IMG/VR virus record: IMGVR_UViG_3300050023_000090
Location: 1 to 51,637 of that record
Source of the DNA: a virus
Lineage: Duplodnaviria; Caudoviricetes
Direction: 5' to 3' (one strand)
DNA length: 51,637 nucleotides
Position numbers and translations under genes: made by a program. Under the pieces are notes generated by a model. It did not search any database, had not been told where the DNA came from, and worked only from the letters and a program-made list of their open reading frames with translations. Each line of letters begins with the position of its first letter. The stretch's first letter is position 1. This document shows, in pieces, positions 1 through 51,637 of the stretch.

Positions 1-126
1 TCTGAAGAACGCAATCAGGCGCGCAGACCGAGACAGCGATCCACACCTCGCGTCAATCCTTCGAGACTTGGCATCCGGTGCGATCGAAGTAGTCGAACGC
101 ACGCCCCCCGAAGCGCACGCCGAGGC
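1..126 (+). repeat. Terminal direct repeat, identical to 50860-50985
   Basis: tctgaagaacgc...cacgccgaggc occurs at both 1-126 and 50860-50985; the copies diverge at the next base (g vs a). Confidence 0.97.
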
Positions 127-550
127 GGGGGATGCGAAAGCCCTGGTATGGATTCGCAAGAAGCTCGGCTTGCCAGAAGATGCCCAGATGTTCAGAGGGT
201 CGGACACGATTGCGGGAAAACTGCACAACCTGTGCTTTGACGCCCACGGCTATCAGACCTACATCGTCGCGTACAAATGCGATGACAAACAAGGTGAGAT
301 TGCAAGGCTTACCGTAAGAGCCGAACGCGCCGAGGACAGAATCAAGGAATTGGAAGCTCGCGTCCCCGCCGCGATCCCCGAGGGACTGTTGGAGCTTCTC
401 AAGGATGCGATGCAACTACTTCACGGGGTAGGAATGTGGAAGCACCAGGACATCGAAGACCAGTGGAGAATGAGCTACAAGGAAGTAGCTGAACGATACG
501 CCGCCCTGCGCGCCTCCCCCTCAGCGCCAAGTGAGGGAGTGAGAGAATGA
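2..550 (+). CDS. C-terminal part of a modular hypothetical protein; N-terminus supplied across the circular junction by the ORF at 50837 or at 51425
   Basis: Frame is open from the window edge and passes through the PPEAHAEA repeat; coiled-coil segment; stop overlaps the next ATG (ATGA). Confidence 0.7.
   Translation: MKNAIRRADRDSDPHLASILRDLASGAIEVVERTPPEAHAEAGDAKALVWIRKKLGLPEDAQMFRGSDTIAGKLHNLCFDAHGYQTYIVAYKCDDKQGEIARLTVRAERAEDRIKELEARVPAAIPEGLLELLKDAMQLLHGVGMWKHQDIEDQWRMSYKEVAERYAALRASPSAPSEGVRE
103..145 (+). repeat. Terminal direct repeat, identical to 51595-51637; contains the 24-bp cassette repeat gccccccgaagcgcacgccgaggc
   Basis: Exact 43-bp match to the last 43 bases of the window. 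The 24-bp core also occurs at 50962-50985. Confidence 0.97.
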
Positions 551-1155
551 AGGTTATACCCTGCACGATCTCGCGCGCAAAGGAAATCGTGCGCCTTTAT
601 CATCGACACAATCGGCCTCCCGTCTCTGGCCTATTTGCTATGGCCGCCGAGCTTGACGGCGAGACAATTGGGGTTGCTATCGTCGGCCGTCCCGTCGCAC
701 GGGCTTTACAGGACGGCTTCACTGCAGAGGTTACGAGGACTTGCACCCTCCCCGGGGCACCGAAAGGTGCCGTCTCTTTTCTCTACTCCGCCTGCCGCCG
801 GGCCGCGTTCGCCCTCGGCTATCGAAAGCTCATCACATACACACTGGCGTCTGAGAGTGGGGCAAGCCTCCGGGGAGCTGGATGGCAGATGGAAATGGAA
901 TTGAAGCCACGGCCGGGGTGGGACGCGCCATCACGGAAAAGAGGAGAGGGAACGGTGGATAACGTTGCAAAGCGCAGATGGGCCGCCACAGAGAGATGGC
1001 TTGCCAATCTCCAACCCCCAGAGCTGATAAGGGATTCGTGGGCAAGTGATCCCGACGACGACTTCAAGGGAATGTACGGAACTTCGAAGCCTGCCTCAGA
1101 AGAATCGACCAATGCCAAGACCCCCGAACCGCCGCAAGGGGAGGCCGGGGCGTGA
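547..1155 (+). CDS. XF1762-family / Mom-like GNAT-fold protein, putative DNA modification
   Basis: Motifs HRHNRPP, GVAIVGRPVAR, EVTRTC, SFLYSACRRAA, GYRKLITYTL, ESGASLRGAGW are typical of XF1762/Mom-like proteins. Confidence 0.75.
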   Translation: MKVIPCTISRAKEIVRLYHRHNRPPVSGLFAMAAELDGETIGVAIVGRPVARALQDGFTAEVTRTCTLPGAPKGAVSFLYSACRRAAFALGYRKLITYTLASESGASLRGAGWQMEMELKPRPGWDAPSRKRGEGTVDNVAKRRWAATERWLANLQPPELIRDSWASDPDDDFKGMYGTSKPASEESTNAKTPEPPQGEAGA

Positions 1156-1156
1156 G
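1121..1156 (+). repeat. 36-bp direct repeat, copy 1 (encodes PEPPQGEAGA-stop plus the overlapping GTG start of the next gene)
   Basis: cccccgaaccgccgcaaggggaggccggggcgtgag is identical to 1777-1812. Confidence 0.97.
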
Positions 1157-1811
1157 GATTCTCGTGGCGTGCGAGTTCAGTGGTATCGTCCGAGAAGCCT
1201 TCCGCGCTCGGGGACACGATGCGTGGTCGTGCGACCTTCTGCCTACCGAGAAGCCGGGACCGCACATCATGGGCGATGTTCTGGACGTGCTCGGCGACGG
1301 ATGGGATTTGATGATAGCGCATCCGCCGTGCACGCATCTTTGCGTCAGCGGGGCGCGCTGGTGGAAAGAAAAGATTTCAGACGGACGACAGGCCAGGGGC
1401 GCGGAGTTTTTCATGCGATTTGTCAACGCACCTATTCCAAGAATTGCCGTTGAGAATCCAATAGGTGCCATGTCACGTCTGTACCGGAAGCCAGATCAGA
1501 TCATTCAACCGTTTTGGTTCGGCAATAGCGTGCAGAAGGCAACGTGCCTATGGTTGAAGGGTCTTCCTCAGCTCGAAAAAACAAACGTTGTGGATCGAGG
1601 AATGATCTACGTAGACCCTCGCGGTCACAAGCACGGTGGGGAGTTTACCATTCGAGGGAAGCGCGCCTATTCACCGTTGATGCTCCTTCCAAGGAGTGAA
1701 GGCCGCTGGGCGATACGGAGCCGGACGTTCCAAGGCATCGCCGATGCGATGGCTGAACAGTGGGGTTCCCTCCACTCCCCCGAACCGCCGCAAGGGGAGG
1801 CCGGGGCGTGA
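1152..1811 (+). CDS. Phage DNA cytosine methyltransferase-like protein, paralog 1
   Basis: MRILVACEFSG N-terminus, DLMIAHPPCT (motif IV PC), IAVENP (motif VI), KATCLWL and RSRTFQGIADAMAEQW. Confidence 0.75.
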   Translation: MRILVACEFSGIVREAFRARGHDAWSCDLLPTEKPGPHIMGDVLDVLGDGWDLMIAHPPCTHLCVSGARWWKEKISDGRQARGAEFFMRFVNAPIPRIAVENPIGAMSRLYRKPDQIIQPFWFGNSVQKATCLWLKGLPQLEKTNVVDRGMIYVDPRGHKHGGEFTIRGKRAYSPLMLLPRSEGRWAIRSRTFQGIADAMAEQWGSLHSPEPPQGEAGA

Positions 1812-1812
1812 G
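1777..1812 (+). repeat. 36-bp direct repeat, copy 2
   Basis: Identical to 1121-1156. Confidence 0.97.
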
Positions 1813-1984
1813 CGCGACAAAGAGCGAGTTGAACGTCCTGTATTGCGCCTACTATTGGGCTGACAACCCTACCGACAGGACGGCCAAGAAGGCGCTATGG
1901 GATGCGGTGCAAAAAGACAGACATGATACAGAGCGCCGTGTCGAGAGGCATTTTGCTAAGAAGCCGAAGGAGGCGCAAAGATGA
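1808..1984 (+). CDS. Hypothetical protein (MSATKSELNVLYCAYYWAD...)
   Basis: GTG start lies inside the repeat (GTGA overlap); stop overlaps the next ATG. Confidence 0.6.
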   Translation: MSATKSELNVLYCAYYWADNPTDRTAKKALWDAVQKDRHDTERRVERHFAKKPKEAQR

Positions 1985-2274
1985 TCGATGCTATCTTATC
2001 TTTTCTCAACTCCCCCGTTCCTCGCCTGGTCTACATCCCTCCCAACGACTTACAATACGCTTTCGTTACGCTGGGGGGGATGCTCATCCTAGTCCTCTTT
2101 CCATGGGTCGTCTTTTGCGTTGCTATACGGAATGGCATTGACGGCTGGAAAGCGGTCGCTCGCGCCTTCAAAAGGAAGCAACCTCTTCTCTTGAGGAAAA
2201 TCCTTATCGGCGCGTGGAAACCGCTTCCTTTCTATGATCCCATTAAACAAAAGGAGAATATCAAAGGCTTATGA
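1981..2274 (+). CDS. Hypothetical membrane protein
   Basis: Hydrophobic segment FVTLGGMLILVLFPWVVFCVAI; ATGA coupling at both ends. Confidence 0.6.
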   Translation: MIDAILSFLNSPVPRLVYIPPNDLQYAFVTLGGMLILVLFPWVVFCVAIRNGIDGWKAVARAFKRKQPLLLRKILIGAWKPLPFYDPIKQKENIKGL

Positions 2275-2516
2275 AACATCTACATCTCATGATGGTCGAG
2301 GAGAAAACAAAACAGGATTTCATCGACACGGTGAACTTCGAGCTGTATGACAAGGACGTGTTCTCCGTCAAGTTCCAGCGCAACCTCTACTACACGGGGG
2401 TCGGCTCCTCTGACGGCTACAAGGGGAAAACCAAGGGCTTCAAGAAGGTAGCCTCCGGCGAGGTTAAGCTCGAAGAGAGCTTCATTGGATTCATTTGCTA
2501 TAAGGGAGGAAAATAG
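2271..2516 (+). CDS. Hypothetical protein
   Basis: ATGA overlap with the upstream gene; fills the gap before the radical SAM gene. Confidence 0.6.
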   Translation: MKHLHLMMVEEKTKQDFIDTVNFELYDKDVFSVKFQRNLYYTGVGSSDGYKGKTKGFKKVASGEVKLEESFIGFICYKGGK

Positions 2517-2517
2517 C

Positions 2518-3540
2518 ATGATAAGGATTCCCAAGTTTCTCATTCTGGAAAGTACGAATTGCTGCCAGCTTTCTTGTAAGGGTTGTGGCGCTACCCAATC
2601 CGACTTCAAGAAGGGCTTCATGGACGTGGCCTTCTACAAGTCCATGGTCGATTCCGCGGCTCGCGACAACCTCCAAGACAAGACCATCATAATGTGCTGG
2701 GCAAATGGGGAGCCTCTTCTCCACCTTGACTTGTTGGAGATGCTCCGCTACACCACTGAGAAGGGCTTCAAGACCTACGTCACCACGAACGGGATGATCT
2801 GGAACGAATCCCTCTTTCAGTGGATGATGCACGAACCTCTTTACTATCAACATATTTTCTCTCTTGACGGCCTCTGGGACCGCGGGAACATCGAGAAGGC
2901 ACGGCCCGGCTCGAACGAGGCTTGTATCCGCAATACGATTGAGAGTTTCCTCCTCCTGAAGAAGAAAACCAAATCGAATCTCGACGTTCTCGTCAAGATC
3001 GTCGAGAGGGGGCAGGATTTCGCCGAGATCGAAGCCTATATCGACTACTGGATCCGGCAGGAAGGCTTGAATTGCGTCGTCGTGGGAAAGATGCTCTCCA
3101 CCTTCGACACCGAGAGGATGCGCCTTTTCCCTTGCCAGTATCCCGACGAGACCTTCATGCTCGTCAGGTGGGATCGAACTCCCACTCTCTGCATGTACAA
3201 TCCCCACATGATGAACGAACAGGCAAGGCCGATGCGCAAGATCGAGTTTGGCGAAAGCATCATCGAGTACTTCAACACCGGGATGTACAAGACCTTCCAT
3301 GACGAGCAGGCCGAGGGCATCTTCCGCCCGCCCTGCAATACCTGCGGCATTGCCTACACCGGCACCGGTTGGCGCGGCACGATGCGCTTCAGGGATCCCA
3401 AACTTCTCCAGCAAACCATCTACACCGGCACCGACTACTACAATTCCTTCTTCTCTCTCGAAGAAAAAGTTAGACCTCCTTCCTGGTACGGCCAGACCAA
3501 GTTCATTGAGGATCCCTCTGGACGGGACTGGCTCAAATGA
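2518..3540 (+). CDS. Radical SAM protein with SPASM/twitch-like C-terminal domain
   Basis: CxxxCxxC (CQLSCKGC), GEPLLH, TTNG, FSLDG, and C-terminal cysteines PCQYP..LC..PCNTC; RBS gggagg before ATG 2518. Confidence 0.9.
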   Translation: MIRIPKFLILESTNCCQLSCKGCGATQSDFKKGFMDVAFYKSMVDSAARDNLQDKTIIMCWANGEPLLHLDLLEMLRYTTEKGFKTYVTTNGMIWNESLFQWMMHEPLYYQHIFSLDGLWDRGNIEKARPGSNEACIRNTIESFLLLKKKTKSNLDVLVKIVERGQDFAEIEAYIDYWIRQEGLNCVVVGKMLSTFDTERMRLFPCQYPDETFMLVRWDRTPTLCMYNPHMMNEQARPMRKIEFGESIIEYFNTGMYKTFHDEQAEGIFRPPCNTCGIAYTGTGWRGTMRFRDPKLLQQTIYTGTDYYNSFFSLEEKVRPPSWYGQTKFIEDPSGRDWLK

Positions 3541-3725
3541 ACATTCGAATGAAGATGAAAGATGGAACGATGTTGGAGTTTCTTCATCAAGGGAGACCGG
3601 GTGGATCTTATACGAAGAGTCTTCGCTATGAGCCTGGATTTGCTGTTATCACGGATGAGTGGTACAAAGAGACAGCTATTCCCTCAGACTTAATAGCCGT
3701 ACTGACAACATGGCCTAATAGATGA
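3537..3725 (+). CDS. Hypothetical protein
   Basis: 62 aa; ATGA overlap upstream and short overlap with the downstream gene. Confidence 0.5.
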   Translation: MNIRMKMKDGTMLEFLHQGRPGGSYTKSLRYEPGFAVITDEWYKETAIPSDLIAVLTTWPNR

Positions 3726-4438
3726 AAAAGCTGATGCTCACCTGCGGCATCGAAGCGAACGAGACCGGCCCCCGCCGCGAACTCTTCGAGCTGGCTGAAT
3801 CCACCTTCAAGCCCTACGCCGCCAAGTGGGGTTACGATTACAAGGCCGCCTGGTACGACACTATCAACGCCTCAAAGTGGCCGGGTTTGATCGAAGGACG
3901 GACTCCTCTTTGGCGCGGTCACGAACCTCGCACAAGCCCGTGCTGGCTGAAGATTCCCGCCATCGCCGAGGCCCTTCACGAGTACGACTTCGTTCTCTAC
4001 CTCGACCACGATTGCGTCGTCCTGGACGACTCTGAAGATGTGTTCCCCATCCTTGAGAAGGGAAAGTGGCTCGCCATGCTGGACTCCTTTATCGGCGGTC
4101 CCTGTGTCGGCTTCGTCCTCACGAGGCGCAATGACTGGTCTCAAGCCTTCTGGTCAAATGCGTGGTTCATCAACGCCTGGGAGACCGCGACGTGGACTGA
4201 CAACGGCCAGATCCTTTCCCTTCTCGGCTACACCACGACCGCTCCCGCGATCTGGCTTCATCCGACGCCCTACTCGGAAGGTTTCCAGCGCCTGCCCGAG
4301 CCGTGGGGTGGAGTCGGAGCTCCCTATGGAGGGAAGCCTTATCCTTGCGCCAGGATCTATCATATCGCTTATAGAGGAGACCCGGCGTGGAAACTCTCCG
4401 TGATGAAAGGAGCCCTTGAAAAGTGGAGAACGAAATGA
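3722..4438 (+). CDS. GT-A glycosyltransferase, GT34 (GMA12/MNN10)-like
   Basis: YAAKWGYDY, PCWLKIPAI, YDFVLYLDHD (DxD), CVGFVL and WTDNGQI match the GT34-type motif order. Confidence 0.8.
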   Translation: MKKLMLTCGIEANETGPRRELFELAESTFKPYAAKWGYDYKAAWYDTINASKWPGLIEGRTPLWRGHEPRTSPCWLKIPAIAEALHEYDFVLYLDHDCVVLDDSEDVFPILEKGKWLAMLDSFIGGPCVGFVLTRRNDWSQAFWSNAWFINAWETATWTDNGQILSLLGYTTTAPAIWLHPTPYSEGFQRLPEPWGGVGAPYGGKPYPCARIYHIAYRGDPAWKLSVMKGALEKWRTK

Positions 4439-5028
4439 TCCCCGGCCTGATCCACGTAATGCGTGATCCCTCCAGCGTGGACGGTACTGCTATTATTACG
4501 GGCCTCGAAAGGCTGTCGCAATACATTCTTGATGCCTCGGGCCGCGGCCTCGTGATGTACGAGATTGGATCCTTCGCGGGAGAGGGCGCTGAAATCTTTG
4601 CTCGCTACTTCTCCGAGGTTCACTGCGTCGATCTCTGGGACACGTATCCCCTCACCGGGGCTGTCTCCAAATACACCTGGCCCCAGATCGAAGCCTCCTT
4701 CGACGCGAGATGCGCCTCCGCAAAGAATATCTTCAAGCATAAGGGGGACGCCACTGAGGTTGCCAAAACCGTCCCCGATGAAAGTCTCGATTTCGTCTAC
4801 ATCGATGCGGATCACAAGTACGCCTCTGTCATGAAGGATCTCACTGCCTGGGTCTCCAAAGTAAGGCCCAATGGCTTCATTGGAGGCCACGACTATACCT
4901 TCTACACAATTGATGTTGTGCGGGCGGTGACTGACTTCTTCCGCTTCAAAGACGACGATGAGATCGTTCTCTTCCATGACGGTTCCTGGCTTCTTCAAAA
5001 GATTCCCAAATCGGAGGCAACAAAATGA
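4435..5028 (+). CDS. Class I SAM-dependent methyltransferase (Methyltransf_24-like)
   Basis: EIGSFAGEG, HCVDLW, DFVYIDADHKY and KVRPNGFIGGHDY. Confidence 0.9.
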   Translation: MIPGLIHVMRDPSSVDGTAIITGLERLSQYILDASGRGLVMYEIGSFAGEGAEIFARYFSEVHCVDLWDTYPLTGAVSKYTWPQIEASFDARCASAKNIFKHKGDATEVAKTVPDESLDFVYIDADHKYASVMKDLTAWVSKVRPNGFIGGHDYTFYTIDVVRAVTDFFRFKDDDEIVLFHDGSWLLQKIPKSEATK

Positions 5029-5426
5029 CCCCCCACGACGAGAACCTTTCCCACTTCCACGGGGATGCCTGGATTGCAAAAAAGTCTCCTCTCGACTGGG
5101 AGAACTTCTTCTCCGCCCTCCGCGAAACAGGAGGGGCCATCACCTCTGTCGAAGCGGCCCTCTATCACGACTACAAGAGAATGGTTCTTCTCGCCGAGAA
5201 ACTTCCCGATCAGGTCCGCCTCCGCGAGCAAGCCAAAGCCATCGGTCTCCTCCAGCACGAACGGGGTCTTCTTCGGCAAGCCTTGTCCGCCCTGAAGGTT
5301 GAGCTTCTCGCTCAGGTCCGCGGTATCGATGCCTTTATCGGGGCAACGCCCCCGGTCGCCAACGGCGAGGACGACCGTGCGGACAGTGATCCCCCGAAAA
5401 AAGGGAAAGGAGGCCTTGGGGACTGA
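5025..5426 (+). CDS. Hypothetical protein
   Basis: RBS ggagg, ATGA overlap, predicted helical content. Confidence 0.65.
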   Translation: MTPHDENLSHFHGDAWIAKKSPLDWENFFSALRETGGAITSVEAALYHDYKRMVLLAEKLPDQVRLREQAKAIGLLQHERGLLRQALSALKVELLAQVRGIDAFIGATPPVANGEDDRADSDPPKKGKGGLGD

Positions 5427-5514
5427 ACACGCCCCGTCTTCTCGCATCTCCAGAGGCGTTGCCTCTGACGAATCAAGGGAAGTCTGGCCCCTTGCCAGAC
5501 ACAGGAGTTTTTCT

Positions 5515-5955
5515 ATGGCAAAGACAGTCGTGAAAGGCCTCTCAAAGAATCCCGGGATCGTGAACACTCCCTACGCCCCCGGCTTCTACAAGTTTGAAGT
5601 CACCGGGGGAGAAGAAACTACTTCCCGAGCAGGGAACACCATGTTCGTTCACACGATGAAAATCCTCGAAGGTCCTGATCAGGACAGGAAGATCGAAGGC
5701 GGCAAGTTCACCGTGCGCTTTCCCATCACCGAGGCGGAGTTCACCGTCGCCAAGCTCAAGGACTTCATCGTTGCCTGCGCCATGCGCGTCGCCTCCGATG
5801 ACGGCTACGACCCCGCGAAGGCAATCGGCAAGGAAGTCTGGGGCCAGATGACCCTCGGCACCGGCCAGCAAGGCACCCCCCAGGCCCAAGTGAACAAGTT
5901 CTACAGCGAGGAAGACTTCCAGGCTCTCGCCAAGCCCTCGGACACGGACGACTGA
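5515..5955 (+). CDS. DUF669-like single-stranded DNA-binding protein
   Basis: PGFYKFEV...ETTSRAGNTM...KILEG OB-fold pattern and acidic C-terminal tail (SDTDD); RBS aggag before ATG 5515. Confidence 0.7.
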   Translation: MAKTVVKGLSKNPGIVNTPYAPGFYKFEVTGGEETTSRAGNTMFVHTMKILEGPDQDRKIEGGKFTVRFPITEAEFTVAKLKDFIVACAMRVASDDGYDPAKAIGKEVWGQMTLGTGQQGTPQAQVNKFYSEEDFQALAKPSDTDD

Positions 5956-5957
5956 AG

Positions 5958-6494
5958 ATGCCCGCTTCCTTGTGGCTTACACTTCTCAAGGGGGGGCCGT
6001 TCGACGGCCTCCCCACTTTAGAGTTGCGGTTCGAGCAGGAAGACTACTCCGAGATCGATCTCGGTCCCTGTCTCGAAATCCTGAACAAGCTGAACCCTCC
6101 TCCGATGCATCTCCATCTCCTCTACGTGGACGGCGCAAACGAGCTGGATCCTCTCCAAAGGTTCCTCGCCCAAGCCGCCGCCTACGGGATGGCCATCTCG
6201 GTCGAGTCCTTCTCAGGCTTCATGCCGTGGATGTCTTCCAATCTGATCGGGTGGCGCACCCTCCACGTCGAGGACGACACTGCCATCTCTTCCCCGGTGG
6301 AGGAAATCATCTACCACTCGAAAGAGGTCCCCGCCTTCGAGTTCTATCCCTTTCACCACGTGCATCCCCCTCTCATCTGGTGGGATGCGGGAACCTATCC
6401 CAATGCTCTCCGGCATTGCCCTCAGGGGATGCGCCTCTGGACCGCGAGAAAAGTTCCTGAAATCCTGCTCTTTCCCAAGGAGGAAACCGAATGA
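5958..6494 (+). CDS. Degenerate QueE/NrdG-like protein lacking the radical SAM cysteine motif
   Basis: TLLKGGPFDGLPTLELRF resembles the QueE N-terminus and YGMAISVESFSG resembles the xxETNG segment, but CxxxCxxC is absent. Confidence 0.45.
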   Translation: MPASLWLTLLKGGPFDGLPTLELRFEQEDYSEIDLGPCLEILNKLNPPPMHLHLLYVDGANELDPLQRFLAQAAAYGMAISVESFSGFMPWMSSNLIGWRTLHVEDDTAISSPVEEIIYHSKEVPAFEFYPFHHVHPPLIWWDAGTYPNALRHCPQGMRLWTARKVPEILLFPKEETE

Positions 6495-6694
6495 GCGACA
6501 CTGCCAAACCTGCCCTGCCCTGCAAGCACCTCAATTTCGAGCTGCGCCCCGAGGACGATATGGGTCTCTGCACATGTATCGACTGTGGGATGCATCTCCT
6601 TCTCACGAAAGCCTTCAACGGCCTCCAGAGGGAGATGTTCAATACGTACCGCGAGCTGGTTCGCCTTACGGCGCTGTTCGCAAAGGAGAATTGA
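6491..6694 (+). CDS. Small Zn-finger-like hypothetical protein
   Basis: CKH...CIDC; RBS aggagg. Confidence 0.6.
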   Translation: MSDTAKPALPCKHLNFELRPEDDMGLCTCIDCGMHLLLTKAFNGLQREMFNTYRELVRLTALFAKEN

Positions 6695-6697
6695 GGT

Positions 6698-6940
6698 ATG
6701 ACAGATGCTTGGAAATCCTTTTGGAGGGGACTCCTTTCAGGAGTGCTTGCGGTTCTTGGAACCATTGGGGCGTTCCTTCTCTGGCGAAGGCGCTCTCCCG
6801 AAGTTGGATCTCCTGAAGAGATTGCAACAGAGGCAGAGGCGAAAATTGAGGAAGTCCGTCAGGAGATCAAATCCGACTCGGATCAAGCTCTCGCGGATCG
6901 TTTCAATTCGCTCGCGAAGAAAGAGGAGAAGAAGGGATGA
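6698..6940 (+). CDS. Membrane-anchored coiled-coil protein, possible spanin-like subunit
   Basis: N-terminal TM helix followed by a charged helical segment; RBS gagg. Confidence 0.55.
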   Translation: MTDAWKSFWRGLLSGVLAVLGTIGAFLLWRRRSPEVGSPEEIATEAEAKIEEVRQEIKSDSDQALADRFNSLAKKEEKKG

Positions 6941-7257
6941 AAAGGCTTCTCTGCATCCTATTTTTGGTCTTTATGGTCACTGGCCTTCAGGCGGAAGCGA
7001 CCGTTCTCCCAGAGGGCACAGTGATTTCGAAGCCGGGGACTCCTACCGTTGTCCTTAGCGATTCCCATTTTCTCCTCACTCGGGAGGACATGGAAGTGGC
7101 GGCCCTTGCAATGGAAACAGTCCTTATTCGCGACGACCAGATTTTGAAGTTGACCGCCTCTTGGAACGATCTTGCGGGAAAGGTCATCGTCACCGGAGTC
7201 GTTGCGGCTGCCGCAACCTTCTTAGCCGTTGAATTGTTCCACGCCTTACGGAGGTAA
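6937..7257 (+). CDS. Secreted or membrane protein with signal peptide and C-terminal TM helix
   Basis: Signal-like MKRLLCILFLVFMVTGLQA and C-terminal VIVTGVVAAAATFLAV. Confidence 0.55.
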   Translation: MKRLLCILFLVFMVTGLQAEATVLPEGTVISKPGTPTVVLSDSHFLLTREDMEVAALAMETVLIRDDQILKLTASWNDLAGKVIVTGVVAAAATFLAVELFHALRR

Positions 7258-7258
7258 G

Positions 7259-9841
7259 ATGAAACGCTTTTCCCGAAATGGAATCTCGCTATGCTCTAAA
7301 TGTGCATTACGCGACAGGCCCCGGGTGTGGGATGAGTATCCTGAAGACGGAACCTGCAACATCGCCTTGGTTGGGGAAAGCGCAGGACAAGTAGAAAGTG
7401 AGAGGAAGCGCCCCTTTGTGGGTCCCGCGGGAGGAACCTTGAACATGGGCCTCCACGAAGCGGACCTTCCTCGGCAGCGTCTCTACATTGCAAACCTTGT
7501 AAGTTGCCATCCCCCCGACGATGACCTCGACTCTTACGAAGGACAGGAAGCCTTGAAGTGCTGCGCTCCTGGATTCAAAGCGTCGATGGCAAACGCAAAA
7601 AAGAGGGGTGTCAAAGTCGTGATGCCCCTTGGAAATAATGCTCAGAATCACGGCTTTGGCATCACGACAAAGATCCACAAATCTCGCGGCTCCGTCTATG
7701 AGAAGGACGGGTTCCTTATCATTCCCACTTTCCATCCCTCCTTTATTTTAAGGGGTGCTCGTGAAGAGGAGGGAACATGGATAGGGGACTTTAAGAAAGC
7801 GAAGGAAATTGCCTCCACAGGATGGAAACCTCCAAAGGAAAACTTTGATCTCTTCCCTTCTCTGTCTTCGCTCCAACTCTTTGCAGAAGAAGCCCTGAAG
7901 TACAAAGGTCCAATGGGTGTGGATCTCGAAACAACAAGTCTCTCTCCCGCAACGGGACGCATTGTCGTCATAGGACTTTCCATTCCCAAGCGCACTATTG
8001 TCATTCCCTTTCTAAAGCAATACGGATATGCCTACTGGCCTATTTCTCAGTTGAATGCGGTAAACGCAATAAATGCACGTCTCATGAGGGAGAAGGAATG
8101 CATTTTCCAATTTGGAAACGGTGTGGACCTGCCCTTCCTCTTCTATAATCGCTTCCCTGTTTTGAAGACTCCCCACGATGTTTGTATTGCTCATCATGTT
8201 ATTCATCCGGAAATCCCACATAACCTTGGTTATATCGTATCCGTATACGGCTCGACGCCTTATTGGAAAGATGACATGCTTCTTCGTGAAGAAACAATTC
8301 TCCAAATGGAAGACATTAAACTCAGGACTTACAACGCGCGAGACGCTGCGGTCCTTCTTGAAGTCCTTCCAGGGCTTCTTTCTGATCTTGACGAGTTTCA
8401 TCTTCGCCCTATTTATGAGGAAATCTCCCGTGAGTTGATCCTTCCTTGTCAGGAAATGAACACCAACGGAATGCTTGTTGATCAACCTGCGTTGAAGAAG
8501 TGGAAACATTCTCTCGTTGCGAAGAAAGCCTACTACAAAGGAGAGATTCATCATCTTTGTGCCCTTCATGAAGGTTTTTCTCTCACCTCTGACGAAGATT
8601 TGCGCCTCCTTGTTTACGGAGCAATAGCTCCTAAGTTCCTTCGCGCCCAGCGCGAAATGGAAGAATATATGGACGAAACTCGCAAGCGTCCCCTGAGAAG
8701 GGACACCGCGCGATACAGAGAAATAGGCAGACTTGTCTCCATCGCGGAGTCAACGCATCCTCTCTATCAGACAAAGGGAAAGATTCGTACTACAGACAGC
8801 GGAAAATATTCCGTAAAGGAAGAAGTCCTCCTCTCTCGAAGAATTGCTTGCAACAACAGGCTTCTTGCCATAGATGGATTAAAGCAAAAAGATGCCTCTG
8901 CCGAACGCAGAGATATTGAGAAGACTTTGAAGTTCTTCGAGCTTCTCCTCAACTTCAACGAAGTGGACAAGCTCATTACAACCTATACGAAGTTCCCTAT
9001 CTGGCCGGATGGGAGAGTTCACCCCATCTATTCCCCTATGGGAACGAACACGGGACGCCTTGCTTCAGAAAGACCCAATGGGCAGAACATTCCTGAAGAG
9101 GCAAGGAAGATTTTCTACACAAAGGGCCTTTTCGTAGGTCCTGATTTCTCGAACCTCGAAGTGCGTATCATTGCTTATGCTTCAGGTGATAAGGCTTTCA
9201 TAAAACTTTTCAAGAAGAACGGAAACGTGCACGATCAGAATACAATCGATCTTTTCGGGATCGACAAATCTTCTCCCATGTGGGACTTGGCAAGAAAAGC
9301 AGCAAAGAAGTATATGTTCGGAGGCAAAAGTTATCTTGGAAGCCTCTACAACATTTATACGAAGATGTTAATCGAGTGTCCTGATCTGAAAATTACTTTC
9401 GCCGAGCTGAAAAAACTCGATGCACGATTTGATTCAAAGCACCCTGAGATGATCGCCTATCAGAAGAGAATGCAAGAAATAGGGAGGACTGAACGCCGCG
9501 TAGAAAACGGCTTCGGTCGTGTACGCATCCTTCTTGGAGACGACTCTGACATAGAAAGAGAAGCGGTGAATACTCCCATTCAAGGAACAGGGGCGGACAT
9601 CACAAACAAGGCGATGATCGCAATTTACAAGGAACGCAACAAACTTGGTCTCAAGGCGCGTTTCTGTCTCCAAGCGCACGACCAACTTATGATGGAATGC
9701 CCCAAGTCCGAACTCGTTCAAATCAAACGCATCATGAGGAAGCACATGGAAATGACCCATCATCTCTGGGGCCGCGATGTCTCCTTCCCGATTGAAATGA
9801 AGATCGGTACGAACTGGGGCGACCTCAAGGAGACGAAATGA
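7259..9841 (+). CDS. Family A DNA polymerase with N-terminal family-4 uracil-DNA glycosylase domain and 3'-5' exonuclease (SPO1-type architecture)
   Basis: UDG4 motifs CSKC, VGESAG, PFVGPAG, NLVSCHP, PTFHPS; exonuclease VDLETT and YNARD; polymerase TGRLAS, DFSNLEVR, RKAAKKYMFG, NTPIQGTGAD and HDQL; RBS ggagg. Confidence 0.95.
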   Translation: MKRFSRNGISLCSKCALRDRPRVWDEYPEDGTCNIALVGESAGQVESERKRPFVGPAGGTLNMGLHEADLPRQRLYIANLVSCHPPDDDLDSYEGQEALKCCAPGFKASMANAKKRGVKVVMPLGNNAQNHGFGITTKIHKSRGSVYEKDGFLIIPTFHPSFILRGAREEEGTWIGDFKKAKEIASTGWKPPKENFDLFPSLSSLQLFAEEALKYKGPMGVDLETTSLSPATGRIVVIGLSIPKRTIVIPFLKQYGYAYWPISQLNAVNAINARLMREKECIFQFGNGVDLPFLFYNRFPVLKTPHDVCIAHHVIHPEIPHNLGYIVSVYGSTPYWKDDMLLREETILQMEDIKLRTYNARDAAVLLEVLPGLLSDLDEFHLRPIYEEISRELILPCQEMNTNGMLVDQPALKKWKHSLVAKKAYYKGEIHHLCALHEGFSLTSDEDLRLLVYGAIAPKFLRAQREMEEYMDETRKRPLRRDTARYREIGRLVSIAESTHPLYQTKGKIRTTDSGKYSVKEEVLLSRRIACNNRLLAIDGLKQKDASAERRDIEKTLKFFELLLNFNEVDKLITTYTKFPIWPDGRVHPIYSPMGTNTGRLASERPNGQNIPEEARKIFYTKGLFVGPDFSNLEVRIIAYASGDKAFIKLFKKNGNVHDQNTIDLFGIDKSSPMWDLARKAAKKYMFGGKSYLGSLYNIYTKMLIECPDLKITFAELKKLDARFDSKHPEMIAYQKRMQEIGRTERRVENGFGRVRILLGDDSDIEREAVNTPIQGTGADITNKAMIAIYKERNKLGLKARFCLQAHDQLMMECPKSELVQIKRIMRKHMEMTHHLWGRDVSFPIEMKIGTNWGDLKETK

Positions 9842-9888
9842 AACTTCAAAGTGTCTTTCTTGTGCTCCGAAAAGTATAAAGGAGCCTT

Positions 9889-11280
9889 GTGGAAGCCCCC
9901 CAGCCTCTCTGCTATCAAGGCAAACCCTTCTGGGCCTGCGATACCTTTGACAGGTTCCTCCCCAAGACGCGGGGCTTCCTTAACGACTTCGTTCTTTCTT
10001 TGCGGGGCCAGGAGGTTCCCGTAGCCTTCTCTCTCTGGTCTGCGTTGGTTACGCTCTCCACCGCCTTGAAAAGGGAGACGTGGCTCAAGTGGTCTGAAGA
10101 TCCTCTCTATTCCAACCTCTATCTCGTCCTGGTGGCCCCGGCAGGAATGGCAAAGAAAAGCGTCCCCATCAATCTTGGGTGTCTTTCCCTTTCCGAGATG
10201 CCTGACTATTTCACCGACCTCAACATCTCCGCCATGAAACAAATAAGTGTCTTCCGTGACAAGATAACAGGAGAGGCCATCTCGAAGTTTCTCTCCAAGA
10301 AGATGCGCCCTCTCCACGTCAACCTCGTCGATAAGCACGGGAAACCTCTCCGTCTCACCAAGGGAGGCCCCATCGAAACCTATCTAAAGAGCGCCGAGGT
10401 CCTTCTCGTTGCCCCCGAGCTGGGAACGATGCTCTCCCGGGCCAAGTACAATGAGGACCTTATTACGACGCTCACCAAGCTCTACGACACTGAGAGTCCC
10501 TTCGAGAACACCACCGCGGGCGGGGGCCAGAAACGTCTCCCCCGTCCCTTTGCCTGTCTCCTCGGAGGGACGACCCCCTCCGCTTTGCGAGACTCCATCC
10601 CGAAGTCCGCCGTCGATGAGGGCTTCCTCTCCCGCCTCATCGTCTGCTACCAGCCCAAGGCAGCGAGCCTCTTTCATCGTCCCCGCCCCATGGACATTCC
10701 CCGCAAGGAGATCGCCTCCCGCCTCGCTTGGATTGCTCAGTATACCGCGGGCCAGTGGGACCTCACTCCCGAAGCGGATGCCTTCTACGAGAAGTGGTAC
10801 ATCCGGATTCACACCCACTACGATACGCTCCGCTTCCATCCCGCCCAGAAGTCACGCTTTGCCATCCACGTCCTGAAGGTCGCGCTCCTTTTCAGCGCCC
10901 AGCGCTATGAGAACCACCTTGACAAGAAGAAGAGGGTAATTGACCTTCAAGCCGTGAAGGAATCCATCGCCCTCGTGGAGGAGACGATGCAGGTCGCCGT
11001 TCCCCTCATCGAGGAGACTGAAGCCAATCCCGCTCAGCGTCTCCAGATTAGGATCTTCAAATACATCTCCGAGAGAAGGAGCGCAACCCGCAAGCAACTC
11101 CTCCAGAACGCCCACCTTACCTCTGGGGAGGCCACTGCCATCGTCTCTGACTTGTACCAAGCGGGCCGCATCAGGTGCACCTCCGGAAACGCCCCAACCT
11201 TCGACCTGCGCGAATCCTATTGCTCGGTTAAAGACGCCAAGATCAAGGGGAAAGAAGAAAAAGATGAAGCCCTCTCCTGA
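9889..11280 (+). CDS. DUF3987/YfjI-type AAA+ putative replicative helicase, without a primase domain
   Basis: NLYLVLVAPAGMAKKS (Walker A-like), LLVAPELG (Walker B-like), LTKLYD, LLGGTTP, GFLSRL (Arg finger) and a winged-helix-like C-terminus. Confidence 0.75.
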   Translation: MEAPQPLCYQGKPFWACDTFDRFLPKTRGFLNDFVLSLRGQEVPVAFSLWSALVTLSTALKRETWLKWSEDPLYSNLYLVLVAPAGMAKKSVPINLGCLSLSEMPDYFTDLNISAMKQISVFRDKITGEAISKFLSKKMRPLHVNLVDKHGKPLRLTKGGPIETYLKSAEVLLVAPELGTMLSRAKYNEDLITTLTKLYDTESPFENTTAGGGQKRLPRPFACLLGGTTPSALRDSIPKSAVDEGFLSRLIVCYQPKAASLFHRPRPMDIPRKEIASRLAWIAQYTAGQWDLTPEADAFYEKWYIRIHTHYDTLRFHPAQKSRFAIHVLKVALLFSAQRYENHLDKKKRVIDLQAVKESIALVEETMQVAVPLIEETEANPAQRLQIRIFKYISERRSATRKQLLQNAHLTSGEATAIVSDLYQAGRIRCTSGNAPTFDLRESYCSVKDAKIKGKEEKDEALS

Positions 11281-11704
11281 CATCAGGCGCGTCATTGCCG
11301 CCTACAAGATGAATGGCTCCCTCCGCAAGACTGCTTCTGTTTTGAAACTGTCATTCTGGAAGACAAGAAAACTCCTGAAGGATTCAGGTTTCGTAGTGAA
11401 GCCACGCGGCGGCTTCTCTCATAAGGGCAAGCTGAAAATGAAACCTCGCGGAGGCGCCTTCGCTCGATGGCTCCGGGCGAATCCTGGTGTCAAGCTACCT
11501 CTGAATCTTGAAGAGATTGCAACCCTGACTGGATGCTCGAAGAACGCGATCAAGTGCAGTCTGTATCGGTTGAGAAAGAAGGGGAAGAAGATTCCTCTTT
11601 TGAGGAAGAGACGCCATCCTATTCCGAACGAATCGGCGCCGACATTAACGCCAGGAACGACTTCCAAGCATCCCCCTGCGAAGCGTACTCCTGCATCTTC
11701 ATAA
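11264..11704 (+). CDS. Basic HTH-type DNA-binding protein
   Basis: Two HTH-like segments (SLRKTASVLKLS; LEEIATLTGCSKNAIKCSLYRL); K/R rich. Confidence 0.55.
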   Translation: MKPSPDIRRVIAAYKMNGSLRKTASVLKLSFWKTRKLLKDSGFVVKPRGGFSHKGKLKMKPRGGAFARWLRANPGVKLPLNLEEIATLTGCSKNAIKCSLYRLRKKGKKIPLLRKRRHPIPNESAPTLTPGTTSKHPPAKRTPASS

Positions 11705-14700
11705 GGGTCCTGATCTGGTAGTAGCCGGGCATCCCCACCGGGGGCTGGAACTCAAGCCCTTCTCCCTTGATGAGCTTGTTCAAATCAATCGGAAGCATCC
11801 GATTTAATTCGCCCCGTGCCTGCCGAGCGTTATAGTCTTGCCCAATCGAATGGACCAGATCAATAGCAAGGTTGAAGAAGGGTCCTCCTGTAAACTGAGC
11901 CGGACTCCATGGCAACCAATCTCGCGCTCTCATCCCTAACGCATATACTCCCGCCGCCATCGCCGTACTGTTTCCAATCCACCTTGCCGCAAATGCCGCC
12001 TTCTGCGCAGGTGTTGCGTACTTCCAAGTTTGGGTTACGAACGATACGTATTGCGCCGCAAACGTTCCATACTGGCCGAACATCTTTCCAATAACGCCAT
12101 GAAAAAGGATTGGTGACTGTTCACGTCTGGGAAGAAAGAGCGCCCTTTCATTCACGGCGTTCGCATAGAGGTGCCGTGCCGAAGCAAGTTTGTTCGTATC
12201 CGCCGCACCTGCCATGGTCATCTCTAAAATACGGGAGCTCATTTCGGGACCATAGAGGTTCGTTCCCACATATTCCGCGAAACGTTTTGCGTTATTTATG
12301 TCTACTGTTCCGAATGCTTTAATACCGTCATTGAACTTGTCAAAGCCTGCTTTATATCCCACGAACCTCGTGATGTCGTCTGCGGTTGTAAACATCGCAA
12401 GGGAAGAACCTGATATCTTTCCAAGAATATGTTCCGCATTTGAGAGTTGATTTATTAAAGGGGGGGCATGTTTGATGACCCCGAGCCTTTGGAGACCCTG
12501 ATAAAAAGCAGGGCCTTCTTTGGAAGCCGCAAACTGAATTGACTTTTTTAGATAATCGTTCCCAACAAGAGGTCCTACCGTCTGGTACATCTGGATTAGA
12601 TTCCTGATTGCATTATATGGGCGCCATCCAAGATGGGCTGTGTACGAGAGGGTATACAATGTTCTCAAAACATCTTGATGCGCCGCCTCGGCCTGTTCTC
12701 CTTTGTTGCGTCCAATCGATTTCAAGAACGCCGAACTCCAAGCCTGCATCATTTTTTCGGTATCTGAAAAGCCTCCTCCCTGAAGCATGTCGAGGAAACG
12801 CATGGTTCTCCAGCGGAGGTCAGGATCCATCCCAGGCCTGTTGAGCTGGGTTACGAGAGTCCGCCATGATTCCCCAGTGTACAGTTTGAGATGGCCTCTT
12901 GTGATATATTTTCTCATGACCGAGAAGACATTCGTATCGAGGGCGAATGAGATCAGATCGCTTGAGCGCATGTTCTCAAACCAAGCGGTCAACTCTTTCG
13001 GGACGGTGGATTTTCCGAACGCCTTCTCTAAGACACGCTCCGTCACTTCAGGTTGATTCAAGTGAAGAATGGAGCCTTCGTCCACCGCCGCGCGGACGCG
13101 GGACATATAGTTGAACAGAAACATATTAGGGTCCATTCCGAACTTTGCAAACAGACCCGCTGTATCGTTGGGACCCTTGCCCAGCATGGCCCTCAACCTT
13201 TCGACGACGGCCATCTCCTTCTCGCCGAGGCGGAACTTCTCCACAATCGAGGCGCGATTCTCGGGGTTTGTCTCCCCCATATAGTAGAGGATTCCCGCGG
13301 CGCTCTCCATTTGCCTCTTTCGATTCCCCCCCAAAGACTTCTGCATGTCGTCGATGAGTTCGAGGTATTGACCATCGTCGCGAAAAGCAAGCCGCGCCCC
13401 CGCATCCACGTCGTTGACGCTCCTCAAAATCTCGATATTCCCTGTCTTCTGGGCATGGGTTGTGACCCATCCTCGATAAGGCTTGATCGTCATGGAGATG
13501 CGCGACAGGAAGTTTGGACTCTGTACCTCTGGGGGCTTGTCTGTATATCTCGGCCGGTACTCTGAAAAGTCCAGAAGAGGCGCCCCCTCCTTGTAGTAGA
13601 GATGCGCATCCTCTCCGACAAGCTCAGGCAGGCTCGACGGTTCGGGGATGTCCTTCAATACTTTTCCAAGCTCCTGGAGGTTTGCCGCCTCTCGCTTTCC
13701 TCCCGCCATGTAGACGACATACTTTCCGCCCTCGTGGCGAAGGACGCCGCCTGCGCTCTCAATCCGATCCGAGAGATTAGACCACGACTTCCACTCTCCC
13801 CCTATAAAGGAGCGTGCCTCCTCCAACGAAGAGACAAGATGATCGACCCCGTAGGCGGGCATCTGGACCCGGTAGACGCCCTGCGACATCCACGAGACGG
13901 ATCCTTCACTTCCTTGGACGAGTTTCTTCGCGGCATTTTCCTTGGAGATGTCCTCGAAGTTGTCCAGGAGTTTCCAGATCTCTTTCGGCCCGCCCTTCAC
14001 GCCGATGCCCCCCACCTCGAAAGTGACCGCATCCGGGGAGAGCGCGACCACCTTTGGTGCATACTTGGAAGGAATCTTTTCAAGCTGGATGCCTGAGTTT
14101 TCAAGCAGTTCCGCCCCGCTTCGCCCTGTCGCGATGATCTTTCCGCCCTTTATGGCTTTCAGGTTTCCCTCTCCCCCAACGATGCGGACTCCCCACTTCG
14201 CCATGGTGACCTTGAGGGTTTGAGTAGTCATGTCAGCGACGGCGAACTTCCTAATCGTCTCCAAGGGGTCAAGACCTTGCGCATTTCTTGCGGCCCAGTT
14301 CTTGATCGCGGGGACCTCTTCAATAAGACCGGCAAACCACGTCTTGAGGTTCTTTATGTTCTGGGCGTCTTCGGGAAGAGAGACTGTCGTCTCTACCGTT
14401 TTTATGGTCCGAGTCGCCTTTCCCTCACCCGCAACGTGGTCTGCCAGTTTCCTTACAATCTCATCTGCCTTCACTCCGGGAGGAACAAGAAGCCTTATCC
14501 CGTCCTTCGTCTTCCTTACGATGACTTCTTTCGCATCCTGGATAATCGTGACTGCAACCCGGGAGTCCTTCGCCCCGAGCCGTTTGAGGAGAAGACTTCC
14601 TGCGCGGGCAAGATTCCCCGTATTGGAGGTGTCTTTCAGCAACGCCCCAAGAAGGGAGTTGTTCCCCTGTACGACTGCATCGGGGACGCTCCCCTTGAGG

Positions 14701-16595
14701 CCTTGAAGCGTGACGGAAACGTTCTCCTGCCTGATTGAAGAAGGGGCCTTGAAGCCGCTCTTCCCAGTAGCAGGAGAGATTGTGTTGTCAAGAATCTTGA
14801 TCTGCCTGTCTGGATATAACGCAAGAAGGCTTCCATCCGGAAGGTTTGCCGCATCGTATCCCGCTCTGCGAAGCTCGGTCGCGGCGAGAATGGGCTCCGT
14901 TTCTTTCGAGCCTGCGTCTATCGCGCGTTGCGCCCATGCCTGTGCCGCCTTGAACTCCTCTACCGGGGCGACCTTCCCCGCCGAGGCGAACACGTTTGGC
15001 GGCCCGCCTTCTTTCGAGAGCGGGATTGCATCCGATCCAGAAGGGAGAAGGGAGTCTTCAGCTTTGCGCACATATGATTCTTGTCCCTCATTGACTGAGA
15101 TCTTCCTCGTCCTGAACTTCTCCATCGTCGCTTCAGAAAGAGGAAGGTGGTAAGTATCAGCAACCGCATTTTGTCCAGCTCCCGTGAAAGAGCCCGCCTT
15201 GATTCCTTCGGCCTCGACAGGAGAGATACCAGGTCTCTTGTCCAGGGAAACGAACGATGCTTTTGCATCTCCTGGCTTCGCCGCCTTCAATGCATCCGTG
15301 ATTCCATCCTGGGCGTCCATCATCCTGACAAGGTGGCCTCTCAGGGGATCCAGTCTCAGCTCGTCGATATTGAAGAGACCCTTCCTCTCCCGAAGGTATT
15401 GCGTAAGGGCCTCATCGAGCTGGCCGAGGGTCTTTACCTCAACAAAGACACCTGGATCGGAAGGGTGCCTGACGCGGAATCCATCCGCTGTTTCCACCAC
15501 GTCAAGGCCGATGGACTTCGCCGCCATCACGGTCTTTCCCATCGGATCCCGCGCAGCCAGCTCAGGATTTTCGGACCATCTCTGCCACTCATGCCACGCA
15601 TTGATGTGATCTTGGACCGCGGGAGAGGCCGTCTCCAAAAGGGTCGGCGGCAAGTCACCCCTGTTCATGGTGCCTTCGTAAGCGGCCATCAATTCGGGAC
15701 CCATAGGGCCTCTCTTGCCCGCCGCGTCCGTCACGTAGAGGCTTGAGGAAACTTTCTCGGCGCTCCGTCCGAACGACTTCAAAACTGTTCCCGCCAACTT
15801 CAGGAACGGACCCCCCCATGCGAGCGCGTTCCAGAAGAGGGTGTCACCCGCGGCATAGGTGCCGAAAGTTTTTGCAACGTCTGAGATGGAAGTGTTGATG
15901 TTTTGATTGTTCAAGAGGCGCTGGACGTTTTCACTTATGACTCCCGTAGCGCCCATTCCCGCCATCTTTGCAACGTGAGGCGCGAGATCGGCAAGGCCCC
16001 ACCGGGCGAGTTGCATCTTCGTTCCTGAGGCGCCCAGCTTTGCCATGTTCGCAACGGTCCGCTCCGCCACACCTTGAAGACTTCCCGAGATTGCCGTTGT
16101 GGGAACAAGATGAGTTGCAATCGCATAAGAAGCGAGATCCGCGACAAACCCAAAAGGAGTCCCCAGCTTGGAAAGAGCCTTCGCAATGGGAGATAGGGAG
16201 GTGGAAGACTCGACCACATTATCGAGATAGGCGGACCCTTTTGCGGCATCCGATCCATAGAGCAAATCCCGCATCACTCCATCTTGGGGAGATATTTTTC
16301 CTATCAATCCGGAAACAATTCCCGCGAGGCCCATTCTTTTCATTGCATCAGTGGAAAACTTATTCAAAGCGGGAAGTGTCGCCATCTGCATGAACTTCTT
16401 CCCTATCTCGGGATTCTCAAACACGGGCGGTCTCATCTGGACTTTCTGCATGATGAGAAGTTTATCCGTTTCGGGGAGGTTTAGAAAACGTTGGTCTTTC
16501 TCAAACTGATTCGCGGCATACTTGAGCCTTATCTGCTGCTGGTCTGAGTAGGGAAGTTTCGCGAACCTTGGGTCTTTCTCGAAGGGGTAGTCCAC
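11619..16595 (-). CDS. Large internal virion / DNA ejection protein
   Basis: 1658 aa, Ala/Gly-rich helical composition, last gene of the podoviral structural module after two smaller ejection-like proteins. Confidence 0.75.
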   Translation of the reverse strand: MDYPFEKDPRFAKLPYSDQQQIRLKYAANQFEKDQRFLNLPETDKLLIMQKVQMRPPVFENPEIGKKFMQMATLPALNKFSTDAMKRMGLAGIVSGLIGKISPQDGVMRDLLYGSDAAKGSAYLDNVVESSTSLSPIAKALSKLGTPFGFVADLASYAIATHLVPTTAISGSLQGVAERTVANMAKLGASGTKMQLARWGLADLAPHVAKMAGMGATGVISENVQRLLNNQNINTSISDVAKTFGTYAAGDTLFWNALAWGGPFLKLAGTVLKSFGRSAEKVSSSLYVTDAAGKRGPMGPELMAAYEGTMNRGDLPPTLLETASPAVQDHINAWHEWQRWSENPELAARDPMGKTVMAAKSIGLDVVETADGFRVRHPSDPGVFVEVKTLGQLDEALTQYLRERKGLFNIDELRLDPLRGHLVRMMDAQDGITDALKAAKPGDAKASFVSLDKRPGISPVEAEGIKAGSFTGAGQNAVADTYHLPLSEATMEKFRTRKISVNEGQESYVRKAEDSLLPSGSDAIPLSKEGGPPNVFASAGKVAPVEEFKAAQAWAQRAIDAGSKETEPILAATELRRAGYDAANLPDGSLLALYPDRQIKILDNTISPATGKSGFKAPSSIRQENVSVTLQGLKGSVPDAVVQGNNSLLGALLKDTSNTGNLARAGSLLLKRLGAKDSRVAVTIIQDAKEVIVRKTKDGIRLLVPPGVKADEIVRKLADHVAGEGKATRTIKTVETTVSLPEDAQNIKNLKTWFAGLIEEVPAIKNWAARNAQGLDPLETIRKFAVADMTTQTLKVTMAKWGVRIVGGEGNLKAIKGGKIIATGRSGAELLENSGIQLEKIPSKYAPKVVALSPDAVTFEVGGIGVKGGPKEIWKLLDNFEDISKENAAKKLVQGSEGSVSWMSQGVYRVQMPAYGVDHLVSSLEEARSFIGGEWKSWSNLSDRIESAGGVLRHEGGKYVVYMAGGKREAANLQELGKVLKDIPEPSSLPELVGEDAHLYYKEGAPLLDFSEYRPRYTDKPPEVQSPNFLSRISMTIKPYRGWVTTHAQKTGNIEILRSVNDVDAGARLAFRDDGQYLELIDDMQKSLGGNRKRQMESAAGILYYMGETNPENRASIVEKFRLGEKEMAVVERLRAMLGKGPNDTAGLFAKFGMDPNMFLFNYMSRVRAAVDEGSILHLNQPEVTERVLEKAFGKSTVPKELTAWFENMRSSDLISFALDTNVFSVMRKYITRGHLKLYTGESWRTLVTQLNRPGMDPDLRWRTMRFLDMLQGGGFSDTEKMMQAWSSAFLKSIGRNKGEQAEAAHQDVLRTLYTLSYTAHLGWRPYNAIRNLIQMYQTVGPLVGNDYLKKSIQFAASKEGPAFYQGLQRLGVIKHAPPLINQLSNAEHILGKISGSSLAMFTTADDITRFVGYKAGFDKFNDGIKAFGTVDINNAKRFAEYVGTNLYGPEMSSRILEMTMAGAADTNKLASARHLYANAVNERALFLPRREQSPILFHGVIGKMFGQYGTFAAQYVSFVTQTWKYATPAQKAAFAARWIGNSTAMAAGVYALGMRARDWLPWSPAQFTGGPFFNLAIDLVHSIGQDYNARQARGELNRMLPIDLNKLIKGEGLEFQPPVGMPGYYQIRTLMKMQEYASQGDAWKSFLALMSAPIRSE

Positions 16596-18371
16596 CTACT
16601 TGTTCACTTCCGCATCGAAGGCGGCACCGGCACTCGTCATTGTCGGTTTCGTGTCAGCCACCCCTGTCTGTGTCTCGACGATGTTCCCCGCTGCGAGCCC
16701 TCTCTTGATAAAGAGGAACCAGGACGGTTCCCACTTCGAGGAGGATTCGAGAAGTTTCTGCATGGCCTTCGCTTGCGGAGTGTTCATTGCGCCCACCGAA
16801 TTTGCCGCGGCAAGCATCATGGTCGCGTACTGCTTTTTTTTCTGGTCCTTTACCTTGAGAGCGGTGTCCATCTCTCCTGGTTTGTTTGCGGCTTTCGCTT
16901 TTTCCGCCTCATCTCCTGCCTTCATGTACTCGTCCTGTACCTTCATGACTTGGGAGGCCACCTCCGGCAAGACGACCGTTCCCGACTCCAGCATCTTCAT
17001 GAGGACCGTGGCCTGCATCAACTTGTACTGGTCGAGCTGACCTTCAATGCCCGCCTTCCTGAAGTTGAGTTCCGCCGTCTTCAAGGTGAGTTGCTTGATT
17101 CCAAGGTCGAGAAGTTTGTTTGCGATGTCCAACTTTGAACCCATCCCCGCCCCCGAAGAGCGAAGATTGCTCTCATAAACTGCGGGTGCATTCTGAATGA
17201 GAGCCATCGCCTGAATCGTACCAGGGTCATTCAGCATCGCTTCTGACCTGTCTACAAGCAACTTGATCCCCTCAGGATTTGACTGCATCTGGGCGGCAAG
17301 GTCGAGGGTCATCGCCTTCTCGAACTTTCTCTTCTTCAGCGCAACCTGTCCCGCGCCCTGGCTCTGCATGACGGATGAAAGGAGGTCGTCCATCGTCGAG
17401 GTGACTTCAGGGCTTGCAGGTTTCGCCGCAGGAGTTGGCTTCGTCGTATAGGGAGGCTTCGACGTGACAGGCCGTGTCAGGTAGTCGATTCCTGCCTGCT
17501 TTGCCTCGGGAGTAGGAGCCGCTTCAGGAGGGATTCCAGTTCCCTCGCTGGGGAGGTCTTTTGTCGCCGCAAACGAAGCCGGTCCCGCGTCTGCGATGAA
17601 CTGCTTCAACGGAGAGTTTCCCGAGAGGGCATCCTTTGCAAGAGCCTGTACCTCTGGATCGTTCTTGTATTTGGCACTTCCCGCAAGAGCAAGGGCCTGC
17701 GTAATGGGGAATGGATTATTTTTGGGGAACTCGCCATAGCGGACCTGGTATGCAGTATTCTCCCCCACGAGTCCGCGAACCTCATTCTTATACTGGCCCA
17801 AGAGATTCAGATTGGGGGTGCCCGTCTTGGGTGTCTCCACCTTCGTCACGACAGGAGTTGCAGGAGGAGAAGGAGTTGGAGGATTTTGCGCCGCCGCTTC
17901 AGTCGTTCCTGTCTCAGGAGGAGTCATCGCCGCGGTAGCCTTCTGGAAGTAAGAGGTCGCCTCTTCAGCGGCCTGTGTACCAGTCACCTCTCCCATCCCG
18001 AAACGGTTTATCATGGTGTGTGAAAAGTTGAAGTCCTCATCCGCGTTCAGAGGCGAATCTGCCCACGCCGTTATCATGGGCATCGCGGTCGATTCAGGGA
18101 TTCCCATTCCCTGCTCGAAAAGAAGGGACATGAGTTTGGGGAACTTCTTTGCAACCTCTTTGGGGCTTTTTGTATCGGTCGTCTTGGTGATCTCCTCGAT
18201 CATCTTCCACATATTATTCGATGTCTGAACCTTGTTCAGGCGTTCCTGATCGACCTCAAACTGTCTCTTCTGCTCCAGGAACTGCCCAAGCTGGGCAACT
18301 TGGGCGATCCCTGCCTTGAGACTTTCCATCCCCTGATTGGGGTTTCCCCCGATAACCGTGGGTCCTGCCAT
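16596..18371 (-). CDS. Internal virion / ejection protein
   Basis: 591 aa, Ala/Gln/Met-rich with a Pro/Thr linker; position in the ejection-protein block. Confidence 0.65.
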   Translation of the reverse strand: MAGPTVIGGNPNQGMESLKAGIAQVAQLGQFLEQKRQFEVDQERLNKVQTSNNMWKMIEEITKTTDTKSPKEVAKKFPKLMSLLFEQGMGIPESTAMPMITAWADSPLNADEDFNFSHTMINRFGMGEVTGTQAAEEATSYFQKATAAMTPPETGTTEAAAQNPPTPSPPATPVVTKVETPKTGTPNLNLLGQYKNEVRGLVGENTAYQVRYGEFPKNNPFPITQALALAGSAKYKNDPEVQALAKDALSGNSPLKQFIADAGPASFAATKDLPSEGTGIPPEAAPTPEAKQAGIDYLTRPVTSKPPYTTKPTPAAKPASPEVTSTMDDLLSSVMQSQGAGQVALKKRKFEKAMTLDLAAQMQSNPEGIKLLVDRSEAMLNDPGTIQAMALIQNAPAVYESNLRSSGAGMGSKLDIANKLLDLGIKQLTLKTAELNFRKAGIEGQLDQYKLMQATVLMKMLESGTVVLPEVASQVMKVQDEYMKAGDEAEKAKAANKPGEMDTALKVKDQKKKQYATMMLAAANSVGAMNTPQAKAMQKLLESSSKWEPSWFLFIKRGLAAGNIVETQTGVADTKPTMTSAGAAFDAEVNK

Positions 18372-18374
18372 TTT

Positions 18375-19217
18375 CTAACTCCACCACTTCTTGAAGAGGT
18401 CGGTTGCATTCCCTCCCCCTCCAGAGCCTTTAATCGTTCCATAATCAGAGGGAAAAGAAGAAGTCGCCGTTTCTTTCTTCTTTCCGCTATCGGACATCCC
18501 CAGCGCGGCATATCCCTGCAACCCCAAACCGAGCCCACCCATGAGCGAATCGGCAAGCCCCGGTTGCTGCTGATACACGGGCGCGGAAAGGTCGCTTCCT
18601 ATTCCCAGCATTGTCATGAGCTGCTGGGAATAGGTATTCGCCCCCTGAAGGTACGTATTGACACTCGTCTGCGTCTTGAACTGTTCCCCGCTTGAGAAGC
18701 CTGACAAGGCTCCTCCGAAAAGCTGGCTTAGAAGCGACGCCTGAAGCTGGGCCAACTCGGTTGAGGACTTCCCTGCCTCTGCTCCGATCTTCTGTCCTGC
18801 GATGCTTCCCAATGCCCCCGAGTAGAGGGAACCCATCCCCGAGAGGTTTGAGGCTGTCTCGCTGGTAGCGACATCGGCGAAATCCTTGAGGTTTGCCATA
18901 CTGGCACTTTTGAAGCTGTCAGTCGGTCCCGAGATAAGGGCTTGCATCTCGGGCTGGGCTGCCATGAAGTCTTTCCAGAACGCATTGGGATCATACGCTT
19001 TCGCCGAGGAGACTGCGTTTGAGAGAAAGGATTCCATCCCTTTATTTTTCGCGGCGTACTCCCCGTTCGCCCCGAAAAGTTGCTGCCAGATCGGGTTGTT
19101 CGCGTAATCGGTGTTGATATTTTTTGTAGAAGGCCCAAGCCCGGGGATTTGATTGAGAAGCCACGAGAGGCCCCCAATCCCAGCCCCTCCTCCAAGCATC
19201 AATGCAAGATCAGCCAC
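18375..19217 (-). CDS. Internal virion / pilot-like protein
   Basis: Gly/Ser/Ala-rich with glycine-zipper hydrophobic ends; immediately downstream of the nozzle gene. Confidence 0.65.
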   Translation of the reverse strand: MADLALMLGGGAGIGGLSWLLNQIPGLGPSTKNINTDYANNPIWQQLFGANGEYAAKNKGMESFLSNAVSSAKAYDPNAFWKDFMAAQPEMQALISGPTDSFKSASMANLKDFADVATSETASNLSGMGSLYSGALGSIAGQKIGAEAGKSSTELAQLQASLLSQLFGGALSGFSSGEQFKTQTSVNTYLQGANTYSQQLMTMLGIGSDLSAPVYQQQPGLADSLMGGLGLGLQGYAALGMSDSGKKKETATSSFPSDYGTIKGSGGGGNATDLFKKWWS

Positions 19218-19227
19218 TTTGTCCTCC

Positions 19228-21021
19228 TCAGTCCGCGGTGGAGAAGCGCAACTCGCGTCCTCCTCCCCGCATCCTCAACACGACCTCCGCCACGGTGAAA
19301 GGCGCAATCCTTGTCGAGGTCGTCAACCTGAAGCGTATCATGGAGCCCATCAATTTGAAACCCACCTCGTCCTCATCTTCGTTCACTCCGATGGTCAGGG
19401 TACCGAGATTTTTCCACGTCAACCCTCTGTTCGTCGAGCCTTCCACGGTGAAATAGGTCGCCGTCTCCAGGAGCCTGTCCACCTTGAGCGACAACGAGAA
19501 AACCCTCTTGATGTCATTGGGTGCTTGCCAGGAAAAGTCACCTGTCTCCAAAACAGATGGAATCAAAGATCCATCGTAGTCGTCAGAGGCATCGGGATCC
19601 AGGATGACAAGAGCACCGGCGCGGCCAAAGGCGATCTGCTTCTTGTACGAGGTGGCCAAATCGTCAAAAGTTCCTGTCTGCGCGTCAATCGTACCGACCG
19701 CCCCATCAATTGTGGGGGCCTGTGTCTGCATCATGACCGAAAGGCTCGTACACGGGATCTCCTGCCTGCTCCATGCCTTGCTCTTGTAATTGTAGGCCCA
19801 CAACGTCTGGATCAGGAAGGAGTTGTTCGGAATGGCAAAAAGGACACAATCGTTCTGCCAGTCTATCGCGGCGATCACGCCCTGAAGAGTCTTCAACCCC
19901 CCTGTTGCCTCTTTCCAGATGTCCTCCCCGATGTTTTGAGGGACCCCACTGGCGGCGCTGAAGTAATAGATACCGTCATCCAGCATCACGAAATGCCCAT
20001 CGTAGAAGCGAGTAACCGCCTTCATCCCGACGAGGCCGGCGCCACCCGTATCTACCTGCTCGAAGTAGACGGGAAGGGTGTCTCCTGCTATGTTGGTCGG
20101 CCGTCCTATATCGATCCTGTCCTCGTAATAGCCGAGAAGAAGTTTGCCCATCGGCACGAGACGCAGGAGTGCGCCCGGCGAATAGGGCCTGTCAACCCAT
20201 TGCACATCGGGGCTTGCAATGAAATCCTTGTGATTCGTCGTCTTGGTCCACCTGATACGCGAGCGATACGTCAGCCCACTCTCGACCGTGTAGCCTGCAA
20301 AGAGCCTGTCCATCCAGAATGTTACGGCCCTCGGCACGAAGAGAAGAGTCGCGGTCAGGGCACCAAGAGTCGCCCCGTCCCACGCCCACAACGGCCTGAT
20401 TCCGTCTGCGAAAACGATCTTTGAATCACTCAGAGTGGAATCGACAAAAAGACTCTTGTTGTAGTCGAACCCCTTATATGCCTTGTACCCCGTTCCGTTG
20501 GGATACGTCAGCGTGGGGACCGTCGCCAGGATGAGATGACTCTTCGTGACGACTTGGGAGATGAGAAGTTCCGCGGCGCTTGCGGTCCCAAACTTCAGAT
20601 CGATTGCATCGTTCACGCGGAGCCCCGCCGCGGTGAACGCTGTTGCTCCATTTCCCCTGACGTGCGCCCCACTGGTACGGATCGTTCCCGCACTCGTATA
20701 GAAGCCTTGCCTTACGAGATTGGTTCCACTCTGAAGGTAGAGGAACTTCGTATCGATGACGCCGATCTTCTGCGTCCCATCCGACTTGAAAAGCTGCACT
20801 GTATCCCGCAGAGGCGCATACGAGACGGTAGCGCCCCCCGCGAACTTGATGCTTCCGCTTCTCCGAGTAGGGCCTTTTTCCGTCACGTTGTAGTTGGACG
20901 CCAAGAAGACAGTTCCCTCGGGCAAGACAGTCGATGCCTTATTGCGTACCATTCCCTTATTGAAGTTGGGAAGCGGAACGTTGATAGGACCCTTGGGAAT
21001 GAAGGTGTCGGAGAAGGCCAT
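19228..21021 (-). CDS. Tail tubular / nozzle protein (P22 gp10 or T7 gp12-like beta-propeller)
   Basis: 597 aa, beta-rich; NYNVTEKGPTRRSGS N-terminal motif, DRLFAG, RIRWT and SVLETGDF patterns. Confidence 0.75.
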   Translation of the reverse strand: MAFSDTFIPKGPINVPLPNFNKGMVRNKASTVLPEGTVFLASNYNVTEKGPTRRSGSIKFAGGATVSYAPLRDTVQLFKSDGTQKIGVIDTKFLYLQSGTNLVRQGFYTSAGTIRTSGAHVRGNGATAFTAAGLRVNDAIDLKFGTASAAELLISQVVTKSHLILATVPTLTYPNGTGYKAYKGFDYNKSLFVDSTLSDSKIVFADGIRPLWAWDGATLGALTATLLFVPRAVTFWMDRLFAGYTVESGLTYRSRIRWTKTTNHKDFIASPDVQWVDRPYSPGALLRLVPMGKLLLGYYEDRIDIGRPTNIAGDTLPVYFEQVDTGGAGLVGMKAVTRFYDGHFVMLDDGIYYFSAASGVPQNIGEDIWKEATGGLKTLQGVIAAIDWQNDCVLFAIPNNSFLIQTLWAYNYKSKAWSRQEIPCTSLSVMMQTQAPTIDGAVGTIDAQTGTFDDLATSYKKQIAFGRAGALVILDPDASDDYDGSLIPSVLETGDFSWQAPNDIKRVFSLSLKVDRLLETATYFTVEGSTNRGLTWKNLGTLTIGVNEDEDEVGFKLMGSMIRFRLTTSTRIAPFTVAEVVLRMRGGGRELRFSTAD

Positions 21022-21228
21022 TTACGGTTTCGGTTCCTCGGGAGGCTTCCCAGCAAACTGCCCGCTTGAAATAACGTTAAAGAGGCCGTATTGCGTGGGC
21101 ACTCCCACAAACGCAATCAACCACTCATTGAAGTGACCCGCAAGGTTCCCAGTTGCGATCAAAAGAAGGAGGACTCCGATCAGGCCCACTTCAACACCCG
21201 CGGCAATCCAGAACTTTGTGTTTTTCAT
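21022..21228 (-). CDS. Holin-like membrane protein with 2 TM segments
   Basis: Two hydrophobic segments; RBS aggagg; within the lysis cluster. Confidence 0.55.
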   Translation of the reverse strand: MKNTKFWIAAGVEVGLIGVLLLLIATGNLAGHFNEWLIAFVGVPTQYGLFNVISSGQFAGKPPEEPKP

Positions 21229-21246
21229 CGAAGTCCTCCTCTTCCT

Positions 21247-21426
21247 TTAGACGTCCGGCTTGGCGACGACCACGATTCCGACTACTGACAAGACACCAAC
21301 CAGCGCGTCCAGTAGGACCGGAACCCACACCGGCGTCACTGAGAACGCCAACAGGATGAATCCCGCAATCGCGAAGACCCCTCCTGTCGCCAAGAATGCC
21401 ACGCCCTTTTTCTGCCTGTCCGTCAT
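21247..21426 (-). CDS. Holin-like 59-aa membrane protein with 2 TM segments (absent from ORF track)
   Basis: Manual translation gives MTDRQKKGVAFLATGGVFAIAGFILLAFSVTPVWVPVLLDALVGVLSVVGIVVVAKPDV; RBS aggagg upstream. Confidence 0.65.
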   Translation of the reverse strand: MTDRQKKGVAFLATGGVFAIAGFILLAFSVTPVWVPVLLDALVGVLSVVGIVVVAKPDV

Positions 21427-21427
21427 A

Positions 21428-21832
21428 TCATGTCCTCCTGAAGATGCGTTTCGAAACTGGCTTGCCGTTTACTACGGTTGCCGACTTCCCAAATGGATCA
21501 TACAACACAAGACCCGCTCCGTCTGTCACCACGAAATGCCCATGAAGAAGAGAGGGTTCCTGCCACTCATACCGGGTGATCTCATACTCGGCAGGCTGGC
21601 ACAAATAGGCGAGGTCTTCTTTCGAGAAAGTCCACCACGTCTTTGTCAGGTTGCTCAAGATAACATCCGGCTTGAAGACAAAGCAATCCGCGCCTATTGT
21701 CTTCTCGACGAGGCCCTTCAAGAAGACTTCATACAGATCGATGTACGTCTTAGTGTAGTCTTCCGCGAGATGAACAATGCAGTCCAGATAACATCCAGAA
21801 AGGCCAATCTGGTAGAAGTCTGCCTGTCTCAT
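21428..21832 (-). CDS. DUF261-like / C39-type papain-fold peptidase, candidate endolysin
   Basis: Q..IGLSGCY (catalytic Cys), GHFVV (His), YDPFG (Asp) and SATVVNGKPVSKRIF; flanked by holin-like genes. Confidence 0.65.
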   Translation of the reverse strand: MRQADFYQIGLSGCYLDCIVHLAEDYTKTYIDLYEVFLKGLVEKTIGADCFVFKPDVILSNLTKTWWTFSKEDLAYLCQPAEYEITRYEWQEPSLLHGHFVVTDGAGLVLYDPFGKSATVVNGKPVSKRIFRRT

Positions 21833-22065
21833 TTGATCCCCATGTGCTTCGCAACCAAGTCATAAATGGCGTCGAGCCGCTTCTCGATATTGAGGTATGT
21901 CGCCTCCAGGATTGATATTCTTTTCGAGTCCTCCGTTTGACGATCCGCAATCGTCTTGATGGAATCCGCCCTTACAAGAGCAGATGTGCCAAAGGCAATG
22001 CTCGCAATAGAAACGACCGCCGCTACGACAAACCCCGCGATCCAATTATTTTTGTTGTCTGCCAT
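21829..22065 (-). CDS. TM plus coiled-coil protein in the lysis cluster (XhlA-like architecture)
   Basis: N-terminal TM segment and heptad-like C-terminus (RISILEATYLNIEKRLDAI). Confidence 0.55.
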   Translation of the reverse strand: MADNKNNWIAGFVVAAVVSIASIAFGTSALVRADSIKTIADRQTEDSKRISILEATYLNIEKRLDAIYDLVAKHMGIK

Positions 22066-22362
22066 TTATGCGCCTCCTGCCTTCAAAATCTCCACCTTCC
22101 TGTCCTGCCACTTCTTTGTCTGCTTCTGCGTCTCGATGTAGTCGGCCATGATCTCCGCGTTCAATTGCATCTCGGGGTCGACAGGCTTCGCCTCTGGAGG
22201 AACGTAGGGAGTCGCCACATTCCCCGCCGCAAGCCAGTGCTGTATGCTCTGCCACATAGGGTCATCGGGAAGAACGTTGTAGGGATATGGCGGGTGAGCG
22301 GTGGTGACAACATAGCTTCCATCGGGCATCGTTTCGACAGGCTGAGTGAAGTCTACGGTCAT
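22066..22362 (-). CDS. Tail fibre assembly / chaperone-like protein
   Basis: WQSIQHWLAAGNVATPYVPP motif typical of fibre-assembly proteins; directly after fibre-like genes. Confidence 0.55.
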   Translation of the reverse strand: MTVDFTQPVETMPDGSYVVTTAHPPYPYNVLPDDPMWQSIQHWLAAGNVATPYVPPEAKPVDPEMQLNAEIMADYIETQKQTKKWQDRKVEILKAGGA

Positions 22363-22844
22363 GCGATTCTCTCAACATTTGCGCGTGTATAAAGATTGAC
22401 ACCATAGGCGGGAAGTATTTGAAGACCGCCCGCAGTAATGTTAAATGGTGTAGGCCCCCCCAACAAAAAGGTATCAAACATGGCCGCCAAATTATTAAAT
22501 ACCCAACCCTCCCACTTCCACGTACCCGGCAATGCAGTACCACCAACCCCACCGGTATTCGTAAGATAAAGTGCCGTGTTTACAGCCGAAACAAGCGTCA
22601 ATATCTGCCCCACCCCCGCCGCCGGCTGGGGAAGGGGGGCATTCTCCGATGCGAACCCGGTCACATCTCCAATGACATTACCTGTCACACTTGCTGTCAA
22701 AGTCCAAGGGCTTCTCAGCGTCAAAACAGGCGCGGATCCTGAAGGAAGTGTGAACTCGAATGCCTCAAAGGGGAACTTCCCCGTGTCCTCCGAGCCGGTG
22801 TCCTTGGTCCCTTGCCGGGTTGTCGAGATGAGGGGCTCAGCCAA
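22359..22844 (-). CDS. Tail fibre-like virion protein
   Basis: Likely TTG start at 22844 after gagg, overlapping the upstream stop; GVGQ...LPGTWKWEG...ERIA resembles fibre tips. Confidence 0.55.
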   Translation of the reverse strand: MAEPLISTTRQGTKDTGSEDTGKFPFEAFEFTLPSGSAPVLTLRSPWTLTASVTGNVIGDVTGFASENAPLPQPAAGVGQILTLVSAVNTALYLTNTGGVGGTALPGTWKWEGWVFNNLAAMFDTFLLGGPTPFNITAGGLQILPAYGVNLYTRANVERIA

Positions 22845-23583
22845 GGGCAACCTCAATCGAGAGAGAGATATCGCTTCCCGGTACCGTCGAGCCCACCTGG
22901 TCGATGTCAATCGTCAGGGTCTCGTCAGCGGCAAGAATCTTGTTCGTGGCGTGGAAAGAAGTCCTGTTGTCGGCGTTTGCAGAGGCGGCAATTGTGATCC
23001 GCGTAACGCCAGAGAAGATGGAATCCGCCCCGTTCTTGTTGATGTCAATCAAGATGGACGCGCCAGTCGGGGCGGTCTCGCAATACGCCGTGACCTTCAA
23101 GATGGTGCAGGCACGCGGGAGAACTATTCTGGGGACCACGTTTGTCCCCACCGCGAGGAGGCCCTGAATAGAGACGCGGAGAACCTCGCGCAGGAACCCT
23201 GTCCATGCACCCGTTCCGCTCCAAGAACCCGCTCCATCAAAATCTCCATCGGAGCCGCTCCATGTCCGCCCTGCCCATACATACGGAAGAAGATCGTCGT
23301 AGTCGAACCAGAACCGCCCAAGATCATCATCGTCAAGTGCGCTTGCGGAAGGATCTACTTTCGTCGTGGGGGCCGTTTTCTGGTAAAAAGCGACCGCACT
23401 TCCTTTTCGATGCCAACCATGCTTCGACTGGGTTCCTGTAAGAGCACCTCGATGCTCTCGCTCGAACCTCTCACGCTCGGCGCTCTTGTGCGTCTGGATT
23501 GCGGTATCGACCGTCGAGAGCAGGTCGGAACCCGCGGGAGCGGCCTCAAATGCCGTGTCCCAGGTAATACTTGGAGCACCCAT
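22837..23583 (-). CDS. Tail fibre / virion structural protein
   Basis: N-terminal fibre-anchor-like PAGSDLLSTVDTAIQTHK and C-terminal beta-sandwich (LTIDIDQVGSTVPGSD). Confidence 0.65.
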   Translation of the reverse strand: MGAPSITWDTAFEAAPAGSDLLSTVDTAIQTHKSAERERFEREHRGALTGTQSKHGWHRKGSAVAFYQKTAPTTKVDPSASALDDDDLGRFWFDYDDLLPYVWAGRTWSGSDGDFDGAGSWSGTGAWTGFLREVLRVSIQGLLAVGTNVVPRIVLPRACTILKVTAYCETAPTGASILIDINKNGADSIFSGVTRITIAASANADNRTSFHATNKILAADETLTIDIDQVGSTVPGSDISLSIEVALG

Positions 23584-24476
23584 TACCAGTTCTCCAGAAC
23601 CATCATCGCGTCCTCCCTATCGAGAGACATCTCTCCCGGGCTCCTCGTCGTACTCATGAAGTCAATTATATCCCTTTTCGTGCTGTAGGCCATGTCCGTC
23701 TCCTGCATCCAGTGATACCCTCTCCACAAGGCCCACATCATGATCGCCTCGTGGAACGTCTCGGGCATCTCGGGTTCGTCCGTGTCCAGCGTCAGGTCAG
23801 GCGGGATCCTGACGTACTCCATGTGATACCACAATTCCTCGTCCATGGGGCAATCGAAAATAATCTGAGCCCCGCGCCTGAAATACGAGCTGGGCCTCCC
23901 GGGGCTCGTTAAGCCATTTGCAAATGTCTCGGTCCTTTCGGCGGGGACTATTTCAGTCTCGTCTTCGAGACAGATGATTTTCTGCACCTCTTTGATCGCG
24001 CTCACACTTGAGAGGATGATGTTCTCCCCAGCTCCGACATCGGAGGCCTTGGCGAGCTTCATGAAGCGTTTGTACAAGGAGTACGCCCCCGTAGGTGCGG
24101 CAGCGAGTGTTGTTGCAAGTGTAGCCGTCCTGGAGGAGCCATCGTATGCGACGATCAACGTCAAGAGGGAAGAAGCATCGAGGACCCACCCGTTGTATTG
24201 GCCGTCGTTGGCACCCGCACTCGCATCGAGGGTAACGGTTTTTGTCGTGCCGGAGGAGATCGTTCCTGTTACAATGTGACTCTTGAAAAAGACTTCTCCC
24301 TCGGTCGCGGGAAACTGCACCCTCGAACCGTCAGGAAACTTCCAGAAGAGGATCTTCTTGTATCCGCGGTTGATCCACCCATCGAGGCGGGCCAGTCCCG
24401 CAGGCGTAGCGGGGTCGCAATTCGGAGGTTCACCCAGTTCTTCCCACACGTCAGTACGGATCTCGCTGAGGGTCAT
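23583..24476 (-). CDS. Head-tail adaptor / tail tubular protein A
   Basis: MTLSEIRTDVWEELGE...LDGWINRG start and DEPEMPETFHEAIMMWAL end are typical of podoviral adaptors; start at ATG 24476 preferred over the ORF-track start. Confidence 0.7.
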   Translation of the reverse strand: MTLSEIRTDVWEELGEPPNCDPATPAGLARLDGWINRGYKKILFWKFPDGSRVQFPATEGEVFFKSHIVTGTISSGTTKTVTLDASAGANDGQYNGWVLDASSLLTLIVAYDGSSRTATLATTLAAAPTGAYSLYKRFMKLAKASDVGAGENIILSSVSAIKEVQKIICLEDETEIVPAERTETFANGLTSPGRPSSYFRRGAQIIFDCPMDEELWYHMEYVRIPPDLTLDTDEPEMPETFHEAIMMWALWRGYHWMQETDMAYSTKRDIIDFMSTTRSPGEMSLDREDAMMVLENW

Positions 24477-24568
24477 TTGGCTGCCATCTGTATTGCTTCG
24501 AGAACAATCGCGACCGTCATGGAACCCCCTACAACTGCCGCAACAAGTCCAGCAATAATTAGAATCAT
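24473..24568 (-). CDS. 31-aa single-TM peptide (absent from ORF track)
   Basis: MILIIAGLVAAVVGGSMTVAIVLEAIQMAAK; RBS aaggag; ATGA overlaps at both ends. Confidence 0.55.
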   Translation of the reverse strand: MILIIAGLVAAVVGGSMTVAIVLEAIQMAAK

Positions 24569-25596
24569 ACAATCTCCTTCATGTTCGAGGGGGCCTCCCA
24601 CCAATAATCTGTATCATGCGCAACAATGGTAGTTGCTTCCTCAATAGAACTTTCAGGTCGTAGTGCAGATACAAACATATTACTTGAAGGAGGATGCCCC
24701 GCAAGAGATAAGGCAGTTTTTTGCGTTACTCCATCCATCTCGCAGAAAGCAGTTGGAGTTGCTCCTCCCCCAAAAGTACAGAATCTTGCGTTCGCAACTC
24801 CCTGACTGTCATCCACGAAGACTTGAGACATTGAATTGTGCACCACGTCGAAAGAAGGTCCTCCCTGAATCTGTATCGTGTGCGCAGCACGATTGAAGAA
24901 GTAGAATCCCTTATAGCCAAGGATCCCTCTTTGTATAGACTCAGTTGTTACATAACTTTCCGCCGCGAATGAAGCACCTCCCGTTGTCATCATGCAGGTA
25001 TACCATTGAACTCCACCAGCAAAAATGAGCCAGTACACGTTGGAGGTGTTCACTCCAACTCCATAAATAACCCCCGCGTATACTGACTCATTTCGCAGAG
25101 AAGTCAAAATATCAGAGCCAAGATCATATTTCAAGATATGGTTAACGCTGACTGCCCCAGTCTCTAATGCAATATAGACTGTTTGAACTCCATCAAAAGC
25201 CATCGAGACAGAATATAAATATGTTGCGGAATAGATTGTATGCACATCAGAGACAGCCCCGGTTAAGACATTTACCTTGAAAAGAATCAAAGAACCACCG
25301 GCAGAATCTGTTTTACGAAGCCCGTATAGGAACCCTCCGTAAGCAAAGAGACTGCTTCCATGCCCACTTATTTGGTAGTCTACACTTGCCAGATTAGACA
25401 GGGCATAACGTTCTCGAATGTAAATTGGAAATGCAGAAAAAGACGTATCAACAATACCGCCGAATACACCGAACCACTTCCCGGTTATTGCTTCGTAGAC
25501 ATAGGGGCCAAGAGCAACGCTTCCGGCAGGAACCCATCCCGGGCTTGCCTTATAAACGAGTCTCGTCCGCCCCCACCATTTTCCAATTGTCGCCAC
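24565..25596 (-). CDS. Beta-rich, propeller-like virion or receptor-binding protein
   Basis: 343 aa, rich in Tyr/Ser/Gly beta strands; visibly AT-richer DNA than neighbouring genes. Confidence 0.55.
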   Translation of the reverse strand: MATIGKWWGRTRLVYKASPGWVPAGSVALGPYVYEAITGKWFGVFGGIVDTSFSAFPIYIRERYALSNLASVDYQISGHGSSLFAYGGFLYGLRKTDSAGGSLILFKVNVLTGAVSDVHTIYSATYLYSVSMAFDGVQTVYIALETGAVSVNHILKYDLGSDILTSLRNESVYAGVIYGVGVNTSNVYWLIFAGGVQWYTCMMTTGGASFAAESYVTTESIQRGILGYKGFYFFNRAAHTIQIQGGPSFDVVHNSMSQVFVDDSQGVANARFCTFGGGATPTAFCEMDGVTQKTALSLAGHPPSSNMFVSALRPESSIEEATTIVAHDTDYWWEAPSNMKEIV

Positions 25597-25598
25597 GA

Positions 25599-25748
25599 TT
25601 ACGCCTTCTTCTTTTTATTCTTTGCCTTTTTCACATGCTGGGGAAGATTTTTCGCATCTATTCCTGCGTACCGAGCATCCCATTCCTTTGCAATCTTGGG
25701 ATGTTTTGCGTGCATGAACCGCATCTGGGCCTTGCTCTTGTAGGGCAT
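25599..25748 (-). CDS. 49-aa basic conserved phage protein (absent from ORF track)
   Basis: MPYKSKAQMRFMHAKHPKIAKEWD...KNLPQHVKKAKNKKKKA matches a MPF/YKSKAQ small-protein pattern common in phage morphogenesis modules. Confidence 0.7.
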   Translation of the reverse strand: MPYKSKAQMRFMHAKHPKIAKEWDARYAGIDAKNLPQHVKKAKNKKKKA

Positions 25749-25952
25749 CTATTTCTTCTTCTTCTTCCCGCTGAACTTCATCCCGATCTTAGCGAGGTTG
25801 GCCTGCTTCTTCGCTTTCCCTGATGCCTTGGGACTGGAGGCCACGTGCGCCGCATACGCCTCGGTAGACATCCCTGCCGCGTCCGCCTTCGCCTTGAACT
25901 GCCCGTGGCTATTTGCAAAGGCTTTCTTTATCCAGTTCTTTTTCTTTGCCAT
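25749..25952 (-). CDS. Small basic protein, putative virion DNA-binding or core protein
   Basis: MAKKKNWIKKAF...KKQANLAK; K/A rich; RBS-like sequence upstream. Confidence 0.65.
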   Translation of the reverse strand: MAKKKNWIKKAFANSHGQFKAKADAAGMSTEAYAAHVASSPKASGKAKKQANLAKIGMKFSGKKKKK

Positions 25953-25956
25953 CTCT

Positions 25957-26247
25957 CTACCTCACCTGGAACGTCACGGTCACGTTCGCAAGACTCGCCG
26001 CTTTCAGGCCGAGAACCTCAAGAGGGGGATTGAAATGTTTTGAAATGAAAAGTGCCGCGCTTCTCCCTGCCGCCAAAGGGATCACATCCCCTGTTCCCGC
26101 CGTGTCCGTGATCCTGATGCGGGGCGCCCCCGTCAGGGAGTTTGCAACCGCAATCACTCCCGCCAGCCTGATCTTCGAGGTCGTTCTCGCCACGTCCCCC
26201 GTCGCGTTCATCGTAATCAGGTTCCCCGTCGAATTGGTCGTTGCCAC
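25957..26247 (-). CDS. Small beta-sandwich virion protein
   Basis: RBS aggagg; in the structural module. Confidence 0.6.
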   Translation of the reverse strand: MATTNSTGNLITMNATGDVARTTSKIRLAGVIAVANSLTGAPRIRITDTAGTGDVIPLAAGRSAALFISKHFNPPLEVLGLKAASLANVTVTFQVR

Positions 26248-26256
26248 TCTTTCCTC

Positions 26257-26574
26257 CTATGCGAGGTACACGTAAAGTGTCCCCGAATCAAGTGTGTCAA
26301 TGGTAAGTCCGTTCATGAACTTGTACAAGGGGTGCACATCAATGAACTTGGCTCCGTCAGCTTCGCTCTCAAACGCCATGTCCCCCGAAGCCGTCTTCAC
26401 GATGCACTTGTGCCCCGCAGTCGTTGCCGATATCCACCGGAAATGCTTCACGAACTTGATCCCCGTAAGCGCGAGAGCCACGTCCGCGTTGGTGAACTTC
26501 AAAACGCCTATCGCCGTGCCGGTCATATGCCGCGCCCTCTCGAAGAGAGAAAAGTGCGTCTCCTTCTCGGCCAC
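26257..26574 (-). CDS. Small beta-sandwich virion protein
   Basis: GLTIDTLDSGTLYVYL C-terminus; in the structural module. Confidence 0.6.
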   Translation of the reverse strand: MAEKETHFSLFERARHMTGTAIGVLKFTNADVALALTGIKFVKHFRWISATTAGHKCIVKTASGDMAFESEADGAKFIDVHPLYKFMNGLTIDTLDSGTLYVYLA

Positions 26575-27005
26575 GACTTCAAAATCCCTCCAAGAATCGT
26601 TGCCAAGATAGAGTCTCCGCAGGCAAGGCTTTCCAAAATCAACCGAGAAAAAGAGACTGTCCTGGAAAGCGTATCTGAAACGCTTTCTGTCTCAACAAGG
26701 GTCCGATTAAATCCGGCTGTCCTTGTCAGAGAATCAGAAAGGGCTTCATTTTCAGCAAGACTTCTCGAAAAGTACGCGACCCTTGATAAGAGATCACTCA
26801 AGACCTCACTATCCATAATACTCCTTGATCGCGCGACAATCGTACTGATCGTGTCAGAAAAGACCTCTGTATCAAGAAGTGTTGCAGAAAGGCCGCCAGA
26901 AACAACATAGAGAAATGCATCGTATCCAAACGCATCAATTTGAAAAGGCTGCGCTGTCTGGTAGAAAGTGTCGTTTCCAAACTTGTCAACGATGTATTTC
27001 ATCAA
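26523..27005 (-). CDS. Virion protein with degenerate ~19-aa S/T/R repeats
   Basis: Repeats DTEVFSDTIS / DSEVLSDLLSR / ENEALSDSLTR / ETESVSDTLSR. Confidence 0.55.
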   Translation of the reverse strand: MMKYIVDKFGNDTFYQTAQPFQIDAFGYDAFLYVVSGGLSATLLDTEVFSDTISTIVARSRSIMDSEVLSDLLSRVAYFSRSLAENEALSDSLTRTAGFNRTLVETESVSDTLSRTVSFSRLILESLACGDSILATILGGILKSWPRRRRTFLSSRGRGI

Positions 27006-28195
27006 GTGTACTCGTCAATAATCATTCCGCCGGCAGATCCCGCCCCGCCTAAGACGGCAACCGATATGGAACATCCGCCGCCTCCGCCGCCTCCCAATCC
27101 AGTTCCGGCCGCACCTACTCCACCAGTTGCTACGGATTTCCCAACACCACCAGACCCAAGCGGACCGGAGCCACCCGCTCCTGAGTTTCCAAGGATACCC
27201 GACAGACGAGTGCCATACTGTCCAGGATTGCCGGGAACGTTCAAGTCTCCGTTTGTAGGAATGACGCCCGCACCGCCAGCCACGGTAAGCAAAGTAAGGC
27301 CCGTAGCCATCCCTACTCCGCCAAGCCCGCCTTTGGCTGTCACGGTTACACCGCTTACAACGATGGTGCTATCACCACCGGTTCCTCCGGTTCCCCCTGT
27401 GTTTGCTCCAGCAGTACCCGCCGTTCCAAAGGTAGTGCTATATCCTGTTGACCCAGTAACGGTGAAGGTCTTTTCGGCATATCCACCAGCGGCCCCTCCG
27501 CCACCCATGGCATCGTTTGAAGAGGCCCAGGAGCAACCTCCACCACCACCACCGCCTCCGACGATTCTGACAAAAATTGTCTTGGTACCCGCCTGAGTGG
27601 TGAACGTAGCCCCTGCTGTCCATATCGTTGTTTTTATCCACCGCCCCGTTGGAACGGCGGAGATGACCCCTGCCGCCGCCGTGATCGATGTGCCATCAGG
27701 CTTGACCACGCCAAAGACGGACGAGGTTGACTGAGGCACCGTGATAGCCCCAGCCGCCACCGTGATGATCGTTCCGTCAGGCTTTACGACTCCAAGAACG
27801 GAGGCAGTAGCGACTGTAGAGAAACTTGTCTTCAACGCATTCGTAGAATCATAGACATGCCATTCGGTTCCGTTCCACTCTAACCTCTCACCAATTTGAA
27901 GGGTGATACTGATTATCGTCTTCAGAACCGTGCTGTCGCTGTAACTGATAGTGATGGCAATCGCGCCCGTGTCAACATTGTCCACGTTGAGATAACGGAC
28001 AAAGCGCCCGGTGCTTCCAGCAGGTGCAACAACAAGATCAACCTGTGTCACGCCGTTTGTAGTCCCAACACTGGCACCCTGCGTACTGGCCGACGTGGTG
28101 GAGTCAACCCAAGAGGCGACAAAAGGACAATCAACCGAAGTCTTTGCCCCCGCGAGAACCGCAACCAATTTTCTATTGACAGTGTCGAGAATCAC
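27002..28195 (-). CDS. Glycine-rich tail fibre / virion protein
   Basis: Duplicated GVVKPDGT.IT.AAG.I motif and C-terminal Gly-rich domain (VGGGGGGGG...GGGGAAGGY). Confidence 0.75.
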   Translation of the reverse strand: MILDTVNRKLVAVLAGAKTSVDCPFVASWVDSTTSASTQGASVGTTNGVTQVDLVVAPAGSTGRFVRYLNVDNVDTGAIAITISYSDSTVLKTIISITLQIGERLEWNGTEWHVYDSTNALKTSFSTVATASVLGVVKPDGTIITVAAGAITVPQSTSSVFGVVKPDGTSITAAAGVISAVPTGRWIKTTIWTAGATFTTQAGTKTIFVRIVGGGGGGGGCSWASSNDAMGGGGAAGGYAEKTFTVTGSTGYSTTFGTAGTAGANTGGTGGTGGDSTIVVSGVTVTAKGGLGGVGMATGLTLLTVAGGAGVIPTNGDLNVPGNPGQYGTRLSGILGNSGAGGSGPLGSGGVGKSVATGGVGAAGTGLGGGGGGGCSISVAVLGGAGSAGGMIIDEYT

Positions 28196-28196
28196 A

Positions 28197-28793
28197 TCAG
28201 GTTCCCAACAGCGTGATCTCCCAAAGGAGAGTCATCGAATCCGCCGCGGTAATGACGACCGAGGGATTGATATTTCCATACGCCTGAGCCTGTCCTCCCA
28301 CATCCGCATTTGCGTTGGAGAGGACCGCTTCATTCAGAGTGACACTTCCAAAGTCCGCCGCAACGAAGGCCGTCTGAAACTGGACAACGTTATCGTTTGC
28401 ATTTCCAAAGGTTCCCTTCAGCTTGGGATACGTTGCGGAGAGGGCCTTTGCCGGACCCGTCGCGGTATGAACCCACGTCTGGGCCTTGGCATTTGTCGCG
28501 CTCCACCCGGTTCCGCACTGAATGAAGCCATGGGTGTTGTCGAGCTTTTGAAGTGCGGGAGTCTGGCTCATGAGGTCCGCGATCATCGCGTCCCCGTCAT
28601 CGGTGACAATGTTGTGCGAAACAGATTCCTGCTTCAGATACGAGAACCGTGGATCCTGGAAGAGGCTTTCGATCCGCTTGGACGACAGGAGACCAAAGAA
28701 ACGCAAAATCTTGATTCGCCGCAATCCGCGTTTCGTATGCCCATAAACCCTGGCGGTGATCTTCCCTGTCACCTTCGCCCCATCTTGCATCAT
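28197..28793 (-). CDS. Virion structural protein
   Basis: HNIVTDDG, CGTG and LNEAVL pattern seen in fibre and baseplate-like proteins. Confidence 0.6.
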   Translation of the reverse strand: MMQDGAKVTGKITARVYGHTKRGLRRIKILRFFGLLSSKRIESLFQDPRFSYLKQESVSHNIVTDDGDAMIADLMSQTPALQKLDNTHGFIQCGTGWSATNAKAQTWVHTATGPAKALSATYPKLKGTFGNANDNVVQFQTAFVAADFGSVTLNEAVLSNANADVGGQAQAYGNINPSVVITAADSMTLLWEITLLGT

Positions 28794-28944
28794 CGCTTTC
28801 CTTCTTCCATCTCCGTCTCTCGAAGCATCTCATTCAGCGATTCTCTGAATCGGTACCTTCTCTGGAGGAAACGATACCTCTTCAATAGAAGAACGATGAC
28901 GACCCCCTCCGCGAGAACAATCAAAAGCGCAACTCCAAGAAGGA

Positions 28945-29193
28945 TCACTGTTTCCTCCTGGCGAGCTGCGCGATGTCCTGGGAGTCGGTGCAGGGAACGC
29001 CATACGCCTTGCCTCGGAAGAAACGTATTTTGGATTTTGGAAAAGACATCCCACAAAGGACGCACCGGAACCAAGGCTCCCCATAGCGCCCGGGGCCTGT
29101 TCCGTCCAACGTCTGAAGGACAACAAGATCGGTACCGACCATGCTGGGGCCGGTACCGGTCAGTGTGATTTCTTGGTATGTCCTGCCGGGCAC
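28945..29193 (-). CDS. Small Cys-containing protein
   Basis: WFRCVLCG...GVPC; located downstream of the capsid genes. Confidence 0.5.
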   Translation of the reverse strand: MPGRTYQEITLTGTGPSMVGTDLVVLQTLDGTGPGRYGEPWFRCVLCGMSFPKSKIRFFRGKAYGVPCTDSQDIAQLARRKQ

Positions 29194-29209
29194 TTTCGCA
29201 CCCGCCCTT

Positions 29210-29599
29210 CTATGCGGGGGTGTGCGTCAGAACGTGGACAGCCGCGTTCGAGAAGCCCTTCACGTTTGCGACGATGACCTTCGCGGTACCGAGGGTGATC
29301 GCGGTCGTCATGGTCCCACAGGTCTTCACGATACACGGCAAGGTTGCCGCCTGTGTGAGCTTGACCGCGTAGGCGCTCTGCAAAAAGTCAGTCGCCGCAA
29401 TCCCGACGACTGCAACGGATCCCGCCGCGGTGGGGCACTTGAACACGTACTCTTTGACTTGGAGTCCACCCGCGGCTTTCACTGTCGTCCCGGCGATGAG
29501 CTGAGTTCCTGCTTGAACGTAGGTAGCCGCTTTGACATAGGTGCCCGCCTTTACGAAGAGGGCCGCTTCAAGACTTCCGTATGTGTAACTGGTTCCCAT
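29210..29599 (-). CDS. Capsid-associated / decoration protein
   Basis: RBS aaggag; Ala/Thr/Val-rich; directly after the major capsid gene. Confidence 0.6.
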   Translation of the reverse strand: MGTSYTYGSLEAALFVKAGTYVKAATYVQAGTQLIAGTTVKAAGGLQVKEYVFKCPTAAGSVAVVGIAATDFLQSAYAVKLTQAATLPCIVKTCGTMTTAITLGTAKVIVANVKGFSNAAVHVLTHTPA

Positions 29600-29659
29600 T
29601 TCTGGTCTCCTTTCCCTTAAAAGGGATGGGCCTCACGAGGAGGCCCTGCATCTTCTCGA

Positions 29660-30574
29660 TCACGCCCCGGCATTGGCGGCTGTTCCCCGGTAGTCGAAGA
29701 AGTCCGCTGTCACCCGTGCGGTGATCTTGAACATCTGGCTTCCCGTGTTCCAGTCGTCCTGGTTCCCATACGTTTTCTGCTTGCGCCTCCACACGAACTG
29801 GAGGTCATGGTCCGCCTTCGAGCCGAGCAGAAAATAGGCGGTCGTGCTCGTCAGGAAGTGATTCACCATGAAGCGGAACTTCCCCTTCAAGACGTTCACG
29901 TCGTTGTCCATCGAGTCGGGTCGCAGCTCGCTCATGGAGAGCCGTTCCGCGATCCACCTGAGCCCATAGGGGATGATGAGCACTTCGGGTCGTATCGGTG
30001 TGGGAATCCCGTTCTCCTGCACGCAGCTCTCGAAGAGGTCCATCAGCTCGATCAGGGTCGTCTCGGAGAGGGAACCTGCCGTGCCGAGGTTGTCGTAACC
30101 CGCGCCGCTGTCCACCAGGACGTGCGAATTGGAGAAGAGGGCCACCGAATCGAGACCCGCGCGAGTCGTGGTGACGAACCCCGAATTGAGCAAGTCTGCC
30201 GCCTTCATCTCCACGGTGTAGAGCATGGACTTGCCCAGCATCTCGGGGATCTTCTGGAGATATCCCGTTCGGTCGTCCTCGCCCGCGTTCTCGGTGATCT
30301 GTACCTGCACACCGATGTTGGTGTAGCGGATCGTCTTCTCATTTCCCTGCTTGAAACTCGTTGCGGGAATCGAGTCACCCTCGTCGATGTCGGGAATGGA
30401 GCCGAGGCCGCCCATCTGGCCCGCCCTGAAGTAGTTGGCCTTCCCGGTCTCGACGTTCACGAACTGCGTATACTCCGGCGGCGTCCGCAGATAGCTGTCG
30501 AAGTAAATCTTGTCGAAGTCCTTGTTCGTGAGCTGATTCGGGTTGACTGTTGAAAGTATTCCTGGTCCTGCCAT
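29660..30574 (-). CDS. Major capsid protein (HK97 fold, Mu gpT-like family)
   Basis: 304 aa; DSVALFSNSH, PEVLIIPYGL, NDVNVL and NHFLTSTTAYFL motifs; strong RBS. Confidence 0.9.
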   Translation of the reverse strand: MAGPGILSTVNPNQLTNKDFDKIYFDSYLRTPPEYTQFVNVETGKANYFRAGQMGGLGSIPDIDEGDSIPATSFKQGNEKTIRYTNIGVQVQITENAGEDDRTGYLQKIPEMLGKSMLYTVEMKAADLLNSGFVTTTRAGLDSVALFSNSHVLVDSGAGYDNLGTAGSLSETTLIELMDLFESCVQENGIPTPIRPEVLIIPYGLRWIAERLSMSELRPDSMDNDVNVLKGKFRFMVNHFLTSTTAYFLLGSKADHDLQFVWRRKQKTYGNQDDWNTGSQMFKITARVTADFFDYRGTAANAGA

Positions 30575-30587
30575 TTCTTTTCTCCTC

Positions 30588-31088
30588 CTACCTTATCGAA
30601 CCGCTGTACGAAGACCGCACAACTTTCACCAGAAGCTGCGCGAGGGTGCCCCACTTGTTGCCCGGAACCCTTCGGAGGCCCACGATCTCCAGCACCGAGG
30701 TCGTCGCTGCCGCGTTGAGGCATATCTTCCCGTTGGAGACGTTCATGATGCCGCACCGCTTCCCGATGTAGCCCGCGGTGATATTGAGAGTGTTCGCCGC
30801 CGTCCCGTGCTGGGCGCTGAACGTGTACCCCTCAAGGGCAGGAATGTAGGCCGCTGATGCCCTGGTTCCCGTAACCCCCGTTAAGTTCTCCGCGGCAAAT
30901 CCGAAGAGGGCCACGCTCACGACGCCCGCGAGAGCGATCCTGCCCCCCTGGAGGGAACTCAATATGATGGGGTCTCCCGCCTTCAGTGTGGTATTGGAAA
31001 CGGTAAGGCCCCTCTTCAGCCGGACCGCTCCCGCGTACTCGTTTGCCTCCCACAGAAAGCTGTGTGGATTGCTTGTGTTCGTCGCCAT
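30588..31088 (-). CDS. Capsid cement / decoration protein
   Basis: LKAGDPI...FGFAAE pattern; immediately upstream of the MCP gene. Confidence 0.65.
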   Translation of the reverse strand: MATNTSNPHSFLWEANEYAGAVRLKRGLTVSNTTLKAGDPIILSSLQGGRIALAGVVSVALFGFAAENLTGVTGTRASAAYIPALEGYTFSAQHGTAANTLNITAGYIGKRCGIMNVSNGKICLNAAATTSVLEIVGLRRVPGNKWGTLAQLLVKVVRSSYSGSIR

Positions 31089-31091
31089 CTC

Positions 31092-31883
31092 TTACCTCCT
31101 GGCTCTATCGATTGAAACAGGGACCTCTTCGGTCTCCGTGGTCTCGATCATATTGGGAATCTCAAACCCCTCAAGGTTCCTGTTCGCCTTCCCCACCATC
31201 GAATTGACCTCTTTCATGGTGGCCCCAGCATTTCTCCTTGACTGCAATGCATTCGCTTCAAGATGCTGATGAAACAGCTTTTCGGGAACCATCATCAGCA
31301 CGAGGTCGTCCGTTCCATCTTTGCGCTTAATGACGCGCGAAGAGGACACCCTCGATGCCCCCGGGGTCAGGACCTCATCCGGGACGTACTTGTACCCCAG
31401 ACTGAGGCACTCCTCCACCTCGTCAGGCCGTTTCCAGCAGGAGTGCCATCCCTTCGGAATACCCGAGGACCGTAGAATGTTTCTGGGCTTCCCCCGGAGA
31501 GGGTCCTCAATGGAGAGGCCCTCGAAGCCCTTGTGGGCTTTCTTGCTTTTCTCCAAGGCGTCATGCGCACCCTTGCAGATGAAATAGTCCCTCGTATTCG
31601 CGTTGGACAACTCCGAGATAACCTCCTCGGAAAGCTCCCGGAAGTCTTTTTCGCTGAAACGAAGCTGGTAGTCTTTCGCCTCCAGCGCGAGAATCTCCTC
31701 GTCTGTGTGCTTCGAGGACACATCAACGACTTGCTTTTTCGGTGGAAGGGTAGGTTTTTCCCTTGAAAAGGTGAGTTTCGACCTCTCTCGCGACACAGGA
31801 GGCGATTTCTGTACGTCCGCGGTTGCGTTCATTCCGCCTGACTTATCGTCCATCTCTCTGAGGACTTGAGCCTTTTTTGCCAC
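31092..31883 (-). CDS. Conserved head-module protein
   Basis: WKR...LGYKYV...DLVLMMVPE motif seen between scaffold and capsid genes in podoviruses. Confidence 0.6.
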   Translation of the reverse strand: MAKKAQVLREMDDKSGGMNATADVQKSPPVSRERSKLTFSREKPTLPPKKQVVDVSSKHTDEEILALEAKDYQLRFSEKDFRELSEEVISELSNANTRDYFICKGAHDALEKSKKAHKGFEGLSIEDPLRGKPRNILRSSGIPKGWHSCWKRPDEVEECLSLGYKYVPDEVLTPGASRVSSSRVIKRKDGTDDLVLMMVPEKLFHQHLEANALQSRRNAGATMKEVNSMVGKANRNLEGFEIPNMIETTETEEVPVSIDRARR

Positions 31884-31884
31884 T

Positions 31885-32691
31885 TCACTTTCCTCCTCTT
31901 GCGGCGCGTCTCGCCACGATCACATCCACGTCCACCCCCGCGAGATCGGCCTTCCGGTGGTCTTCCGCGGTCCGCACCAGGATTTTTCTCCGAACAGCCC
32001 CGCCTCCTCCTCCGCTTCCTCCCCCCGCCTCAAGAGGAACGGGCTCGCGTCTTGCGGGGTCCTTTTTCCTCTCCTTCTCCAGGATCGCGTTCGCCCTCTC
32101 CTGGGCGATCTCATCGACATGGACAACGCGGACCTGGTTGAAGGCCAGCTCCAAGACGCGCGGATCCCTCTGCACCCCCGGGGGGAAGTTCGCCTTGATA
32201 TAGGCTTGAATCTCCGCCTTGTACTTCTTGAAGGACGGCCCCGTCTCGGGGTCGAGTTCCATAATCCTCTCGGCCTGTTTGAAGTTCAGTTCGTTCGCCT
32301 GGGCGAGACGAGGACCGATCCGCCTATCGATGAGCTCGTTGAAGGTGTCGATGCCCTTGTTCTCGTCGAAGGCGTCCGTCTTGAACCTCTCCCTGAAGGC
32401 GGCATCAGTCTCCCCAGGTTGCTGAATGAGAGGCGCTTCCTGGGGTCGTATCTTCCCCACCGCATCCTCGAACGCCTTCGAGATCCTTTCAGTGGGATCG
32501 GGCGCCTCGGCAACCTTCTTCTCCGCGGCTTGGACTCTCGCGTAGAGATCCTTCTTGGAAGACTTCTTTACCTCCTCGGGAAGTTCCTCTTCAGGTTCGG
32601 GCTCCGCTTCTGTTTCATCCACGAACTGGGTCTCCTCTTCCTTGTCATCCTCGAACTCGGGCAAGAGGTCTTCGTCTTTCTCTTTCGCCAT
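31885..32691 (-). CDS. Capsid scaffolding protein
   Basis: Acidic N-terminus, helical middle, Gly linker and basic C-terminal helix; lies between portal and MCP. Confidence 0.75.
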   Translation of the reverse strand: MAKEKDEDLLPEFEDDKEEETQFVDETEAEPEPEEELPEEVKKSSKKDLYARVQAAEKKVAEAPDPTERISKAFEDAVGKIRPQEAPLIQQPGETDAAFRERFKTDAFDENKGIDTFNELIDRRIGPRLAQANELNFKQAERIMELDPETGPSFKKYKAEIQAYIKANFPPGVQRDPRVLELAFNQVRVVHVDEIAQERANAILEKERKKDPARREPVPLEAGGGSGGGGGAVRRKILVRTAEDHRKADLAGVDVDVIVARRAARGGK

Positions 32692-32975
32692 TAGTTACCT
32701 TCCTTCGCCATCTCGGCGATCATCTGCTTCAGGTCGTCCTCGGTCGCGTCCCGCAGTTGTTCCATGGAGGACCAGAGGCGTTCAAAACTGAGTAAAACCC
32801 CCTGTGCCTGGAAGAGGAGCTGGGGCTCCCTGGCTGTTTTGAGGACCTGTGTTTCCTGGTGCTGAATTGTTCTCACCAGTCCCTCCACCACCTTCCATCC
32901 CGGGCTGTCCAATAAGTCCTGGAGGCGCCCCTGGTCGTCCAGGAGCGATACCATTCTGGGATCCTGCTTGTCCAT
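32691..32975 (-). CDS. Small head protein (Bbp19-like), overlapping the portal 3' end
   Basis: LLDSPGWK...LFQAQG motif; RBS ggag upstream. Confidence 0.65.
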   Translation of the reverse strand: MDKQDPRMVSLLDDQGRLQDLLDSPGWKVVEGLVRTIQHQETQVLKTAREPQLLFQAQGVLLSFERLWSSMEQLRDATEDDLKQMIAEMAKEGN

Positions 32976-34854
32976 TCTCCATCCTCCTCAACATCTGTTC
33001 CTGGGCCATGTCCATCATTCGAAACGCGAGTTCTTCCAACTTGACAGGCGGCACGAAGTCCCCCGTCTCGTCCTCCCCGAAGAACTCCAGCATTTTCTCC
33101 ATCAACTTACTTGTGCCAACTATGTAACGAAGCGCGGCCTCCTTGACAGGTTGGGGTAACTGAACTGGAGGTTGCCCCGGTCCGCCTGGCATTCCCCCAT
33201 ACACCTGCATCAGGAGGGGAAGCTGTTCCTTTTTGAACATCGTATATATGGACCACAAGGAGAGGACGTTCTGCCTTCTCGCCTCAAACGTTTGTTCTGC
33301 GTCTGAGGTCCTCACGGAGAAGCGCAACTTTATGGGGATCTCTTCTATCTTGATAGAGAGGGCCTTATCCAAGTCTTTCAGTTGTTGATCGGTAAGGCGG
33401 CCAATCCGCGTCTCGTTCTCCATAACCGTGTCCTTGTTCCACACGAGTTGAAAGACGGTCATCATTCCCAGAGAAGAGTAAGCGTCTTCCATCCCTTCCA
33501 GGATGGAGCCGACCATTCCCGAGGAGGCCCTGATCCTGTTGTTCTGCATCCCGATGGAGTCTCTGGACTTGAGGGTCTGGTCGGCGAAGCCAGCCATCGT
33601 ATCACTCATAAGGGTGGCCTTCTGCAAGTAACCCCATGCATTGCTCTCGGCCTGCAACGAAGAAGGGTAGACTTCTCCCACTTCGAGGGTTTTGAAGTCC
33701 GCGACGTTATCAACAAGAAAAATCCTCCCCGGGCTCATCGTTTCGCGTGCTTTGATGCCTGAGTTTTTTCTCGCAATAAACATCTTCAACGTCGTCATGT
33801 GGACGGCGTTGATACGATTGTTGTGGAGGGCCTCCAATTCGGATTGCATGTGCATCCCGGCATGGCCCACTCCCGCACCGTCAAGACGGAAAGACTTCTT
33901 GATGAAGTTGAACTGCCGCACCATCCTCAAGCCCATGGGATTCACAATGGCCATGACAAGGACGCCGCCCTTGCGTGAATAGATCAGAAGGAGGTCTTCC
34001 CAGAAGCCGTCCTTCGGCGAGAGGTCCCATCTCAGATATACTTCGTAGAAATCCCACACATCCCTCTGGAGAGGGATGCCTTTCGATATCGCATCCGCAT
34101 CAACCTCATGTTCAAGGGGTTCGGTGCGAACATCATCTTTCCAATTCTCATACTCGGTCCACTTCCCCGAAGCGAACCTCTCCTCCACGTCCTGCTCTTC
34201 CAGCTCGATATGCTGGGCGAACCACCTTGCCTTCTGGATGTCCTTGGTGCGCATCCTGTAGAGAGCGTCTTCCCTGGGGAAGACAATCCACTCAGGCCCG
34301 TCATGGAAGACCGCATCGACCTGGGTCCCGTCTTGAAGGGTTACTTTGTGCTTATCGGTTGTCCATGGGATTTTTACAAAGACCGTTCCCAGCGAATCGG
34401 CTTCCTCCTGGATTTCCCTGTCCTTGTCCCGCTTGTTCAGATCGAACTCGGAGTCCGCGAGAAGCTGAAGATAGTACTCAACCGTCTTGGCCACTTCAAT
34501 GTCGTCGTGGTTTTTTTCCTGCAATGCAGTCACGCTCCAAAACGGTTTCTTCGTACCGAAACTGTTTTTGGTCATCCCGAAGACGGTGTTCGTCGCAATC
34601 ATTTGCCCTGGAGGGCACACATTTGAAGAGTCCGGCCAGGGGACATTCTTCTTCTCGAACTCAGGTCGTGCCCACCTCTGCCTGCGGATTATTTTCCATT
34701 CCGCCTCTTCCCCTCCCCGCTCTGATTCGGCGAGGAAGAACTCCTTCTCCAGGAAGGCCACGATCTCGTCGTGCTCCTCCTTCGAGAGGAGGCCGACGAA
34801 CTTCTCTTGCGGTGGCTCTTCTGTCTCGTCTACGTATGTCGTTTCGTCACTCAT
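32782..34854 (-). CDS. Portal protein
   Basis: 690 aa downstream of the terminase; PWPDSSN, LGTVFVKIPW, GAGVG...QSELEALHNNRIN and PGRIFLV are P22/T7-like portal features. Confidence 0.9.
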   Translation of the reverse strand: MSDETTYVDETEEPPQEKFVGLLSKEEHDEIVAFLEKEFFLAESERGGEEAEWKIIRRQRWARPEFEKKNVPWPDSSNVCPPGQMIATNTVFGMTKNSFGTKKPFWSVTALQEKNHDDIEVAKTVEYYLQLLADSEFDLNKRDKDREIQEEADSLGTVFVKIPWTTDKHKVTLQDGTQVDAVFHDGPEWIVFPREDALYRMRTKDIQKARWFAQHIELEEQDVEERFASGKWTEYENWKDDVRTEPLEHEVDADAISKGIPLQRDVWDFYEVYLRWDLSPKDGFWEDLLLIYSRKGGVLVMAIVNPMGLRMVRQFNFIKKSFRLDGAGVGHAGMHMQSELEALHNNRINAVHMTTLKMFIARKNSGIKARETMSPGRIFLVDNVADFKTLEVGEVYPSSLQAESNAWGYLQKATLMSDTMAGFADQTLKSRDSIGMQNNRIRASSGMVGSILEGMEDAYSSLGMMTVFQLVWNKDTVMENETRIGRLTDQQLKDLDKALSIKIEEIPIKLRFSVRTSDAEQTFEARRQNVLSLWSIYTMFKKEQLPLLMQVYGGMPGGPGQPPVQLPQPVKEAALRYIVGTSKLMEKMLEFFGEDETGDFVPPVKLEELAFRMMDMAQEQMLRRMENGQAGSQNGIAPGRPGAPPGLIGQPGMEGGGGTGENNSAPGNTGPQNSQGAPAPLPGTGGFTQF

Positions 34855-35303
34855 CGTTTTCGTCCTTTCAGATGGCCGTTCTTCTTTAGAATAGCATAGA
34901 CTCCATCGAAAACCCTTCCATGAAAATATGCAAGTCTTTCTTCATCGGAAATGTCATCATAGAGTTCGCCTCCATAACGCATATCGAAATGCACTACAAA
35001 TCTTTCATGGGCCATAGCGAGATGGAGACATTCGTGAGCAATAATTTCAAGACAGAGTTGTTCTTCATTAAGAAACATCGTTGCGAAATGCGAAGAGAAC
35101 CACTTTCGGTCATCCATCGCTGGGTACTCATGGATTTGTGTCCCTTGTACAAGCCCCGCAGTATGGGCGTCATGCTCGATTTTCATTCCGTGCTTATCTG
35201 AGTAGAGTTCGACGTATTTATTCATTCCCTTCTGAGTGGAAAGAATAATCAGATCAAAGTATTCAGAACGAGAAGGGTCGGTTTTTATTCTATATTTTTT
35301 CAC
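34851..35303 (-). CDS. HEXXH zinc metalloprotease-like protein
   Basis: IIAHECLHLA plus downstream EERLAY; AT-richer DNA between terL and portal. Confidence 0.65.
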   Translation of the reverse strand: MKKYRIKTDPSRSEYFDLIILSTQKGMNKYVELYSDKHGMKIEHDAHTAGLVQGTQIHEYPAMDDRKWFSSHFATMFLNEEQLCLEIIAHECLHLAMAHERFVVHFDMRYGGELYDDISDEERLAYFHGRVFDGVYAILKKNGHLKGRKR

Positions 35304-35306
35304 TTT

Positions 35307-37058
35307 TTACATCCCCGTCACTTTACATCGTGTCGGATCGCTTCGATAGAGTTCTTCTTCGAACTCGTCCGCGTCCATCTCCTCTTGGGAAGACGGAACC
35401 GTCAGGTCGGTCAAGCCTTTTTCGAAAGCGTCCAAGGCGTCCATCTTGAACTCGTTATTCGGGAATAACATTCTCTCTTCCTCAAAATCTTTTTCCTCCC
35501 CCTCCACGACCCAGACGAGGCCACGCATCAGGGAACGACCTACATTTGTCCTGATGCGGGCTGTCTTGTCTCCCTTGGCAGGGATGGGAACCGGATTGAT
35601 GTAGTAGCCGCGAGTTCTGCGTTCCTTCTCAAGGAGCGGGGCAATGATCGTCTGCATCGCATTGCTTTCGACGCCGACCTTCGAGATAAGACCGTCGAAC
35701 TTCTTACAGCCCTCGAAGATGTAGTCGAAGACCGTCTCGATGGTGAAATACCCGACTCGCGCCCAAATGAGGACGGCCCTCTCCTGCGAGTCGAGCCCTA
35801 TAATTTCGATGGCGGTCTTTGATGCCTTCGCGGAGATGCCCCGATTCGTTCCCGCGGGATCCACGTACATCCCGATGGCGAGCGATCCGAGGCGCGTCAG
35901 CGTAATGGGGAGGTCGTCTTCCCAGTTGGAAAGTTCGTTGTCGGCAAGCTGACTCCACCGGATGAAGTACTCGCCCCGCTTGGGGGACCACATCAAGCCG
36001 CAGCGTTTCGTCTCCAGCTTGTAGAACTCGGAGACGGCGGGATCGTGGGCCTTGTTCGCATACTGGGTGATCGCGGTCCACGGGTCATCCTGGAGGAGCT
36101 TGGCATAGGTGGCCTTGTTCATGACCTCCGGGAAGACTTCGATTCCGTCTTCTTCCCATGAGCGATAATAAACGGTCCACACTCCCGTCTGGGAGACAGC
36201 GAACTCAGGCGTCAGGAAGCCCTCAATCTTCTTTGCATCGTTCATGATCGCCGAGTGAACATCGTCGGCGCCATAAAAAGTGCCGCGAAGATTTATTCTG
36301 GAGTTCAGATCAACGAGAAGAGTCGTGGCGTTCGTCGCGAACCACTTCTTCTTTTGCATCATCGAAGCGTTGCTTCTATGCTGGGCATCCACGTCTTCAA
36401 GGCCATGGATATCGTCGATGTCCAGGAGGTCAACGTGGACACCTTCAGAGGCGCCGGTGGCACCCCCCGCAGAGATCGTAGGCTCCGCGTAGTTGCGAGT
36501 CCTGTTAGGGAGGACGAACTCGGATTCGTTCCAGCGAGACGCTGACTTGCCGGGAACATACTCGGGAAAGAGAAGGGCGAACCACCCGTTCGAGTCGAAG
36601 GTTGCTTTGGCCAGGTTCTTGAAGGTGTGGGCTCGCTCAACTATTTCGGAGATAAGGCGGATCCTGATGTTCGGATTGCGGAGGGCCTCCCACGAATCTG
36701 CTCCGTGCCCGCAGACGGTTGACTTATAGGAGGAACGGAAGATGATTTCCGCTGCGCGAGCGCCATCCTTCATGGAGGCTTCGCTCTGCCTGAAGTTCGC
36801 CATGTCGAGATGGAGGGATTCGTTGAGCTTCTCGTAGGGACCCGAGAAGGCGGCAACCTGAGTGAGAAAGAAGAAAAGGGAGACGAGGGATGCCTGGCGG
36901 ATGAGGGCGGTCATCATGTCGGAGGCGGAAACCTTCCCGGATTCGAGGTCACTTCTTATTCTTTCGATGAGGAGCCGGGGATTGCGGACATACTTCTTTG
37001 CGAAGAGAGGGGCGTCTTCGTGAGGAAGGATCTCGAACTTCGACTTGGGACTTCTCAA
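35307..37058 (-). CDS. terL: Terminase large subunit
   Basis: Walker A-like FRSSYKST, GVHVDLLDIDD (Walker B), coupling motif GTFY, RNase H motifs YVDPA, GVESNAMQ, KTARI and DALDA. Confidence 0.92.
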   Translation of the reverse strand: MRSPKSKFEILPHEDAPLFAKKYVRNPRLLIERIRSDLESGKVSASDMMTALIRQASLVSLFFFLTQVAAFSGPYEKLNESLHLDMANFRQSEASMKDGARAAEIIFRSSYKSTVCGHGADSWEALRNPNIRIRLISEIVERAHTFKNLAKATFDSNGWFALLFPEYVPGKSASRWNESEFVLPNRTRNYAEPTISAGGATGASEGVHVDLLDIDDIHGLEDVDAQHRSNASMMQKKKWFATNATTLLVDLNSRINLRGTFYGADDVHSAIMNDAKKIEGFLTPEFAVSQTGVWTVYYRSWEEDGIEVFPEVMNKATYAKLLQDDPWTAITQYANKAHDPAVSEFYKLETKRCGLMWSPKRGEYFIRWSQLADNELSNWEDDLPITLTRLGSLAIGMYVDPAGTNRGISAKASKTAIEIIGLDSQERAVLIWARVGYFTIETVFDYIFEGCKKFDGLISKVGVESNAMQTIIAPLLEKERRTRGYYINPVPIPAKGDKTARIRTNVGRSLMRGLVWVVEGEEKDFEEERMLFPNNEFKMDALDAFEKGLTDLTVPSSQEEMDADEFEEELYRSDPTRCKVTGM

Positions 37059-37133
37059 TATTTCTCCAGCCGCGGGCCGTGACCTGCTTGGTGGGATGCG
37101 GAAGACCCGGAAGGAAGAAGAGGTTTTTCACTT

Positions 37134-37631
37134 CTAATTTTCCAAGAGGGCTCTGTTGAAGTCATCCACGCTCGCTTCATCTGTTTCGTCGGTTTTCTTT
37201 GAGAGGCTGAGGGAGGGCCACTTAATAGGAGGAAAGCCGAGGATGCGAAACACGTAGGCGAAGGCTTGCCGGGCAAAGGCCTCGGGAATGGCGGAGGCCC
37301 TGCCGCCCGCGTTGGTGATGCCCTTTCGATTGAGGATGTCCTGGGCGGCGGAAAGCTCTTCCCGGGTGACCTCACCTCCCTGGGCGGCACGAGCAAGGGT
37401 GCGGGCCGCATCGGAGACGGCGGCGTCGAGAATGGTGTGCGGAGACTCGACGAGGACGAGAGAATCGTCCTCCATGGAGGTGTCCTGCTCCAAGGCGGGC
37501 TCGGAAAGGGGAGGGAGGGGTTTCTTCCTGGGCTTCCCAGCCCGGATGCGTTTGAGGGCCTTTTTCTTCACGAGCGGGGTCCGCCCTTTGTGAACTCGAA
37601 CTGGACGATGTGGTAGGGTTTTCCCATCCAC
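37134..37631 (-). CDS. Putative terminase small subunit
   Basis: Directly upstream of terL; basic N-terminus; ELSAAQDILNRKG helical motif. Confidence 0.55.
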   Translation of the reverse strand: MDGKTLPHRPVRVHKGRTPLVKKKALKRIRAGKPRKKPLPPLSEPALEQDTSMEDDSLVLVESPHTILDAAVSDAARTLARAAQGGEVTREELSAAQDILNRKGITNAGGRASAIPEAFARQAFAYVFRILGFPPIKWPSLSLSKKTDETDEASVDDFNRALLEN

Positions 37632-37941
37632 CCGGTCCAGATAGAAAAGATTTTTCTCTTCCCTTGCTTGTGCGTTGTCCAGTACGTGAGGGGGAGGAGC
37701 TGCTTGAGGTACCAGAGAAGTCTTGTTTTGGTCATCACTTAGAGTATCGGTGCAGGAGAAGGCAATCTTAAAGGTGACACCAAATGGGTGGGAGGGTCGT
37801 CAGGGGATTTGGGGGATTCTCTCTTTTCGCGCGCCCTCGTGTCCAATGGGGGTGGGGCTCTTCGCCTTGCCACGCGTGCGATAATAGGTCAAGAGCTGGT
37901 CTTGCTATCAAAGCAGAGTTAATAAGGCAAGGAGTAAAAGA

Positions 37942-38130
37942 ATGACAGAGTATCAGAAGCTATTGAAGGCTGGGGCGCACGTAAGACACGCGCCCCTATT
38001 GCCTCAAATCACGCGCGACTACCTGCGTGCAAGCGCAACCAGGGTCGGCCTTTTCTATGAACCGACTTCACAAGTGGAAAGGAACGTAAAAGAACTACGC
38101 TCTATCGTAGCGGGCAGCAAGAGGGAATGA
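37942..38130 (+). CDS. Hypothetical protein
   Basis: RBS aaggag; 62 aa. Confidence 0.55.
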   Translation: MTEYQKLLKAGAHVRHAPLLPQITRDYLRASATRVGLFYEPTSQVERNVKELRSIVAGSKRE

Positions 38131-38285
38131 AAAACATGGATACAACATATAAGGTAATGGCAAACGGATACAAACTTGCCGAGTTCAAAACGCATCAAGA
38201 AGCAAAGCAATACATTCTTGACCATGACGGGAACGATCCGACAAACGTCGAGCAAATGTATATTGTAAAACAATCGCGCGCGTAA
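38127..38285 (+). CDS. Hypothetical 52-aa protein (absent from ORF track)
   Basis: MKNMDTTYKVMANGYKLAEFKTHQEAKQYI...; ATGA overlap; followed by a terminator. Confidence 0.55.
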   Translation: MKNMDTTYKVMANGYKLAEFKTHQEAKQYILDHDGNDPTNVEQMYIVKQSRA

Positions 38286-38303
38286 TCGTCGAACACGCGT
38301 TAG

Positions 38304-38328
38304 AAGGCTACAGAAATGTAGCCTTTTT
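38304..38328 (+). terminator. Intrinsic terminator
   Basis: aaggctaca-gaaa-tgtagcctt hairpin followed by T residues. Confidence 0.85.
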
Positions 38329-38380
38329 CATTTCGTCTCGCAGTGGGAAAGAAGTGTGCCAAGTGTTTTTGTTTGCCAGT

Positions 38381-38647
<267 letters not shown>

Positions 38648-38750
38648 TATTTTGATATTTATACACTCCATGCATAACGACTCAAAAAACCATCCATAGA
38701 ATCATACGTCCTCCCCTCTCAAAGTCTCACCTTGCCTCACCTTGACGCAT

Positions 38751-38777
38751 AAAAAACGGCGCCCATTACGGCGCCGT
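38751..38777 (-). terminator. Intrinsic terminator of the leftward early operon
   Basis: acggcgcc-cattac-ggcgccgt hairpin with an A-run on the plus strand (U-tract on minus). Confidence 0.8.
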
Positions 38778-38799
38778 CTCTCTTTCTCTCATTTCTGCC

Positions 38800-39216
38800 C
38801 TATTTGCAGAAGCATGCCTCACTCATCTTGCACGGCTGCATCATGCTCCCGATGTTTCCGTCAATCCAATTGCCGTGCCTCGCATCAATCCATCCGTCTC
38901 CACTGTCTCTCTTATAGAATGAAGAAAAGATACGCGCATCCGGCTCCACCTTGAATAGTTCCTCGAAAAAGTATCCGTGTACGTGCCAACACGCAGCTGC
39001 AATCTTTCTATCACTATGCCAGCTATGCCGTACTCCCGGCGCCGCTATCCGGTCTTTTCCTTTTCCGAGTGCCGTCTCTTTTACCGTCAAAGTAAAGAGG
39101 AATCCTTTCCCCTTTTTCTCGAATCGCTTGAATACGATGTTCCCCTCGAAACGATCTCGATTGATAACGGCAAGCGCCGTTTCCATAGCTGTCTCTGTTA
39201 TGTTCCTTGCAATCAT
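38800..39216 (-). CDS. Conserved hypothetical early protein
   Basis: AACWHVHGYFF motif; RBS ggagg; ATGA coupling. Confidence 0.7.
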   Translation of the reverse strand: MIARNITETAMETALAVINRDRFEGNIVFKRFEKKGKGFLFTLTVKETALGKGKDRIAAPGVRHSWHSDRKIAAACWHVHGYFFEELFKVEPDARIFSSFYKRDSGDGWIDARHGNWIDGNIGSMMQPCKMSEACFCK

Positions 39217-39728
39217 TCCGTTACCTCCGTTTCATCGCTTACCCTATACACCGGATACGGCGCTTTTTCCTCATCGAACCAATCATGCCCAAAACAATAC
39301 GCTTTGATTCCTTCCGGGTTCGGAGACATCAGATATCCGGCGCCCGGTGCGCATGGCGAGCAATACGCGCAAAGCGTATAGAATGGGCTTTTCATGATGA
39401 AAATGTCCGGATCATCAGAAGACTGAGAACAGAGATATTCTCCATCGTCCAAGGTAAACGCGATAGCTTCCGTCTCGTCATCTTGAATCTTACCTTCTCC
39501 GTCACAATCCGGGCACGAATCGTCAAGATCGTTTCCATCTTCATCTTGAGAGCACCCGGTCCCCAAACATGTTTCGCACTTCTCAGGCTCCGGGTACTCC
39601 CCTTCACTCGAATCCGCCCATGCTTGCAAAACTTCATTCTGGTTTATTACGCCATAATGAATCCTATTCGATAGGTCGATGTTTGTCGTTCCCATTCCGT
39701 AATCAATTCCGATATAGTCGTCTTTCAT
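39213..39728 (-). CDS. Acidic hypothetical protein with DnaJ-like Zn-finger insert
   Basis: CETCLGTG...CPDCDGEG and CAYCSPCAPGAGYL. Confidence 0.7.
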   Translation of the reverse strand: MKDDYIGIDYGMGTTNIDLSNRIHYGVINQNEVLQAWADSSEGEYPEPEKCETCLGTGCSQDEDGNDLDDSCPDCDGEGKIQDDETEAIAFTLDDGEYLCSQSSDDPDIFIMKSPFYTLCAYCSPCAPGAGYLMSPNPEGIKAYCFGHDWFDEEKAPYPVYRVSDETEVTE

Positions 39729-40009
39729 TCCTTTGTCTCCTTTTCTTTTCTTTCCTTTTCTTGTTCATCCACTTCTATAGCAGAAATGACATCTTCCATA
39801 ATTGCATTAAACTCAGTAGCGTCACAATCTATGTTTGATTTTCCGTCAATCGTAATATCAACAAGATTACCAGAGTAAAACTCGACGAAAACTCTATGAC
39901 CAGATAATTGTGAACATGGCCAATATGCTCCATCTTTATGTGCCCATTTGTAGGTATCATTTGCCGATAACCATACCTTAATAGACTTTCCGAAAGTTTG
40001 CGTTTTCAT
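39725..40009 (-). CDS. Hypothetical early protein
   Basis: VWLSANDTYKWA...WPCSQL; stop overlaps the next start. Confidence 0.65.
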   Translation of the reverse strand: MKTQTFGKSIKVWLSANDTYKWAHKDGAYWPCSQLSGHRVFVEFYSGNLVDITIDGKSNIDCDATEFNAIMEDVISAIEVDEQEKERKEKETKE

Positions 40010-40043
40010 ACGCTTTTCCTTTCATTCCATGCTTCTTTTTTTG

Positions 40044-40619
40044 TCATATCTCCTCCCTTTCCTTTCCCCATATCTCGAAATCGATATAGAATTGACTCAC
40101 GCTAAGATTCCCAAAAACCAGATCATAGGTCGGATACTTTTTCTTATACTCAGCAAGTATCTTGACCGGATCGTCATTCATATGTGCGTGGAAACCATTT
40201 TCAAACGTTCCATTAAGGTTAGTGAAACCTAAAGAAGACAAGTCAAGGAATGCTTTCACACACGTTTTAGGATTGTTAATGCATTCCTTTATATAATCGT
40301 CCGGGCTTTCCTTGACACAATCCCCGCACAGACAAGTACCAGACTTCCCGTCAATCCATGCATACATCGTCCACTGATAACAGTCTCCGGACGTTCTGAA
40401 GTACCTTCCGCATTCCTCGCAGCTTGTCCATTCATCGTTCCATTCCAGCTCGAAACGTTCTTCTAACGCGGAAAGCAATCCTTTTGGGACCGGGTTCCAA
40501 TCTCCGAAAAGAATACTTTCCTTTTCCGTGGAGTACCCCGGCTCGCAATACTCTCCCATATCCCCGTACCACGCATGGAGCTTTTCAAGCCTTGCAAATA
40601 CCCTTTCATATGTTTTCAT
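40044..40619 (-). CDS. Hypothetical early protein with Cys motifs
   Basis: EWNDEWTSCEECG...CLCGDC...ENGFH...DDP...QFYIDF. Confidence 0.7.
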   Translation of the reverse strand: MKTYERVFARLEKLHAWYGDMGEYCEPGYSTEKESILFGDWNPVPKGLLSALEERFELEWNDEWTSCEECGRYFRTSGDCYQWTMYAWIDGKSGTCLCGDCVKESPDDYIKECINNPKTCVKAFLDLSSLGFTNLNGTFENGFHAHMNDDPVKILAEYKKKYPTYDLVFGNLSVSQFYIDFEIWGKEREEI

Positions 40620-40622
40620 TCC

Positions 40623-40811
40623 TTAGTCTCCTATCCCCGCAAAGCTCAATTCATGCCTTAATTCCGACAAATGAATAAGGCAATCCGCATTCCTCATTTG
40701 GCCATAATCCTCAATCTGGCCATTCCTTATCATGTACCACGCTCCGGTCTTCCGATCTATGACTACGCGCCCATTCTTTCCTGAGTATGCCTTGAATCGA
40801 TTTTTGCTCAC
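40623..40811 (-). CDS. Hypothetical protein
   Basis: 62 aa; GTGA coupling with the upstream gene. Confidence 0.55.
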   Translation of the reverse strand: MSKNRFKAYSGKNGRVVIDRKTGAWYMIRNGQIEDYGQMRNADCLIHLSELRHELSFAGIGD

Positions 40812-41362
40812 TTCACTACTCCCGGCAAAAGGAATTGCGCATCCTTCTTGTCAAGGTATGCAAGCATGCTCTTTCCTTCCGTCTCGCAATAATCGTGTCC
40901 ATAAAATCCCCAACACGAGTCTATTGTCTCTCCGTCTTTATCTTTTATGACGTATCCCCAAACATCCCCGGTTAGATATTGGTCAAGCGCTTTGCATTCC
41001 CCTTGAATACATTCCATCGCGTTTACTTTCCAATATCGACCGCATTCCTTTTTTGCGGTTTCCTTCTCCACGTACATGAAACCGACCTGGCCGGAATCCC
41101 ATACGTCATTAAAAGGATACCGGTCCCCTCCAAGTGACACACTCTGCCCGGAGTGCTGATATAGATACAATCGAGCGATTATATCTCCCCGTCTCGAATG
41201 TTCCTCATACCATTCTTTTTCCCGGCCGATAATGGATTCCCCTATGAATCCCTGTCTATGCCAGTGCACAATCTTGACGATATGTTCCCAATCGTCCCAT
41301 GGCTCCGGATCGGTATCCTGCTCAATTGTGAGCGTGTACCTTTCCTCAATTTCTGTTTTCAT
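40808..41362 (-). CDS. Conserved phage/mobile-element early protein
   Basis: LYLYQHSG...WDSGQVGF...YLTGDVWGY...DSCWGFYG motif set; RBS ggagg. Confidence 0.75.
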   Translation of the reverse strand: MKTEIEERYTLTIEQDTDPEPWDDWEHIVKIVHWHRQGFIGESIIGREKEWYEEHSRRGDIIARLYLYQHSGQSVSLGGDRYPFNDVWDSGQVGFMYVEKETAKKECGRYWKVNAMECIQGECKALDQYLTGDVWGYVIKDKDGETIDSCWGFYGHDYCETEGKSMLAYLDKKDAQFLLPGVVK

Positions 41363-41507
41363 TCTTTCGTACCTCCACCGTCAGGATACCACGCCCATGC
41401 AACACCAGGAGGCCACTCGCGCCGCGCTCCCTCCTCAACTCCCCGCTTTCGAGCTTCTACCCGCATCGGGCTCGCTCCGCTCGGTCTTCCCTCTCGAAAT
41501 AAGCAGC

Positions 41508-41536
41508 TTGCACTCTCTCCCAAAATGTGATACAAT
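41508..41536 (+). promoter_or_regulatory. Sigma70-type promoter P1
   Basis: TTGCAC-17 bp-TACAAT with a TG extended -10. Confidence 0.75.
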
Positions 41537-41542
41537 TCCTCT

Positions 41543-41650
41543 TTGAGCTTTGGCAGTCTGACCCTGAAAAGGAGGAAAGCCAAATGAAGCGGCCGTGAAA
41601 ACACGGGAGCCCCGGGGGAGAGACAGCCCTTGACCGGGGCTTTTTTTTTT
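41543..41650 (+). ncRNA. Candidate ~105-nt structured small RNA or minigene transcript
   Basis: Lies between P1 and a GC hairpin plus T10; hairpins tttggc/gccaaa, ccgtg/cacgg and agccccgg/ccggggct; contains AGGAGG and the minigene MKRP. Confidence 0.45.
41608..41650 (+). terminator. Intrinsic terminator
   Basis: agccccgg...ccggggct stem followed by a T10 run. Confidence 0.75.
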
Positions 41651-41652
41651 GC

Positions 41653-41681
41653 TTGCAATTTCCCCGAATCCATGCTACAAT
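41653..41681 (+). promoter_or_regulatory. Sigma70-type promoter P2
   Basis: TTGCAA-17 bp-TACAAT with a TG extended -10. Confidence 0.75.
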
Positions 41682-41884
41682 ACCTCCCTGTGTGAGAGCG
41701 TTGCATCTCACCCTTTCGTGAAAGGACACGTCAAGCCAATCTGGAAAATCGACGAGGCGTCTTCCTTTCGCCCTCCAATTGGGGGGAACGCTATGACGGC
41801 CTTGATATGGAAGTGGGCTCCTTTCTTCCTGCGGGCCGTCTCCCTTTCCCCCCTCTTTCCTAAATCTTCCGCGTGGAGGCATAT

Positions 41885-42226
41885 ATGCCCGAGAAGCGCA
41901 CCCCCGAAACAAAATCTTATCTTGCCATGGAACGTATCGCATCCCTTGACGAAAAAGCCCGAACCGGTCGCCGCGGCAAACCCTACAACGGTCACCGCTC
42001 ATGGAATGCGTGGAACGTCTCCCTTTGGATCGGAAACGATGAGGGGCTCTACAACCTTGCTCTCGACTGCCTTACACGCTCGCGCGCGCCGCGCGCAAAC
42101 GGCTCATCGCATGGCCGCATGTACGCCGCACGTCTTTTCCTCCGCGAAGTAGGTACAGAAAAAACTCCTGACGGTGGTAAATACAACGTCACCTGCGTCT
42201 ACGAAGCCCTCGAAGGACTCTCTTGA
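41885..42226 (+). CDS. Conserved phage early protein
   Basis: YNGHRSWNAWNVSLWIGNDEGLY motif; RBS ggagg before ATG 41885. Confidence 0.7.
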   Translation: MPEKRTPETKSYLAMERIASLDEKARTGRRGKPYNGHRSWNAWNVSLWIGNDEGLYNLALDCLTRSRAPRANGSSHGRMYAARLFLREVGTEKTPDGGKYNVTCVYEALEGLS

Positions 42227-42390
42227 TGCGCTGTGAACTCTGCTGGAACACCATCCACGATTGGGAACCTTCCCATCATGGAGTACATTTGCTCTGCATT
42301 CTCCGCGCTCAGGAAGAGAACCCCCGCAACCGCGACGAAGGCCCCCATTCGACAGACGACCACGACTACCGGGAAGGATACGACAGATGA
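42226..42390 (+). CDS. Small Cys/His protein (absent from ORF track)
   Basis: MRCELCWNTIHD...HLLC; TGATG and ATGA overlaps with neighbours. Confidence 0.5.
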   Translation: MRCELCWNTIHDWEPSHHGVHLLCILRAQEENPRNRDEGPHSTDDHDYREGYDR

Positions 42391-42629
42391 AACGAGTATT
42401 GCTTTTCTGCGCTTTTACCCTCCTCGTCTCTTGTTCAAGCCTCCCCATCGACGTATTTCAGATCCGCGACAACACTTCCCTCGAAGAGATGCGCTCCCTT
42501 GTCTCAAAACGGCCTGACAAGATAACCCACACTTTTCGAGCTGGCAAAGCCCTCGAAACGTGGCTCTGGCTGAAAGAAAATATCTCCATCACTTTTGAGA
42601 ACGGGCTCATCCTTGAGTGGCACAATTAG
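42387..42629 (+). CDS. Small lipoprotein (BamE/SmpA-like pattern)
   Basis: MKRVLLFCAFTLLVS-C lipobox; SLEEMRSLV..RPD...ETWLW...ITFENGLI. Confidence 0.65.
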   Translation: MKRVLLFCAFTLLVSCSSLPIDVFQIRDNTSLEEMRSLVSKRPDKITHTFRAGKALETWLWLKENISITFENGLILEWHN

Positions 42630-42642
42630 TCAGGAGGAAAAG

Positions 42643-42897
42643 ATGCGAATCGTAATTCATCTCGACGGCGGCCTTGTCCAATCTATTTTCAGTGAAATGT
42701 CGGAACCCATCGAGGCCCTCATTATCGACCACGATACCGACTCCGGAAACGAAGACGACCTGGCTCAAACCCTTGAGGGGAGTTTCTTCACGCGCATCGA
42801 AACCTCCGAAGTTGACGAAGGCATCGTCCATGACGAGTTTACTCTCTTCGACGCGGGCACAATCCTTTCCGCGATCCTTCCCGAGAAAAAGAAATGA
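42643..42897 (+). CDS. Acidic hypothetical protein
   Basis: MRIVIHLDGGLVQSIFS...IIDHD; RBS aggagg. Confidence 0.7.
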   Translation: MRIVIHLDGGLVQSIFSEMSEPIEALIIDHDTDSGNEDDLAQTLEGSFFTRIETSEVDEGIVHDEFTLFDAGTILSAILPEKKK

Positions 42898-43022
42898 AGT
42901 GCATCCGTCTTCTCTCCACCGGCAAGTTGATGCGCGTCCCCTCCTTCCAGGCCCTCTCGATGGTCGAAAGCAAGCTGGCCGTCTTCATCTCGAAAGAAGA
43001 GTACAAGGCGGCAAAGAAGTGA
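42894..43022 (+). CDS. 42-aa hypothetical protein (absent from ORF track)
   Basis: MKCIRLLSTGKLMRV...ISKEEYKAAKK; ATGA overlap. Confidence 0.5.
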   Translation: MKCIRLLSTGKLMRVPSFQALSMVESKLAVFISKEEYKAAKK

Positions 43023-43027
43023 AAAAG

Positions 43028-43651
43028 ATGCGCGTTCTCGTAGCCTGCGAGTTCAGCGGGATTGTCCGTAACGCCTTTGTCCGAGCTGGTCATGATGCCA
43101 TATCATGTGACCTGTTGCCAAGTGAAACCGAACGGCCTGACGGATGGGACGGGCATTATCAAGGAAATGTGTTAGAGCTGCTGTCAGACAAATCCTATTC
43201 GTTTGACATGATGATAGCCCATCCTCCATGTACCTACCTGTGCAATTCAGGAGTCCGCTGGCTTGCACCGGGAGGAGTACTTGAACCAAAGCGCCACAAG
43301 CTCATGAAAGAAGCCTGTGACTTCTTTGCCACTCTCTATTGGGCTGACATTCCTCATATCGCCATTGAAAATCCAATCATGCACAAGTACGCACGAGACT
43401 ACTTGATGTCAGTATGGAAAGTTCCCACCTTCACACAATCAATTCAACCTTGGCAATTTGGTCATGGTGAAGTAAAAAGAACGTGCCTTTGGCTCCGAAA
43501 CCTTCCCAATCTCAAACCTGAAAAAATTGTCAAAGGGCGCTCTCCACGCATTCATCACATGGCACCAAGTCTTGACCGTGCGAAAGAACGCAGCCGCACA
43601 TACCAAGGCATCGCCGATGCAATGGCTTCTCAATGGAGCAATTTGAAGTGA
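43028..43651 (+). CDS. Phage DNA cytosine methyltransferase-like protein, paralog 2
   Basis: MRVLVACEFSG, MIAHPPCT, IAIENP, KRTCLWL and RSRTYQGIADAMASQW. Confidence 0.75.
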   Translation: MRVLVACEFSGIVRNAFVRAGHDAISCDLLPSETERPDGWDGHYQGNVLELLSDKSYSFDMMIAHPPCTYLCNSGVRWLAPGGVLEPKRHKLMKEACDFFATLYWADIPHIAIENPIMHKYARDYLMSVWKVPTFTQSIQPWQFGHGEVKRTCLWLRNLPNLKPEKIVKGRSPRIHHMAPSLDRAKERSRTYQGIADAMASQWSNLK

Positions 43652-43827
43652 TCGAAATCCACATCTCCCCTGACGGCCTTATCGAAGCCTTCGGCCTCAT
43701 CCCGGGCCAGATCGTCAAACTCGTCTTGCCCTCTGGAGTCTATCTCGTCCACCGTCACGGGGTCTTTTCCCACGTCCACGAAATCGAAAGAAAGGAAGAA
43801 AATGAAGCAAGACCGTCCGAAACCTAA
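43633..43827 (+). CDS. Hypothetical protein
   Basis: Fits the operon packing. Confidence 0.4.
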   Translation: MEQFEVIEIHISPDGLIEAFGLIPGQIVKLVLPSGVYLVHRHGVFSHVHEIERKEENEARPSET

Positions 43828-44020
43828 AACTTCTCTCTTTGGGATGCTGGCAAGATTTCTCGCCCTTCAAGCCCTTGTCCAGAATAAGAATGAAACTGAC
43901 CTCGAAATCTTCTCGAAGATGCTCAACAGAAAGTGGGAAAACGGTGGTAGGATGGCCTTCAGTTCTGACTTTCGCAAAGTCCACCTGCACACCCTCAAGA
44001 TGCGAAAGGGTATCAGATGA
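43802..44020 (+). CDS. Hypothetical protein
   Basis: RBS aagga; ATGA coupling with the next gene. Confidence 0.5.
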   Translation: MKQDRPKPKTSLFGMLARFLALQALVQNKNETDLEIFSKMLNRKWENGGRMAFSSDFRKVHLHTLKMRKGIR

Positions 44021-44211
44021 CTCAGCTCCACGGCATTGATTTCGACCTTCCCAAAATCGTCGTCAGGTGCGAACTATGCGGAAAGATCGTCCTTCTCCGG
44101 GGGCCGCTGGATCGCGTCCGCTTCCTCCTCTCCTCCCTGACGACCTGCGTATGCGGCGAAGTCCACGACTGCCTCCCGAATGCGTCTTCACACTCTACAA
44201 TTCTCAAGTAA
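44017..44211 (+). CDS. Small Zn-ribbon protein
   Basis: CELCG...CVCG. Confidence 0.5.
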   Translation: MTQLHGIDFDLPKIVVRCELCGKIVLLRGPLDRVRFLLSSLTTCVCGEVHDCLPNASSHSTILK

Positions 44212-44224
44212 AGGAGAAAAAGAA

Positions 44225-44896
44225 ATGGCAAAGACTATCGAAAAGATTCCCTCAAAACTCGATCCCGGGATCGTCAAGGAACTCGGCCTCATCAAGAAGA
44301 AAGCCTCCGAGCTGCCCCTCATCATCAAAACCGACGAGGAACAGGCACGCATCGGAGCCCTCCAGAACGCGGTTCACTCTCTCATCAAATCCATTGAAGC
44401 CTGGTACGACCGGCACACCAAGCCCATCAACGACGCCCTCAAAGCGTTACGGGCCGAGAAGAAAAATCTTCTCGCCGAGCCTGAGGACTGGAACGACAAG
44501 GCTTCTCATCTCCTGGCCGACTACTTCTATCGCAAGCAGGAGGCAACCGAGAAGGAGCGCCTTGCCCTTCAACGCAAACTTGACGCGGAAGCCGAAGCCG
44601 CCCGCAAGCGCGAAATTAAGGCCCTCAAGACGAGTGGGGATAAAGAGGGCGCTCTTGCCCTCGCTGCTGCTCCTGTCGTCGCCCCCATTGCCGAGGTCGA
44701 AAACACCGCCAGCTTGGACGGCAAATCCTTCCGCGACGACCTCGACGTAACGATCCTCGACCTCGCCGCGGTCCCTCTCGAATACATCAAGCTGGAACTG
44801 CGTCTCCAGGCCGTGAAAGACGCCTACAAGTCGGGGGTCCGCGACATCCCCGGCCTCATCCTGAAGCCTATCAAGACCCTCGTGAATCGGGGATGA
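44225..44896 (+). CDS. Coiled-coil protein with Gp157-like C-terminus, recombination-associated
   Basis: Long coiled coil followed by DLAAVPLEY...GVRDIPGL; RBS aaggag. Confidence 0.7.
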   Translation: MAKTIEKIPSKLDPGIVKELGLIKKKASELPLIIKTDEEQARIGALQNAVHSLIKSIEAWYDRHTKPINDALKALRAEKKNLLAEPEDWNDKASHLLADYFYRKQEATEKERLALQRKLDAEAEAARKREIKALKTSGDKEGALALAAAPVVAPIAEVENTASLDGKSFRDDLDVTILDLAAVPLEYIKLELRLQAVKDAYKSGVRDIPGLILKPIKTLVNRG

Positions 44897-44897
44897 T

Positions 44898-45140
44898 ATG
44901 GAAGAAAAAGTCTGTCTTGAAGTAATCGAAACAGGGCAATGGATTGTCCTCAATGTCGTTTTCCTTGATACAGGAGAGATCCGCCAGCGCAAATTTACGC
45001 GAGAAGCCTTTTTCAAGCGTCTCTTTATCTACAATGACTGGGTGAAAGACCTGCGCCTTGAATACATTTCCTTTCCTCAATTAACCAAGGCGCAGGATGA
45101 GCTTTCACGTATCCGCTGGCCCGACACGACAGGACAATGA
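44898..45140 (+). CDS. Hypothetical protein
   Basis: 80 aa, packed in the operon. Confidence 0.5.
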   Translation: MEEKVCLEVIETGQWIVLNVVFLDTGEIRQRKFTREAFFKRLFIYNDWVKDLRLEYISFPQLTKAQDELSRIRWPDTTGQ

Positions 45141-45151
45141 GGAGGTAGGGG

Positions 45152-45241
45152 ATGAAATACTTCCTCTCGGCCTGCCTCTACTACGGCCTCTGCGTCTTGA
45201 TGGGACTCCTCCTCTTTGCCTGGGCCGTCTGGACAAATTAG
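45152..45241 (+). CDS. 29-aa hydrophobic peptide (absent from ORF track)
   Basis: MKYFLSACLYYGLCVLMGLLLFAWAVWTN; strong RBS aggaggt. Confidence 0.5.
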   Translation: MKYFLSACLYYGLCVLMGLLLFAWAVWTN

Positions 45242-45260
45242 GAGAGAACCGATTTTTCTC

Positions 45261-45290
45261 TTGACACCGAGCCCTGTTCCGTGATAGAAT
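45261..45290 (+). promoter_or_regulatory. Sigma70-type promoter P3
   Basis: TTGACA-18 bp-TAGAAT with a TG extended -10. Confidence 0.7.
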
Positions 45291-45308
45291 CCTTCCTGTT
45301 CCTGGCGT

Positions 45309-45355
45309 GGAAAGGCCCCCGAGTCGTTGACTGCCTTGGGCCTTTCCTTTCTTTT
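45309..45355 (+). terminator. Terminator or attenuator-like hairpin in the leader of the Maf/MptE-like gene
   Basis: ggaaaggccc...gggcctttcc 10-bp stem followed by tttctttt. Confidence 0.6.
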
Positions 45356-45379
45356 ACATAGAAACGAAGGGAGCCAATC

Positions 45380-46711
45380 TTGCCTGACGAAATCGACCCC
45401 CTTGATTACGACCATCAGACCGTTTCGCTCCGCGAAAGCGTCCTTCTTGCCATCGAGGCGGCCAAAGTGGGCCAAGTTATGGGCGCCCAGCAAGTCATTG
45501 GCAACTTCAGAAAGAAGTACGACTCCGATCTTGTTCCCCCCGAGCTGGACTTTCCCGAGCCCATCATTCCCAGCGACGCGATCCCCTTCCACCTTACCTA
45601 CGCTGACGGCGACAAAGAAGCAGGAATGCCCCTTCCGAATATGGATATCGACCCCCAAGACGGCATCATCCTTGAGAACTTCGGCACCCTTCGCCAATGG
45701 GGCCGCGAGTGGGTCGCCAACCTCGGCGGGAACGCCTCCCTCGTCCACGAGGACCACGCCAAGCGAGGCCCCCTTATCCAAGCCCATACCCTTGACCTCT
45801 CGCACGTCAAGGACCCCACCCAAGCCGTTGTCTGCGGCTCCGGGGCCTCCCTCGAAGACCTCAAATCGCTTCTACCCGCTTTCCCTGGCGTGGTCCTCTG
45901 CGGCGCCTCCAACGCCTCCACCGTCCTGGCCGCGGGAAGAAAACCTGACGCCATCCTCTCCCTCGATGCAGGCTCCGCCACGGTCGATCATCTCAAGGAG
46001 TGCCCCTACGACGAGATGGGCATCCCCCTCATTACCTCGACGATCATGCACCCCGATGTCCCACGTCTCTTCCCCACCACGAGGAAGTGGTTCACCTCCC
46101 TGATCCAGATGGGCGCTGGCGCCAATCATCCCTTCAACGTCTTTTCCCAGCTCATGTTTCCCTTCATCAATAGCTATATGTTCCAAGCGGGCTGTACCAT
46201 CAATGGTGAACTTCTCCTGCTCAATATGATGGAAGAGATGTCCTACGCAAAATTTGATGCGGTCTACCTCCTCGGGGTCGATTTCTGCTACAAGAAGGAC
46301 GCCCCCCGCTGCAAAGCGTACAAGTACGTCAACGATTCTGATGATTTTGACGATCCCTCTTTCGTGGAGCTTCCCCCGAATACCAAGAATGGCGTCCCCA
46401 CCACGATTCCCATTCGCCGCTCCTGGAACGGCCTCATCACCGATCAAGTCATGCTCGAATACAAGCGTTCCCTTCTCACGTTATGGGTCATCACAAAGCT
46501 CCCCTTCTACGATTGCTCATCTGGAATACTTACGGAGGTACCGCGTGCCAACTTTGAAGAGCTTGCCAAGACGGGTTTTGGAGCCAGGCCCCCTGCCTAC
46601 GACTACCAGTACATACTCAGTGCCTACAACGCATATCTCACCCGACTTGGTTACGTACCAGGAAAGGATGCGGGTTCTGAGGGAGAACCGCTCGACGATC
46701 TCCTATGGTAA
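45380..46711 (+). CDS. Maf_flag10 / MptE-like (DUF115) protein, putative glycosyltransferase
   Basis: AVVCGSGASL, LAAGRKPDAILSLD, AGCTIN and VYLLGVDFCY match the MAF/MptE-like motif order. Confidence 0.75.
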   Translation: MPDEIDPLDYDHQTVSLRESVLLAIEAAKVGQVMGAQQVIGNFRKKYDSDLVPPELDFPEPIIPSDAIPFHLTYADGDKEAGMPLPNMDIDPQDGIILENFGTLRQWGREWVANLGGNASLVHEDHAKRGPLIQAHTLDLSHVKDPTQAVVCGSGASLEDLKSLLPAFPGVVLCGASNASTVLAAGRKPDAILSLDAGSATVDHLKECPYDEMGIPLITSTIMHPDVPRLFPTTRKWFTSLIQMGAGANHPFNVFSQLMFPFINSYMFQAGCTINGELLLLNMMEEMSYAKFDAVYLLGVDFCYKKDAPRCKAYKYVNDSDDFDDPSFVELPPNTKNGVPTTIPIRRSWNGLITDQVMLEYKRSLLTLWVITKLPFYDCSSGILTEVPRANFEELAKTGFGARPPAYDYQYILSAYNAYLTRLGYVPGKDAGSEGEPLDDLLW

Positions 46712-46913
46712 CGGCCTCGACGTCGAGTTCACGGATTGGCAGCTCGCGAAGATCGCCGAGATCAAAAATCGAAAGAATCTCAAACCTCTCAAGTGGGGCG
46801 ACATCCACTGTGCCTGGCCCGGGTGCCCTCGAAAAGCCCTCGAAGGCCGCGAAAATTGCTGGAAACATGGCAAGCTCGTGAAGGCCCTCGGCGCCTTTAT
46901 CCGCGATTATTAG
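46668..46913 (+). CDS. Small Cys/His Zn-finger protein
   Basis: CAWPGC...CWKH. Confidence 0.45.
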   Translation: MRVLRENRSTISYGNGLDVEFTDWQLAKIAEIKNRKNLKPLKWGDIHCAWPGCPRKALEGRENCWKHGKLVKALGAFIRDY

Positions 46914-46922
46914 GAGGAAACA

Positions 46923-47372
46923 ATGAACGTATATTGGGCGACTCTTAACGCACGTGTTGACTTGACATATCCAGAGTACAATGTTGCAGGCAAGGTAAAA
47001 GTCATGCTTGCCTCTGACGCCGAGTACGAGATCGAGAAGGCGCGGCGGGAGGGCAGGAAAGAAGCGAGGAATTACGAGGAGGCTATTTCTTACGTCGAGA
47101 AGATCCGCTCCGACGAGCGGGAGCGGATTCTCGCCAAGGCGAGGGAGTACAAAGACAATAGCTACACGGCAGACAGGATTGTGCGCTTCGTCGATTGGCT
47201 CGAACACGCCGAGCACGGCGGACCTACCCCGCAGGAGCCTAAGCTGCTGGAGCCCCTGATGAACATCACGGTGGCGGATCTGAATTGGGCAGACGTGGTG
47301 CTGGCGATCCAGAACACCATCGAGAGCCTCAACCAGACACGGGAAGCGGTGAACGATCTGCGAAATGTCTGA
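46923..47372 (+). CDS. Hypothetical coiled-coil protein
   Basis: RBS aggagg; 149 aa. Confidence 0.65.
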   Translation: MNVYWATLNARVDLTYPEYNVAGKVKVMLASDAEYEIEKARREGRKEARNYEEAISYVEKIRSDERERILAKAREYKDNSYTADRIVRFVDWLEHAEHGGPTPQEPKLLEPLMNITVADLNWADVVLAIQNTIESLNQTREAVNDLRNV

Positions 47373-47577
47373 ACCCCTTCTCTTGCGCCGCCTGGGAGAG
47401 CTGGTGAATCTCGATGACTGGAAGGATGCCTCCGTGGAGGAGTGCACTCTTATCCTTCGTCTTCACCATCACATTCATAGCGGCAAAAGCATCTCTTCCA
47501 ACGACTATTCCGCCTTCAACAAGCTCTATAAGAGGCTGAAAGGAGAATCCGGTGATAAGCCAGGAGACCAGAAATAA
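47365..47577 (+). CDS. Hypothetical protein
   Basis: Fits the operon packing. Confidence 0.45.
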   Translation: MSEPLLLRRLGELVNLDDWKDASVEECTLILRLHHHIHSGKSISSNDYSAFNKLYKRLKGESGDKPGDQK

Positions 47578-47752
47578 GTGGACTCGCGAAGTCGAGTTCC
47601 TCGAAGAAAGCGGATGGGACGAATGCTCCGACTGGGAGTGCGGTTTCATCGAGGCGATGTCCATCCGTCTCGAACAGGGAGGGGACCTCACCTTCAAGCA
47701 GTCCTCAAAGCTGGCCGACATCTATAAGCGCGTTCAGGAAAAATTGGGATGA
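47552..47752 (+). CDS. Hypothetical protein
   Basis: SDWECGFIEAM...LTFKQSSKLADIY pattern common in phage small proteins; RBS aggag. Confidence 0.6.
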   Translation: MISQETRNKWTREVEFLEESGWDECSDWECGFIEAMSIRLEQGGDLTFKQSSKLADIYKRVQEKLG

Positions 47753-47928
47753 AAATACGAGTGTTTTGTGCTCGCCATCCCATAAATCTGTTGAAGATTA
47801 TTGGGAACAGGGAAACTGCGACAAAAGGAAGGGACATCCTTGTTGTTCCATGCAAAGAATGTCTTTCTGAATCACGTCAAGTTGGGGAACGTTCCGAACA
47901 TGAATTTCCTCGTGGAGAAGGTGGATGA
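47749..47928 (+). CDS. Small Cys protein (absent from ORF track)
   Basis: MKIRVFCARH...VPCKECL; ATGA overlaps at both ends. Confidence 0.45.
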   Translation: MKIRVFCARHPINLLKIIGNRETATKGRDILVVPCKECLSESRQVGERSEHEFPRGEGG

Positions 47929-48107
47929 AAAAGAAAACAGATCCAGATACGAAGATCATCTTCAAGCGAGAAGTCATTTCGTGCCTCTCGACCGGGTGCC
48001 CTAACAAAACTACTCGAACCGTTCGCCAACCGGGAACGACTATCGTTCTTTGTGAGTTTCACTTGAGAAAGGTAATGGGCTATCTGCAATGGGCCAAAAC
48101 AGAATGA
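47925..48107 (+). CDS. Small Cys/His protein
   Basis: CLSTGC...LCEFH; ATGA overlaps. Confidence 0.5.
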   Translation: MKKKTDPDTKIIFKREVISCLSTGCPNKTTRTVRQPGTTIVLCEFHLRKVMGYLQWAKTE

Positions 48108-49027
48108 AAAAGTTTCCTCTTCCCCTTATCCCCACCGGCGCCTCCGAGAGCGGCTCTCACTACACCGGCCTCTTCGCCAATTGCAGCTGGAAGTTTTATA
48201 TGCGCTTCGTCCGCGGGTGGAAGCCCCTCAAGACCTCTTCTCCCCTTCTGAATGGATCCTGTTTCCACTTCGCGAAGGCTGTCTTCTACGCGACAGGCTC
48301 CCAGAGTGAAGCCCTCAAGGCAGTGGCCAGGTTTCTTGCAACGATGCGCAAAGAGTACGAAAGCGAAGACGAACTCAATCTTGCCCGCCTGCGTCTCCCT
48401 TCGATGGTCTCCTCATGGATTGCCAAATACGGCTTCCAGGACTTGAAGAGGTATACCTTCCTTGAAATCGAGAAGGAGCACTCCATCACGCTCCTTGGCG
48501 GCTTCCGCTTCACCTTCCGTCTCGATGCCCTCGTTCGCGACCGCGACAAGAACCTCATCATCCTGGAGACGAAGACCTCGGGATGGCGCCCCGAGCTGGC
48601 CGAGCTGGAGATTTTCAACGGCGACCAGGCAACCGCCTATGTAGCCTCTGTCTCCGAGCTGTACAAGACGCCTCCCAAACGTATTTATCTCCTGCCTGAC
48701 ATAACCTCGTGGCCGAAGAAATCCACGAAGGTCTCCCAGATCAACTGCTATCGAGGCGAACTTGTCCAGAGGACCGAGAAAGACATCGAAGAGTGGAAGC
48801 TGGGCAAGTCAAACGAGCTGGCTGAAATATCTCAGAAGGTCGAAGCCCTCAAGACTCACTCGGAGTATGCTCTCTTCAGACGGAATACTTCCTGGTGCAC
48901 CTCTTTTTCTCGTCCGTGCGAGTTCATCTCCGTATGCAGGCAACGCTTTCCCGCAGGGCATATCCCCTACGGCTTCCGGAAAGATTCCGACCTCCCCGAC
49001 TTGTTCCCCAAGAAAGGAAAGAAATGA
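48104..49027 (+). CDS. PD-(D/E)XK exonuclease, Cas4/AddB-like with Fe-S staple
   Basis: NCSWKF, GSCFH, EIEK, RLDAL, ILETKT, QATAY and C-terminal WC....PCEFISVC. Confidence 0.85.
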   Translation: MKKFPLPLIPTGASESGSHYTGLFANCSWKFYMRFVRGWKPLKTSSPLLNGSCFHFAKAVFYATGSQSEALKAVARFLATMRKEYESEDELNLARLRLPSMVSSWIAKYGFQDLKRYTFLEIEKEHSITLLGGFRFTFRLDALVRDRDKNLIILETKTSGWRPELAELEIFNGDQATAYVASVSELYKTPPKRIYLLPDITSWPKKSTKVSQINCYRGELVQRTEKDIEEWKLGKSNELAEISQKVEALKTHSEYALFRRNTSWCTSFSRPCEFISVCRQRFPAGHIPYGFRKDSDLPDLFPKKGKK

Positions 49028-49176
49028 AAAAGAAGAAGATCACGATTGAGGACCTTATCCGAAAGGAAGGTCGAGAACCGGGAGGAATGGTTAATTTGGC
49101 TTCAATTTGGATAAGATACGCCACTCCTTCAGCCGCCTTCTTTGATTGGAAGGGTGTATATGGGAGCCAAAAGTGA
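49024..49176 (+). CDS. Hypothetical protein
   Basis: ATGA overlap with the nuclease gene. Confidence 0.4.
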   Translation: MKKKKITIEDLIRKEGREPGGMVNLASIWIRYATPSAAFFDWKGVYGSQK

Positions 49177-49258
49177 GGCGATTGAAGTTTTTTGTGTTGT
49201 GGATCCGCGCCGCATTTCGACTCACTCGAATCGTGTGGAGTGGAAAGGTTCCTGATAA

Positions 49259-49669
49259 ATGGGACTTCTGGAAGGCAACCGGGCCGATGATGAACTTTTG
49301 CAGGAGACCCAGATGAAAAGCGATAATGAAATGGCCGAGATCGCCCGTCTCTTCTACGATGCATACATGGAGGCCGCTGAAGAGGCCAAACCCGGCTCCG
49401 CCGACCGCCTGAAGGTTGCCTTCCACGGCATCACCGCGGTCGGTGCTGCCTTTCTCGGATCCCTCATCGGTTCCTTCTATAAAGAGCGCCCCTGGAAGAG
49501 GCATGTCTTCTTCACTGGGATTGCGATGAAATCCCTCAAGATCGGCGTGGTCGGTCTCTTCCCGGGTGTCTTTACCAGACAAGAAGCTGTCTCCGCGTGG
49601 AACATATGCGCCGAGTCCCTTGTCAGGAGTCCAGAGTTTTTCCTTCCCGAAGAAAGCGAGGCCAAGTAA
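49259..49669 (+). CDS. Hypothetical protein (true start may be near 49313)
   Basis: Open frame ending in a TAATG overlap with the ATPase gene. Confidence 0.55.
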   Translation: MGLLEGNRADDELLQETQMKSDNEMAEIARLFYDAYMEAAEEAKPGSADRLKVAFHGITAVGAAFLGSLIGSFYKERPWKRHVFFTGIAMKSLKIGVVGLFPGVFTRQEAVSAWNICAESLVRSPEFFLPEESEAK

Positions 49670-50364
49670 TGCCCTTCACCTCAAGCGAAGCCAAGCGCGT
49701 TCCCTTCTTTCCCTCCATCCTGCTCTCGGGTCACTCAGGCTCAGGGAAAACGTACAGTGCCCTCCTCATGGCGAAAGGATTCGGCGGAAAAGTCGTCCTG
49801 ATCGATACTGAGAACAAACGCGCCCTTGTCTACGCGAACCTCTTCAAGTTTGAGCACATCGTCTTTGAGGCTCCCTTCACCCCTGAACGCTGTCGGGAAG
49901 CGATGAAGCTCGCCATCTCCAAATCGCCCAACGTCATCATCTTCGACTCTGCAACGCATGAGTGGTGGGGGAAGGGTGGCATCCTCCGCGAGAAAGACGA
50001 GATGCCCGGTACGAACGATTTCGTGAAGTGGGGCAAACTAACCCCCCGTCACGAGAGCTGGGCGGGAATGCTTACAATCAACCCCAAGTGTTTCCACATC
50101 GTAACGTGCAGGGCGAAAGAGAAGTCGAAAATGAAGAAGAATGCCGAAGGAAAGCTCGAAGTCGTTCCTCTTGGGATGAAGCCCATCCAGCGCGACGACT
50201 TCGCTTTCGACTTCTCCTTCGGCTACCTTATTCAGCATGACTCTCACAAGATCAAAATCTTGAAATCCATCGAGGAGGCCCCCGAGCCTGACGGACTCCT
50301 CACTCCCGACTTCGCATCGCGTCTTGCCGCTTGGACTCTGATGAAGAAAGGAAAGGCGAAATGA
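49669..50364 (+). CDS. AAA_24 / Sak4-like recombination ATPase
   Basis: GHSGSGKT (Walker A), IDTE, IIFDSATHEW, WGKLTPRH and GMKPIQRD. Confidence 0.85.
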   Translation: MPFTSSEAKRVPFFPSILLSGHSGSGKTYSALLMAKGFGGKVVLIDTENKRALVYANLFKFEHIVFEAPFTPERCREAMKLAISKSPNVIIFDSATHEWWGKGGILREKDEMPGTNDFVKWGKLTPRHESWAGMLTINPKCFHIVTCRAKEKSKMKKNAEGKLEVVPLGMKPIQRDDFAFDFSFGYLIQHDSHKIKILKSIEEAPEPDGLLTPDFASRLAAWTLMKKGKAK

Positions 50365-50840
50365 CCGCATACCCTGTAACCAATCTATCCAGCAAGGGGG
50401 GGGAGATGCCGGAGCGTTGTCTTTGCACCTCTGACGAGAACGGTCCGCACTTCAACGGCTGTACCATCCACGGAAGCTACCATACCCCACCCGCCACCGC
50501 TGGCACTTCGCGCCATCATTCAGGAATCGGTAGATTGGTCTACGCCAGCGATACCGACGATATCGGCCAGTGCTGGTGTGGTGATTGCAGGGAATGGATT
50601 CCTGCCGACAAGTGGAACCAACCATGTCTCTCAAAACGGGAGAGGAGAAAGAAGAACCGACGAGTCTCCGCTGGCACCGAGGGGCCGGGGCTGAGAGAAG
50701 CGCTTGATCTATTGCGGCGTGTTTGCGAATGGCACGCGCAGGAGACCATATACCCGACTCCCGAATGTATCGGAGAGGCGCGAAGGTTTGTTAGGCGAAC
50801 AAACCTCGCCCTCGCCCGCGTGGAAGGAGAGAAGAAATGA
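50361..50840 (+). CDS. Modular hypothetical protein with Cys motifs
   Basis: ATGA overlap; internal 10-bp in-frame repeat ccgctggcac at 50497 and 50668. Confidence 0.55.
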   Translation: MTAYPVTNLSSKGGEMPERCLCTSDENGPHFNGCTIHGSYHTPPATAGTSRHHSGIGRLVYASDTDDIGQCWCGDCREWIPADKWNQPCLSKRERRKKNRRVSAGTEGPGLREALDLLRRVCEWHAQETIYPTPECIGEARRFVRRTNLALARVEGEKK

Positions 50841-51166
50841 AAGCAGTTGACGTGAAGATTCTGAAGAACGCAATCAGGCGCGCAGACCGAGACAGCGATC
50901 CACACCTCGCGTCAATCCTTCGAGACTTGGCATCCGGTGCGATCGAAGTAGTCGAACGCACGCCCCCCGAAGCGCACGCCGAGGCAGCTATCGAGAAGTT
51001 GAAGATGGACGCCGAGCACTTGCAGTATGAACGTGATGAGGCGCGGGAAAAGCTCGCCGCCATGGAAGCTCCCGTGGATTCATTAGGTGACCTACCCTCA
51101 TCGTGGCCAACCAACGAGGCAGAGAGCGCCGCCCTTTCAGAGGCGCGGAAGGAGAACACCCCATGA
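50837..51166 (+). CDS. Modular hypothetical protein containing the PPEAHAEA linker repeat
   Basis: RBS aaggag; ATGA overlap; contains 24-bp repeat copy A. Confidence 0.65.
   Translation: MKAVDVKILKNAIRRADRDSDPHLASILRDLASGAIEVVERTPPEAHAEAAIEKLKMDAEHLQYERDEAREKLAAMEAPVDSLGDLPSSWPTNEAESAALSEARKENTP
50962..50985 (+). repeat. 24-bp direct repeat, copy A (left border of the 633-bp cassette)
   Basis: gccccccgaagcgcacgccgaggc is identical to 51595-51618 and 103-126. Confidence 0.97.
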
Positions 51167-51435
51167 TGAGAGAGAAACTTGAAGCGCTGGCGAAGCATTA
51201 CGAGGATCTTGGTGAGCAGGCTTATCGCGTTAATCACGTCATACCTGATATGTACTTCGGACCAGCGCAAGCAATCCGCGCGATCCTCGCCGCCGAACCC
51301 GATCCTTACCTGCGCGATGCCGTGGTGGACATCGTCTGGTGGGGCGAGAGAATGCAACTCGGAGTTGACCACACGGCTGACCGCATCTGCGCCCTGTTTG
51401 AGGGGGGGGGGGGGGGAGAAAAGAATGGCAACTAA
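51163..51435 (+). CDS. Hypothetical protein ending in a poly-G-encoded Gly run
   Basis: RBS aaggag; MMREKLEALAKHY...LFEGGGGGEKNGN. Confidence 0.6.
   Translation: MMREKLEALAKHYEDLGEQAYRVNHVIPDMYFGPAQAIRAILAAEPDPYLRDAVVDIVWWGERMQLGVDHTADRICALFEGGGGGEKNGN
51402..51416 (+). repeat. G15 homopolymer tract
   Basis: 15 consecutive G, counted directly. Confidence 0.9.
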
Positions 51436-51637
51436 GGGATACCTGATGCTACTCGGAGGGATGCGGGAAATTGAACGCATCCTAAGAGAGCGCATGCATG
51501 AGGATGAGGCTACGATCAAGGAATGTGGAGTCCCGATGCTCGTTGAATCCATGGCAGAGCAGATCGAGGAATTGAAAGCGCAACTGGCGGCTAAGCCCCC
51601 CGAAGCGCACGCCGAGGCGGGGGATGCGAAAGCCCTG
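51425..51637 (+). CDS. N-terminal part of a modular protein that continues across the junction into 146-550
   Basis: MATKGYLMLLGGMREIERILRERMHED...AAKPPEAHAEAGDAKAL is open to the window end and in frame with 2-550. Confidence 0.7.
   Translation, partial: MATKGYLMLLGGMREIERILRERMHEDEATIKECGVPMLVESMAEQIEELKAQLAAKPPEAHAEAGDAKAL

What the first reader, a model, noticed from the sequence alone, without database searches (positions are those of the whole stretch)
50860..51637. A 633-bp cassette present in both inserted and deleted states, swapping protein N-termini in frame
Seen in the sequence: a 24-bp repeat (gccccccgaagcgcacgccgaggc, encoding PPEAHAEA) occurs at 50962-50985 and 51595-51618, 633 bp (211 codons) apart. 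Bases 1-145 are exactly the recombinant junction: sequence upstream of copy A (1-126 = 50860-50985) joined to sequence downstream of copy B (103-145 = 51595-51637). The contig can therefore close as two circles, 51,492 bp with the cassette or 50,859 bp without it. The C-terminal domain at 127-550 then carries either the MATKGY... or the MKAVDV... N-terminus, both in frame. Inference: both alleles exist in the population and arise by microhomology recombination, plausibly via the phage's Sak4-like ATPase, Cas4-like nuclease and DUF669 SSB encoded nearby on the circle.
Basis: partly seen in the sequence, partly recalled or inferred. Interest (0 to 1): 0.85.

Follow-up and report, generated by a model that had tools for sequence, protein, structure and literature searches.

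The report
Repeat-flanked phage gene cassettes, present or deleted
A phage genome from peat carries short exact repeats around small blocks of genes, and public sequencing data hold phage copies both with and without one such block, which is a familiar kind of phage gene shuffling caught while both versions coexist.

Summary
Window 1-126 equals 50860-50985 and 103-145 equals 51595-51637. The 24-mer occurs only at 103, 50962 and 51595. The window is one complete tailed-phage record, and its two ends carry two alleles of one locus.

The short allele is not an assembler chimera. In k=31 Logan contigs of 4 peat runs, 31-mers specific to the deletion junction are present in 2 of 4. One of these may be the source sample and the other is an independent study. 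The cassette-form junctions are seen in all 4.

The same 3-kb stretch shows more of the same thing. A 656-bp DNA-methyltransferase cassette is flanked by exact 36-nt repeats and is missing from part of the population. A third short conserved sequence ('box') joins the downstream gene to a different upstream sequence in another run.

The repeats are conserved boxes. They encode Pro/Ala/Glu/Gly-rich linkers or C-terminal tails, and boxes 3 and 4 also carry the ribosome-binding site and start codon of the next gene. They recur in related proteins between different modules.

[quoted passage not shown] Near-identical cases are published for mycobacteriophages (29-bp and ~50-bp repeats). Interest is moderate.

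The parts
1..145 (+). Junction of the short (cassette-less) allele. It consists of 102 nt of sequence upstream of copy A, one 24-nt box (103-126), and 19 nt of sequence downstream of copy B.
   Evidence: exact identities. X2 record 7 (36 nt = 97-132, 0 differences, depth 4) and X9 record 21 (97-613, 0 differences); the six 31-mers of 97-132 occur once in the window, and the 36-mer differs by 5 nt from each cassette-form junction.
50962..50985 (+). Box 1 copy A (encodes PPEAHAEA), inside ORF1.
51595..51618 (+). Box 1 copy B (encodes PPEAHAEA), inside ORF3.
50986..51618 (+). The 633-bp cassette unit (609 nt of unique interior plus one box). It holds the C-terminal 59 aa of ORF1, all of ORF2, and the N-terminal 57 aa of ORF3.
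   Evidence: loose ends behind 126 (sequence to the right of copy A) in 4 of 4 runs, and before 103 (sequence to the left of copy B) in 3 of 4 runs. GC is 0.575, like the flanks.
50837..51166 (+). ORF1, 109 aa (MKAVDV...). It is a mosaic of an N-terminal module, box 1, the EKLKMDAEHLQYERDEAREKL module and the SSWPTNEAES module.
   Evidence: each module recurs in other proteins in other contexts. No Pfam or PHROG family.
51163..51435 (+). ORF2, 90 aa, entirely within the cassette. Its 3' end contains a 15-nt poly-G run.
   Evidence: Its N-terminal MMREKLEAL is shared with P0046. No family.
51425..51637 (+). 5' part of ORF3 (MATKGY...). It continues across the circle junction at 146-550, for 205 aa in all.
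128..550 (+). Shared C-terminal part carried by both alleles. It holds the conserved core (WIRKKLxLPxD...HGYxxYIxAYKCDDKQGEIARLTV), the PAAIPEGLL box, a C-terminal module, and box 3.
   Evidence: AlphaFold model is all-helical, mean pLDDT 80. No PDB fold match at E<=0.001.
501..550 (+). Box 3 (ALRASPSAPSEGVRE plus stop). It contains GAGGGAG and the ATGA stop/start overlap with the next gene. It is a junction to alternative upstream sequence in other genomes.
   Evidence: X3 record 14 ends at 530, record 16 (different upstream sequence) ends on 501-530, and record 15 starts at 501. X2 record 10 matches only 498-539 with unlike flanks; the box is present in P0035 and P0038. One search gives the sequence.
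547..1155 (+). Mom-like DNA modification gene, 202 aa, ending in box 4 (PEPPQGEAGA plus stop).
   Evidence: phrog_1384, 1.5e-29, residues 1-131..
1121..1156 (+). Box 4 copy 1 (36 nt). It is the tail and stop of the Mom-like gene, and it carries a GGGGAGG ribosome-binding site and the GTG start (1152) of the methyltransferase.
   Evidence: contigs of X1, X2 and X3 end exactly at 1156.
1152..1811 (+). DNA methyltransferase, 219 aa. It forms a second cassette of 656 bp and ends in the same box-4 tail.
   Evidence: phrog_757, 6.5e-65; typical homologues are about 205 aa and cover 94-95% of the query; 19 of 20 fetched homologues lack the tail. One search shows the polymorphism.
1777..1812 (+). Box 4 copy 2. 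It is the tail and stop of the methyltransferase and carries the GTG start (1808) of a 58-aa downstream ORF. A G/T difference at 1787 marks this copy in 3 runs.
   Evidence: T at 1787 in the cassette contigs of X1, X3 and X9. The 35-nt records 1783-1817 with G (X1 depth 2, X3 depth 5.3) are the junction without the methyltransferase.
49597..50364 (+). AAA_24 ATPase, weakly Sak4-like. It is a candidate recombination function and its role is not shown.
5575..5895 (+). DUF669 match inside a 218-aa ORF (5299-5955).
   Evidence: 26.7 bits, cut-off 21.

Best explanation
The window is a complete circular tailed-phage genome from peat. The assembler walked both arms of a real population bubble, taking the short arm at the contig start and the long arm at its end.

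In the phage's early/replication gene block, small modules are separated by short conserved 'boxes' of 24-50 nt.
- Box 1 encodes a Pro/Ala/Glu-rich linker (PPEAHAEA) in the same frame in ORF1 and ORF3.
- Boxes 3 and 4 encode a C-terminal tail plus stop, and overlap the ribosome-binding site and start codon of the next gene.

Recombination between two copies of a box removes or adds what lies between them, and always leaves intact reading frames. It could act within one genome, between concatemer or sister copies, or between co-infecting relatives.
- Box 1 recombination removes 633 bp and fuses the ORF1 N-terminus to the ORF3 core, giving 190 aa instead of 109 + 90 + 205 aa.
- Box 4 recombination removes a 656-bp methyltransferase gene and leaves the Mom-like gene untouched.

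Shown: the repeats, both alleles in public data, the in-frame outcome, and the recurrence of the boxes.

Inferred: that the event is homology-driven (annealing or strand exchange at 24-36 nt of identity), which enzymes do it, and the direction (loss versus gain).
For: 1. Exact repeats and geometry.

2., Logan contigs (31-letter words, per the tool text) of 4 runs laid on window 1-3000, shows the exact graph expected for a mixture.
- In X2, a 12.5-kb contig ends exactly at 126.
- In X2, a 36-nt record equals 97-132 (depth 4). This is the short-allele path.
- In X2, a 63-nt record equals 97-126 plus 33 nt of cassette (depth 14.8).
- In X2, the next contig starts exactly at 103.
- In X9 (another study), one contig ends exactly at 126 and a 517-nt contig equals 97-613. 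A loose end also leads into the cassette.
- The short allele is therefore found in 2 of 4 runs. The junction upstream-of-copy-A/cassette-interior is in 4 of 4, and the junction cassette-interior/downstream-of-copy-B is in 3 of 4.

3. My arithmetic on the depth bins gives about 9.2 for the unlisted X2 record carrying the cassette-side junction at copy B, and about 3.2 for the unlisted X9 record leading into the cassette. That puts the short allele at very roughly a quarter (X2) to 40% (X9).

4. Flanks are identical in all four runs. The only listed difference in 3 kb is G>T at 1787.

5. The second cassette behaves the same way.
- Contigs end at 1156 in X1, X2 and X3.
- The 35-nt junction records are in X1 and X3, where the cassette's own copy carries T.
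- All laid records of X1 (5) and X3 (7) are listed, and none links the methyltransferase 3' end to a G-type box.
- In X2 the cassette depth is 6.7 against 14.8 and 15.8 for the flanks.

6. Box 3 joins alternative upstream sequence in X3 and sits in a third context in X2.

7. Boxes recur in relatives between different modules.
- P0002 has two PPEAHAEA boxes around a different in-frame module.
- P0038 has PPEAHAEA, PAAIPEGLL, SPSAPSEGV and EPPQGAGA in the window's order.
- P0035 has an alternative module between PAAIPEGLL and SPSAPSEGV.
- The box-4 tail ends unrelated proteins: Mom-like, the methyltransferase, P0038, P0047 and P0167.

8. No site-specific recombinase, no Rfam family, and no promoter, terminator or hairpin at the boxes.

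9. Published precedent (PMC3029335, passages read): a 1.35-kb insertion flanked by 29-bp direct repeats in LRRHood, and Island3 gene 68 sharing its C-terminal 18 residues (~50 bp) with the upstream gene.
Against: - By the read laying rule (31 letters on both sides) neither junction record counts as bridging. Each has 30 letters left of 126|127, and only 6 of those are specific to the upstream-of-A side. My reading rests on de Bruijn logic plus the window's own contig, which carries 102 nt on the left.
- X2 may be the sample the window was assembled from. It is then an independent assembler but not an independent sample, which leaves X9 as the only independent support.
- X1 and X3 show no short-allele record, although contigs drop rare variants.
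- Only contigs were available, not raw reads. Frequencies come from contig mean depths and my own bin arithmetic and are rough. Some depth sums do not add up (for example X3: 8.3 + 5.3 flowing into 6.5).
- In X2 the methyltransferase-less form is not resolved by topology, because both box copies carry G.
- The window itself has G in copy 2 together with the cassette. A G-type cassette haplotype therefore exists somewhere, and it could in principle give the 35-nt record.
- No DNA of relatives could be fetched, so box conservation is shown at protein level only, in few proteins. PPEAHAEA occurs in 2 of 44 non-self proteins among the 46 fetched.
- Nothing shows which enzymes act, or whether the short form is a loss or the ancestral state.
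Confidence: 0.75

Rival explanations
1. Assembler chimera. The first 145 bases were mis-joined through the 24-nt repeat, and only the cassette form exists.
For: The contig ends are odd (126-nt and 43-nt overlaps that fit no single k). IMG/VR classes the record as linear. X1 and X3 show no short-allele record.
Against:: an independent k=31 assembly holds the six junction-specific 31-mers in X2 (36-nt record, depth 4) and in X9 (517-nt contig). Neighbouring contigs end and start exactly at the branch points a real mixture predicts. The 36-mer differs by 5 nt from either cassette-form junction, so sequencing error cannot make it.
Confidence: 0.05
2. The polymorphism is real but arises by replication slippage (copy-choice) between the direct repeats, with no role for the phage's recombination genes.
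For: The repeats are short (24 and 36 nt) and close together (633 and 656 bp). From general knowledge (recalled, not read here), that is the range where recombinase-independent slippage deletions are common. The phage has its own DNA polymerase (7229-9841).
Against: Slippage explains loss only. It does not explain the same boxes joining different modules in other genomes (for X3 and X2 at box 3). Sequence alone cannot separate the two mechanisms for the deletion itself.
Confidence: 0.2
3. The short form is ancestral and the cassette is a gain. It would have been brought in by recombination with a relative at the box, or by Campbell-type integration of a one-box circle, as proposed for PeSL mini-circles.
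For: One box copy on each side is what single-crossover integration of a circle leaves. PMC2839356 (passages read) shows such circles between flanking repeats in T4-type phages. A 99%-identical methyltransferase with a different tail after SPEPP (P0047) suggests the methyltransferase cassette sits in more than one context.
Against: The ORF3 N-terminus (…AEQIEELKAQLAA before the core) resembles the helical lead-in that other family members have before WIRKKL. No protein with the ORF1 N-module fused to the core was found among the 38 hits. The cassette form is the majority in X2 and is the only form seen in X1 and X3. No circle junction was looked for.
Confidence: 0.3
4. A programmed switch: a site-specific recombinase excises the cassette at the boxes to change the protein's N-terminus on purpose.
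For: The outcome is in frame, and both states coexist at appreciable frequency in two runs.
Against: There is no tyrosine or serine recombinase in the genome (the controls matched in 14 of 14 and 12 of 14 genomes). The boxes have no inverted-repeat or hairpin character. The same behaviour occurs at two other, unrelated boxes.
Confidence: 0.03

Closest known systems
Insertions flanked by short direct repeats in mycobacteriophages (LRRHood genes 43-46 with 29-bp repeats; Island3 gene 68 versus gene 67). PMC3029335, passages read.
   Same: A gene block is flanked by exact or near-exact direct repeats of about 30-50 bp, with a single copy in the form lacking the block. The inserted gene shares its C-terminal residues with the upstream gene, exactly as the methyltransferase and Mom-like genes share PEPPQGEAGA here. 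[quoted passage not shown]
   Different: There the two states lie in different isolated phages. Here both states are in the same natural population and in more than one sample. One event here fuses two ORFs in frame, and the boxes recur in several relatives.
PeSL mobile regulatory cassettes of T4-type phages. PMC2839356, passages read; PMC4122927, search listing only.
   Same: Repeated short motifs flank small ORFs of unknown function in a hyperplastic early region. Recombination between neighbouring motifs deletes, inserts or replaces ORFs. The motif brings expression signals for the next gene.
   Different: PeSLs are intergenic promoter plus stem-loop terminator units. The boxes here lie in coding sequence, show no promoter, terminator or hairpin, and supply a peptide linker or tail plus ribosome-binding site and start. 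Mini-circles were not tested here.
Conserved-motif recombination inside phage genes: glycine-rich motifs of the gp38 adhesin. PMC3157838, abstract and passages read. Tetart et al. 1998 is known to me by its title in that reference list only.
   Same: Short conserved in-frame motifs separate variable segments, so that exchanges keep the reading frame and give chimeric proteins.
   Different: The glycine-rich motifs form the structural core of one host-range protein. Here the boxes look like flexible linkers and tails between unrelated small early proteins and even whole genes.
Relaxed homologous recombination by phage annealing recombinases. PMC3945230, passage read; PMC2327257, search listing and abstract start only.
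   Same: The repeat lengths here (24 and 36 nt) sit at the quoted minimal efficient pairing segments (23-27 bp for Red-beta, 31-34 bp for RecA). The phage encodes an AAA_24 ATPase, a DUF669 protein and exonuclease-like genes.
   Different: No Rad52-like recombinase was identified here, and no activity was tested.

Membership tests
Direct-repeat (short conserved boundary sequence) indel polymorphism | Exact direct repeats at both ends of the segment, with one copy left at the junction of the short form. | tested here: met
Direct-repeat (short conserved boundary sequence) indel polymorphism | Both forms exist as DNA outside the contig in question. | tested here: met
   the short-form junction is in X2 and X9 (2 of 4 runs), and the cassette-form junctions are in 4 of 4 and 3 of 4. 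Only 6 specific nt lie on each side in those records.
Direct-repeat (short conserved boundary sequence) indel polymorphism | The same boundary sequence is found at module junctions in other genomes. | tested here: met
   At protein level. At DNA level, for box 3 only: (X3 record 16, X2 record 10). Exact box-1 and box-3 words were not found in IMG/VR.
PeSL-type mobile regulatory cassette | The motif is made of a sigma-70-type early promoter plus a stem-loop terminator and lies between genes. | tested here: not met
   The boxes lie inside ORFs. There are no promoter-like or terminator-like sites at them. Folding is no better than shuffles (z from -0.17 to 0.93).
PeSL-type mobile regulatory cassette | Circular excision products (mini-circles). 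| not tested
The junction left-of-copy-B joined to right-of-copy-A was not looked for.
Site-specific recombination cassette (integron, shufflon or invertase type) | A tyrosine or serine recombinase is encoded in the element. | tested here: not met
   no match to PF00589 or PF00239 at E<=0.01. Controls matched in 14 of 14 and 12 of 14 genomes.
Assembly artefact | The junction has no support outside the contig. | tested here: not met
   X2 record 7, X9 record 21; uniqueness of the 31-mers.
Intron or other self-splicing insert | A recognisable ribozyme, with removal at RNA level only. | tested here: not met
   0 Rfam matches at gathering score in the whole window. The runs are listed as DNA, with a question mark.
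   AAA_24 2e-08; phrog_124 Sak4-like only 5e-5, against phrog_1366 (unknown function) 1.5e-54. DUF669 is met. Cas_Cas4 and PDDEXK_1 are not met. PHROG exonuclease hits.

The most novel reading that the evidence does not exclude
The boxes are not leftovers of past exchanges. They are a maintained set of portable in-frame junctions shared by a group of peat phages. Each box is a neutral linker or tail peptide which, in boxes 3 and 4, also carries the ribosome-binding site and start of the next gene. Any module dropped between two boxes is then expressed at once, as a domain or as a whole gene. This would be a coding-sequence counterpart of the PeSL cassettes, giving a standing pool of chimeric early proteins and optional DNA-modification genes within one population.
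Probability: 0.3. Interest if true: 0.6.

Novelty: new member of a known kind. Interest (0 to 1): 0.4.

Why it matters
Short conserved boundary sequences have long been proposed as one route to phage mosaicism. They are rarely seen at mosaic joints, and are usually inferred from comparing different isolates (PMC3029335, passage).

Here the two states of at least one such event, and probably three, coexist in uncultivated phage populations in peat. The flanks are identical, so the process is recent or ongoing. The events change protein architecture and the complement of DNA-modification genes.

There is also a practical point. The allele mixture hid the terminal overlap, so the record is filed as linear although it closes as a circle. 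Contig ends of this shape can be mined as markers of structural polymorphism.

Tried and rejected
- **Relatives' DNA.** The exact 24-mer was not found in viral contigs. In metagenome contigs it gave one unrelated gene, L001. A degenerate back-translation of PPEAHAEA gave 8 unrelated loci in viral contigs. The exact 30-mer of box 3 gave nothing. The tools say that the window's own and very near records may be left out, so these blanks are weak.
- **Relatives by the core domain.** The search for related loci with the core-domain alignment gave 8 viral loci. Seven are identical to each other over the fetched stretch apart from 99.98% in one. It also gave 2 Pirellulales MAG loci. All share only the core domain, and the two distinct viral loci examined (L010, L017) have no repeats of 16 nt or more. 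They say nothing about the boxes or the host. blastn against 50,697 phage records found no match.
- **Function of the core domain.** No Pfam or PHROG family. The AlphaFold model is all-helical with pLDDT 80 and pTM 0.38. Foldseek against PDB gave 0 matches at E<=0.001. Function stays unknown.
- **Structure or signal in the boxes.** No fold beyond shuffles, no promoter or terminator, no Rfam family.
- **Site-specific recombinase.** None found.
- **Compositional foreignness of the cassettes.** None (GC 0.575 and 0.581 against 0.548-0.574).
- **HMMER scan of 1.84 billion representatives with P0038.** It gave only 3 hits, so it did not enlarge the box census much.
- **Parts without cover** (X2 1678-1782, X9 gaps) prove nothing. 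The word shares of 0.77-0.82 for X5-X9 tempted me to read them as cassette-less. Only X9 was laid, and it holds both forms, so I draw nothing from the other shares.
- **Closed or unavailable.** Supplements of the papers were not opened.
Full report
**What is in the sequence**

The window is the whole record. It is one contig of 51,637 bp, an IMG/VR virus record that CheckV rates as 100% complete and that is filed as 'linear'. It is a tailed phage:
- DNA polymerase (7229-9841)
- primase/helicase (9889-11280)
- large terminase (35307-37058, minus strand)
- tail-fibre and virion proteins
- several DNA-modification genes

Bases 1-126 equal 50860-50985, and 103-145 equal 51595-51637. The 24-mer occurs at 103, 50962 and 51595 only, even with 3 mismatches allowed, and no match appeared in 100 shuffles. 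Identity between copies A and B ends exactly at the 24 nt.

The contig closes as a circle of 51,492 bp with the 633-bp segment, or 50,859 bp without it. The long form encodes three ORFs:
- ORF1, 109 aa
- ORF2, 90 aa
- ORF3, 205 aa, running across the circle junction

The short form fuses the first 50 residues of ORF1 to the last 140 of ORF3, giving one open 190-aa frame.

**Is the short allele real?**

Twenty public runs, all peat, permafrost or bioreactor metagenomes, hold parts of 49000-51637. Twelve hold half of the sampled words or more, and all are kept as Logan contigs. I laid four of them on window 1-3000: X1 and X2 (either may be the source sample), and X3 and X9 (other studies).

A mixture of both alleles predicts a de Bruijn branch at the last 30 nt before the end of the box (97-126) and a merge at the first 30 nt from its start (103-132). 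A 36-nt path, 97-132, would then be private to the short allele. X2 shows exactly this:

| X2 record | Position on the window | Depth |
|---|---|---|
| 12.5-kb contig | ends at 126 | 15.4 |
| 36-nt record | 97-132, no differences | 4 |
| 63-nt record | 97-126, then 33 nt of cassette | 14.8 |
| next contig | starts at 103 | 14.8 |
| loose end | 176 nt of the sequence to the left of copy B, before 103 | not listed |

In X9 a contig ends at 126 and a 517-nt contig equals 97-613. A further record runs from 126 into the cassette.

The 36-mer differs at 5 positions from each cassette-form junction, and its six 31-mers occur once in the window. X1 and X3 show only the cassette-form junctions.

Counts over the 4 runs laid:
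- short allele: 2 of 4
- upstream-of-A to cassette interior: 4 of 4
- cassette interior to downstream-of-B: 3 of 4

Caveats:
- The junction records carry only 6 specific nucleotides on each side of the box, so they do not meet the tool's own 31-letter bridging rule.
- X2 may not be an independent sample.
- Only contigs were available, not reads.

Against these caveats, the window's own contig comes from another assembler and carries 102 nt on the left and 50 kb on the right.

From the depth bins I estimate the unlisted records at about 9.2 (X2, the cassette-side junction at copy B) and about 3.2 (X9, leading into the cassette). The short allele would then be roughly a quarter of the X2 population and around 40% of X9. 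These are rough figures.

The flanks are otherwise identical in all four runs. One G>T at 1787 is the only listed difference. The two alleles therefore sit in the same strain background.

**The same stretch holds more events of the same kind**

*The methyltransferase cassette.* The only other long direct repeat in the genome is an exact 36-mer at 1121-1156 and 1777-1812, 656 bp apart. It forms the last 11 codons and stop of both the Mom-like gene (547-1155) and the methyltransferase (1152-1811).

The 36-mer contains a GGGGAGG ribosome-binding site and a GTG that overlaps the stop. In copy 1 that GTG starts the methyltransferase. In copy 2 it starts a 58-aa ORF.

The tail is foreign to the methyltransferase family:
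- Homologues are about 205 aa and cover 94-95% of the query.
- 19 of the 20 that I fetched, out of 120 listed, end soon after ...QWG with unrelated tails.
- The phage's own paralogue (42674-43651, 43% identity) stops at ...QWSNL.

In one search, contigs of X1, X2 and X3 end exactly at 1156. In X1 and X3 the cassette contig carries T at 1787. A separate 35-nt record, 1783-1817, carries G (depth 2 and 5.3, against 7.3 and 8.3 for the cassette). All laid records of these two runs are listed, and none links the methyltransferase 3' end to a G-type box. The G path can therefore only be entered from copy 1, which makes it the methyltransferase-less junction.

In X2 both copies carry G, so topology is silent, but the cassette has depth 6.7 against 14.8 and 15.8 for the flanks. 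X9 shows only the cassette form.

*Box 3.* In X3 the contig carrying ORF3 (depth 4.2) ends at 530. A second contig with unrelated upstream sequence (depth 4.3) ends on 501-530. The Mom-like contig (depth 10.9) starts at 501. Two genome types therefore share the downstream gene and part at the ALRASPSAPSEG box. In X2 a 217-nt contig matches only 498-539, with unlike sequence on both sides.

*A shared module inside the cassette.* The contigs running from upstream of copy A into the cassette in X1, X2 and X3 all stop 33 nt into it (51018). That point lies inside the module AIEKLKMDAEH|LQYERDEAREKL, which six other proteins carry in quite different contexts. It is probably another shared segment that makes the graph branch.

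**What the repeats are**

Homologues of the fused protein (38 hits) share a conserved core, W[IV]RKKLxLPxD...HGYxxYIxAYKCDDKQGEIARLTV, with unrelated N- and C-terminal parts. The closest relatives reuse the window's boxes:
- P0002 has two PPEAHAEA boxes in one ORF, around a different module.
- P0038 has PPEAHAEA, PAPAAIPEGLL, ALRASPSAPSEGV and EPPQGAGA in the same order as the window, with different modules between them.
- P0035 has an alternative module between PAAIPEGLL and ALRASPSAPSEGVRE.
- P0007 joins ORF1's SSWPTNEAES module to ORF3's C-terminal module.

The box-4 tail closes five unrelated proteins or modules:
- the Mom-like protein of the window
- the methyltransferase of the window
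- P0038
- P0047, a methyltransferase 99% identical to the window's that ends ...HSPEPPKAGKP
- P0167

The census is small. PPEAHAEA is in 2 of 44 non-self proteins among the 46 held. I could not obtain DNA of these relatives.

The boxes show no hairpin, no promoter or terminator and no Rfam family. The genome has no tyrosine or serine recombinase.

**Mechanism**

The best reading is homology-driven exchange at short conserved boundary sequences. Because each box is read in the same frame on both sides, or carries the stop, ribosome-binding site and start, every exchange yields intact genes.

The box lengths of 24 and 36 nt are at the published minimal pairing lengths: 23-27 bp for Red-beta and 31-34 bp for RecA (PMC3945230, passage read).

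The phage encodes an AAA_24 ATPase that is only weakly Sak4-like, a DUF669 protein and exonuclease-like proteins. A Cas4-type nuclease is not confirmed. Their involvement is inference.

Replication slippage could make the deletions equally well. It cannot explain the same boxes joining other modules elsewhere. Whether the short form is a loss or the ancestral state is open. I lean to loss for three reasons:
- ORF3's own N-terminus looks like the lead-in seen in other family members.
- No relative with the ORF1 N-module on the core was found.
- The long form is the majority.

**Comparison with what is known**

The kind is known. In mycobacteriophages, LRRHood carries a 1.35-kb block flanked by 29-bp direct repeats that are single in its relatives. 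Island3 gene 68 shares its last 18 residues (~50 bp) with the upstream gene 67. [quoted passage not shown] The methyltransferase cassette here is the same picture.

PeSL cassettes of T4-type phages work alike and yield mini-circles (PMC2839356, passages read). They are intergenic promoter-terminator units, a feature tested here and not met.

The in-frame aspect resembles the conserved glycine-rich motifs between variable segments of gp38 (PMC3157838, passages read).

No paper in the searchable library holds any of the four box or core peptides.

**Verdict**

It is a new member of a known kind. The added value is that both states, and probably three such joints within 3 kb, coexist in natural populations. 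The boxes recur as in-frame, expression-ready junctions. Interest is 0.4.

Noticed in passing
window 1121-1156 and 1777-1812 (cassette 1157-1812): A second repeat-flanked cassette. An exact 36-nt repeat ends both the Mom-like gene and a DNA methyltransferase. Contigs of X1 and X3 hold a junction without the methyltransferase, and X2 has less than half depth over it.
   Followed up: yes
window 498-550: The ALRASPSAPSEGVRE box, which carries the ribosome-binding site and start of the Mom-like gene, is where a second genome type with different upstream sequence joins the same downstream gene in X3. It also sits in a third context in X2.
   Followed up: partly
window 50986-51050: Contigs of X1, X2 and X3 all stop 33 nt into the cassette (51018). 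This is inside the module EKLKMDAEHLQYERDEAREKL, which six other proteins carry in other contexts. It is probably another shared segment. The alternative path was not seen.
   Followed up: partly
window 51402-51416: A 15-nt poly-G run in the 3' end of ORF2, a few bases upstream of the ORF3 ribosome-binding site and start. Logan contigs of X1, X2 and X3 begin just after it (176-178 nt before 51595). It could be a sequencing weak spot or a length-variable tract.
   Followed up: no
window 1787: G in the window and in X2, but T (synonymous, CCG to CCT) in the methyltransferase-cassette contigs of X1, X3 and X9. The window's two box-4 copies are therefore identical, while in most runs they differ by one base.
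   Followed up: partly
window 42674-43651: A second methyltransferase of the same PHROG (phrog_757), 43% identical to the cassette one, with a 118-residue N-terminal extension and no box tail. It shares an 18-nt word with the cassette copy (1730-1747 / 43603-43620).
   Followed up: partly
whole window: The record is filed as linear because its ends do not overlap directly. The allele mixture at the ends hides a circle of 51,492 or 50,859 bp. ORF1's protein cluster is also seen on a 51,748-bp contig.
   Followed up: yes
P0002 and P0004 (relatives' proteins): Both lack the 23 most conserved residues of the core (HGY...IARLT) as a clean in-frame gap, although the flanks are 60% identical to the window's protein.
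   Followed up: no
window 547-3540 and 45380-46711: A cluster of DNA-modification candidates: a Mom-like protein, two methyltransferases, a radical-SAM/QueE-like protein (2485-3540) and an MptE-like domain protein (45380-46711).
   Followed up: no
window 38444-38470: A short run of a 3-nt tandem unit (24 nt self-similar at offsets 3, 6 and 9).
   Followed up: no
L001 3145-3170: An unrelated metagenome contig shares 26 exact bases with the short-allele junction (window 102-127), including the whole box, inside an unrelated gene that also reads PPEAHAEA. No other similarity, so it is taken as coincidence.
   Followed up: yes
P0046: A partial protein from a Terracidiphilus MAG (Acidobacteriota) combines ORF2's N-terminal motif with ORF1's EKLKMDAEH module. 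This is a weak hint at the host group. The core domain alone also occurs in two Pirellulales MAGs.
   Followed up: no
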